This document shows, piece after piece, positions 1 through 64,000 of a DNA stretch of 64,000 bases. Position numbers and translations under genes: made by a program. The DNA is from Raillietiella orientalis (Eukaryota). The number at the start of each line of letters is the position of its first letter. Within the stretch, counting starts at the first letter, position 1. Where the stretch lies: contig JAYWIR010000010.1 of NCBI GenBank assembly GCA_036172245.1, positions 1,178,001 to 1,242,000 of the forward strand. Direction: 5' to 3'. Under the pieces are notes generated by a model. The model did not search any database, was not told where the DNA came from, and was given only the letters and a program-made list of their open reading frames with translations.

Positions 1-601
1 TCGCAAGCCGAGCTCACCGCCAAGCGTCGATTGCAGTAACGACTGAAATGCCTCAGGAGGCTTTTGCTACAACAAGTTTGCTCCTCGGCCTCCCTTCGCG
101 TGCTCTCGCTGCTGATGATGTCATGAAGATCAGAATTTAACCTCTGCAGTTTGGCCTATCGTAGCTTTTGCGTCAGGTTTCACGGGCTGTTAAAGACATA
201 TGTCATGATCGCGTTTTTACCTCAACGCAAACCGTGCACGCCACAGCTGATGGTGTGAACATCGGAAGGGGGGGGGGAATGATTTATTCCCGGCGTTTGG
301 AAGGTGCTCCCATTTAACTGGTGACTCAGAAAAGGAATGGTAATTACAAGCAAACAACTTTCCTCGTGCACCTTGGGCTCGCGCGCGCTTCCGACCGATG
401 TGCCCACTCACCTTTCCTATGGCGCCGTTCTTATCGACAGAGTGGAAGTTCCCGTGTTCCCGTGGGCATCACAGAGATTTCTTGAGATTCCCGATCCCTC
501 CGTTGCAGTTCGAACGGCGCGCGCGCATCCTCGAAGCGCCACAACGAGCAGTCTCAGTTTCGGGGATTCGCTATCGAAGATGGCGAGCCCTCGCTTTCGT
601 G

Positions 602-624
602 GCTGCTGCTGCTGCTGCTGCTGC
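602..624. repeat. (GCT)n microsatellite
   Basis: gctgctgctgctgctgctgctgc seen directly; it produces the poly-Cys/poly-Ala runs in ORFs 337..714 and 398..781. Confidence 0.9.
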
Positions 625-899
625 AGGCATCAAGCATTCTTCCCGATCCGTGCCGTTTTCCAACCACCGGGATCCACGAAAGCATTTCGATTCCAGCCTG
701 AGACCTCCTGGTGATCTCGGTGGCAAACTCACATCGACAGTGCTTCCGGTAGCACGTCGCTATCCTCCCGTTTCGAATTGAAAAATCTAACTAAGGAATC
801 GTATTAACCTGCAATTACATATTGACGTTGCAAAGGTCAGAGAGCATCGGATCGTGGATTCGCGATTGCCTACATGAAAGCTCGAGTTTCCAACGTATT

Positions 900-2340
900 C
901 TGGAAAAATCCACCGACGCTCATGTCGTTTTAGAGAATTCGGGATCATGCCCGTTTGCAATGGATGCCCGGCATGAGTCCTCTCCTAACTCGGGTTCAGA
1001 TCAAACCAAGGAAATTTTCGTAGCTGTGTGCGTCGTGCGTATCTGTTGTGAGCAAAGTGCACTCGAGGTGCCAAGGAACACGTGGTCCACAGTCTGCTTG
1101 CATGTTGCAGTCGCCCCGATGAGGCTGTCGAACTTCGGGTCGTTGTTTCCTTTGGAAATTCTTTTGTACCACGCCGTCGGCATTCTGATGTTTACGGTAC
1201 CTGAAGCATCCTACCTGAAGCTTGCTCCAGGCACTCGGCCATCGCAGGCTGGCTCAAAGACCACCTGCTGCAAGCTGGAATGCACTCCGTTTGGGGGTAC
1301 ATCGTCTTCGGGAATCCACGGAACTTCCAGTTATGTCGATTGCGATCGGATGGTCGGAAATGCCGGTGACCCCAATGGGATTGTGGGGTTTCAAAATTCA
1401 GGCTTCCAGCGGTTGCAAGGAATGCATGGAGGTTGTTAGTGAGCATCAGATTGTGAGGCACTTATTTCCGAGTCTCATCCCACTGCGCTTCCGTTGCATT
1501 GTTTTTGGTGATCTGCGAAATCTGTGCAAGATGTATGGAGCGCTGATCGATGCTGGCATGGAAGTGTGAGCTCAGCTGGACGCAACCCACCCACTGGACC
1601 AGCCATTCAAGCATCAAAGAAAAAAACAAACCCTCGCTCTCTACGTCTTTCTATGGCGGCTCTCTGCGGTTGTTGCGCGCATGTGCTGTGATCGTTCGGA
1701 AGATGCCGTTTTCAGGTGCACCGTGAATCTGTGTGGGTTCATCTTCCTGAGCCAAAACAACAGTGCGGCCCTAAACGGCGCAGTCGTTCTCATCGGATGA
1801 GCAGACGGTTGCGTGAGATCACGTTGAGCTTTCCCCCAAAAACGACGTCGGTTGTTTGGTCACGGGTAGCGGATCACGCTAATCAGTTGATTTGCTCGCA
1901 TCCATCGGACGACTCGGTTCATACACCATTCACGGTCCAGCAAGCATCTTTACTTCATCCACTTATCGCACATCCACAGCTCAGCTCGAATGTTCCAATA
2001 ATTGATTGAAGAGCCACAGGTGAGATTCTGTTCGATCGCAGAAGAATGGCAGGGCTCGGACTGGAAGTTAATGCAGATGAGTGGGCAGGAAGCTGTTAAC
2101 AGATGAGGAATGTAGCTTTTAGAACGTCCCCAACTGAATTCAAATCATCACTGTATCTCAAGATGTTTTGTCGTTGTCTTCTGGCTCCGCATGAACACAG
2201 ATTTGTGTGTTTTCGCTGCAGTTCACTCGTTCAGGGCTGCTCAAACCAGTGGCATAATGGCTTTCTGGTGCTGTGCTGGAGCACAGACGGTGCTCATTCA
2301 GTGGGGGTTTCGATTGCTGCAAACTCCGAACAGCGATTCT
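900..2340 (-). mobile_element. Highly decayed non-LTR (LINE) reverse transcriptase remnant
   Basis: Minus-strand fragments in shifting frames resemble LINE RT motifs in the expected order: SVNSFL (~WIxSFL), RISPVALQSII (~LSPxLFxIF), EVKMLAGP*MVY (~LFADDTxLY), VRWMRANQL (~WxxxNxL). Many stops; weak. Confidence 0.3.
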
Positions 2341-3249
2341 CCCGAAACGTTCCATGCCGTTTGAATCCAGAAAATCCTTAAATAGTAAGTTTCAATTTAA
2401 ATTCAGGAACGCAGCATTTCAGGATGACATTCTCTCGCGCGCGCTCTTTCTTCTATCTCTTTTTTTTTTTCGATCCAGGAGCCCCAGCATCCACAATTGA
2501 AAACACACAGCAAGCTACTGCATGATGTTTTTCAGGAGCGATTCTCTCTCTGCTTAGTTTGAGCTTTCCAGATGGAATTCCAAGCACCATATCGGCTTTC
2601 CCTGGGTGAATGCAACAACCCTAGCAGGAAAGTTCGTACGACAACTGCATGCAGCGTAAGTAACGAAAATGCAGGCTCTTCACTCCAGGGGAACAGCCGT
2701 TCCCATGGCATTCAACGCTTCAAGTACAGGCGCGAATTCCTTCGTGCTTTTACATAAATAACACTGCAACTTTCGAGGTAAGTTTACATGGAAACCGAAC
2801 ACGAGAGTCTGGACCACCGTCCTCCTTAGACTTAGCAAGTTTAGACTTGGACAACGTGCTAAAAAAAAAGCACCAGTTCGAATCAACAGCACCGATGGAC
2901 TTCCAGGTTCCTTTCTCGGTCGTGCCATGGCATGTTTTAGTTCTTGGGGAATCTCCATGGAAATGACCGCAGGAGTTCGAACGGACGCAGAGAGTTCCCA
3001 AGATATTCCAGACGTCGGATTCTCCACATCGGCATTCGTGGTGCGAAGCCGCCCAACCACTGCTAATCTTCCAACTCGCGTGAAAGAAGTAGGTGAAAGC
3101 AGGCAGAAAGCACATCCGCAGGAGCCCACTCCGGCGAAACCGGAGCAGTCTCACGATGGAGGCCACTTCACACGCTCTCTCCGCACCGAAATGCCTGGTC
3201 GTAATAGACCAGGCCTGTGGCGAAATGCCGGACGCCTTCCGCTTCTCGC

Positions 3250-6200
3250 GCACCTCTCTTGCTGCATCCTTCTTGCTCGTCCTTTCGCGCGAGTTCGCAT
3301 TTGCGGAGCCCGTCTGCGCAACTATCTTCCTGTTGCGAGATCCTTTGTTCGAGAGCGCGCGGTCCACAAGAGGGTAAGGGAGTATGCGATCGATGCATCC
3401 CTTCAGCTTGTGAGCCACAGGGAAATCGAACGCCCCAGAAGCGATTTGCCTATAGACATTGCCACCCGTAACAAAAACCCGCTAACTGTCGTCCTCGTCC
3501 TACCATGCAGCGTAGGTCGAAATGAAACAAATACACCCCCACCCTGTCGACCGCAACACCTCACCCCAAAAAGGGCTCTTCGATTTAACCAACGCATCAT
3601 CGACAAGAGCAACTTTTCCCAGTCAGACGAGCGGTTTCAATAAGACGACCTTCTACGACACAGATCCACAAGACAAAACAGTGCACAGTCCACTGTCTCA
3701 AGGCTGAACACATAATATTGTGCGCTGGTGTGGTTCAACTTCTCGCACTTTCCACTGCGCCATCGTCCCACTCTTGGGTTCCCTTGCGCTCAGGTGTTAC
3801 CTTCCCACTCCTAGAGGATATATCGAAATGTCCAGGCTGGAAGTTTTCCGCGATTCTGGTTTCCAATTTCCCTCATTAGCAGTCTGTGAGCGATTTCCAT
3901 GGCTCTCACTGTTTTGCCTTGTTGGTGCTGCCATCTTATCGCGTTGCTGGCGAAGATGAACGCGATCGGTATCCGAACCGCATGGCCGCATAAGGAGACC
4001 ATTCCTTGCCCCACGGTAGGGCCACAACCCAAGATCTCCGTTCTTGTCTTCTGCGGCAGGTTTGTCAGCTCCTTGAGCACCCTCCGTTCCTGGATCAACG
4101 TTCGGCAGGTGCCATATAAAGTTGGATCTCTCTTTCTACCCATGCCTTGCAGAACTTGTCCCAAGGGCTCTCCGCACAGAGCTGAAGTCACAAACCCCTG
4201 TGATGGAACATCAGCACGTCGTCTTGAATGTCTGGGGGCAGTTCCAGCTTTCGAACCGCTGCTTCGCTGACTCTGCAGCCGGCGTGCAATGCCCGCTGCA
4301 AATGGGCGGACTCACTTGGAACCTCCTCGCCTGAGGCGCGTCTTGCGATTCCTCTTTGGGTTGGATACCACACCAGGCACCATTCAATTCCTCGACCCTA
4401 CCAGAGGTCTCTTGTCTTACGAGTCGCATTTTCCTCTGCTCTTTCGACACATTGGAACACACCGCATCTCTGGATGATGAATTCCACTCGATGCGAACCG
4501 CTCAGTTCAATTTAGTTCCGCTCTTTGGTGGATCCACGTTTGTTGCGTTGACCACAAAACGGGGATGAGGTAGGGAATCTTTAGGGTCGGTTCTTTTCCC
4601 GAAAACCCTTTATTTTCAAGCACCGCTAGCAGTCGGTTCGTGTTGAGCAGTTCCCGCCTCCTTGGACACGTGAGAAGATGTTCATCCGATGACCTGTCCT
4701 TGTCTCTTGTGAGAGCCACACCATCCTGGCTTGCTAGGAGCTGCCGATGCATCGCGTGTCCTGCTGGCTTTATCTCCGCGCCACCTTCTGTCGGAAGAGA
4801 CAGGTGTTTGAGCTTCTCCCTCTGTCTGTGGTCACTCCCTAGGAGACTCCGTTGAATCTTCAAAGCTGTTGCTTTACTTCCCTGTTTGACGGGTAGAATG
4901 GGTCTCTTCGGAAAGAATTTTGGGGAGAAAGATGTTTCTCCACGTGCTGGCCTTCAGACCTAGACGGCATTCGCTCGCTTCTTTGGTCTTCTTTGGATTT
5001 CTTCCCGCTGAATTTCGGGTGCCGAGGCTTCTCGAATGGGAATCTCCGGACACGCGATTGCATACATCACTCGAAATCCCTCGTCGTGAAGGAGCCGCTT
5101 CCGGGATTTACGATGAGCAGGAGTTTGGACTCCTGAGGATCGATTGCTCCCAAGCCCAATTTACTTTGGAATATTCCCAGAAAACTATCGACACGCGCCC
5201 CCACCCCATACTCCAAAAAATTAAAACCATGAGCTCTAACGTCCAGCGTCATTCAACTCAGATCCCCAGCATCCGTTGCCATAAGCACGGCTCACCGAAA
5301 CAGGTCATCCGCTCACACGTGCGAAGCATCACTAAGAGCAGCATTCCATATTCACCCCACTTCCTCCTCCCCGCCTACTTCCTCCACTTGCTCCAAACTG
5401 TGTCCACACTAGATGGACATCCACAGTTACATCACCCTTCTCACCCTGCTCTTGCACCAGCAATGCTGTGCAACCTGCGTCCCTGACTCCGTCGCCTTGC
5501 GTGCTCGCCAGGACACGGTTGCGACGTACAAGGTCTGCACGCGTGAAGTACGGGAGGATTCCTTCCCCGGGAATCGGTAGGTTCCCGCGACGGGGCCCGT
5601 CCCCCTTCCTGCTTCTCGTCTTCCCTCCTTCGGGAATAGCTCTAGATGGTTCAGAGTCCATCCCAGCTTCCCGCTGGTTCCTCGCGCTCGTTGACGGCAG
5701 CAAGGATCGCCGCATCGTCGAACACGCAGTGCTCCCGCCATCCTCTTCCTGTGGCAGTTACCACCTTCATCAGGGAATTCTCCAGCTTCGCGAGGTTCTT
5801 GGAACTCACCTCGCTGTCGAAATTCCTGGAACATCCTCCAGCTCGTTCCCAGCTTGCAAAATCCCCGTAAGCATCACATCGGTGACCTCGCGTGGGGTTC
5901 CATCGACTCGTGGGATCGGGGGCTCCTGGACCGCCATCAGGACTCTCGCGAACGCCGACCAGGTGGCCCCTCCCTCGGAAGAAATACCAAGATCCGTCAG
6001 CTTGTCAAGAGGACTGGGGGGTGCGGCAGTGGCATTTCATGATGACCTCATGGGAGGCGCCGATGCTGCAGTGAGCTTGAAGCGATCGAGGGCGATGCTG
6101 CATCCTCTCGGGTTGGGAAAAATGGAGCTGCCCTTCCTCCTTCTGGGAAGATCCTCCATCGCGTACCATGGGGCTGGTTGGTTCCTTCCTCGGGGGATCG

Positions 6201-6550
6201 CCTCTCTAGAGTGTCCAAGAAGTGCACTGCTCCCTTCGGGGAGCGCCCCTCTGAGAAATCAGGAAGCATCCCTCCGGGGTTCTCTTCAGGAAAGGAAGAA
6301 ACAAGGAGCGGTTTCCTTGCAGATTCCCTCTGGAGAAATGAAGTTCCAGTAGCGGATCCTTCCGGGGGTCCTTTCTGAGGAGAAATGAAGAGCATCCCCC
6401 TCTGAAGGTCCCTCAGGAGAGAATGAGGAAGCGATTCCCTGCGGGGTTCCTTTCGAAGACAACCAGGGCGAGATTCCTTCCTCCGGAACCTTCCTGGATT
6501 CAAAAAATAGTCCCTCAGGGTTCCCTATAAATCGAAGAGCAACACGCATG
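3250..6550 (-). mobile_element. Decayed DIRS-like (tyrosine recombinase) retrotransposon: gag-like repeat region, RT start, YR
   Basis: In order on minus: Ser/Pro/Gly/Glu-rich repetitive region (6160-6530); VGARVDSFLGIF (ORF 5067..5252, ~VGGRLxxFxxxW at DIRS RT start); WDKFCKAW (~4135-4165, ~WxxFxxWC); LPAWTFRYIL (end of ORF 3811..4191, ~PPWDLxxVL); TVSGFLLRV...AHKLKG (~TISxWL...AHxxR). Frameshifted throughout. Confidence 0.55.
6160..6530. repeat. Copy of GC-rich interspersed repeat family with internal ~40-bp imperfect tandem units
   Basis: Units such as gcggatccttccgggggtcctttctgaggagaaatgaaga / gcgattccctgcggggttcctttcgaagacaaccagg. Homologous to 13720-14340, 18680-18815, 27090-27380, 59400-59732 and 63530-64000. 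Confidence 0.8.
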
Positions 6551-6599
6551 GGTGGCGTGGATGGTGTTCCTGAGCTCCGTACGTCCCTACCGAGAAGGC

Positions 6600-7200
6600 G
6601 AACGGTTCTTCAGCACTCTTTGAGAACCGGGAAAAAAAAAAAAAAGGCTGGAAGGAAAGCAGCGAAAACAGAAGAACCCCAGAGGGATTCTATCATTCCA
6701 GGTCCCTCAGGTGGAAGGAGTTGGCGTTGCTGGTGGTGCATGGGAAAATCCCATGAAAAGCGTGCCTTCGCCACACGAAGGGGGAGAGTAGCGTGGACAC
6801 TCAGAGTGCGGCAGGTGTGGGAAGAAGGAGACCTTCCCGCACCTGCTTTTGGACTATGCTGCCCTCCGAAGCCTTCGGGATCGCCTCGCAAAGACCTTAG
6901 GCAGCCCCAGGGACATTTTCAAACGTCTCTTTGCGCGTGCCTCTCTGTTGCCAGCCGCATCCCTCGCAGCGCCTTCCTCCTGTCTCCGTGGAATCGTGTC
7001 AGCCTGGAACAAGGGAATAAGAGTCCAAAATGGCAGGGACGCCATCCACTGGGCGCGAATCTTCTTGAGGACCGCCTCGAGATTGCTCCACCTGAGCACT
7101 ATCCGGACAGAACTTGCCAGTATCCTGAACAGGATGCAGAGGACTCCTGGCAGCGTGCCGTAACCCCTTCCTCGCTCGCTTCCCCCTTCCCCGTGTATGA
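6600..7200 (-). mobile_element. DIRS fragment: methyltransferase-like domain and start of YR
   Basis: SNLEAVLKKIRAQWMASLPFW in ORF 6854..7339 resembles the DIRS MT-domain motif LIxxVLxKIRxxxxxxILxAPxW. Confidence 0.35.
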
Positions 7201-7342
7201 TATACCCTCCCCTGTTTTGTTTATTTATTTTTTTCTGTTTTGTTTTCCCTTCACCCACGCTGCCGAAGCGGGCCTTGCTGGTCTGAGTACGGGTCCTCGG
7301 CAGGTTTATTGTGCGTGGTAGAACCAACGGTCCTACCACAGA

Positions 7343-8110
7343 AAGTGAATTATTATTTTATGTAATAAATGCCCCGGCATAACATGGTGATGATCATCAG
7401 TTCTTGAGAGACAACGGTCGTCTGCTACTCCAGAGGATGGGCGAGCCGGAATCTCTGATGAACCACCTACCGGTGTCCCTCTTTCTAGTGGGGTCTCTTT
7501 TCCGACTTGGCTTCTGTCCTCGAAGGCGCACTTTCTAAGTGGTTGTCTCACTTCCCGGAGACACCTTGTCCTGCCGGCTTATGACTTTAATAATTCATAA
7601 CACCAATGTATTTTTATTGCTTTATGTAATAAATGCCCCCGGTATAACCGGGGGATGATCATCGCCCCAGGTCTGAACTGCTTGTTTTTCTCTTTCTCAT
7701 CTGGCGCTACTCGATTCGGTTCGAACCGCGATCGATCTGAAACAGTAGGCGAATCCGCAACCTGACCAAACGACCAGTGGCAATCCGGACGCCACTGTGC
7801 GCCCAAGAGATTTGCAGTTTCGTTGAGGCGCATTTCCACGCCTGGAGGAGAGCATCCCAGAATCGGAAATTCTACCGCACAAGGCGACATCAGTTCCTCG
7901 TGGATCCACGTGCTGAGCCCAGCCACTTGGGCGGAGACGGGACGTCGAAGACAGAGAACCAGGAAGAGAGCAAGATAGATGACCTCCAGATGACCCTCCA
8001 GTGTTCTCCAGTTTCCCGAATAGCAAACCGTGCAAGAGCCCAACAGCCTTCTTCCATAGCCCTTCCAACAGCAAGGACATTCGTTCTCAGCAACTCCGAA
8101 TAAGGAGCAG
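7343..8110 (-). mobile_element. 3' end of a DIRS-like element: YR C-terminus followed by putative ICR and right terminal repeat
   Basis: ORF 7579..8163: ECPCCWKGY (~LCPVRALxxY), LFLVLCLRRPVSAQVAGLSTWIHEEL (~LF...RPVSxxxxSxWIxExI), ANLLGAQWR (~ILxAxxWR). Downstream is a ~43-bp direct repeat pair at 7357-7398 and 7621-7663. Confidence 0.6.
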
Positions 8111-9807
8111 ACTTTTCTCTGGGAGCAAGGAGGGGGCGAGCTGTGGGAGATGCTGGGCGGCAACCAAGGGATGCACGGCGTGGGGTCGTCTCTGCGACCT
8201 CTGAGGTCTCAGAGAGAACCATCACATTGCTACTCTGCGGAAAGTGCAGCAGCGTGGAGGAACTTTCCTTAGAGTCTTCAAAGGATGCTCCGGGAAGCGT
8301 AACCCATGGACCAGGGAATTTCACGCCATCTCCTTTGTCCGAATGTCTTTTCCGCTCTTCCTCCGCTCGAGTCGGGACGGGAGCCTCTGCTCGAGGCTTC
8401 CATCCTACGAGGTCTTCTTCACCCTACCTAGTATGCCCGACCTGTCCCTCTAGTGAGTCTTCCGGAAGTGGCTCATACGGGAGTGCAGGTCACCTTCATT
8501 TCCTGACGTGGCCCGCTCATGCCTCAGAGTCCTTTGGTCCCCTCGAGACTCTGTCGCTTCCCGGAACTTGTGCTCGTGGGTGTCCCGCCAAGATGGTTCT
8601 GCTAGCATTCCCTTGTCAAAGAAGTGGAATCTCCTGGATCTACTGTTTTCCTCACTCCCCCCTCCTCCCTAGACCTTCAACAAAAAAGATTTGTAGGGGC
8701 GGAGACGACGCACGCTGTCGCAACCGCACCCTCCTCACGCCGGAGCGCCAGACCCGGTTGCGGTTTGGATGCAGCTCGGTGCCTCCCGCGTACCCCCCCC
8801 CCCCCGATCCGGTCCACCTTGACTCTCCACTAGCTCCGGATACAGTGGTTCAGAATGTGGTTGAGGGATTCTTCGCCTGCCGCGCGCCTCCTGAGCATTC
8901 CCGCTCGCGCGGGCGTTGGACGGAGTAGTCGTGCCACATTCCCATCTGGGGAGTCTCCCAGCTTCGGCCAACGAAGAGGAAGCACGTGTTGATCCGCCCA
9001 CAGTCTTGTCCTTCTGGTGCCTCTTCATCAAAGAGAGGCTGAGCTCCTCCTGACCTGGAACGCACTGGAGCTGACCTTCTTCCTTCCTCGAGCTCGCCCG
9101 TCCGAAGCTAAGCTCCGAGGATCAGGATCTTCCTCCGAGGATCTTTCCTACCGGAGGGAGAGGCAGGAGGGACGAATGGACCCCCCTTCATCTCCTCCCT
9201 GCCTCCTGGAGGCTCCTTTCCCTCCGTCGTGAAGATCTTCCGACATCCCCTCCGGGTCGGCCGAGCCTCCCTTTGGCAGACGGAACCCCGCATCGCGCAG
9301 GCGGGGGCTCTGCGCTCAGTCTGTCCTCCGTTACCATATCCCGTAGCTCTTTTCGAAAGAACCCCTAAAGTGACGGATGCTGCGAGTGCAGCAGCTCGAA
9401 AGAACCGACCGTCTCCAGGTGGAGGCGGAGGCGCTCTCTCGCGTAGCAGCACCTATGCGTTCGTTTGGCGTAGTGCTGCTTGGATTCAGCCACCTCTTCG
9501 GGAGTTCTTGCACTGTGATCCAGAAACGTCCGATCCGCTCTTTGAACGTCCCCAGCCGCTGGTGGTGTACCAGGATATGAAACAAGGAGACTCTCCTGGC
9601 ATCAGGTTTTGCGCCATGGAAACGGTGAACCGTTCACCGCTTCGTTCCCCTCTGCAGGCAAGGTTTTTTGCCCGATGGGCCCCCAACGGGGAACGAGACC
9701 GGGTCAGATGATTTCCCCGGACACGCGTCGCAAATCTCAGATTCCGTGCGCGGCAGCTGCCCGAGGGCCGAGGAGCCGTACTCTGATTTGGAGAGCAGTT
9801 TCTCTGA

Positions 9808-10158
9808 CTATATATATAATGTGGTTGTATGTATGTACATACACATACATATATGTGTGTTTGTGTGTGTACAGTACAGCATATATATACGCACGCGCAC
9901 ACGCACACATGCGCATGCATAAATACATATATATGTACAGTTCGCACCGTTTCCCCTTACCTGTTGGGCTACATCGTCGTTAGAGGAAAGCTATATGAAG
10001 ATCTATGTATACACATGAAAGGCGTGTGTGTTTGTGTGTGTGTAGTGCAAAAGACCAAAAGAGGAAGCAAATTAAAAACAAAGAAATGAAAATGTGACAC
10101 GTGGGAACTTAAAGGATACATGATAAGCACATATACGTATTTTTTATAATATTCCATA

Positions 10159-10190
<32 letters not shown>

Positions 10191-10390
10191 ATCAGCAACT
10201 TATTAATTCTATTGATAAAATGTATGCTAAGAAATCTTAATAAATATATCTGCTCCAATAATAGTACTGTTAATAATATGTGCGTTGATAAATATGAACC
10301 GCTATCTGTATTAAAATGAATTTGTGCATTAATCTATGTAGAATAATCCTTCGTATTTCATGATCTTTAGGGATTTTGAACCGCACCCCT
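9808..10390. mobile_element. AT-rich foldback/MITE-like family, copy A (one clear arm) with (TA)n/(CA)n microsatellites
   Basis: Reverse complement of 10190-10390 (aggggtgcggttcaaaatccctaaagatcatg...tctacatagattaatgcacaaatt...ttggagcagatatatttattaagatt) aligns by eye with 19838-20040. Confidence 0.7.
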
Positions 10391-10399
10391 CTGGAGGCA

Positions 10400-11950
10400 A
10401 CCTATTCGCACCAGCTCGTCCTGCACAGGCTGAAGTCTGAAACCGTTTGCTGTCAGAGACCGGCTTGAAAACTTGAACTGTCCCAGCAGCAAGAGATTTA
10501 TTTATTCCTCCTCCTCTCGTGTGACGAGGTGTTCAGAGGAACATCCTGCTGGTTGTGAAGGCCGATGGAATTTACAGCTACTCTTTTCCGATTCCTTTGT
10601 AGCCCTCGAGACTTGGAGACCACGTCTTCACCTACTCACTGCTCACTGAAGTTGGGGATGTAAGTTCACTCGCGGATTCCTTTGAGCCAAAGCCGCAACA
10701 CCCACAGTTTGACCTTCCCCTCGCTCTTGCAACACTTGGAGACAGAGTTTCAGCCGCTGCCCAGGTCTTCCTAGACAAGCTTCAAGCCGGAAAACCCTTG
10801 AAGACTTCCGACGAACTCGGGAAAAATCTTTTGATGCTGCTGTGGCGTTGCCAGAATCCGTCCTCAAATTCGATCGAGCCCGGAAACCTACTTCCCCGTC
10901 GGCTCTTGTTCTCGAAGAATTCAAGTGGAGGAACATCCCACTGGAGCATGCACCTTCATTTCGGGACCGTCTCCAGCGGCAATGGTTCCCGCCGTCGCTC
11001 TTCTTGGGACCCAATCTTCCAAATCGCCCACCTTCCTGAGTCAGGAACGCGTTTCAACGGCAGCCGGGTAGGAGCTCACGGCAGAAGGAACGCTGCCGTG
11101 AGCTCCCAGAAACCCCAGCATTCACGTCCCAAAAGTCCAAAAGCCCCAGCATCACGTGAACCAGTGCTTCGAAATGCCGCCGCGAAATGGTATGGCGACA
11201 TGATGGTCGCGTTGCTTGAATTTCAGAGGGTTTGCACCCTCTCTCCCCTTAAGCGAGCTTTCGTAGAGTTCATCCCTTTCGATAGTGTTTGAGATCATCT
11301 ATCGGCGTGTAATTTTTTTCTCGGCGAGGACTCCGACAGTCGGAGTGTCCTCGCAGAGAGAACTTTGGAAACGCTCCCGAGAGTGCCGATTTACCCCAGG
11401 GAGAGCGGAAGGTGGCCTACGGGCCGCACTTTGGAAACTGCGACCTCGAAAGTCAGGCTTCTCTCCCAAAGGAAACCCTTTCCTCGCCTTGTTATTAGCA
11501 TCGTGACCCGTATCTCTAGTATATCTGTCAACCTTAATCTCGCGCTGGAGCTGCGTGATTACAATATGGCAGGTGACGTGGAATCGACACCGCTAATTTC
11601 AACCGGACAAAGGAAACAGGAAAAATCACACAGAGTGAGCACCCCGCAGCATTGAGCTGAAGACCACTGATCCCATGACCAGCACGAGAGGATAATGGCA
11701 CGCACTCGTGTGCTCCCAATGAGCTAACAGGATTTGATCATGGATCTCATTTCTCTAGCACGCGAACGATCGCACGAGGCATTGGGTCCGACACTGATGG
11801 GACTTCCATGCGCAGAGGCGCTCTTTGGGCCATCTATTGCGCGATGTGTGAATACATCTCATCTCCGACTGGCGACGCCCCGCATTGTCTGCAGCACTTG
11901 CAGCGTGCATGGCAAAAGCCCCTGCAACCGCTCTCAGCTTCCCAATGCCT
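10400..11950 (+). mobile_element. Decayed DIRS-like fragment (MT-like domain and YR)
   Basis: QWFPPSLFL (ORF 10842..11039, ~YAFPPxxLI); LLSQRKPF/LALLLAS..RISSI (~11457-11525, ~LSxKTxFLLALASxRRVSEL); IMDLISLARE and SMRRGALWA (~11737-11832, ~HSxRxxAxSWA). Confidence 0.5.
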
Positions 11951-12723
11951 CGTCCCTGGAGGAAAAACTCAGTCTAAGACGCAGTCTCTCGCTCTCATCC
12001 TCCCCGACATCCCGAAAGCGAACGAACTGCAGGGAAGAATCCACCGGTCTCAGGCGCGGAGTTACGGAAGACTCGAGCCGGAAGCTAAAGAAAGCCAACG
12101 GCAAAGCAGGAGCTCATTTTCCGAAGACAGTGCCACCCACGTGCCCTGTCACCGACGCTGACTGAAACTGGGACCACGAGATGGGCCAAGGAGGCAGAGG
12201 AGTGCCACTGGCGGTTCTCCTCTGAGAGCCGCGCTGGGGCAGCCGTACTGCAGCCCATTTCGTCAAGCATTCCACGATCTACTTCGTGCCTTTTCTGGAG
12301 CAAATCTTTTGGTGACGGGAGCGAGGCTGGAAACCATGGCACCGGAGCATGCTCTCATTTCCAAAGAGCGTCTGACCGTGCGTAGTTCCTTGCTGGTGCT
12401 GAACACACCGCGCAGTCCCGAAGGCCGTCGCTCGGTGGTGGGAAATTTTCCCCCGAATCTCACCCGGATCCTGTTTGCTCCGCGTGGCAAGGAAGGAGTC
12501 CTCGTCCGAGCACAGCAGCGCCCAGCCTGCAGACCTAAGCCCCTGCGGCCCAAGTCTGCGAACTTTGCTCGTCCGTCGAAAGGCGAATTGCGCTGGGAGC
12601 GATTTCCGTCGAGTCCACCGTCATGCCCCGCGAGGATCCGCCAAGATGCCTCCAGGCACTACGCGGGCAAGTCGTCAAAGCCGTGGTTGCCGCTAACCCG
12701 GCGGTGGCGACGAAACTCCCGAA

Positions 12724-13227
12724 TGCCGAAATCTCGAAAAATCCCAAAAAATAAATATCGATGTTTATGATATGCATGAATATGTTTATTTACATATCGA
12801 TTGATACATATCATGAAGATCATAAGGAATATATGTGCTTCTTACGTAAATTAATGCGCAAATTTATTTTCACATACATATTCGTTAATATGCATACTTT
12901 GAATACAATTAATAATAATACGTATTAATTGGTATATTAAAGATCAAAAAAATAAATCTACATCTATATATGCGATAAATGTACAAATTAAAATGAATGC
13001 ATTAACAACGAATTACAAAAAATAAAAAACAGTAGTGGCAATTAAAAACAGTGAAGAAAAAATAAAAGATCCCGGGCTCTGCAAACTCAGCGTCGTGGCA
13101 TACCTAGGAGTCCTAGGGAGCGTTGGGGGGGAAGAAGGTTATGTTTACTCCAGTGGGTACATATCATTTCAACATATGTATACATTTGATGTGATCTTTC
13201 GAGATCCGCGCGTTCGGGATTTCGAAG
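12724..13227. mobile_element. AT-rich foldback/MITE-like family, copy B
   Basis: Begins cgaaatctcgaaaaatcccaaaaaataaat and ends gggatttcgaagc (inverted terminal motif). Internal repeats of the arm: aagatcataaggaa...ttaatgcgcaaatttatt and aagatcaaaaaaataaat...atgtacaaatt. Confidence 0.55.
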
Positions 13228-13719
13228 CGAACTCTTTGACCCGCAGCAGGTAAACTGACCACGACGCGTGAAGCAAAACGAGGGCTCGTTTCTCGAACCA
13301 CGGGCATCGCTGCAGAGCGGCCAGCGGCCGCAGGCTGGACTCTGCTGAAGGAAACTCAGCAAACAAGCGTGTTCTTGTCGTACGTAACTGGCATCTACGG
13401 ACCTCGGACTAAAACAGCGGATCATTGGTCGCCTTCACACGTACGGCCATGTTTGCACGTGTCCGTACATTAATGTACGGATGCCTAGGAACATTCCAGT
13501 AGTCGAGTTGTGCTTTTATTATATAGATCAGAGTGCGCCTACGTCTTCTCTCCCCAGCTGCCCGCGTCGGAGGCTTTGTGGTTAAGGCTTCCGCGTGTGG
13601 CATCGTGCGTCGCGGGTTCGAATACGCCGGATGAAACTCTGACGCCACTGCGTCGTTTGGGTTCCGAGTTTCTCCTGGAACGGTGCTGGTTGGCCAAGAC
13701 ATTCGGGCGTGGCCCCGGA

Positions 13720-14340
13720 GGTGGATAAAGCCGGCGGCCTCCCGATGAAGACCGGAACAATGGGAGTCGACCTTCGGGTCCTTCCAGGAATCAAGGAGTG
13801 GGGAGTTCCCCCTCCTGTCGTGCAACGGAGAGCGGACCTTCCTCACCGGGGGACCCCTCCGGTTTCAAGATGGAGCAGCAGCCCTCACGGGCACCTCTCC
13901 AGTGGTTCAAAAGAGCGGACCCTACTCTGTTGCGGGGGTCCCTCTGAGTCACCATCTCTCCAGAAGAGTGCACAAGGAAGCAAGCGAGAGCGATTCCCTG
14001 CGGGAAGCTGCAGCGCCCCTTCTGAGTTTCGGAAGCGCCCCTTCGGGGTTCTCTTCAGAGGAGTGAACAGAAGCGGTTCCCTTGCGGGTTCCCTACGGAG
14101 AAGAAATTCCTACTAGCAGATCCTTTCCGGGTTCCCTTCGGAGAATTTGAAATAGAGAGGACCACCCCCCATTACGGAGGGTGTCCCTCCGGAGAGAATG
14201 AGGAAGGAGATTCCCTTCGGGGTTCCCCTTCGGAGACAACCAGGGTGGGAGGTGCGAGCCCCTTTCACCCTGGTTTGGCCCAAGCGTGAGAGCCCTTCCT
14301 GGATTCATAGGGCGGACCCCCATCCCGGGGTTCCCCTTAT
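13720..14340. repeat. Longest copy of the GC-rich interspersed repeat family (probable DIRS gag low-complexity region)
   Basis: Shares gagtcgacct..gggt..., aatcaaggag, ctctccaga.gagtgca, cccttcggggttctcttcagaggag and caaccagggt with the 6160, 59400 and 63530 copies. Confidence 0.8.
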
Positions 14341-14479
14341 CCTGAAGAATTACACGCCCCCCTGTGGGTTGCCGCGGGCGGACAGGCGTGGAAACAAAAC
14401 AGCGTGTTAATGTTTAAAAAGAGCCACGTGCGCCGCGAGGCACGCGACCAGCTCTGAGGTACTTAGCGAACCAAAAAAA

Positions 14480-15170
14480 AGAAAACTCTCCCCAGCTGCA
14501 TCGTCACAAATGCTCGGTTCGAAGTCTCACGTATGCCGGCTGCTGCTGTGTCGCTGAATGCATCCCGAGCTCCCTTTCCCGTATTCCAGTTTCTTCTTAA
14601 ACATTCTTTTACAATGTAGCCTGAGGAATAAGCAAACAGTTTCTGCAAGGGTTCGAAGAATGGTAGCCTCCTACTCTAATGGACGAGTAAATCCTGAGTG
14701 GGACAACAGGATAGCCGACGGTCAGATGAGACACCTGACCAACCAGCTGCTCTTCTCCACGGTGCCCGAGATCTTGTCACATCTCTTCTGAAACGAGCGC
14801 TGAAGCTGATGCTTCGATGTTTCGGGTTCCACAAACAGTTCCGCAGCTGCATTTCCTGTTGTTTACAAGATGAGTCTCATCAGGTCCACGGTAGTACATG
14901 CATTCTTCTGGGAAATAACCTACTGTCACATGCGGAGGAGCAGACACTTCTTCAGCGTTGCTCTTTGCTCCCCGCAGAGTTCCTGAGTAGCAAGGTAAGA
15001 TGTTTTGGAATCCTTGTAAACTTTGGTGTTCTTGACATGTCGTGCAAGTCGCTGTATGGTCATGTGGTTTCGATGGAAAAAGTTTCATGGCTTCTTTGTC
15101 AGTTATTTATCACCCTATTGCGCCGGGGCGTTTATTCACAAAAGAGGAACAAACCATCTGGGAACTCGGT
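14480..15170 (-). mobile_element. Decayed gypsy-type integrase remnant
   Basis: Minus: NKRPGAIG (~HxxHPGI), TCTTCQEHQ (CxxCQ zinc knuckle), YRGPDETHLV (~DFxGPxxxxxxLV), GYPVVPL (~GxPxxI). Order is consistent with an LTR integrase; broken by stops and frameshifts. Confidence 0.4.
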
Positions 15171-15449
15171 TCCCAGACAAAGACAAAAGAAGCTCAAGGG
15201 AAGACTCCCGGACACGCAGCTCGGGAACTCTGAAAGTCCGGAACGGGAGGGATGGAACCATAAATATATATTTAAAAATACAAAAAAAGAGGGGAAAGGA
15301 GTATGGAGGGGGGAGTTGGGGACAGGGGTCTTTGGCTTCAGCAGTTCCTTGCTTTAGGATTCGGCTCTGAATGCCGGCGATCCCCTCACTTCTTGGTTGA
15401 GGTGAAGCTACCTAGCAGCAGTCCTCATGTTGGCGTCTGCAATCCGGGT

Positions 15450-18400
15450 GGTCTTTTTCCGCTCTGCTTGCGTCTCCAATAAGTGGTGGACCATAATGAT
15501 GGCGCGGATGCAACTTGACTCTGCGATGACCGCCGCCTAGCGAGAGACTGCCTCTCGTGAAGAACCTCCGCATCACGTCGATGGGGCTGCCCCCTTGATG
15601 CAGGAGCGTTAAAGGCAGCCCCCGCCACAGTCCTCGGAGAGCGCCCCAGTCGAATAGCAGGTGCAGGACCGATCCCACCGCATCTCACCTCCTGAAGATC
15701 GGGGAGGCGACTCCTCTGGAAACCAGGCGCGCGCTCTAATTGCAATGGGGAACCTCAATGCAACAGCAGGAGCAGTCCTGCTTCCAACGAGGGGGGAACA
15801 CACAGAGTGTTCAAAAACGAAGGAGGAACCACAAGTTTTTCGGGGCACACTCAAAGTTCGCTCCACCGAAAGAGTCCCTACGCCCAATTAACGAGGAGTG
15901 GCGGCGTCTGTCAGCCTTCTTTGTCAAAGAACCTCTCCGTGCAACCTAGGACCAGACTATTTCTTGCACACAGTTAGTCCTCATGCTCGGACTGTCTCTC
16001 GGGCTGACCTGTGCGAGCCGTCCTCAATGTAACCGTTTCTTCCAATCGATGATCATTTGCCTATGAGCCACCCTTCGCAGTCTTGAGATGCTGTGTAAAA
16101 GAAAATCTTTCCATCCACCGAGCCCCTGCGAAACCAGGCTGTTTTGAACTAGGTTGATGTCCGCCGAAAAGATAGTATGGAAAGATAGGTGCTGCTCCTT
16201 TGCAGCACGAGGTAGCTGCTCTCGGAAGCCACTTGCTTTCAGGAGCTGGCAAGTGACCCCGGAGAAAGATGACAAACATGGGGGTGCTTCGCAGAGTCCG
16301 TGTAGCGGCATACCTGGGATTCCGAGGAAGCATCCGGGAAAGGAGGTTCGTTTGCTCGGATGAATGTCGGAATGAACTGGATGTGGAGCAACGGAGTCGT
16401 TGAGAGATACTCCAGCCATTAGAGGACATTAGTGGATAAAGCCAGCGATGGTTGTACGTGCGCCTCCTACGGACAGGACCTAGGGGAAGTGAGCTACGAC
16501 GTGGTATGCATGATGAACTGGGGCATCGATTGATGGACTTGCTGGAGCAATCCCTTTGAGTCCTCCAATGTGGTAAACAAGAAAAGGAATCCTGAGATTC
16601 AGAATAGAAGGGAGAGGAAGAGATACTGAGAGAATTGATCCGGATAGAGTGCTTGATCATCCAAAGATCCTGATGCTTGCAGGAACGGCAACCACTATGG
16701 TGGCTGAAGTGAAGTGGGCTCGTGCATCGATGACTAATCCTACAGTAATGTGCGATGGACCCATACTATGAATCCTAAAATACCGGCGGCGACTACTCAA
16801 TACCGTTGTCCTTTTTTCTATCGAAAGGAAACAATATGTGACGTTGGAATGGCCAATTCCAAATCCCGTGAGGATTGAGACGTAGTGTACAATCCTGGAA
16901 GGATGACGAGCTAGTAGGAAAAAAATCAAAACGGGGTGTGGGGATAGAACAGAATTTTCTCTCCTCTCCTGTGGGATCGAAGGAAGATCAACTGAAACTG
17001 ATCTTTAAATGGCCTGCCTTACGGTATGCCTTACTTTACGGTTGCTCCCTACAGGTCGAAGGATATCTTTTTCCGGGCCGAAACGGGTTGGTTGGCTCAA
17101 CATCTCTCTGCTGCCAAGCCCAGAAGATGCGTTCCGCACCTCCACGTACAGGACGTACCACTCGAAACACCCACCACACGAGCCAACGATTGTGTGCGTG
17201 TTTTCGGGCGGGATGCGCTGTCCTCGGAAGTGAGGCGAGCCGGTCGTGCGCCCCTCGGCACGCTGGCCCAACAGGGAATAGCGCACGGCCTTCGGACGGA
17301 CCGGTCGAAAGCGCTTCTTCCCTGAGGCTTCTTGCAGGACTCAGGCCCCGGGATGCCGTCTCCTGGACGGGGCGTCGGAGGGAGCAGCTGGACGAACCCG
17401 CTCAGCCTCGTGCCGCATCTCCGGCAGGGAGCTGCTCTACCGTGCGGCCGCCCCTTCCGGTCCGGCAGCTACGCGGCTTCCCGGCGCACCAGCCACGTGG
17501 CTTTCCACTCGTTCCCTGGGCTCTGTCCCGCAGCGAGGAACGCCGCCGGCCTCAGCGGGGAAGGCGCACTCGCCTCGGGATAGTGGCAACCCTGCTGCAA
17601 GTGCTGCTCGAATGGAAATCCCTTTGGGTTCTTCTGTTTTCGCTATTTTCCTTCCACCTTTTTCTTTTTCCTTTTGGCCCTCAAGTAGTGCTGAGAAACC
17701 GTCCGCCTTCTCGGGGGGTCGGATTTGCACAGGTGGCAGAATGCGAGCGAGTCGACGCCGCTGAAGACGGTTCTGGAGCGGGAGCTCTTCAAGGCTATCA
17801 TGAAGATGATGCGTTTCTTCTCAATCATTTGGAGGTTCATGGTTCTCCTCGACGCTTCCATTCCCTGGATGAGTTCGCACGTTCCTGCATGCCGACCTGG
17901 CGAAAACGTCACGATCTCCTCTTGCGACCCAAGTTCGGGCAGTCCAACAACCACGCGCAGCCGCAACCTCGGGGCAGAGGTTGATCGTGCCGATTTGTCC
18001 CCGGGGAGCCGAAGAGATGGAAGGTTATGTCGTGGAGGTGGACCCTGTCTTTCCGGCTCCATCCGATGAGCGATTCAAAGCGGTGCCGTCCGGATGAATC
18101 CGTGTTGTGGAGATAAATGCAGCTGTGCTTCGCCCCGCGGTGGTCCAGCTGGGAAGTCGCCGCCACCTTCGTCCGGGCAACGGGAGTAAAATCCTGCTTT
18201 TCCTCGAAGCATTCGAAGGAAGAGCAGTTCACTCTTCAGCAGGCGATCCACCTTCCCCAACGCCTCCTCCTGAGCCGTCGACGGGGATCCCGGGTCAACG
18301 GGGCTCACCGTCGCGACCCTGGAGACGTCTCCCAGCACGACGAGATGGGAAGACCGCGGGCGCTCCTACGAAGTGTTGCTTCCCGTCCAGGAAAATCGCT

Positions 18401-18680
18401 CCTTTCGTGCCGGAAACCGCCAGGAGGACGCCCCACATCAATCTCGTCGATCGCCTCGCTCACCGCGAGCCCGGAAAAAAGATGATCGCAGCTTCCGGGT
18501 TTGCTGCAGGAGAAAGTTTTGTGGCCGCCGACGTAATGCTACACATTCCCAAACCATTGGTGATTCCTCGCACGGTGATGTTCCTTTCTTGGGGAAGGAT
18601 TGGGGGGCAGGGAGACACGGAGCTCTTGAACGTTGTCCACGCCACCCGGGGGTGCGTGACACTCTCCAAGTTATAGGGGA
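15450..18680 (+). mobile_element. Decayed DIRS-like retrotransposon (RT, RNase H region, YR)
   Basis: NQARALIAMGNL (~EVxxLLxKGAI), VFKNEGG (~VPKxxGG), LRPINEEWRRLSAF (~IPIxxxxRxxLxF), LSLGLTCASR (~LPFGLSxAPR), and near the end VHATRGCVT at 18635-18660 (~AHSTR, catalytic HxxR of YR). Confidence 0.55.
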
Positions 18681-18815
18681 TAACCACTGAGGGACCACTC
18701 TATGAGTCCAGGAAGGCTCCGGGAGAAGAAGTTGCCCTGGTTGCTTCCGAAGGGAAGCACGAAAAGAAGTTCCCTTCTCCTTTGCTCTCTCCGGAGGGGT
18801 CCCCCCGTAGGGCCA
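18680..18815. repeat. Short inverted copy of the GC-rich repeat family
   Basis: Reverse complement reads cccctccggagagag...cccttcggaagcaaccagggc...ccttcctggactcatag, matching 14180-14310 and 6410-6505. Confidence 0.65.
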
Positions 18816-19837
18816 CGTCAGGGATAGAAGCTCGTCTCCAGGCACTCGGTCTCCATGATTGCCACCGCCCCATTTAAAAGGTCCATATAGAGGAATGGCC
18901 ACCTATCCGGGCTCGCCAAGTGCCTCCTCGCTGGCGACCCTCTGCCACGCGCGAGGAGAGGAGGCAGAGAGCCGGAAGCAAGGAAGGACGACCTCGGGAA
19001 GGGAGATCCCCGCGGTCCGCCAATTGCGTGCGAGGGGTGTCGAAATGGCCTCCCTACCCGGGATGTGAGGTGTGAGGGAGTTTTTGGCCGGATGCCTCCC
19101 CAGTCGACGCGGACCCTCGGGAACCACGCTTGAGTACCTCGGGGCCGGTGTATCCCACTCCCTATTTATTTATTTATTGTCGCTCCCTCCTCATCCCTCC
19201 CTAGTTTTGTCCCCAGTGAGAACTGTCCCCGCGGACGCGTCGCTCACAAACTGGGGTTCTTTTGATTGATCGACTGATCTTGGATGGTCCGGCTATCCGG
19301 GAAGGGAAGGTTGGTCGCTCGAAGCGTCGATTTCGCCCAAGGCAAGCTCCATTCTGGGAGCGGGATTTCCACGGGCGACCACCCGGGAGTTGCGCCCGGG
19401 AGAGATCACCACCAACTCGCAGGTCGGGTACGTGGAAAATCCGGAGCGGAAAGGGGGGGGGGGCAACTAAATAAATGCGGGAAGGGAAGGAGGAGGTCCT
19501 TCTCTTCCGCAGCCGCCGCCGCGAGGCACAGCTGAGCACCGTGGCGACCCGGCGTTTCTTCCTCGCAGCCACTTCAGGGACATGGTCCGCTGCCCCCCGC
19601 CCTGTGGGCCACCTCGCTGCAGCTGTCACGAAGGCGGCCCCGGAGAGGATGACCCTGCCTCTGGGCGCACCGTCGAGCCGACCGGCTTCCGTTCCCGGCC
19701 GCGTCCGAGGCACCGCGAGCCGCCAAGGCGGTCTGCGGCGCGCGCGCCACCGCCGCCGTCCACAGCTCAGAATGGCGTCCGAGCTCCAGGAACCGGGAGT
19801 GTCACTTCTTCCGCAAGGAACGTGCAGGTCATTGAAA

Positions 19838-20925
19838 AGGGGTTTGCTTCGAAATCCCAAAGAATCATGAAAAATAAACGCACAGGCTCACTCTACATAG
19901 ATTAATGTACAAATTTATTCTAATATGCATGGTTATTGGTATTTATTAAAGTACATAATATGAACAGCAATGTTACTGGAGCAGATATATTTATTAAGAT
20001 TCAGTAACTGACATTTTATTAATAAAATTAATAAGCTGTTCAGTACATTGTTGATATATATATACATGTATTAAAGGTTATGAAAAATAATTATCTGTGC
20101 TTCTTATATATACTTATATAATGATCAAGTACTACTCATTATATGAGCATCTTCATATAAGTATATGCTTATATTAATCTCTATATAAGTTATTATATAA
20201 GTATATTAATCATAATATAAGTATATATATAGACTTATATTAATCTTTATATAAGTATATACTTATATACAGACCTTTATATAGAGATTAATACTTATAT
20301 AAAGATTAGGCAAGTGTGAATTAATGTATATTATGAAGGTTGTTTGTTTTTTACAAACACATAGGCTTGTTCTACATAGATTCTTATACAAATTTATTTA
20401 AATATACATAGTTATTCATATTTATTAACTACAGAATTAATGTTATTGGAGCAGATATATCTATTAGGGTTCAGTGGCATGCATTTTATTAATAAAATTA
20501 ATAAATTGTTCATATATATATTTAAGATTATAAAAAATATACATACTTATTATATGTATTGATATATAAATATATTTATGCACACACATACATCTTATGG
20601 CATACGCAAATATTTATATGCAGACATCATCTATGAATATTGATGTATGTGTATTTTTTATAATCTTGAATATACCTATAAACAATATAATCAACAGCAT
20701 ACTAATTTCGTTATTAGAATGCCACTGAATCCTAAGGAACAAATCTTAATAAGTATATATTATTATGCTTATTAAGATTGGTTCATATATTATTATATAT
20801 AAATATGTATATTATTATATATACAGACATGCATACGAATAACTGTCCATATTCAAATAAATTTGCATATTCCTCCATGTAGAATAAGGCGATGTGTTTG
20901 TTTTCCACGATCTTTCGGAATTTTG
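19838..20925. mobile_element. AT-rich foldback/MITE-like family, copy C (most complete, ~1.1 kb, long imperfect TIRs)
   Basis: Left arm cgaaatcccaaagaatcatgaaaaataaacgcacaggctcactctacatagattaatgtacaaatttatt; right arm (reverse complement) caaaattccgaaagatcgtggaaaacaaacacatcgccttattctacatggaggaatatgcaaatttatt. Internal direct repeat of the left arm at ~20350-20510. Confidence 0.75.
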
Positions 20926-21559
20926 TTGGTTGTGGATTTCGTCGTTTGGGACTCTCTGATGGGCCCCGGTGGAATAGGTGCGCCCCAACGAAATGCAACG
21001 GCGCCCACGAACGAGAAAAGGACCAAACCCGAAAGGCAGAAACTGCCCGGGGGGGATGAAAATGCATTGCAGCAGCGTCCAAATCAAATCAGATAGCCAA
21101 AAGTACGTGATATTCACTACCAGTTGATTGTAATAGAGAGTGAGTGGTGAAAACTTTGACCTTTTTTTGCTTCAGGATGGCGGCGGCTTTGGGATGGATT
21201 TTTCTAAAATCCCTTCAACAGCTGCTTGCTTTTGACAGCAAGATTGCCTGAAGAACGAGAACTTCATCCTCCAAACACAGCGGACAGAGATTGCTTTCCT
21301 TCCGGTTACCACGGGGAAGAGTTTCAGGGATTTCTCTCTCTCTCTTTCTCTCTCGCACTTCATAAAAAGCGTTGGGGCAACTCTTGGAGAGTTTCTATGC
21401 TGTGAGTTTCAAGTCCTCCCTCGGGACTTCCAGACGTCTGCATCCGTCTACTACTCGATCTTGGGAAAAAGAATAGGCAGGAAGACTCGCGGATCAAAGT
21501 TGATCTCATAATCACCGTTTGCACGTGAGGCTTGCCCGCTGCTTCCTCGCACACTCTTG

Positions 21560-23080
21560 TGCTCAAATTGTGTCCAGGAAGCTTTTTTGCCTTCTCCTCG
21601 GATCGTTCTCTTGAATGTGCGAGACGCTGGCGACGCTACTCGAAGACAAACTGCACGTAGATGGTCAAGCAGTTCCCTTCCTGCAACGATTTTTAATGAT
21701 TCGTCGAGGCTGCTTGGGTAAGATGTCTTCGGATAGTTGGTCCAGAACCGTACATCGCACGTCATCTCCGTAACTTGGGATCTTTGGTGATCGATCCGTT
21801 TTCCTGTCCCTCCTTCGTCACTCACGTCTCGCTTTGCATCTGAACTGCCCTGCCGAGTTTCGGTGGTCTCCGCTCCGGGCGCCGGTCAACGGCTAGCAGC
21901 TAGGCTTGTTTGCCTGACGGACTGGGTTCTCGCTCACACGGTTTCTCTTTCTTTTTCGCGTGAATAATCGCATCCGGACTTGCCTGAATCATCAGGCGAA
22001 GATGAATCCGAGCCAACAACCCGAGATCTTGTGATCAGAAAACGTCAGGAGCAGGTGGGACAGCTTTTTGCTTGCGTGTGATTAGAAAGCCATTCGCGTT
22101 CGAAGGCAGAAGGAAGAGTACACGGCTCCTCTCTGACGTCCTCGCCCCGAAGAGGACCAGGAAAGCTGGCGAGGTGCTGCACGCAATGCGCGCGCATGCA
22201 AAGGCCATCGGAGGCACATCCGTGGGCACGGAAACACAGACGTCACACCAAGCACAAAGTGCAAGCAGCAGCTCCCTAATTCGTGCTCCTGGAATTCACA
22301 TCGCCTCTCCCACCAAAAGTCGAATGGGTCCCTGGATTATGGTCACAGATCCATCATTTCTTGAGTTCCATGACGAACAGCTCCCTTCCTGAAATGATTT
22401 TTAATAATTTGTTGAGGCTGCTCGGTTAAGATGTCTTCGAATAGTTGGTCCCGAAACATAGATCGCACGTCGTCTCCGTAAAACTTCTGAAGAAGGCACA
22501 GTAAATGCTATCGATTCTCTGTAACTGATTCGTCTAGTGGCCTCGTACTCTGAGTAGCCCCGTCTTCGAAAAGAGTCTCTGACTGCGCTTTTTGTTCATA
22601 GCTGAATCTTTCTTTGAAGGGCATTCAACTTCTCTGCAAAGAGGGCAACTACCCCTCTTTCCTACACTTTGGCTCGTTTATCGAGAGTTCCCAAAATATC
22701 CGAATAATCACACCAAGTCCGCACGTTGGGAAAAGGTTTCTTAAACAGGCGGCGAAGCTCTTTGGGTCTTCGAACATTCCCACGGTGATTACAGCCGTCA
22801 AGTCAAAGAGAAGAACTCGGCTTAGGCCTTCATCCAACTCCTCAACGCAATGGAGCACTTGCGTATAATGTATCTAAACGGCTAACGGGATGTATCCCGT
22901 TCGCCTCGCGGATCCCGCTGAAGTTTTCCATTTCCAATGGACGTGGACTCGCTGGGAAAAACTGACCATTTCCAATAGCCTCCATTCGCTCTTCGACCCG
23001 GTACTTGTTGTTCTAGCACCCGAGGGTCGCGAATGTTTCACTTGCAGAAGCACGGAGTGGCTAAGCAAGTGGCTACCTTG
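21560..23080 (-). mobile_element. Decayed hAT (Charlie/Buster-like) transposase remnants, C-terminal part present twice
   Basis: Minus: FWTNYPKTSYPSSLDESLKIV then PSTCSL..VSHIQ (~FW..YPxL..ALKIL..PSTYLCE..FS..IK); HYTQVLHCVEELDEGLSRVL (~HCxxH..L..VL). A 104-bp diverged direct repeat lies at 21670-21773 / 22378-22481. Confidence 0.35.
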
Positions 23081-23372
23081 CTGTTAGGCTATCCTCACAA
23101 AGTCCACTATCAGGCTGCGAAAGGATATGCATGACATCGATCTCGTGCATCCATCCAGATCATTCAGAATTCTCGAACGGAAGCCTTTGCAGAAGGAAAG
23201 CGGCTCGGGACTTCCACTCTTGCACGAAAAGCACCCAGCACTCCGTCCAGCTCCGACTCCAGAGAGCTCAGCGGGCCTCTTTGGCAGCCAGGGATCCCTC
23301 GGCTGAGTCCGCTGAAGCAGAAACCCGTTGTCTTCCAGCTGGTCCGTCGAAATCCGACTTTCGCAGGATGGC

Positions 23373-23758
23373 CAGGGGTTTGGTTCGAAACCCCCAGCGA
23401 TCATGAAGAACAAAATGTGGGTATCACATGTATTTTATACATACATGAATATGCAAATTGATTTCAACATGCATGGCTACTCTTGATATTTAATATACAC
23501 ATTATTAATAGTAATATTATTTTAACATATGCGTTTATTTATACTAATCTGTATATGAATATATATATCATTGAAACTGCATATATGTATACTAAGAAAC
23601 ATCAATAACTATATAATATTCCTATTAATAACATGTATGTGGATAAACATTAGTAACTGCATGCTAAAGTAAATTTGTATATTGATCTATATATTAATGT
23701 ATATAATAGACATATGTGTTTGATTTTTATGAGCGTTTGGGATTTTGATCGTCACCTG
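23373..23758. mobile_element. AT-rich foldback/MITE-like family, copy D
   Basis: Left caggggtttggttcgaaacccccagcgatcatgaagaacaaaat; right (reverse complement) caggtgacgatcaaaatcccaaacgctcataaaaatcaaacacat...tagatcaatatacaaattt. Confidence 0.7.
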
Positions 23759-24449
23759 TTTGCCAGGCAGGATAACAAGGATCTAAGAGGGATCTAAGAG
23801 AACGCAGTATCTCAGAAAAATTCCGGCTGCTTATAATCTCTCGCTTTCTTGGTGCCTGGTGACCCTGAGGCTGTTCAAAGGTTTTTTAGGAAAGTGGTAC
23901 ACTTCGGCATGCCCAGTTTGAAAACTTCTGCCGCACCAGACAGGGGCCCCAAGAGGTAATCAGCCCCCGAAACTTCTACGGAGGCAGCTCATCATTCTGT
24001 TCATCTTAACAAAACATCCCACCTGCTCTGGAGTTCGAGGAATGCGCAGCCATCTCCACGGGTATGGAAGGAAAAAGCTGGCTCAGCAGAGACGATCATG
24101 GAAGACGGTCACCCCAAGAGGACCGAACTGCTTGCCGGTTCTGCTGCGGTCAGCTGATGCGACCCTCTTGCGAATGCGCGACGGAGCGCAACGCAAGCGA
24201 CTCATTAATGGGGGTTGCTCTTCGAGCCCTCTTCGCTCCTTCGCGGCGGCCCCGGACGAAGGATCTGCCACCTACGCGGACCTTCCGAAGAGACGGCCTT
24301 TCCACTGTGAGCCACGGGGCTTGAAGGAAACGGTTGGGTCACTGCTTGGAGCTCAAGGATTTTCAGCACCGGAACTGTTGACATCTAAAGGACGCTTTGT
24401 CAACAGAGACCCGCTGATATGCCCGGATACCAGTGTCGCATCGCTCGCT

Positions 24450-25200
24450 AATGCTTTTTAGCTTCCAAATTTAACGGAATGAACAAATAAAACACACAAT
24501 AGGAATTTCATTTCTGGTTGGTACTCTGCTGAAAAGTGCAAGAGCCTCTCAGCGAGCTTATCGTTCGTATTGAAAAATGCTCGGGCTCGGCTCTGGATGA
24601 TGAACTTACCGGGTGCGAAATCAACCGGAAAGAGATGAACGGGGGCAAAACTGCCCGACAGCTTCATTGGTAACCGCTGCGCGCAGATAAGTGCAAAGTG
24701 CTCTTCACACATGGGAGACCTTTGTCTCAATCTGGGCTGCCACGTTCACTAAAATATCTTGGGGGCAACAAGTCTCTTGCCACGCTGCCTGCCATTTCTT
24801 CAAGGGCGCAACAAGCAATCACACGGTGTCAGACTCAAGTCAGTCAGTCCCTCAGCTGAAAGAGTTTGGCGATATATGCAAAAAGCGAAGGTACCATTCG
24901 TCTACCATACCCAATCCTCTCGTAACTCCATCATCGTTTCGTCTTCCGTCTTAAAACCATCTTGCATACCTGGGGGCGCCAAGAACTCTGCATCCACCGC
25001 ACTAACGAACGCACTGCACCGCATTGCACATACGTTGCGATTCTCCACTTTTCAGGAAACCGTTGAGAACTACAAGACGATTTCGAGTGCGAATAGCATT
25101 AGAATGTGTGTGCATTTTGTCTTCTGAGGACTGGTGCTTGGATGAGAAGTGTTTCCTCCCAGAGTAAGTTGTTGTTTTTTTTATAGAGCTGGTATGCACC
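24450..25200 (-). mobile_element. Decayed LINE (CR1/L2-like) RT remnant
   Basis: Minus: NRLVVLNG...RVLGAP (~RxQxVxLNG...GSVLGP) and MVDEWYLRF (~WxxxWxLxF). Weak. Confidence 0.3.
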
Positions 25201-25249
25201 TCTGGTGCGAAACAGCGAAGCTAGGATGCGTCGCCAGTCACTGCAATGC

Positions 25250-26200
25250 TCTTCAGAAATCCTGCTACCCTTCGAAGACCTCGGAAGAACCGCTCCCATT
25301 CCTGAGGCGAATCCCGTCGCAGTCCACTCACCTAGCGGAGTGGCTGCTCGGAAGTGCAGTTCAGGGAAGATGTCGTTTCCAGGAATCCGGCCGGTCGCTG
25401 CACGGCACCTCTAGAAATAGTGGACTCCGTCTTCGTCGGCACCACCATCAGGTTCCAAGGAGGTGAACTTCAAGAGATTGAACATGAGACAAAGATGCAA
25501 ACTGTTGAAAGTGCCACCTAGCCGAGATTCTCACCTTTTGCATATGGCGCTCCGTGCGCAGCAGAAGGAGAGACAAATGCCCGACAGGATGCGAGGCAAG
25601 GAGAGAGGGGCGAGCGCTGCATAACGGACGAACAGTCGCAGAAACGTCGAACCCTTCGAGCGTCCTTCCCACGTTGGTCCTTTGTCCCGGTTTCCAGAAT
25701 CACGTCACTGCTCATCTCGCCACAAGATCCTGGGAACGCGCCCCTTCGAGTTCGCATTTGGCGGAACTGGCAAATTTCCGCACAGTCTTCAGGCTCCAAA
25801 ACGGGCCCCAAATGACAGGAACGAACGGTGTTCCAGCAACCATTCTGCCGTTCGCTCAATTCCAGACGTGGGCTCCCGTTATAACCGAGATTTCCGATCT
25901 CTTAGATTTCCTCAAAGAAGCCGCTGACTGCTTTGTTTCGTTCATCTTTTCATCCAGGACACAACGGACAATTTTTTGATGCTCCTTTCCGACCTCTGGA
26001 TTATTCACATTTTTGTTTTTTTGTTTTTTTTTGGGGGGGGGACAACAGCAGCAATTGATGTTTTTGGAGAAAGTTATGAACATGCGCTTCGGAAAGAACA
26101 GCAAGAAACCAAAGCAAAGGCGGCTTCCAACAAGATGGCGAATCGCTCGTTGCCGAATCGTTTCTGATTTTCAGTCTTGCAGCAAATTGCAGAACGTGCT
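25250..26200 (-). mobile_element. Possible decayed hAT transposase core
   Basis: Minus: EAHVHNFLQ (~CxAHxLNLxVQ), QKIVRCV..KQSAASLRK (~KxRxIV..S..AxxxL), NGCWNTV (~TRWNS). Weak. Confidence 0.25.
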
Positions 26201-27089
26201 AAATCAACTCGACTGGACGGCGAGCGAGCTGATGATGGATGCTGCCACTCCTGGTTACCAGACGAAGGGACTGCTTCGGTGGAGCGAGCTTCTGAGTTGT
26301 CACCCGGGTGCGCCGGGGACGCTTATTTAATGAAAAAATAAGCATTTGCAAAGACTATGATTGGACCTTTTCAACCGGAGCCTGACGGATTACCGGTTCG
26401 CAGACCGCTGAGGTCTGCCACGGCAGCAGAAGAGAGAGGGCAAACAAAAAGAATTAGGAACAAAAATAAAAATGAACGAATAAACATTGGGGGAAGAGGA
26501 TGGTGCGGGAACAGATCGCAATCTGCTGCGGTCGGGCCTCTGCATCCTTTCGAGGATACCGGCAAGTTCGCTCCGCATATTTTCTAGGTGGGGCCATCTT
26601 GTAGCCGTCCTCATGAAGCGGACGGCGAAGTGCATGTGGTACCCCTATCGCTCAGTCCTCCACTTGCGTCGCTCCAGGTCTTTACAATTCCGCTTAGACA
26701 GCAGAGAGCTGCTAGCGAAGCTGCCGGTCGAAGGGCGCCGCGTAGGAGGAGGGGTTTCAAAGCGTCACTGGAGCTGCTTCCGGGGGTTCCTAGGGTCGCG
26801 GCGAAGGTTCCCAAAGGGACTGGAGGGCAACCCAATCCGAAAGCAGGTGCAAGAACTGTGGCAGGTGCGCTCCGCTCACCTGCTACAGTTCGGGTCTACA
26901 CCTCCCTCCCTCCCACCGTGTCCAGTGATGACGGAAGGCGTTCCATGGGAACGAGCTTCTGGGGATGCTCTCCGAAGAATGAGCGAAGCTACCTACGCGC
27001 CAAGGCCGTAGCCACACGCCCGCGTTGGCGGCCGTGTGACTGCGATGGTGTCTGCTAGTGACACCAAAAATTGCAGGTTCGAATCTCAC

Positions 27090-27380
27090 CCGGGGAGGGA
27101 TCGACTCCAGAGAAATGGCTGCGTCATGGGTTTTGAGTCCCCCCGCAGGACGACGCCGGTTGGCCTAGAGGCATTGGGCAAACCAGAAACCGGATGACGC
27201 CGTTGACCGGTCAAGATTAGAAGTTGACCCCCTGGGTTCCTTCCAGGAATCAAGTAGACAGTTCCCCTCCGATTGTGATATGGAAGCAATCCCCCTCAGA
27301 GGGCTGCCTCTCCAGATTATCAGAAGTGAGCTGCTCCCTTCGGGGAGCGCGCTTCCGAAGAGGTTGTGGTTCCCCCTTTG
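27090..27380. repeat. Diverged copy of the GC-rich repeat family
   Basis: atcgactccagagaaatgg...gacgccggttggcct...aaaccggatg...ccttccaggaatcaag...gctcccttcggggagcgc matches 59410-59725 and 13760-13800. Confidence 0.65.
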
Positions 27381-28679
27381 TGGTTGGACGCCTCGCTTTT
27401 TCCCTTGAGGTGGAAAAAGGATGTGCTGCTGTTTATGCGCTAGGGGTTCCCTGAACAGTCAGCGTCGGCACATCTTTTCCGGGGGAGTTCCGTCCCCTAA
27501 ACTGTTCCGGGTGCGAGTCGTTCGAATCGTTCCCGCACTTGGTGCCTTTAGACCGCGGTGCCCTCTACGAACTGCGGAGGTGGCTGCGTCTTCGGCTCTC
27601 CTGAACCAAGGAGGGCACCGCCCTAGACTTACTGCAGCGATCCTTCGCGCGCGGATGAGTCTCAGGCAGGCGCTGCGGCTGCAACGAGGTGTTGCATCGT
27701 CAGTCCGCCGCCATGTGCTGGAGTCCCGGGAGCAGCCGAGGTAGGATGCCTGAGAGACAGCCGCCTACGTGAGAACGGCTGCGAGGTGGCTGCATCTGGA
27801 AGGAGTGAAATCGGAGATCGCCGGCATTCTGCGCCCGTACCGAGCGGAAAGGAGCGGCTACATTCCTCTCCAGACCGCCCCAGGAACCGACCTGCGTACC
27901 AGCTTCCTCTTGTTGCTTCGTTTCGGGAGCTGCGTTTCCATCTTGCTCGCTCATCTCTTTTGAATGAACGCCCTGGCGTGACCTGATGAAAAGTTGAATC
28001 GGCGTTTTGATTTGGATTCGATAGCTCAGGAAAGTGGTTTTTGGTTGCATATACATAGAGGAAGAGCTAGTTATGGTTGGAATTGATACCAAGAGAGCGA
28101 CTACTGGCATTGTTTTCTTGAGCTCATTGATTCGGTGAATGTTCCTCTTGTTTAACCACCGTTTGCACAATTATAGAATGACCTGATGGAGTTCCGAATC
28201 AAAATTCCAGCTTCTCAAAGCTTGACTGTGTGAATCTCACTCCATAATTGCATAAACACGTAACGGAAGTCACCGTTCCTACTTCACCCATCTGTTAAAA
28301 CGAATGTTGTATACTGGATAGCAATCATGTGATTCATCTTGTCAGTTTTTTTTTTTTTCTCTCTCCCTCTCTGTTCTTTCCGGTTGGTCGGTCGTTCCTC
28401 GCATATATCTTCGTGCTGGTATGCCTTAGATTAAGCTTTCTGCTAAACTTTTCATGATTGGACCATGTAATTACGTTCACTTAGACATCCTTTCAGCACT
28501 AGGAAAAAAAAACTTTCTCAAAGTTCATCTCACTCTTCGTTCAACAGAAGTTCCGGATGCTTCAAGGAAAAGTGTTTGCCAACATGACTTGACGTAATTT
28601 GCGTGCTTTCGGGGATCCTCACAAGAATATGGACTCAATCAATTCACACATCGGATGCCTTCTTTCCACATTGCAGACG

Positions 28680-29330
28680 CATCCTTGGGCACCCCCGTTC
28701 GACTACTTCCTAAGACATTTATCCTTCACCCGAAGCCTGCAGCTTGTTCTTTGTAAAAAACTAAAATAAAAAAAAAAAGGCCAAAGTATTCGGATTAAGA
28801 GTAGATTTGCAGATGAAGGCATTCACTTTTTCGAAAGCAAAACAAACTTTCTGGTCACCCTAAACTTATCTTAAGTATCCAAAACGTTGGCAGGTCTGCT
28901 CGTCCTCGCTTTTATCCACATACTTGCATTTCTCTCTGAACTGTGTATTCGTGCGTATCTCAAGAACGCTCTCGAGGCAAAAACCAAAAGACCTTGGAAT
29001 GCGAACTCTCCGCCACTGGTATGTTGCTGCACCATGCCTAAAGTTAACGAAACACCGAGCCAACGTCTTTTCGATGAAGCACCGGAAGGGAGAGATTAAA
29101 TCCTCTCTGAATTGCTCACTGTCGCATGCTCGGATGTGTGTTCTCTTTCCAGATGAACCTTCTTTCTCTCTTTATCGTACCACGCACCCTTAGCGACGAG
29201 AGCGCCATGTACACAAGCTCTCCTCATACCAAAAGCTGAAGAAAACCACCATGACTACTTTTGATACGTTCAGCACCACAGCAAGTGGCAGTAGTAAAAG
29301 TGCCTTTGCTTGACTGAACGGCTATTTTTC
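28680..29330 (+). mobile_element. Possible decayed piggyBac-like transposase
   Basis: TPFDYFL (~SPLDYF), PWNANSPP..TMPK..RLFDE (~WS...P...TMSxNRF...LxFDD), DEPSFSLYR (~DExLxPFKGR), HDYFDTFST (~YxDNFFTS), in the expected order. Confidence 0.3.
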
Positions 29331-30477
29331 TTCCTTTCGTTAGCCAATTCATGAGTTACCATTACTTTGAAGCAAGTATTGATGAACCGACCTTGCTGTC
29401 AGGACACGGCTTTGCCAACATCATGGTGTCTCGGAACCTGCATTTTTAGAAAGTACACCCGCCAACTTCTGCTGGAAAACGAAAATTATGTGAAGTACGA
29501 GAGTGTTATCTTGTTCTTGCCTTAAAATATCCATTCCTGAATCAGTTCCTTCGTTCAAATGTGCACCACTTTGCAATCTTCCTATTCCTGCAAAAAAAAA
29601 AAGCATTATTAAAGCAGTTTCCAATGAATCTTGGGAATATTAACAAATCACATTTTTATATTAATGATCATGAGAGATCACGAGGTTCTGCCCTCTCATT
29701 TTCATATAGCTGTGAAGCAGCATTCTTGCACCTCAGACTTGCCCACCAACCAACACTTTTGGCATTCAGAACATTAGATATAGCAGATTATACCATTTCT
29801 AAGCTTGTAGACACGAAAGGCTTTCACTAAAATCAGCACTGGTATTTAGATCCTCAGCTTGTGACTGGGATCTAAATGCCAGTATTTGATGCTCATAGGA
29901 CTAGAATTTCAAGAATATTTGCACTGAAATCCTGGAATTCGTGAAGAATCCAGGACTCATAAGACTGGAATGAATAGAAGTTATCATAATAGAGTCTTTT
30001 TGCCATGTGTGTTCATGCTCTGTACATTTGCAGTCACAATTCAAGTCATTTGTTGCGAGCATCCTTTGAACATGTAGACTCATCAAATTGAGGAAATAAC
30101 TTATGTGAAAGAGTGATTCTGGTATGATCACGAGAAAGCAGTATAAATCACCATTACGTGTAGCATTGAAAGGTTGAAAAAGAAGATACATATTAGAAGT
30201 TGGCAACATGACGCTCAAAGCAAAACTCTAGCCAGCAAATCTATTTTTTCTTTTTTTTTCAATAGATTGCAGTTATTCCGTTTCCATAATAAACCCAACT
30301 AAGTACGTCATTAACTGTGATAACATGGCAGGGTGCACACTCTTGCACCGTAATCACGTATGTGAATGACCCTAAATTTATAAATTACGCATTTCATACA
30401 AAAGTCCATCTTACCAAGCAGGCAAATAATTGTCCAACTCAGCTTACCAATCTGCTTTCAATCCCTACCCTTTTTGA

Positions 30478-31830
30478 ACGAGTTTGCAAATGAATAAATT
30501 TTAGGCACTCTGTGCTTAGTTATGTTTATGTATAAATCGACAACTTGTACTTTTTTCACAATCACTAGAAAATTCAAAATATCGACCTTGGCTGTAGTCA
30601 TTTGAAAAATTACCTTCAGAATTCCTTTTGGTAATTACACGTTGTTCTTTCGCTTTAGCACACGTTTGTTCGGACAGTTATAACGACGATAATGCCTGTA
30701 TAATACGCTCTGCTGTCATGAAAGAAACCTGCTGCAAGACTTTGACCCAATTAAGAGTTGCAGTATTGTATTCTGTGCATTAGGTGCTCTTCATAATCAT
30801 ACTCGAATTTGCCAGGAAAGTGCACCAAAGTTTATACGTTGGTAAACTATTGTGAAAAGTTTCAAAAATTGTCCTTTATTTTAAATAATATCGTACATAC
30901 AGTATTTTTTATGAGCTCTTTGAGGAATTTCTTCTTCATTCTTTCCATATATTCAAGAGCTCAAACTCTCCTACTACTTTTGGAGATCTTGTTGGAAGGC
31001 TTCAACTGTTCAGAGAACCGAATTGAATTTTTTTTATGAAAAGTCTGGTCAACGTTTAATTATTTAAATGCAAATTCATGATAAATGAAGCCTCAATCAT
31101 TAAAAAGAAAACCCAGTGTTACTTTCAACTTTGATCGACATAATTGGACCTCTTTTAGGCGCTATAAGGTGTATTTGAAACATACATGTTTCGACACTAG
31201 TAACCATCCAAGATATTCCTATCCTCGTTTCAGATCCTGTCTACAGTGCACCTTTTGACTAGAATCAATAAACAATCTTGGAACAAATTTTGCAGACACT
31301 CGAATGCATACAATGTGTCCTTAGCCAAAACTTTGTTGCATGTTCCAGTTCTATCAACAGTTTTAGAATGGTTGATCTTCGACTATGTTGAAGTATCTCT
31401 CTTAACCTTACAAATCACTTGATCATTGCTTATATTGGAGAGAATGCAACCATCTTCGACGTATTCTTTGCCTTCTTGAAAATGCTGTACCAACTAATGA
31501 ACGACGACTGCACCAAGTGCACAGCAATTGTCCCAAAAACACAGTATCATCGGTCCTTTTCTTAGCATTTGGAGTCTTTTCCCTCTAATGTTACCACTTC
31601 CACATGGAAACTGATGTAGAAACGTTGTTCCTCGTTTCTATCGATTATTACCGAAACGGAGTATAGAGGACTATTTGTGTTGGTATGTGTTTGGTTTTGG
31701 AAATGAGAAGGTGGCTCATTCTGGGCATACGACCACATCTCAGCTTCGTTTGCAACATAGGCTAGTACGTTGTCTCGAGAGAGGCTGGAGAAATAGACTG
31801 TCTCGCAGACTTTAGAAGCGATCCGAGGCA
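30478..31830 (-). mobile_element. Decayed mariner (Tc1/mariner) element, ~1.35 kb, transposase pseudogene
   Basis: Minus: EQRFYISF (~EQRxxIKF), HFQEGKEYVED (~RFKEGRESVED), RVSAKFVPRL, VTSVETC (~VTGDETW), KVTLGF..LIYHEF, FFHD, QGRYFE. TIR-like remnants at ~30478-30512 and ~31797-31830. Confidence 0.75.
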
Positions 31831-33157
31831 AAGCTGATTGCGTGACCACATATTGATCTGTTTAACGCGCTGCCGAATCTCATGTGTTACGTAGCGATTT
31901 CAGTGGTGCGTCTCGGCATTCCTCTTATCCAAAACATGCACTGACTTTTGATGGGGGCTGATTGAGGTTACATTCTTCCAGCGGCAAAAATAAGGGGTCG
32001 CTCGCTGGTGGGGTTGGCAACTTGGGATTCCTTGCGAATGCTTCCGGTGCGCACCTGAAGGAGTTGGCTCTGCGGTTCGATGGTGCGTGTGAAATGCACG
32101 TGAAGAACGGGAGCAAGTGCGGGTAGTGGAACTCAAAGTTTGTGTACATATTTTGGTCGAATTGATTGTAAAATGTGGAAGTTTCTTAAGCGGGTTAACT
32201 ATAAAGTTTACGTTTTGACTACATTTGCATTCCCATCCTAATGATTGGATAGTATTATTGACTGATTAGAAGACACTACACTATCAGCATATATGCCAAC
32301 AAAACCATGTCTGCATGCTAAATTTTGCTTCATAGTACATTTAACGGTAATTCATAGACAGTGTCGCAGAATGCTATGTAAAGCCTCCATGACTCCACGG
32401 TAAAGTCTTTAACAGTTTTCAGTAAAATCAATTTTGAAGGCAAAGTAAAGAGATTTTCTGTATAAGAAAAAGAGATTTCTGATAAAACATTTTATGGAAA
32501 AAATCAGTGTCAGGCGTAGATTCTAATCCTGAAAGGCATTGTTCCAATAGAACTTAAGTAAAAAATGAAGTATGGAGGAAACAAGAGCATATTTTTCTTT
32601 GTACACCCTCTCTTTCCCTCAGCTCTCTGAATTGTGAACGTGCGGGAATTCCAAATCTTAATTGCCGAAACTGTCCAGTCATACTTGTTCTCTACATTGT
32701 TCTCTGTATATCAGTTTTTATTATCTTCATTATTTATTGTTCATAAGTTCATATTATTTTACAGGACTGCGTTATAGATTAGTAGCAAGTTAACTGTCAG
32801 TTGAGTGTTACATAAATGGGAAAGAATTTGGAGATTATGAGTCATTTTGTCTTTCATATTCAAAAAATTAGTTCACCTGCATTGTGGGAATACCGTGAAA
32901 GTGAAAATATTCAGAGCCACATGAAACTGATCAAATGTAATTTGTAAACTCATTCAATATGCAGTACAGTAAATTGGATTTTTGTGAATTCAGGATTTTA
33001 TTTTGATTATTAAGTATTTCGTATACTAATACAAAATTTTAAACAGAAATATAGTATTTGGTAGCATAAACGGTATTTGAGATATTGATTATTATATTTC
33101 AAATTTCAGTACTCTTTAACAATTATTCGATGAATACTTTAATGTAACCCACAGAAA

Positions 33158-34439
33158 ATGTTCACTCCTCATGAGAATCGTATTTGTTGCACAATTGCTT
33201 TATGTTTGCTGATTGCAGTTGTCAGTGGTGTGTCCCTTCTTTATCTCACAGTGTTTCTGTATATACCTTCTCACAAAACACTGTTGGGTGAATTTCAAGA
33301 TGAAGCTGTTATATGCAGAACAGTTAAGGCAGGAAAGGAGGTAAAAGAAAATACAAACTGGAGTACATGTAGTGAATGGTGTCTTTCTAAAACTGCAAGT
33401 AATTCTATGCAAGTATGGGTCTTTGTCCGAAAGAAAGGAGCTTCAGCAAAATTTTTCAATTGCACAAACTATAAGGAACAACAATGTACTCATTTAAGTC
33501 CATCTCACATAATGCCACTAAACTGTAGCCACCATCCTATGTGCAAAAATATTGATGGATTTTATAATTGCTCCCAGGAAGGTTACTGTCAGCATATTAC
33601 ACCATTTTTTGATTGCAAGGGAAGTACTAAGGGACTAGAACCTGTAAACTGTAACATTATTGAGCGTTGCAATAAGATAAAAGGGATGTTCTCATGCAGT
33701 AGAGGTTTATGTAGCAAATTGAACATGAACTGTGAACTGCGATGCAGTAGAATTGCACTTGCAAAACCATTTCTTAAAAATGTTGTGTTTTTCACTGGCA
33801 GTGGAATAGCAACAGCTACATGTGAAGATAGTGATAAAGTTGGCTTCACAAGAGCAGATATATTTTTGGGAAAATGTTCACATCTCAAGAACACATTACA
33901 TTCAACAGAATCCAAAAAATTTGATATGATAGGTGATGATTGTGTTGATGGTATGATATTGAATCACAACAAAATTTCTTCAGAAATAAGTTACACAAAA
34001 CTCCTTGAAACTTATGAAAATGTTCTAAGATCAGATGTGCGTAATCTCAATATTAGCATAACTGAATCTCGTGTGTTTCCATATGAATCTCATCTTCAGA
34101 TTATCAATAAAACTAGACTCCTTGTTAATGTGGAGGGGTGTGTCAATACTCTAAAAGATGAATGCAATACGATATACACAAATATAATTGGGAGAGACGG
34201 CAGTCATTTTGAAGCACCTGCAATTTATCCATGTTATATGAGCCCATTATATATAAATGATTTTGTTGTACTCAGATATAATAGGAAATTCACACTCTTT
34301 ACTACTGTATTAGCATCAGCAATTCCAAGTGGACTTCTTGCAGTTAGTTGTCTATGTTTGTTCCTGTGCTCCAGATTTGTAAAAGTGGAAGGAGCAAGAA
34401 TGAAATTGAGTTTTTTTTTGTTTTCGGAAAATGAGCAAG
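33158..34439 (+). CDS. TipE-homolog (Teh3/Teh4-type) voltage-gated sodium channel auxiliary subunit, main coding exon
   Basis: 429-aa ORF with an N-terminal TM (ICCTIALCLLIAVVSGVSLLYLTVFLYIPS), WSTCSEWCLSK, a long Cys-rich EGF-like extracellular loop, GCVNTLKDEC, GRDG..AIYPCY..DFVVLRY and a second TM (VLASAIPSGLLAVSCLCLFLCS). The ORF ends at a strong donor AAG|gtaagt (34440), so the true C-terminus is probably in a later exon. Teh3 versus Teh4 cannot be resolved by eye. Confidence 0.88.
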
Positions 34440-36152
34440 GTAAGTAAGTCCTACAGGAATTTCAGTGTTTCTGAAGTTCTTACTTTGTTTTAACTTATGT
34501 GATGGTTGTTCATGATGCAATAAGCACTAATCATTGAGCATACTGTCACAGAACTAGGAAAACCATTTGTAATATAAAATATCAACATCATGAACAGTAT
34601 CTGGGCTATTTATCCAAAGGTTCTTAATCTTTTTTAAATAAGTTATGGAAGTTTAGAAAATGACTGAAAAATTTGTTTTGGAAAAACAGTAAGAGGGAAT
34701 ATAATTTTTAGCAAATTCTAGGAAATTATGTGAAAATTTTTCAGCAATGACTCATCAATTAGTAGTTTTGTTCTTTTACATTACATGAAGTGTTATTAGT
34801 GTTAATTAATTTTAATTTTTGATTGTAGAATAATTTATTTCATGAGATTTTTATAAAGTAGTATGTAATTACACGATCAAATTTAATAATGAAAGTTATG
34901 ATTTTAGTCTTTATATTTCATTTTTCAATCAGTTTACGATTGATACTGTAATAATCCATGCAAGCTTATTGTTACAGAATGCTTCAAATTGTTTGATTAA
35001 GATAGTAAGTTATAGCATACAGATTTCTTAAGTACATTCACAAAAGAAAATGAAGTAATACACCTGAATTGGATGTTTTCAATGAAATATTTAGGCTGCT
35101 TATTTATTTATGAATTATTCAGTATATCCTTCAATTAATTTCTATTTAGAAAATTACTTTGAAAACAAGCTTAAGCTCCATCACTTTTAAATATTTGCAG
35201 CTATGATGGCCTCGGAATTTGTAAAAACAATAGCATGCTAGTGTATTATTATAATGGCACATAAACCATAGAAGAATATCAAGTGGTCCCATAATTTGCG
35301 AAAGTGTCTTCTCATATCAAAACAAATCATGAAGTGTTGCAAAGCATTCCCATGCTTGTGTATTCAAAGCATCCTTATGGTAGAGGATTCACATAATTGC
35401 ATGTAGCTTGAATTGATCTTATTTACTCAGGTGCACTGAGTTTTTTAAGAAAAAGCATTTACACAAATATTTAAAGGCTCCATGTTGAGAATAGTGATGT
35501 ATGTTTTTGAATTTTAGGTAGGGTTTGCAAAACTTTCACATATGGATATTAAGACCACATTGTCATTTGTAGTCTTTGTTTCTAAAGAATCAAATCGTGT
35601 ATATTTTGTGCCCTAATTTTGACAGAAATGTTGCGTAAGGTTGCATTTTTTAACCTGCTGTGGGGCATGTTTTTTTTATTAATTGAACTAAATAAGTAAT
35701 TGGAAATTATATAAGTATCAGCATGGAATTAAAGCAAGTTTGTAATTTGAGTAAATCATAGTATATTTTTGTCAATTTTAACTTTAAAAAACAATAAAAT
35801 TTCAGAAAATAACCTTTTAATTAATTAATCATAGACCTTATCTTGTAAGCCCTGTACTTGGATCATTTTTTGTTATCATAATATGCATTTGAAGTTAATT
35901 CATTTATAATTTACTCAAAGGAATGTGGGTTGCAAAGTTCACTGATGATCATGAGAATATGATGTTATTGCATTCAATGCTGCTTCTACCAGTTTTCATA
36001 TCTCAAAGGTCGTACCCATTTATCATTTCTTCATGTAAAAGGAAAGAAGCTGAAATTGTTGTTTTTAAAAAAGATCTCTTAGTACCTCTTCTATCCGGAT
36101 TTTTATTGTGACAATTTCAGTCATGACTATATATTATACAATGCTGTTTCAG

Positions 36153-36175
36153 ATCAAAAGTTTGTTGAACTCTGA
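36153..36175 (+). CDS. Candidate terminal coding exon of the Teh gene (DQKFVEL*)
   Basis: tgtttcag acceptor at 36151-36152, phase-compatible with the 34439 donor; stop at 36173-36175; the exon closes at a good donor AG|gtaagt (36198). Confidence 0.4.
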
Positions 36176-38092
36176 AGCATATGGTACAGATTTCTAGGTA
36201 AGTCTGGAATGATGTTTGTATTGCTAGAATCTTACATAATCATAAGTTGTTACAACAAAGAGTAACTGTTAATCATTTTTTTAACTTAGTAATGTTTTAC
36301 AAGAAATTGATTGAAGTAACCACTAAATTTATGCAGGAAGTGCACATCATAGTAGAGCAGTTTTTTTGTTATCACTCACAACATATGGAAGTTCAAAAAA
36401 AATCATATGATATGTTTGTTTTGTTCTAATGTTCGTTTAATAAATTTTATACTTTATCACTCATTTGTGCCTTTTTTTTTTGGTTCATAGCCTATTTTTA
36501 ACCAGCATGTTTTTGAGCTGGAATTTTTGTTTCATTATTTAGATGTAGTTTTCATTTGAAGTACACATACATGCTTTTCGAATTTGGGCATATAAATACG
36601 TACCTGTTACATAATAATTGCAACATTGTGCTTGTCTCATCTTCAGTAACACTATGTAAATGCAATTTTTAATTTATCAATATATTTCAAAGTGACCAGT
36701 TAGCCAGATATTTTGAAGAAATGCAACAAAATATGCATGCAGTAAGCCCATCACTACCAGTGGACCAGTTGACTACAAGGAGACTTTCATTGTTTTCTAA
36801 TTGCTTGTCATTTTATTTGCAACATTCTACATTTCAACATTAATGAATGTGGTATGAAAGTTTCAGTCAATGAACAACTCTTAGTCAAAACTTTTTAGGC
36901 CAAAAAATTTTGTTTTTTTTTTTCCAACCAGATAATTAATGCTATAAAAGTGCAAATTGAGAAATGTGTAAAACACAATCACATTCTTATATTGGGCAAA
37001 CAAAATTGCATCATCCATCGAGAACCCTTCCCCCCTCCCCCAGCGATTTTAATCATCTGAAAGATCATGATCTTCACAGGTTTCAAATCATTTAAGTTGA
37101 TAAATCTATGAAATCTTTCCATTTCCTGAGTATTTTGAACACCGAAAGTAACAAAAATCAAACAGCTTTTTTGTCTGTAACGCAACCCGGAAGTTGCAAG
37201 ATGCGAAACAGTAGCCACGGCTAAATGGGGATTTTCAAAAATTAGTCACTTTCAGTAATATTTGAAATAGAAATAATGTAGTAAATATTCAAATGGAAAA
37301 TGGAATTTGGATTCACAGGTTTATTCCGTGAATGGAAAACATGATTTTAACGTTTCCGTTGTGCTTTCTCTTATATTTAATGTGGTTAATTATATCTTTT
37401 CAGTCACAGTGTCGAATTTGGGCATCTCTGCTTTTCACGTGCAGCGTTGGTGAAGCATATTATGTTTTTATGCATTCAACTCGAAATCACAAATTGTCAG
37501 TGAAAACTGATTTCCAAAAAATATTTCTTGAAGCATTTGTGTTTGGTTACACTTAGATGTAGCATCCTAGTTTATGCTCTGTCCTGTAAAATATTTTATG
37601 TATTCTAAATAAAAGTGTTACCAATAATTTGTTGGCGTGTATTTACATATCGATTTTTAGACTTGCTATACTTGTTGGAAGCCTTGTTGTGCGGGTGCGC
37701 AAGCAAGTCTCTAAAAAGAAATAGAAAGTAATCATCTAATTTAATGGAGTTCCTATATGGAGCTTGTACGGTTCTGTGGATGACAAACATGCAAACGGTA
37801 AAGATAATTGAAAAACATGGATATCTGCCTAATAAACGTAATTTTTTTAGTAATAAAAAAAGGAAGAAAAATTATCATTTGATGATGATGAGCATTAACA
37901 ATAACTGAAACTGAAGCTTATTCATCATGAAAGTTTGTCTTTGAGATGCCTTTAATGACCTTGTTCATTGCGACTATGATGGTAAACGTTCAGGTCTCGT
38001 GACCATTTTGACAGGCTACAGTACAAGTGGAATGGAGCTTGAAATTTGACGAATAACATTGCTTATGCAGATTCTCTTAGAAGTTACCAATA

Positions 38093-38165
38093 ACTGAAGT
38101 GTTAGCGGAACTTGGAACCATCCAAAGACTGAAGTGTTAGCGGAACTTGGAACCATCCAAAGACT
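38093..38165. repeat. Perfect 35-bp tandem duplication
   Basis: actgaagtgttagcggaacttggaaccatccaaag twice (38093-38127, 38128-38162) plus act. Confidence 0.95.
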
Positions 38166-41100
38166 TTGTTTGGATTACTGAAAGGAGAACGATATATTCA
38201 GAGAATCTTGTGTAAACATGGGATTGGAACGCGAATGTATGGTAATTTCCCAATGTACTGTCAAGGAACACGTTTGGTACGAAATACAAAGAAATCATCA
38301 CGCCTTTCGCAAAATTTTCACCGCCGTTTTTAGGTATAAGCTTTCCAGAAAGAGGCGCTCTTAAAAATGAAGAAAGAAAGAAAATGATTCCTGATTCGTA
38401 CATAGGCTTTCGTAAAACAGAGGACTTCACCTAGTGCTGGATTACATCCAAAGAAAGTTTACATTAACCACTGTGTAATAAAAAAGGGGAATCTGTCGGC
38501 TTGGATTCCCTTGTTTCCTTTTCTTGATTTTTTTCCTTGCAGCAGCAAATGCAGGAGTCGGATTAATGAGCAGAAGTTCTTTCAACTAGGCGGATCCTTG
38601 AGATGATATTTTTTGAAACTCTTTCCAGATCAACTAATATAAAAGAAAATACTGGACCATCAAAGAATTAAAAGTCACAGATGAACATAGAATAAACATA
38701 AGTGCATACTCGTCCTGAAAAAATGACTAATTAAAACGGAAAACTGGAGATACTGGCATTCTTTCAGAAATGTATTTGTTTGAAGAACAGTTAAATGCAA
38801 TTCGAATATGAAATGGGAGAAGATAATATATTATAGCGCACTAAACAAAAAAATTACTCATGTTTGTAGTAAGTAGCCAACTTTAGTTTTTTCCTCGTTT
38901 GTCAATATGAGGCACTTCTCATAACCTGAAAGGTGTGTGGATGGGATGAATCTATCTATTGACTGATTTTCTTCTGTCTGTATGAATTTTTTGCGAGAAT
39001 TCTTACGTATGGAAAGCTTTACGGAAAAGCAGCGAACCAAAAATGTAAACACAATTTCAGAAAAAATGATGCAAAGTACCAAAGAGGATTTGGCTCCTAT
39101 ATGTAGTTCTGAAAACCTCTTGCTATTCAATTTTCATTCACTTTATATTTTATTTGAGAGTAATCATTTTCTTCTAATAATTATTGGCAACTTTATAAGA
39201 ATTATATTGTATGAGGAAAAGAAAAAGGAGATTCTCAGATATCGGAGATGAAAGTCAAAAGGAGCTCTGACTGAAAATTAAAGAAATATTTTGTGAGAAT
39301 GAAGCAAATCATTGTCATTGTATTATAAGGACCATTTATCTCATTAGAGTCCGCGAGAACATACTTTACCTCATTTATTGTGTGTTGTTGAAATGAAGTC
39401 TCCTATTGCTTATTTAAAGTAATGAAAAGTCTTTATTTCACTGTTGAAATGAAGTTTTTCAATTGCTTAAAATTGTAGTTTCAATGACCAATTCCAAAGT
39501 TGCAGGTTGAGTATCATAATATAACAGTACGCAAGAAATAACTTAAATGCTTACAAATATGCAAAAGACGACCTGAATATAAATTCAGATCACGTTGATT
39601 TTGGGAAATATAGCAGCACTACAATAACCGCTGATAAAGATTTGAAACACATAATGAATATTTCTACAAACTCATGTGTGCAAAATGGTTTATGTTTACA
39701 GAATGAGAACTTGAGGTCATTATATCAAATAAAAATATTGAATTTTATATTTTTTTTCTTAACACCAAAATATTTAATGTTCATGACTAAAAAATGATTC
39801 CTTTTTCCATAACTTATTTTTTTCATTCTAGGTAAATTTATGAGTAGTTGAATCATAAATTATGACATTTTAGATTTGACCATCATTGTTAATTATCAGC
39901 TACTTCAGTACTATCATACCATTATTTTCATTCATTTCTCCCTCGGACCTACTTAACATGGAAAGCGTGGAAATAAGTGGAAAGCTGAATGTTGTCCAAA
40001 TCTCAAGACATTAAAAGAAAAATCGGCAGCCTCTGGGCAAACGGAACGCGTGAGTTCATACGGAGAGGAAGCAGGGGATGTGGAAGCTCTGCCGCAGCCT
40101 GTAACCATGGCAGCATCACGTGTGCTCGTGGGAGTGCATCTCTGCAAATGCCTGCATCGTGAAATTCACTCAATCCCACGTATCATGTGCGTGAATTTTG
40201 TCAATAAGATCTTCACTTATGTTGCATAACTCCGCGTTTTTGTTTTTGAATCGTGGATACCACGCTTCCCCTTTGTATGAGATGCTTTCAGCTCTTAGAG
40301 AATTTTGCAGATCTCCGATTGGGAAGCCGGAAGATTGCTGTCATGAAGATTAAAAAGGAATCGTATGCCTCTCCGCAAAAGTGAGTCAGCTTCCTAAGTT
40401 GCAGTTGCCATTCAATAAAGCTCACACTCATGATGAACGATGACGAGTCACAAAATAATTGTCGAAAATTTCTGTCTGAATGATTGCTTTTGAAAGTTTA
40501 TTGTGCATTTTATCTAGTCATACAACCGTTGGTATTCTTTGGTAGAGTCCCGTATGGATCTGAGCTTTCCTCACAAACTCCATGGGTTCAGCAGGATGTT
40601 TTTTGCTAGTACTCCCAGGTGAAAATTAGTTGACGAAGTTGTGGTTCGCCAAAAGTACTCGCATTTTTGATGCATCAGGTAAGTATTGTGCTTCTTTCCT
40701 TCTTTTTACTATCTCTGAATTGTGCATGAATTGTGGCTGCAAGTGCTCAAATCTTGAATTTTGAAACTTAAAATTATTTGTTAAATGGTTGATGCTGCTG
40801 TGACTGATGAACTTTTAAAGCACAGTATTATCATTTTGCACGGCGAACATTGCTCATTGTAGTTTTGTGAATAACAAGTCACATTCGATCAGAAATACAT
40901 GTATGTATTTGTTTTATTAAAGTTAGGTGGCTTCAGTTTAACATTACATGTATAAGTTAAAAGATCGTTGTAAGGTAGCCGAAAGTTTTGGTATCGGTGC
41001 TCATTTTATTTCGTACTGAATTGGTAAAGGTGCTTCTGTTCATTGTTCACTTTTTAATAGTAGCAACTACATGCAAAACATTGTGACTGCATCGTAAATG

Positions 41101-43121
41101 GTGACTATTTGCTTTTACAGAAACTACTGCAGTCAAATTTAATAATTCTACTCTTCCTTGAAGAACCAAACTGATGAATCATGTTTTATGCTTCTTTACT
41201 AACATTCTGAATTGAAATAGATGAGCTTAAAGATTTTCTGTTTAGTTTCCAAAAATAGCAACAAAGATATTCACTAATGATGTAGATGTGCTTTCCAGAA
41301 TTTTCATTCTCGTTGTATTTTTCTGATTGTTCTTGATTGTTTGGTTGTTGAGAACTGACTGTTCCGTGATTTAATGTTTTGTATTTGTCTGGAATTTTTT
41401 TGTATGTTTCGATGTTAAGTTTACTTTTGATTACTCTAGATAATAAAAGTAAAGGAGAGTTAGATGCGTAGCCCATTTTGAAATATTGATAAACATCATA
41501 ATGAGAACTCAAGCTTGCAGCTTATAATGTCAGTTCATATATGCTTTAAAAATTCCATCAATTAATACAAATAAAAATGTATATTGAATGTAAAAATAGA
41601 TTTTCAAGAGGGACTTATTTTTCTTTTCCATTAAAGTGGTATTCTTTTTAGAAATAAAAGCATATGTGAACTTGCATTATAACTGCAAGATTGAGTTATC
41701 ATCAGCATTTTAAAATGTGCTTCGACTTGTAGCTAATTCTCATTTAATCTTATTCTCTCTCTTCCTCACACGGATTTTCTATATTTCAAGATATGCACCA
41801 AAAAAAGCTGTTGCATTGTGGAATCCACCAACATCGAAAATACTAAAAAGTAACAAGTATCATCCAATTGAAAGTTGCTATTAAGTAAAGCTTCAATGAA
41901 TTGGCTTGCAGGAGTTGGCACAAAATTGCAATCAGAACTGAATTAGAAGTGTCTTTGTTAAGTTTGCCAAGTGATCAGAGTACAGCAAAGTATGAAGTGC
42001 ATGTTACAAACTTGATTCGTAAAGATCACTAAGTTACACATTTAGAGAGTATATTGTATGTTATAAGCTAAGCAAATGCTTTCAAATTACATACACTGTA
42101 ATTTCTCTTGTAGCATAATTTTTATTTTTAAAACAGAATGTTTATTTTCCTGCTTTCAGATTCTGCTGGCACCATGAATGCAATAAGTTCAACATCTGCC
42201 ATGAAAGTCACCAAGCTGTCAGATTTTCATATTTGCTTATTTTCAATACATTACATACTTTAATTTTATGCCTAGTTCAATTGTGACTCTGCTAAAAAGG
42301 CTTGCCTCCTCATATACATGATATGATCTAAACTAAATACATTCAAATGTAATCATATGGCATGGGAATTAGTAAAATACTAACAGTGTGTGCATTTTTT
42401 TCTTTAAATTCATATAATGCTAATACACAGAACACTGTAAATTAAAAATACTTCATGTGTTGCCAACAAACGGATATTTTTATCAGGGTATTTGGCAACT
42501 GATGTAACAAGAGGTTTTGTTTCAGTCAACCAAGTCCAGTGCATAAGCACCAACTTCATATAATTGCAAAAAAAGCTATTTATTGCATTGCTATAATTTA
42601 TTTCAAATTAAGCTTAAAATTGTTTAACTGTCACAATAATCCCATAACTATGTTTATTTTTCTTATCAAATATCATGTAAACAGCTGATGTTTCTTTCTG
42701 CCTTCTAGATATTGTGTTTACCACAACAAATTTGAAGAGACAAAATCAGTTTTAAGTCTTTGAAACTGCATGCAGCTTTCCAATACATACTGGTCTTGTC
42801 TTCCTGGCTACAAACAACTTATCTTTGTTTAGTATTTTTCATGTTTTAAAAAATACTTTAAAAGGGGACTCCTAAACTAATTTTGATTTTACAAGTAAAA
42901 TTTTCTTAAAATAAATTTACATAGTATCATATTTACCCTTTTCACCTAGATTAGAAGTAATGTTTCAAAATGTCTTTATTTTATGAATGTTATATACAAC
43001 TGCCACTTTTGATGATAAGTTACAGCAATTTCCCTTGATGCTAAGCTTGAGTAGTAACTAGCATAAACTGTGCAAGGTGTACAGTAGCAGCTTACAGAAT
43101 CAACTTCAGAAGTATCATAAA

Positions 43122-46100
43122 TCATTTAAATACCAATATGTCTGCTTCCTTAGATTCATTTTGACGATTGGGATCTGGCATTCTAAAAAGCAATTAGCTT
43201 AAGTTTTTAAAAAGAAATGTTACCTGTGTATAACGACTAAACTACTGTCAAATTTTAAACTGAGAGCTGCCATGTCTTGTGGAGTTAAAAATATACATTG
43301 GTAATTTTTCTTCAAGTGACAGATTTCAAGTATCATTTCTAAACTAATTTTACGATTTATTAAGTCCTGAAAACAAATTCGTTCCTTTATTTAAAACACT
43401 AGAATAATCTAACCATAAAGACATCAAATTCATCCAAAATCCTGAAAGGCGAACAAGTTGCCTCCCATAATGAAAGAATGAAACAAACTGTGGAGAAGGA
43501 TCGTTCTCCACCAGATAAGGCTCTTGTATCTTTATTGATTCCTTTATTCCCACCACGAGGATCTACTTCAATAAAAATGCTTTGTGCAACATGATCAAAT
43601 TTGAGATGACCCTAGAATAGGTTAATTAAGACAACGAAATACAGAAGGCAACCTCCAACTTTGTAATGGCGCTGCTCAAGAGTTTTCTGAAACATCATTT
43701 GCACTTGGACAGCTATAAGAGTGCGCATTTTTTCAAACACCTGTTGGCGGTGTTCAATCATAGTACTCAATTTCTGTTGCAAACAAAAAAAAGAATCAAC
43801 AATTGCACTTTTAGTCAAGTTTTACCTTTTGCAATTGATCATTTTTCTGAATGAGCACCAACAAAGTTTCGTATCTACCTTTGATTTGATAATAATGCTG
43901 TGTCACCTCTTCCTTCGTACCATGGTGCTGGTTTTCTTGTTCAAGGCGCCTTTGAATGCTTCTTAACTCAGTTTCAATGCTATCAGGAGATCTGCAAGCA
44001 ATCACTATAAGATGTACAATTTAACTTAAGACAGAAAGTACATATTTGAGAAATATGGATTCACTTAAGCTTTCAGAATCTACTCATAATATCTTACCTA
44101 TCAGTTTTTACTTCTTCACAATACATTTCTGTTTTCTTTGTACGTTGCAGGGCATCATCAAACTCTTTTTGCTTCTGCTGAACTTCTTCCCCAATCAAAG
44201 ATTCATTCTGAGCACACTTGGTTATATTTTGAGCTAACACCTCTAAAGTTTTCATTGCTTTGTTTCTGTTGGATTCTGTTTCCATCAAGCACATCTATGA
44301 CAATAGATAGTATCTTTCTGCTATCTCAAATATAATGACCTTTAAATGTTCTACTTTTTCAGTCAAAATTGAGTTATGCTCTTGCTGTAGTTGTTCGTAT
44401 TTCTCCTTTATTTTATAGCAAGATCCACTCACACTATTCAACGCTTTTTGCAATTCTTTTTCTTGTTGCTTCTGCTCAGCAATGCGTGCTTCAACTTCGA
44501 CTAGTTCTTCTTCCTTAAAAAGAGTCCAGCAATTTTGATTTTCAATTAAAATACATTTCTTACCATTGATGTAATATCCACCAACCCTGGATCTACAAGA
44601 TTTCTAAGATCCAGTAATTCTGTGTTTATGCATCGTAATTCCTTCTGTACAGCCTTCACATCTGCCTGAATCTTACTTTCTTCCTGCTGCTTCATTTTAA
44701 GTTCCCGCTGTTCACATCGCAAAGCCTTTGCAGCTTCCTCCAACTGTTTTTCCAATTCTTTTCTCTCATCTTGTATTCTATTCACCTGATCTTGCACACT
44801 GACTTGAAGAAACTGTGCTTTCCTATGTGTGGAAGCATACGATCGATAATTGGGATCAGGAAAGTACACATCTCCTGACACTGTGTAGCCCTTCCGACAA
44901 TTAGCTGGAACTCTTTTCCAAAGCAATAGAAGCCATACATAATGTGATTACTCTTACTTATTTATATCGCTCATAATTTCACCTGCAATTCTACTATTGC
45001 CTAATAAAACTACATTTTCAATATTTACTTGGTCAATGAGCATATTAGCAACTACAGGATCATCTATTTCCAGCATATCAAGCATGGGTAAACAATGTTC
45101 ATTGCCTTGAACTTTATTTCTTTCAACATCATGCATTCTATGATGGAATCGACTACAGCATACATCAACTTTACTGGCTTGGTTTCCTGCACATTCTCGC
45201 AACATCTGTTGAAGAATTTTTGAATCATGAATGTTGTCAACACAGAATGAGTACATCAATCTTCCCAAAAACTGTTCTACAGCTAAACACCATTTGTTAT
45301 CCTTTACATGAACATGATGTCCTTAAAACAGCAAATGCTATATGCAATTAGATTAATGATTTCAACTCACCTACTGGACCACGAGGTCGTTGCATAAACT
45401 TCCCTGCTTTAACACCCTGTTCAATTCTTTGTAGAAATTTGGGCATCCAAGAAGCATATATGCTTAATTTAGAGCCTTGCTGCTGTTGTAAGCTAGCTAA
45501 AAGACGAGAACCCTGATCAATCTGACTAGAGATTTTGTTGTTTTCTGCTTGCAAATTATGAATCTCTTCACGTAAATGATTCTTTGCATCATTTATACTA
45601 TTAATTTTTTGCTGACAAGTTTTCAAAGTATCCTGGCATTTAGTTTCTTGGGCAGAAAGCAGATCAATTCGATGCAAACGAGAATCACGCTGTTTAACAC
45701 TTTCCTGAAGTCTAATCCCAATGTTGTCTTTTACATGACACACAATAGAAACATACTGTTGTTGAAGCTGTTTAATTTTTTGCTGATAATGTAGACGATC
45801 TTCTTCTAAAGAAGAAACTTTTCTCTGGGCTCCATTTAATTCCATGTTTACTTTTTTCAGCTCATGCCTATGGCAGAGCAGACTGTCTCGTGTTAATCTA
45901 ATAACTGATAACAATCCTTCTGCTTTCTCAGCATATACTTTTAATTCTTTTTCCAATTCTCTAAATTGAAAAACATGCAGCACACTGAAGCATTTCTGCT
46001 TGACCATAATTGTTAGCTGTATTTGAAACTTACATACACACACACATATATTACAAATCTGATTTTACAATTAATGGTGCAACCAATTACTTTCTCAACC

Positions 46101-48200
46101 AAAAAAACGTCATTTGAATGCATTTTGAAATTACAACAAAATGCATTGTTGCACAAAATGCATTTTTGCAACATTGGTTAATGTTCATCACTCATCCAAT
46201 TGGAAAACTACTTAAGAAATGACTGCATTTTCCAGCTATCATATTCAACCACAAACATCCAATTAAATTTAAAAGTAAGAATTACTTCATAGATGCTTAA
46301 AGAAAAGAAAACCACAGATTTTTAGATATTTGATTTGTTTTTCACAACCACAACATGCACAAAATCAAATACCACAAGGCTACAACCTTTACAGAAGACT
46401 CCTGTGGATACCAAAAAATGATACACTCGTAAATGAAAGAAAAGACAAGGACAAAAAAGAAAAATGAAAAAGCAATGCTTGTGCAAAAGCTTATACAAGT
46501 CCACAGTGAGACATATTTATACCAATTAAAAACACTGACAAACTGATTGGTTGTTTCAAAATGCATCATAACATTTCTTGCATAGGCTTTCTCACTTTTT
46601 TATTTATAAAATATAACACTCAAAAACTATTTATACTGAAAACTTGATTTATGATAATCAGTCACATAAGCTCATAGGAAAGACTAAGAATAAATCATCA
46701 TTCCAATTATGAAATAATGAACACCTCTACATTGTAAAACAGAACCTAAGAGCAGCAGAATTATTTTTAACCATTCCTGCTGTTTTCAAAATTAAAGACA
46801 TGTTAAAGGTTTGAGCAACTTATCATAACTCCTAAAAGATGTAAGAAAACAAAAAACTTTCATGATGCCAAAAACATAAGAAACCACAAATACATAGCAA
46901 AGCAATAACTTAATATGAATCTCCGACCTTAGTTTGTTTGTATTTGAGGCAAACTAGTAAAATTACCCTTTCTGTTTTTCAGCAGCACTAAGTTTCTGAT
47001 TTTCCTCACATACTTTGTTTCTTAAGGAAGAGGCATTGCTTTCTGTTTTAGCTAACCTCTTTTTAGCATCCTCTAATTCCAACCACAACAGATTAATCTA
47101 AAGAATGAGCTTGTAACATAAAATTAAATATTTCTTCTCACCTGAGACCAAACCATCTCTTTTTTGAGATAATCCATTTTGGATCTAAGCTCATCTAGAG
47201 ATTGATGAAAACGCCATTTTTCTTCACACCTCTTTACTTCTTTTTTGAGATCACGTAATAGCTGAAATAATTTAGTTCCTAATAATATTTTTAGAGCTTA
47301 TTTACACTTTTTTTTTCTTTCAAAATTCGTTCAATTGCCATTTTTTCTTCAGCTATTCGAGTGTATTCATTTTTAATTCGATCCATCATAGTGGCTTTCA
47401 TGAAAAATTTATATTTACTGTGAGAATCTTTTGAATGCAAGAAATTTCGGGAAAGATCTTGATTCAGGATGGTAACAGGATTATCGACTTGAATATTCAT
47501 ATACTCCAGTAATCGAGATAGGTCTTCTTTTTTAATGTGTAATGCTCTACCTATATGATTTTAGATATGGCTTATAAAATAAAGAGATACAACTATTGCA
47601 GTCCATAATTTTATACGACGCTGTTCCATCTAGTTTCAAAGAACGTATAATTGTGATGCTAGACCCATAGATCTCTGGATGATAAGCATCTGAACCACAA
47701 TTACTTATTGTGATGCTAATATGGGCTTGTGTTTTACCCTTTTTAATAAGATCTAATTGTTTTGTTATAAAAACTATAAAGTTATAAACCAATTACCTTT
47801 AAAATTGGAGCCTCGGTTAGTAGTTAAAGCCTTTGCTCCTAAGCCTATCATAATTCCTGTGAGGATTGCACTTTTTCCACTACCATTTTTACCAACAATG
47901 AAATTCACTCTTGAACTGAAGTTTACTTCCAAACATGAGTGACACATGAAATTTTGCAGGCACACTCTTTCTAATGTACCAGAGCATCCCTTTCCTTCCT
48001 ATTAAAAATAATTTGCTTTTAGCACAAGGCCATCAATGACTGTTGCCGAACAGATTCGGAAATAAATTAATGCCTACCTCATCAAACGAACTTCTGTTCA
48101 AGTGATCCTGGGCATCTCCAGGAGATACATCACATTTCAACTTCTTAGAATGCGATTCCTGATAAGACGGTTTTCTCTTCTGAGACCTTTTCGAAGACAT
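43122..48200 (-). CDS. SMC6: Structural maintenance of chromosomes protein 6, 17 exons, ~1097 aa
   Basis: Manual splice, all GT-AG and phase-consistent: 48200-48078, 47998-47797, 47752-47591 (or 47594), 47550-47306, 47261-47142, 47097-46967, 45960-45757, 45711-45371, 45321-44958, 44912-44564, 44513-44340, 44294-44098, 43991-43826, 43773-43660, 43611-43414, 43366-43224, 43182-43122. Motifs: LQNFMCH, Walker [27 protein letters not shown] (Q-loop), coiled coils, hinge [29 protein letters not shown] (Walker B, SMC6-type), IFLTPQDM. Confidence 0.96.
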
Positions 48201-48558
48201 TTATTTTGGAATTTGTGGGATTCTTATTACGTAACACATGACTTCTTAATATTCAAAGCCTTAACATGCACAAATACTCCCGCACAACTGATGTATCCCT
48301 ATGTGTGATAAACTTGAATTAATCGAAAAACTGTGAAATAGATTGGATAATTTGCTATACTGAAAATGAGTAGTCTTGTATCCGCTAACTGCTCACAGAA
48401 CAGTCTTAAAGGCATAACTGCAACAATCATGGATTTTCCATGGCGCTCTTACACGATGGCACTGACAATGCTAATATCGTGACATTTCTCAGTCGAAAAA
48501 CCACTCTAATCAACGCCAATGTATATAAATTTTACATGTCATATGTGTTCCTGAGATA

Positions 48559-48566
48559 TTCCCGCC
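48559..48566. promoter_or_regulatory. E2F-like site upstream of SMC6
   Basis: TTCCCGCC about 360 bp upstream of the ATG in a locally CpG-containing stretch. The motif is short and could be chance. Confidence 0.2.
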
Positions 48567-51196
48567 AATTCTTAATAGAGAGTACCAAGCATTCGCAAAA
48601 TATAAATTCATCCCACTAGCATTCACTCAGTGCTGCATTGAATTAAAGTATGCTCATTTTTATTTTAACAAACTCGTTATTTGGATGTAATAATTATTTA
48701 ACTGTATTTTAATAAATTTCAAAAGAGTTTGTGTTTAAAGGATTTGTAAAAATATGAGCTCGTATAAAAATTACCGGTGATGAATTAAGATTGGCATTTA
48801 TCTGGCTAATCTTTAGTTGTGAATATTCGTCTTCATATTTTATCTCTATTCTTTAAGTCTTTAAGTTTATCCCATTTTTTTGGATGGACATATTTACTTT
48901 TAAAAAACTTTGGAAAACTTCATGCATCTTCTACGTAATATCTGTGCTCTTTACAAAAATATCAATTTCAGATTTTTGACAGCTCTTTTAACAGGTGTAA
49001 CCGTTATTGAATTTTTCTATGAAGCTGGGAGACGTAAATCTAGGAACTGGAATATCTATCCATTGGATTTATATGCTGACAACTGCAAGAGATTGGACGT
49101 ATGTGTATTACCGTTGCTTGAAAATCTTTTCGTAACATATGAATCCGATTCATTTTGTCCCCTCTACTAAGTGCCTGTATAGTTTATGATCTTTTGATTA
49201 ATTAGAAGCCCTTAATAACTAGATTGATTGCCCCTGTGTTCAACACATTTTTCAGCTTAATATTGTTTATGATGATCGAGAATAGCTCAGGTGTTTTCAT
49301 TGTAATACATACTTAACATGACAGATTTTATAGAAAGCATGATAGAAACGTCTGTAGGTTTGTAGCAAGGGCAAATAGCTTAAATTTTCAAAACCTTTTG
49401 ACTTTGAATACCTTAAGAAATGTTAAGTTCCAACCATAAGAAAATGATTTCCTTTGGAAATGGGGAAATATATTTTATATGTGTAAATTGTATCCTTCTG
49501 GAATCATATTGAAATGCAAAGCATAGGAGAATTAGGTTAAGAGAGCTCGTAATTTGTAAGGACTGCTAGCTTTGCACTTAAAAAACATAGAAGGCAAAAT
49601 CACATATCAAGCTTACAAATAAAAAGCATTATTTTGCTTGATGTATCAATTGCATAATTCGAAAATTAACTAAGTGCTATGCAAAGAGCAAATCATTCCT
49701 GAAAATAAAAGTGCATTAATATGAAAGCGTTCTGCAATTTGTCTAGATGTAAAATAGTTTGTTACTAATCACGTATTATGAAATAAAGGCAAAGGGAAAA
49801 TCGTAACCTATTCCAAAATTCTGAAACGATTCTTGAGTGTTGGAATTTAGCAGAAATTCGAAAAAACACCAAGCGATCCCAATCATAAGGCATTTTTTCT
49901 GTCTTGTGGATGGAGAGCTGTGTCATAATTCATGCAAAGTACTTCAAAAGATCACATAAAGGTTTATTCTGGCATCACCCTACATCGACTTTCTGCATCA
50001 TGCACTCGAGTTTTTAGAAAACGAATATGGTTTACATACGTTTACCGAACTCTTCAACTGAGATCGTGATTTAGATGGGATCTTCACGTTTCATATTTAG
50101 AAACGGAGTTTTACTTGTTTGCAATTCACTTCTGAAATTTATGTAAGCTGATTAGGAATCCTGAACTTGTCAACAGGTACTAGATAATGCAGCTAAAGAG
50201 AGTGAAAATTTTAGCTTTTACTGTAAATTGCAAAACTGACAATACCAGTTCATTGGAATCAGGGACAATGAATTTATGATTAACTCACAATTATCGATTA
50301 GTAATTTCTTTTCATGAGTCTTACAGCCTTTCTAAACACCAGTACTCAATTGTCGTGAATTTGCCCTCCCCCCCCCCCCCCAAGTATTTGGAAAAAAGTC
50401 AAAATTTCAAATTTCTCTATCACTTCCAAATCACCCATAGTGGATGAACTTTTAGCTGCTTTGTGCAAGTTTATGCAAGGAAAAAAAAAAAAAAAAACAG
50501 GAACCTGTATTTATCAAAAACATTTAGCAAATCAGCATTTATTGTTTCATTTTTTCTGAAATGCCAGCATCTTCCAAAACCTTCCATTATATCTTATGAG
50601 TCTTGGAAAATTAAAACGCACACTGAGGACATCATAAGCACGTTTCTGTGAAGGATTGCAAAATTGAATCGAAAACAACAGATCTCATTTGCAAAAGAGG
50701 CTGCTGCTGTTTCTTAAAGTTTATCGTAATCTTCATCTGCCTAATTAGGACTGAAACTGCGATTACCCGGTGTCAGCTTCTAAAAGAGCTCTTTCAGCAG
50801 TAGTAAAGTTCTTTAATAAGTCCTCAAAGTAACGCAGGTATAATTTGATACGATTTCTACGAAGGGAGCTTCGAAAACGTACTTTCATGGGTTTCCCTTG
50901 AGTAGTCTTATTCAATTTGTGATGTTTAATGAAGTTCGATTCTCCATAGGGCCAACATTTTCAGCGGAGAAATGAAACTTACAGGAAATTCGTTTGCAGA
51001 CCGAACGCCTCCCAGGAAAGAAGCTGATGGAGGGTGAGAATATCGGAAGTGAGAACATCCTGAGGAAGACGCAGACACACACGCCAAAGCGGAGGTTTTA
51101 CCTTTACCTGGAGTGATGGCCGAGGACCAAGGAGTCGGTGATCCTGGACTTGCAGTGGCTATTGAAGCGATCCGACGGAGACGAATCAGAATAACG

Positions 51197-51219
51197 TAAT
51201 AATAATAATAATAATAATA
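51197..51219. repeat. (AAT)n microsatellite
   Basis: taataataataataataataataa seen directly. Confidence 0.9.
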
Positions 51220-51801
51220 AAAGCAGAAGAGAAAAAAACATGGTAATGGCTGAATTCAATCCAATCCAAGGAGGAGAAAAAAGAGAGGAGATTTGCAGAA
51301 ATTCGAATTTTCCCGTATGGAATCTGAACTTTTCATCTTCGAAAACAACTGAAAGCAAGAAGGAAAATGAAGCTGAAAAATGAAGCTTAACAGTCAGGAT
51401 GAGTACGGTTAGGTACTTTCTTCTTTTTTTCCAGTTTTCCTATCGATATTTTGATACTTGCTGAACGATCATAATTCTGAATAACTATTGCTATAGATGA
51501 CACCGATTGATCGTGAGGCGTTCATACTAAAAGGTTTAACTTTGGTTAACTGTAGCAAGTATTAGAGCAATTGAGATATATATTTACCGTTCAGGGGGAT
51601 TTCAACCCTTCTATGCAGCAGCTGAACCCATGGTTTGGCTCATGAGAAGACGTGAGAGATAGTCAACCGAGTATCTCTACGACATGCAGTCCCAGTGGCG
51701 TGGAGGTGTCTGGGGCCTATTTTCCGGCTTCCATAGGACCCTCTCCGAGCGCGTTCCGGGGTGACGATGGGCCGAACCCTGGGATGGGTGTTGGATGGAT
51801 G

Positions 51802-51978
51802 GATTTCTTCAGGAATATCGCTGAATAGCTCCTCCATTTCTGTCGCAGATTTGAAGTGGTGTTCAGTGGTGAGCTTCTTTCTGTTATTTTCCAGAGCACA
51901 ACTCCCCTCTGATATACACGTTAATATAGCGTAAGCTTCATGGTCAGACCTATTTGGAAAAAACACATCGTTCATTGC
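51802..51978 (-). pseudogene. dnaE: Bacterial DNA polymerase III alpha subunit fragment (PHP domain), Wolbachia/Rickettsiales-like nuclear insertion
   Basis: [59 protein letters not shown] matches DnaE ATNDVxF..DxEAxDxLxCI..G......R.....HYFKSxxEMxxLFxDIPEAI. Internal fragment only. Confidence 0.88.
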
Positions 51979-51982
51979 ATCC

Positions 51983-52192
51983 ACTAATGAGGTGCTGATG
52001 TGTCAGGAAATGTTGCAATCCATAGGCTTGCGTCACTTTAATCCTCAAGTGAATTCATGTCCTGGATGTGGACGTGCAAGTAGCGGCCGTTTTTCTGAAA
52101 TAAATAGTTATATAAAAGCTAATATGCCTGTGTGGAAGGAAGAAAATCCAGGTGTATAGCGGATGAATGTTGCTGTCATGGGGTGCATAGTG
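51983..52192 (+). pseudogene. ispG: Bacterial HMBPP synthase (IspG/GcpE) C-terminal fragment, Wolbachia/Rickettsiales-like nuclear insertion
   Basis: My translation: [69 protein letters not shown]. It contains the IspG 4Fe-4S motifs SCPGCGR and VAVMGCIV, with an in-frame TAG at 52157-52159. Absent from the ORF track. Confidence 0.92.
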
Positions 52193-52899
52193 ACTAGTGC
52201 ATGCAGAAGCGTGCAGGGGTCACCAAGACGCATGTGGTTCTGTTCTGTTCTGCAGTCCAGTTGATGGGACGTCAGGTGCTCGCAGCTCACCGGCCGCTTG
52301 GTGCAGACGCCCCCTCCGTCGTGCCGTTCTCTTCGCCGCGCACCTTTGGTGGAAAGGAAGCAAAGCCCAGTGGGCTGTTCTGACAGTCGTTACTGCCAAG
52401 ACGCGAAACGAAGGCGCCGCAAGGCGGGAAGCACGGGCTTCACGAATACTCGCTTTACGCGGGCTCTGGGTTCGGGACGTGAAGCGGGGAAGGAGACCCC
52501 AAGGACAGGAGAGAACTGTCGAAAGTGGAGACAACAAGCAGGAGAGGAAGCCTCGGCCTCCCTCAGCGGAGAGAACTGACAACACGAAGCAGGACTTTCC
52601 AGACTGCGGGAAGAGGGAAAGGGAATCCGAGAGCCAACCGAAACTGCCGAGACAAAAGACATGGCTGCGAGAGTGTCTCTGTTTTTCCGATGACACGTTC
52701 CCCAGGAGGAGGGAGGCTTCCCAGTGCGAGACGTCGCAAGGAAGCTGCAAGCGGGTTAGGAGGATAAAGAAGTGGATAAAAAACAAACAGATCGGGGGAG
52801 ACAGAAGGGACATCCGTTGGTTGCAGTGCGTCTTCCGTAGTCTGCCCAAGATCCTGGAGACGTGATCCTTCAATTTCCTAACCAGGATGAGCACCTGGA

Positions 52900-53720
52900 A
52901 AAGAAGGAGGGATGAACACGTCGCTACCCTTTTTGGGGTGGAGGAGTTGCGCAGACGGCTTCCTGAGGTTGCTGGCTCAACTTCAGAGAGCCCACACTAT
53001 GCCGCGGACGCTGCACAGAGCTGCGGCCCGGGCGGCAAGGGGAAGATTGGTTGCTGTGAGTGTAGAAGAGTCGCAGAAATTTCCTAGGGAATGTCCTCCG
53101 GATGTAGCAGGACTGCGGCTCTGTACAGTAAGGGCACACTCGACGTTTCTCCGCATTGTATTGCTCCAGGAAAAAAAAAGACTTTTCCAAATATTCCAAG
53201 AAGCGGATAACGGGCCAATCCGTGGAGGAAGAAGGCATTCGTGGAATCCGGTCGGAGGCAACCGGCAATTTATCAGACTTTCACCTCTGCTAAAGTTTGG
53301 TATTTCGTTAGCTCAGACGGAAACCACTTCAGGCCGAATGGCTTTCCCAGAATATTTGCACGCCTCTCAGATGTCCAGCACCAGCAGTTCAGGTTCACCA
53401 ATCTTCGTGGTAGCTTCCTTCATTCGTCTCAATGGCCTCTGTACAGGGAACAAAGATGCGCCTTTGCTAAGATTTGCTGAGAGCCTGGCTACGGGGCACG
53501 AGTCGTAAAACACTTGTTTGCACCAGGCCGTTCCGGGACGTTTGTTCTGGAATTTGTTCATTTGGAAATTGCCACAGAAAAGGGCGAGAAAAACCCATTC
53601 CTCCATGGTGAGAATGCAATGCCCACCACATCGGCACGAGTCCAGGAGACGCTTCTGCTTGCAAGACGACTGCCCATAGAGATCAGCGCAGGGAAATTTG
53701 GGAAGGGGGTAAAAAAAATT
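52900..53720 (+). mobile_element. Decayed gypsy-type integrase remnant
   Basis: HVATLFGVEE...GCCECRR (HHCC-like), YFVSSDGNHFRPNGF..F...DVQH (~IVSDNGxxFxSxxF..F...GIxH), RLNGL (~QSNGL). Confidence 0.4.
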
Positions 53721-53751
53721 GACGCAAAAGAAGCAGTTTTTTAAGCTCCGA

Positions 53752-54301
53752 GGGAAGGGAACCAAAATCTAGGATCGCAGTTTATATATTTATTTCACAA
53801 AAACTTATTAAATATAAAAATATATATTAGTATATATAATAAGCGTATATATCTATCTTTATGATCTTTATTATATAATAGCAATATAATAGTACATATT
53901 ATTAATTGTATTATAGCAATGCAATCACTAATATGGATGGCATAGTCCACATGGTACACATTGTATAACTGTAATACAATTAATACACCATGAGTATTAA
54001 CATTAATTGTATTAATTACATTTACTAATATATGCTTAGTATATATCAAAATATGTATGATTAATTGTATCAATAATATGTCTGTTAATGAATATTAATT
54101 GTATGCATGTTTAAATAATATTGATATTCATAGTATGTATGTTATTAAAAATTCATAAGTACGTACGTTAAAATAAATTTGTATATTGATCTATGCATAT
54201 ATGAGCATATATCTTTATTTTTTATACTCTTTATCATATATGTTAACCTACGTATAAACACATGTATATGATCTTTCAAGCTCTCGAGATTTGCTATTTC
54301 G
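53752..54301. mobile_element. AT-rich foldback/MITE-like family, copy E
   Basis: Reverse complement of 54170-54230 (taaaaaataaagatatatgctcatatatgcatagatcaatatacaaatttattt) matches the family arm; the right end tgatctttc..gagat..tttcg resembles the right end of copy B. Confidence 0.6.
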
Positions 54302-55439
54302 ATGGGCACCGATTCCTTCTCCCGCTTTCCCATCTGTGCAGCCGGAACACTTCGATGTCTACCTGGTGTCCGCTGACGAGCGAATCCTGAGAAACACGGG
54401 TGACCCCCTCTGTCGCGCCAATCTCTGTTAGGGCACGTGGGACGGCCGGCGTCTCCCGGTCCGCAAGGAACCCGCGCTCTCCTTCTGACAGACGTGTGAG
54501 CCACCATCCCGACCTGGGGGGAAATGGGCTCCGAAGTCTTCTGCGGAACCACTCTTGTCACCGAACCTTCCAGATGCTGGGAGGGGCTGCTCTTACGAGG
54601 AGTTTCTTCCTGCCACGTGCGAAGGATGGGACCCTAAGCAACCCGGACTCCTGTCCTCAAGCCCCAGCACCGCCTTCTTGTTTGCTTCCACATGGAGACG
54701 GAGTGCTCCCGCATCCGCCTTCGCTTCACGAATTTCCGCTTTTGAACCTTCAGCACGAGCAAGGTGGTGAGTTCCTTTATCCGCGCTCCGATTCGCTTCT
54801 GAAAATCATCATCCCTATGGTGGCTCACCAAGCACTCACTCATGCTCATGTTTCTTGCCATGCTGTTGCAGGATTGATCTCTTAGAGCATGGTTATGGGC
54901 GCTTCTTTGGTGGAACGCGGTCATAACCGGAAAGCAGCGGAAGACGGAATGGAGGTCGGCGGGGGTTTCTGCTTGGAAGCGGCTGTATACTGAAAGGACT
55001 GACTCGGGCCATGCTGCCACAGCCCACGTTCCGTGGATCCGTCGACAGACGAGACGTGCCTGTGGTGCAGAAACCATCGCTTCGTGCTGACTCTGGACGC
55101 TTGGAAACCTCCAAGAAACCCACGACGGCTCTGATCGAGCAGGCCGTGAGATTTCCTTGCAACTTGCGTGAACCTGCCACACTCCCGATTCTCATCTCCG
55201 TCGTATCAAAGGAGGCTTTGTTAGTGGACAAGGTGTGGGCCGAGCAGGAAATGCGGAGCCCCTTAGAAGATGTGGAATCCGTTCGACCCTTAAGAAGCAT
55301 CTGCGAGGTGTGCATTTCAGGAATTCCTACCGAAAACCTTCACGAGTTCCAATCCCAGGTCTTTGCTGTTTCTTTCCTTGAATGCCTTATTTCCGGCCAT
55401 GGGGACAGAGAAGTGAGAGTCCCGCTGGGAAGTTGCGTA

Positions 55440-57600
55440 TCATGTATTCGGTGACCCCAGAGAGCACAAAAAGCTCTGCAATGTCCATCGGAAGGCGTTT
55501 TCACGATGGCAAGCCAATGTCAAAGAAACAGCTTCGGATCTTTGGGAAGTGCCCCTTGCCTGAAGGTTAGCAGCTTCGCTTTTTCAAAAAACAGCGTTAG
55601 CATGGACAAAGCCAAAGTCTTCCTAATTTTACCCACTGATATATGCTATCTTGGTGGCTCGGACTGTAGCCACACATTGCTTGATCTGTTTATTTACATT
55701 GCATACCAGAGCACCAGCCCTGTATGTAGTTGGTACCTCTCTGACCTCCGCGTTCATCTTTCAAAGACAGTTCGGTTACCTCTCCTTCTCTAATGTCTTC
55801 AACATGAGCCGCGCACAAGATCTGGGAGTTTGGAGCTCGGCTTCCTTGATGAAGGAGTTGAAACTTCCTGGCAATGGATTCAAGCAGGCGCAGCAGCAAC
55901 TCACTGAGTCCGCAGCTATATTCTTCTACCTCAGGAACACGCCAGGAAGGGCCTTGAAATGGAGGAGGAATTGCAGGGCAGCATTGCAAGAACAAATCAA
56001 TGAAACCCAAAACGCTTGATGGACGGTCCAGAGAGTTATAAGAGGAAAGCTCTCATCAGGGGCATAAGTTTCGACTCGACACCCTCGAAGGTACCCAAGT
56101 GGACGTCGTGACTCACCACGATGGGCCTCAAGTTGTCCATGAGCATCAAATTTTTGCGTCTTTCCCATAGGAACATCTGAAGAAAAGTTCTAGGTATAGG
56201 AGGAAGCTGCCTATCCATGCAATGCCTCCCAGTATAAAGATGATTTTGATAGAAGCTGTGGATAACGACAGCATGAGTTGTGCTGATTTCTTGAAATCAC
56301 ATATGAAGCTCAAAATAAAGTCTTTTAAGGACACATCTGATTGAATACATCAGTGGCGTCAAAGAAGACTCGGTGTGTGTGCTCTACATGAAGCACTCCG
56401 TCCTGCTGCCATCTTTCAACTCGATCATCACACATGGACCGCTGTCGCCGCTACCATCAGTTCGTTTGGAAATCCTTGCCATCTGGAGTACACATGAAAA
56501 TGCTGGTTGACAACCAAGATGCCTCAAACTCGTATTTTTAGTTGTTCTTCAACTTTGTGAGAGTCAGATGCTGCTCTAACAACCCAGTCAGCAGAGATAA
56601 CGGATGTTCTTTGAGGGTTGCTATGAACTTATTGATAGCACCGCTACCATGATGAAAACTTTAAGGTGCAATAGCGCACTTTTGCATTACCAAGATGAGA
56701 AGTAGGAAATCCACAGGGTACCCCTAAAATGGCTCGCTATCTCCATTCTGGAACTGCGAGTTCGACTGAAACGTTCCGAGCTCTTCGTTTTTTTTTTCCT
56801 TCTGCGGGGAACATTCGCAAGACAGATACACGTAGATAAGGTAAACAGCGCTCCTGTTTACAGCAGCGAGAACTCATGGATGCTTTTCCGCATCACAGTC
56901 CAAGTGAGCTCTGCCACTTTGACAGTAAAAGGTTGTCATGAACGATCCAGGAGAATGTAATGCATTGCTTGCGGAAGATTATGGATCGTGATCACAGAAA
57001 TGACGATTTTTGATGACGTTGCCCCGAAATATGCAATGCCGCATGCAGACAAATTGAGAGGAATATCAGTTCACTGTTTCAGTAAGTAATGAAGGAGCCA
57101 TTCCAGCATTATAAGAGTCATTTTTATGATGACTTCTCCATTGCAAAAGGAAATTTTAAAATTCCTTCCTTCCCAGTGAGTAAAGGTATCGAGGCAGAAT
57201 GCTGCAAAAGCAGAACTTGCGAACTGTCAGGGATCGCGTGAAAGAATCGATGATAACACGTCGAAGAGTGGGATGCAACTAGGAAGGATCTCGGTCCTGC
57301 GGTGGTGCTATTTCGCTTTTCGAACTCTCTGGCAGAATTCTACTAAAAGGATCTGAAGTCCATCTGCAACCACTCCGTCCAAGTGCTTGCAGCCGGAATT
57401 TCCTAACTGATGGCGTTTCGTGTCACTTTGTGCAGGAATCGGTTCCCATATGGTGCTCGTGCACGGAGAATGACCATTTGCCTGTGATTCCACGTTTTGT
57501 TTTCGCTTCTAACACGATGACATCCCAAAACACTTGTCGTACATCCAGCTAGGGCCATGGCAGCGTAACAATTTGACCTAAGGGAAGCCATGCCGATATT
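55440..57600 (-). mobile_element. Decayed LINE (CR1/L2-like) ORF2
   Basis: Minus, in order: PLSLL (~RPISLL), NQHF (~NQHGF), DFKKS..GGIAWIGSFL (~DFxKAFD..WIxSFL), FLWERR, YAPDE (~YADD), YSPSHQDSI (~WSP....I), KLLTFRQ (~LxTLxxRR), FF...*KRLPMDI (~WNxLP). Confidence 0.55.
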
Positions 57601-59399
57601 AGTACAGTCGGTAACTTGCCTGTCGAACTGGGTGCATCGATGAGAGGGTGCATCCTGTAGATTTTTTCCCTACTTTTAGAGCGTGGCGAGTTCTCTGGAT
57701 AGACCAGTCTCAGGCATCAGAGAGATCTAAAATGGCGCGCGCGACTTCTTTTGCATTCCGTTTACTACTTGTAGTTTTGCTTGGAAAATCACAGGAAACT
57801 GCATAACGGGGGGGGGGGGTTGGGAGTCATGGAAACATGGCATGCAAAGAAGGAAAACTTTGAGCGCAAGGCGCAGTACAGCTTGCAGGCAGGGGCACCC
57901 TCAATGAGGAACTGGCGTTATTCTAGAGAACGCGTCATCGCAAGGTCGCTTAATTACTGCACGACATCCTTCTTTATCGTCAAGTCACGTTCCAAAAGCC
58001 ATCTACTCGTATCCGTGTTTTTGAGCAAGCGTTCTTTGTGCTCTTAAAGAGTCCAAATGCATGCGTCTGTTCTGGTTAAGATCACAGAACTCGGAATCCC
58101 CGCTATGCTCAACTGATATGGCTTTGAAAAAAAGCTGCAGAAACTCGACAAGAATCTCTGCTGAAAGGGAAAGAAAGGAGTCGCTCGCGTTTCCTGTAAA
58201 AAAAAAAATAAATAAATAATTCTGCAAGGAGTCGTTCCTGTCTGTCCGCGAATCTGCACCACATCTGGAGTCTCAGCCGCCATCGAACGGCTGATCAACA
58301 CAGCCTTCGAATGCTTCAGGATCTTCAGGATTGCAGATAGCGGATCCGCCGGTCCAGAACGTGTTTCCGACAAGGCGAGTTTCAGTTAATTGAGTTTCAA
58401 TCCGCCTCCTCTCCTTAGAGAGCACGGATTGCAGATGCAGAAAATGAACAGCAACAGCCACACCTTCGTTTCGACCATCACGAAACGGAACTTCGACGCG
58501 AGCCACAGGATGCACAGCTCCCAGGAAAGCGCCGTGGCTCAAACTGCGTGGGGATTCTGAGTGGCAACCGGACATTCGAATGGCAACGTGTGTTACTGCG
58601 TTCGAACTTTGCCCCTTCCCCCCAATTCCCGATATTTCACTCAGGGAAACCCGCAACGTTCGATTTTCGATGGGGTAAGGAATTTGCGAGGTCGATCTGG
58701 GTTCGTTCCTTCAGACAGTGGTTCCGCGGGTTTAACGATGTCGTCTTATTTTTCCCTATTTTCTGAACATCGAGGATTTCCTGGACCTCACGCGCACACC
58801 GCCCCCACAACGTGAAGCTCCATGAATGGTCACATTTTGCGCACCCCTTTTGGCAGAATAGGATAGAATGACAGGATACAGCAAGCTACCCAGCATCGAG
58901 TCGATCCGGACGTTACCTCCGGGACTCGTGTCTTGCCTTGCCAGAAATCATGGGGAAACGGATGATCATCTTTGCGCACTCTGCGCTTCAATGATTCTCA
59001 GGGGGCTTCATTAGAGATCAAGAGTGAAGTCACGGCTCAGCACGGTTGCAAGGCGCATGAAACAGGAAGCTATGAAGTTCTTGAACACCGTGGGAGAACA
59101 CGGTGGAAGATATCTAACGAGGCATTCAAAACATCTTCCCGGATGATCCCATCGATGAGGTTCTATTGACAGGCCTTAACGCAGGAGGAACTCAGGAAAC
59201 CTCTTCTACAAAGCAAAATGGCAGCACCTCTCTTCTTGGAAATGAAAAAAAAAAAAAAAAAAACGGCGCTTCCGATAGAGGCACGAGTCCACTATCTTTC
59301 GAAATATTCGGCTCGTCGCTTTCGGATTCCAGTCCGCGCCGGAGGTCACGTGGTCACGTTCTCCGCTGGTGGCACCACCAAGCGTCTCGGGTTCGAATA

Positions 59400-59732
59400 C
59401 TCGGAAAGAAATCGACTCCGAGAGATGGGAGGTGCGTCGTGGGTTCGAGTTCCTCCCGCGAGATGACGCCGGTCGGCCTGCATTCATTCGGGTGCGGCAC
59501 CGGTGGCTGTTCAAACCGGATGCCCCCGATGAGTGGCCGGGATTGAGAGTCGACCTCCGGGTTCATCTAGGAAGCAGAATCAAGGAGCGGGTAGTTCCCC
59601 TGCGGTTGTTCAAAGGAGCGGCGGACCGCTCTTCTCCCGGGGGACGTTCCGCGTCGTATCATGGAGCTGGTGTGGTACCTCTCCAGAGAGTGCAGAGAAG
59701 CGCGCAGCTCCCTTCGGGAAGCGCCCTTCTGA
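59400..59732. repeat. Copy of the GC-rich repeat family; 59497-59732 is a near-identical inverted copy of 63765-64000
   Basis: 236-nt ungapped alignment with 9 mismatches by my count. The ORF track shows near-identical peptides 59533..59841(+) and 63689..63964(-). Confidence 0.92.
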
Positions 59733-59949
59733 CGGCCGCCAGCTGCCAGCTGGAGGCCGTGTCGGAGGAGCGTCGGATCGTGGGAGGTGGATGCCAAGCG
59801 CTCACTGCGTTGAGGAGTGTTCTCTCTTCCTCCTCCGCTGATTCGAGCCGAAACTCGAGAGAGCTGCCATTCCCCGGTGGGCCGGCGGAGCACGCGGACG
59901 ACCCCTTCGGGCTTAGAAGGATGCTGGAAATTATGCGGGCGGTGCTGCT

Positions 59950-60350
59950 CGCGAGGCTGCCCTAATGGGTTTCCCTTGGGCCTGACTACCTCTGCCCTCT
60001 GCCTCTACCCAACCGATTCTCTCCTAGAGACCCGAGTTGCGCGGGGGGGGGGGTAGATGCACACCTTGAACTCTCCTTTCTGCGAGGGCGCAGCGTTCCA
60101 TCCATCACCTCCTCTCATCCGCTGCGCAGCTCCCACGATACGTGTCGACGCAGGTTTGGAGCGGATGTCCTCCAGCTGCCTGAAAGATGAAACGAGTGGA
60201 GTCTGGTGCGGTGGTAAGGGATCTTGCGACTTCCCTGTGTGATAGAGGGGGCGGAGGTGCAGCATCTTCGTCGTGAGGGCAGTCCCCTTTCCCCCTTCCC
60301 CATCCCTTTCCACGTATGGCTAGCTTCCATGAGGGAAACAAGGTATTTCT
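59950..60350 (+). mobile_element. DIRS-like YR C-terminal remnant
   Basis: VVRDLATSLCDRG (~HEVRAxATSLAxxR) at ~60210-60250. Confidence 0.3.
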
Positions 60351-61949
60351 CAGGCCGGAGCTGGTCGCCTGGCCCTGCAGAGGACTCCTACACACCTCCA
60401 CTCTTTCACCTGGTGGCAGTACGACAGCATGTAGCCCCCGGCTACATAGACGCACGGCTCAGTCTCGGAAGGGTTCGTTCTGCAAGTGGCAGGGTCCACT
60501 ACGCGGTGCTACTCTTTGCCCCGCGGGAACACGGTGGACGGCAGGAGACGGTTCCTGATTCCGTCTCTGGGTTACTTGGCTCCCGTCGTTTCGCCGCCCA
60601 AGGCGCCTCCTCCACGGGAGGCATCATTGTGAAGGCTGGCAAGGCTTTTCAACTTCTGGCCGGCCGGCCCCCGCTGCAGATGCGCGGATAGTTCGACGAG
60701 CCTGGGACCGTGATGGTTGGCCTATGCAGACTTCCCGAGAGAAAGGGAAAGCACGTCCACACGCTACTGAGGACTGATGAGACGCTTGTCCTGGAGTCTT
60801 CTTGGCTTTTCTCTGATGCTACTGACAATCACCCACCTTTGCTAGAGGACTTCGCCATTTGTTATCAGTGCTGACCTTGAGAAAGGGAGAAGAAAAAAAA
60901 AGAGCAGAGAGAGAGAGAGAGAGCGGGTGGGTGGGTGGGTGGGGTGGATTGTAGCGTAGAATTATCATCTGTTCTTGAACAACTTCTGAAGCTTTTTATT
61001 TCTGAGTTCCTGAGCACGTTGGTGGGTCCCTTGCCCTGTGAAGTTACCAATTCGAAGGCAAAGTTGTGCAGGTGGAGGCGTGAGGTCCGCTCCCCCTCCT
61101 TCCTTTCCTCACATGCATCGCAGAATTCGTCCTTCCAGCTTCCTAGCAAGCTCTCGAGCTCTGTGGCACATCGTAGGAGTCCATGGGGCAATTAGTCGAC
61201 AGGGGGTCGCCCGTGACAAAGGGCGGAGAGTGAATCCTCCACAGCACCACGCTCGCTGCGAGAGGCGCCGGGCCTGAGCTCTCTTGAGTCCTCCGTCGGT
61301 GAAGTGGCGATCGCTGGTCGTGTTCCCTGGCACATGGTCTGTGTGATCGACCTGCTCCGCTGGAGCCGCTGGTGCACCTATGCTTCCCAAGGTGCACCAG
61401 CGGCGGCCCGGAAGCAAGTCGCTCTTGGACCTTTTGCTTTAGGAGGCAAACCGCCCAGAAATACGCACCAGAGGGTGCAAGTCCTTCTCAGCACCCGATC
61501 CTCGAGAGTCGCCCAAGGCCACAGTTGTCTGTTGAACCGCAGCTAGGTGAGGAAGGCCCGTTACCAACAGTTCTTCTCATCTCTCCCTTTGTCTCTCAAC
61601 GGCTTTCTGTTGGCTTTGAAGGTGCGGTCTTTGCGCGCAGCCGGGACCCACGCCAAAAACCAGGTGCTTCCCGGCTAGAACGCTCCGCATTTCTTTGCCC
61701 CTTGCACCTCACGGCCTCGACTCTCAGCTCCGATAGGGATTCCTCGTCCAGCAGGCGGGTCCAGAGTGCGTCTTCGGAAAGTACTTTCGGTCTCCTGGAA
61801 CCCCTCAAGGCTTTCCGAAGAAGGTCATGAGTCTTTCGATTCCCCTTGTAGTACGCGAACAAAAAGTGGGCGTCAGACGAGAAGGTGCAACAAGCGCTTC
61901 ACGCTGTAGTGCGCTCTCAGACTTCCCTCTCAGAGCCAGATCGCCTCTG

Positions 61950-63470
61950 CGCTTCCCGTGGTCTCCCGCCCGTCGTCCTTGGCTTCACCGTCGCACCCTT
62001 GAAAGTACTCCTCAATGCTATTTCCCTTGACTACTTTAGCAAGTCGCTTGGGCCAGACACTGAGTTCTAATTGGGATCAGAGACCAAGGGTATCGTGTTC
62101 TTCTTCTCCTCAAGGATCACTGGTGCCGTTTCGCTTCTCACACTTTTGGACGAGTCCCGATGTTATGCCTCCAGGACAAGCTTGCAGATCATTAATCAGA
62201 CCACCCTCCAGCCATGGTGAGAAGCAGACAGGAGTCAAGGAGGTCGATGCTCTCTTCTCGCGAATGGGGATTGATGAGGCAAAGGACGTCCGTCGCCGGC
62301 TAGAGAAAGGAAAGAAGAAATTTTGTGTTCCTCAGCGAGGATACTATCTCGTCCGCGCAAGTGGCCTTGCTTCTCCCCAATTGGTCTAAGGAGATGATCT
62401 TCAACTGGAAGCGAAGGCAGGGCTGCCGATACTTGCTGATCCGGTCCGACGTTTCCATCGAGAAGAAACAACCTTGGTCGACGAGACCGAAGCTTGCACT
62501 CCGTCAGCTCATCTCGAAGTCTCCTGTCAGGCGTGGCGGCGGACCGTCGTCTACGGAGCTTCTCTGAGTCCGCCGGCACTTTGATTAACGTTCAAGTAGC
62601 CTGCTGAGATGATGGCACCGTCGAGGACGGGATTTCCGATCTTGCACTTTCGCAAGGAGATGCACGTGACCGCGTTTGTTGGCGCGTGGTTCGTACCCTT
62701 CTCCAAGGAAAAAAGTGGACGCTTCCGGACCGCGACATGCACACACGCGGGCAGACCTTCCGGGGATAGTAGATGCAATCTCGTTCCTTATGAGTACATC
62801 AACACGTCCTTCCTGAGTCTCGTACAGCTGTAGGCGAAGAGCTGAGATCCCAAGGAGTGATCTGGCTCCACAGAGACATTTCGGAACGATTCACAAGTCT
62901 CCTGTTTACACCCTGTCATCTTGGGACGTTTGTTCTAGTTCAGTTTGTTTACGCATTGAAAGTCAAAAAATAAAAAATAAAAAAAAGGTCATTCAAACTC
63001 TGTGCCCTTCCGAGGAATGGACTGCAACCTCTTTTATAGTTCAGTGAAGCTACCATCACCTCGAAGGGCTACGGGTACACCCCAAGGTCAGTAAATTGCA
63101 TCCTGTATATTTTTCTCCTCTACAAACCGTCCGATGGTGTAGAATTCAACGCAGCAATGGCGACCAACAAACCTTCTCAACAGGCTCGATTTTCCTAGCG
63201 TACATTTTCCAGTGTGCTTTCCACCTTCGTCGATAAAAAATGGAGTCACTCACTCATGGGCAAGTAACATTCCGTTCTGCAAGGCCCTGGACAACCTCCT
63301 TCAGAATCCCCAAATTTCTTCTCGCGTGTGAGATTCTCGATTGGACCAAAAGGATGAATATCCTACAAGCCCGGGTCCGACCCGAGGAGAGAGTAGGTGC
63401 TCTGCAACCTGCCGGTCGTTCTTTTGCCACAGTGGGCGAGCGTGCGTGTTCTTGTATGCGTTGAAGCAAG
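61950..63470 (+). mobile_element. Decayed DIRS-like RT/RNase H
   Basis: RLGQTLSSNW (~GRLxxFxxxW), GSLVPF (~GYxIPF), KEVDALFSRMGIDE (~EVxxLLxKGAIE), GYYLV, GLPILAD (~GxRPILD), YIN (~HINxLEL), EILDWTKRMNILQARVRP (~ILxWxxxxxIxLxAxHIPG). Confidence 0.6.
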
Positions 63471-63529
63471 GCAAGGAGGTCCTGAGCTTGTCTCTCCGAT
63501 TCCAACCTTTCCAGTCCGAAAAGGTAGGG

Positions 63530-64000
63530 GGTACCCTGGGAGGGGACCGTGCTACGATTCCAGAAAGGGCTACGGAGAAAAGAGTCCGTTCCTCTCACGC
63601 CTGGGGAAGGGATCCCGAAGGGAGGTCACCTCCACCCTGGTTGCCTCCGAAGAGAATTCCGAAGGAAACCTCCTTCCTTATTCTCTCCTTAAGAACCCTC
63701 CGAAGGGGACTGCACCCTGTCTTCTCCTCTGAAGAGAACCCCGAAGGGACGCTTTCGAAATGTCTCAGAAGGACGCTCCCTGAAGAGAGCTGCGCGCTTC
63801 TCTGCACTCTCTGGAGAGGTACCACACCAGCTCCATGGTACGACACGGAACGTCCCCCGGGAGAAGAGCGGTCCGCCGCTCCTTTGAACAACCGCAGGGG
63901 AACTACCTGCTCCTTGATTCTGCTTTCTAGAAGAACCCGGAGGTCGACTCTCAATCCCGGCCACTCATCGGGGGCATCCGGTTTGAACAGCCACCGGTGC
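63530..64000. repeat. Inverted copy of the GC-rich repeat family, running off the window end
   Basis: Reverse complement matches 59497-59732 almost exactly and 14030-14330 more loosely. Confidence 0.9.

Follow-up and report, generated by a model that had tools for sequence, protein, structure and literature searches.

The question raised by this locus is how pieces of two bacterial genes, dnaE and ispG, came to lie back to back in DNA assembled from a eukaryote. The window, meaning the whole stretch of DNA that was analysed, is 64,000 nucleotides long, and the bacterial pieces form a small patch within it. We consider it very probable that the patch is an old, non-functional nuclear Wolbachia transfer (nuwt) in the assembled host chromosome. 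In the assembled window the patch is continuous with GC-rich, non-bacterial flanks, and SMC6 and a TipE-family frame are found on the same stretch. The patch descends from within the genus Wolbachia and, given its disabling mutations, is not part of a living bacterial genome, both of which are features expected of a nuwt.

Structure and identity of the two pieces

The patch is approximately 395 bp long and consists of two internal gene pieces arranged head to head, the 5' ends of both facing each other (Table 1). The limits of identity were determined by ungapped extension, which placed the dnaE piece from 51799 to 51979 and the ispG piece from 51983 to 52192/52193. The initial annotation had described a 4-nt gap between the pieces, which nucleotide alignment corrected to 3 nt (TCC, 51980-51982). 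Translation of 51802-51978 on the minus strand contains EELFSDIPEEIH, and 51983-52192 on the plus strand reads as an IspG peptide. A single in-frame TAG is present in the ispG piece at 52157-52159 (GAG to TAG). The DnaE peptide on the minus strand and the IspG peptide with one in-frame stop on the plus strand, as originally described, were thus both reproduced. The GC content of the patch was 41-42%, compared with 38-40% in the Wolbachia orthologues and 57-60% in the flanks.

Small repeats were observed at both outer boundaries. The left boundary is straddled by (GGAT)3 at 51793-51804, and the right boundary (52183-52202) has two copies each of GTGCAT and TAGTG in a span of 20 nt. These may be traces of microhomology or slippage left by the integration, or they may be due to chance.

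Table 1. Coordinates of the patch, its flanks and the nearest host exon in the window.
Feature	Coordinates	Strand	Basis or remark
Host SMC6 N-terminal (Walker A head) exon	47777..47998	-	Pfam AAA_23 E 5.6e-13, SMC_N E 3.8e-9
Left host flank, GC 56.8%	51600..51798		without bacterial similarity; unrepeated elsewhere in the window
Internal Wolbachia dnaE piece (DNA polymerase III alpha, about codons 200-260 of about 1120)	51799..51979	-	blastn, NF004226
Filler TCC, 3 nt	51980..51982		matches neither donor locus (ungapped extension loses identity)
Internal Wolbachia ispG/gcpE piece (about codons 290-363 of 434; includes CPGCGR and MGCIV)	51983..52192	+	blastn, PF04551
Right host flank, GC 60.0%	52194..52600		without bacterial similarity, without protein domain

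The dnaE piece matched NCBIfam NF004226 (E = 5.5e-12) at profile positions 203-263 of 1146. It scored 44.4 bits against a cut-off of 1002 and so does not qualify as a full-length DnaE. No Pfam family was matched by this piece at E ≤ 1, and the PHP-domain label given to it in the initial annotation was therefore not reproduced; we take that label to follow solely from the location of the piece within the DnaE profile. The ispG piece matched Pfam PF04551 (IspG/GcpE, E = 3.9e-13) with 49.6 bits, above the cut-off of 32, as well as NCBIfam NF001540 (E = 6.6e-16) at positions 250-312 of 364, with 58 bits against a cut-off of 345. Since it covers only part of the profile and carries an in-frame stop and a 4-codon deletion, it is not an intact IspG/GcpE (HMBPP synthase) frame. 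Judged by their sequence, both pieces are internal gene fragments and neither is an intact gene.

Wolbachia ancestry of the patch

The best dnaE locus was found in the complete genome (1,389,053 bp) of the Wolbachia endosymbiont of Cantharis cryptica, referred to here as G001. When the whole window was searched against G001 with blastn, the dnaE piece matched 736163-736343 (89.5% over 181 nt, ungapped, E = 2.3e-62) and the ispG piece (51983-52191) matched 848545-848325 in reverse (81.4% over 221 columns, E = 9.1e-55). Matches to the dnaE piece were obtained in 58 of 60 genomes of the genus at 73-90% nucleotide identity, and matches to the ispG piece in 55 of the 60 at 67-81%. At the amino acid level, identity of the dnaE piece was at most 69% in 38 family genomes outside the genus, versus up to 85% inside it.

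Broader searches gave the same picture of a Wolbachia-like donor that had been proposed from the letters of the patch: the best matches were DnaE and IspG of Wolbachia, and the patch was nested inside the genus on a rooted tree. The dnaE piece matched 76 loci in genome_contigs, of which 13 had 70-87% amino acid identity and the next best had 56%; ten of these 13 were titled Wolbachia and three were 'Rickettsiales bacterium' MAGs. When the ispG peptide was compared with longer proteins, 35 of 40 candidates matched at E ≤ 0.001, the best at 73-75% amino acid identity. Among the 21 ispG matches that carried an organism name, 19 were Wolbachia, one was a 'Rickettsiales' MAG and one was a Paucibacter MAG at 55%. 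For ispG alone, a second Wolbachia genome (G018) was nearly as close as G001 (83.8% versus 84.8% nucleotide identity), whereas its dnaE reached only 76%. The donor may have belonged to a recombinant lineage or to one that is missing from the sample.

No further credible Wolbachia DNA was found in the 64-kb window by blastn and six-frame tblastn (1988 frames) against G001. NCBIfam searches of 85 frames at 49.5-54.6 kb gave matches only in the two patch-bearing frames. Because there was no other match in the window and NCBIfam matched only on patch frames, the bacterial material is confined to the ~395 bp. A 43-nt AT-rich blastn match at 49358-49400 (E = 0.001) was taken as chance, as were 5 weak tblastn hits outside the patch (E = 3e-4 to 9e-3), with approximately 20 expected at the threshold.

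For phylogenetic placement, the two pieces were concatenated in a codon alignment of 402 columns and 38 rows, comprising 32 genomes of the genus, 5 outgroups from the family and the window. Rows were taken only from genomes whose loci had been fetched, out of 60 in the genus and 38 elsewhere in the family. Comparisons of private states and deletions used 32 Wolbachia per fragment, and an earlier concatenated tree had held 22 Wolbachia rows and the window. In the concatenated tree the patch was sister to G001 (ultrafast bootstrap 93, SH-aLRT 77), and the pair was placed within a clade of 29 rows (96/91). The patch fell outside a clade of 21 rows (99/91) containing the Laodelphax (planthopper) and Psylliodes (flea-beetle) symbionts, and outside a clade of 6 rows (97/92) containing the Paracimex and Cruorifilaria (filarial) strains. 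When the 32 genus genomes were made to group without the patch, the best such tree was rejected by the AU test (lnL difference 12.6, p = 0.027). This p value is modest, and the sister placement with G001 (93/77) is only moderately supported. The end branch of the patch was 0.15, about seven times longer than the 0.02 of G001, and the median was 0.02. Trees built from a single fragment did not resolve the placement, each fragment being too short. The symbiont of Cantharis cryptica would be the closest sampled relative of the donor lineage. A supergroup label for this symbiont was not found in the literature, and its name is absent from PMC9894559.

The two genes are not neighbours in Wolbachia. 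In 41 genomes that carried both on one contig, the median separation was 433 kb, the smallest 8,139 bp (G018) and the largest 1.18 Mb, and they were adjacent in none. They were 8-28 kb apart in four genomes (G018, G023, G026 and G049), and in G001 they lie 112 kb apart on the same strand. Therefore the juxtaposition seen in the window does not come from any sampled Wolbachia chromosome. The junction in the patch is artificial because the genes were non-neighbours in 41/41 genomes and both pieces are internal, which bears out the initial claim that the pieces cannot be natural neighbours.

Decay of the two pieces

The ispG piece has a private 12-nt deletion near 52094-52097, where the missing bases were present in 32/32 aligned Wolbachia, and it carries 12 nucleotide states seen in none of the 32. 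The frame of the dnaE piece is open, and 8 of its nucleotide states were seen in 0/32 Wolbachia. By codon position (1/2/3) the private states were distributed 9/7/4, and the variable columns among the Wolbachia themselves 42/31/111. One of the changes in the dnaE piece, ACG to ATG (T to M) at 51973-51975, falls in a column that is invariant in the 32 Wolbachia, and it is the M in place of T within ATND to which attention had been drawn at the outset. Among the columns invariant in Wolbachia, 7/104 had changed in the dnaE piece and 8/110 in the ispG piece, for a total of 15/214 or approximately 7%. Because the two pieces are equally decayed (7/104 versus 8/110), they would have arrived at the same time.

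Differences between the patch and G001 were assigned to branches by parsimony against 27 other genomes. On the patch branch 40 substitutions were placed, 15/8/17 over codon positions 1/2/3; 13 were synonymous and 27 non-synonymous. The corresponding pS was 0.158 and pN was 0.084, giving a pN/pS of 0.53 as compared to 0.05-0.15 for living strains. The G001 branch received 11 substitutions with a ratio of 0.15, and comparisons between living strains in pairs gave 0.05-0.11. Substitutions on the patch branch therefore look relaxed. A pN/pS of 0.53, being below 1, is consistent with a branch that evolved partly in a bacterium and partly under neutrality, although this division into two phases is a model. 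Under that model, a bacterial phase at a ratio near 0.1 would have been followed by a neutral phase of approximately 0.07-0.08 substitutions per site, and the modelled neutral phase agrees with the ~7% change at invariant sites. Insect-like mutation rates are a few times 1e-9 per site per generation. A neutral divergence of ~7-8% since insertion would then correspond to millions to tens of millions of generations, the estimate at these rates being of the order of ten to a few tens of millions. The description of the patch as an old, decaying insertion is upheld by the stop, the 12-nt deletion, the raised pN/pS and the change of 15/214 invariant columns.

Origin of the insertion and its host surroundings

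The N-terminal exon of SMC6 is 3.8 kb away from the patch, with the patch on its 5' side. In structure matches this exon resembled SMC6 chains (E = 5e-20) versus SMC5 (E = 6.4e-7), and the position of the patch upstream of SMC6 in the initial annotation is thereby confirmed. A TE block had also been proposed to the right of the patch, where no transposon domain was found in the tested frames and the DNA was just GC-rich and domain-free. Transposon domains were found in none of 92 frames 120 aa or longer from the whole window, in none of 145 frames at 52.8-64 kb and in none of 48 minus-strand frames at 40-48.4 kb. There was no NCBIfam match in the flank frames, and Rfam and tRNA scans of the window each gave 0 matches.

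In the mechanism that we propose, Wolbachia resident in the germ line of an ancestor of the arthropod host would have supplied DNA that was captured into a chromosome. End joining would have sealed loose fragments of bacterial DNA into a double-strand break, much as in organelle insertions of the mosaic type. We lean towards end joining at insertion, as opposed to later rearrangement of a larger insert, as the origin of the junction. Co-insertion is favoured because no other Wolbachia debris was found in 64 kb. We infer that the patch is without function today and is a fossil of a past infection, silent on any present one.

It is quite possible, if not our preferred reading, that the transfer is real and the junction secondary, a larger insert having been whittled down by deletions and an inversion. 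The equal decay of the two pieces (7/104 and 8/110) is as compatible with this history as with co-insertion, Wolbachia inserts of very large size are described in PMC4299567, and the two loci are merely 8-28 kb apart in some strains. However, more debris would usually be expected from a whittled insert than the 64 kb contain, there being no other Wolbachia remnant, and starting from the arrangement in G001, whose two genes share a strand, an inversion plus a deletion would be needed. Taken by itself, a single decayed copy fits ligation at insertion and subsequent deletion or inversion within a larger insert alike.

It is unlikely that the patch sits inside a host repeat or transposon as one of many genomic copies. 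The patch does lie within GC-rich, gene-free DNA, and repeated Wolbachia-like fragments in a nematode genome are described in PMC4046930, but the 3.3 kb around the patch had no second copy in the window and no tested frame contained a transposon domain. The 26-nt junction also had 0 matches in metagenome_contigs, a weak point given that this collection does not consist of host genomes.

An assembly chimera or contamination, in which bacterial reads, from a live Wolbachia or some other species, were mistakenly built into a host contig, is highly improbable, because a living symbiont would not carry the ispG stop, the 12-nt deletion and the 15 changes in invariant columns, among them those in the dnaE replicase gene; moreover, the bacterial part is only ~395 bp from two non-adjacent loci and has host-type DNA of 57-60% GC on both sides within one 64-kb stretch. 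No more credible is the idea that the host has co-opted the patch, whether as a regulatory element lying upstream of SMC6 or as novel coding sequence: the patch is indeed 3.8 kb 5' of that gene, and the ATG created by the T-to-M change at 51973-51975 opens a 110-codon frame (51640-51975, minus strand; the open frame spans 51640-52002) that runs into the GC-rich flank, but the substitutions are spread over codon positions (15/8/17) with a raised pN/pS, the ispG half is broken, the frame extends into GC-rich DNA in which long frames arise by chance on both strands, and no homologues or domains were found past the dnaE piece.

The nuclear transfer reading can be compared with known systems, each taken as far as the cited source describes it. 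For Dictyocaulus viviparus, PMC4046930 describes short stretches of disabled Wolbachia sequence that co-assembled with host DNA and interprets them as what remains of a lost symbiosis, and in filarial nematodes nuwts have served to reconstruct past infections (bioRxiv 10.1101/2025.03.17.643741). As in those accounts, the patch comprises short Wolbachia gene fragments in host DNA with stops and indels, and identity to living Wolbachia falls at roughly 80-90%, with 84.5% in the D. viviparus account (PMC4046930) versus 89.5% and 81% here. Unlike the nematode nuwts as reported there, the host here is probably an arthropod, the 64 kb contain a single patch of ~395 bp, and among living strains the nearest relative comes from a beetle and is not a filarial or clade F strain. 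The insertion on chromosome 4 of Drosophila ananassae, in the description of PMC4299567, is likewise Wolbachia DNA within an arthropod chromosome. Inserts of that type are given in the same source as large, recent, multi-copy and near-identical to the living symbiont, with long colinear stretches, whereas the patch is tiny, ~7% decayed at constrained sites and non-colinear.

Mosaic organelle insertions of several fragments (NUMT/NUPT) are attributed in PMC6215612 to end joining. The patch resembles the complex NUMT/NUPT of that account (PMC6215612) in that non-adjacent fragments of endosymbiont type are joined at one nuclear site with a short junction filler. It differs from them, so far as they are characterised there, in that its donor was a facultative bacterial symbiont and that end joining is here only a presumed step.

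The patch is an ordinary case of a well-known kind of transfer, and it adds one case but no new principle. Transfers of Wolbachia DNA to hosts are common. The patch shows that an ancestor of the host carried Wolbachia, whatever the present infection status, and for annotators and contamination screens it is a caution against taking these 395 bases of host DNA for a symbiont contig. Tentatively, and with more doubt than confidence, the patch might also be regarded as a palaeosymbiosis marker from a Wolbachia lineage outside the 21-row and 6-row clades; the insertion would have become fixed millions of generations back, in an arthropod lineage of which few members have been sampled. If that reading were true, the patch would count among the few clean cases of a mosaic bacterial insertion formed by end joining, and if the patch proved orthologous across related hosts, a minimum age could be dated for the infection of that lineage by Wolbachia.

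Several other features of the window were observed. A gene-bearing block with a GC content of 30-40% extends over 28-51.5 kb, to the left of the patch. It includes a multi-exon SMC6 gene at 43402-47998 on the minus strand, in which the hinge (44957-45322) and the C-terminal head (43402-43611) were matched weakly; its 238-codon coiled-coil exon gave 0 matches to longer proteins at E ≤ 0.001. The TipE-family frame (sodium-channel auxiliary subunit) has 434 codons at 33143-34447 on the plus strand and matched PF16972 at E = 6.3e-5, below the cut-off. It had 9 homologues at 25-33% identity, the best named of which was from the amphipod Trinorchestia longiramus (31%). This frame is the chief indication of an arthropod host, possibly a crustacean, an assignment with weak support. 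The regions 1-28000 and 52000-64000 have a GC content of 45-60% and many long open frames on both strands, with no Pfam domain in the frames tested. An inverted repeat pair at 63765-64000 and 59497-59732 (96% over 236 nt) reaches the end of the window. Diverged repeat copies with 73-78% identity are located at 19838-20545 and 10112-10390, and beside the former is an AT-rich kilobase (20001-21000, GC 24.5%) within a region of otherwise 50-60% GC.
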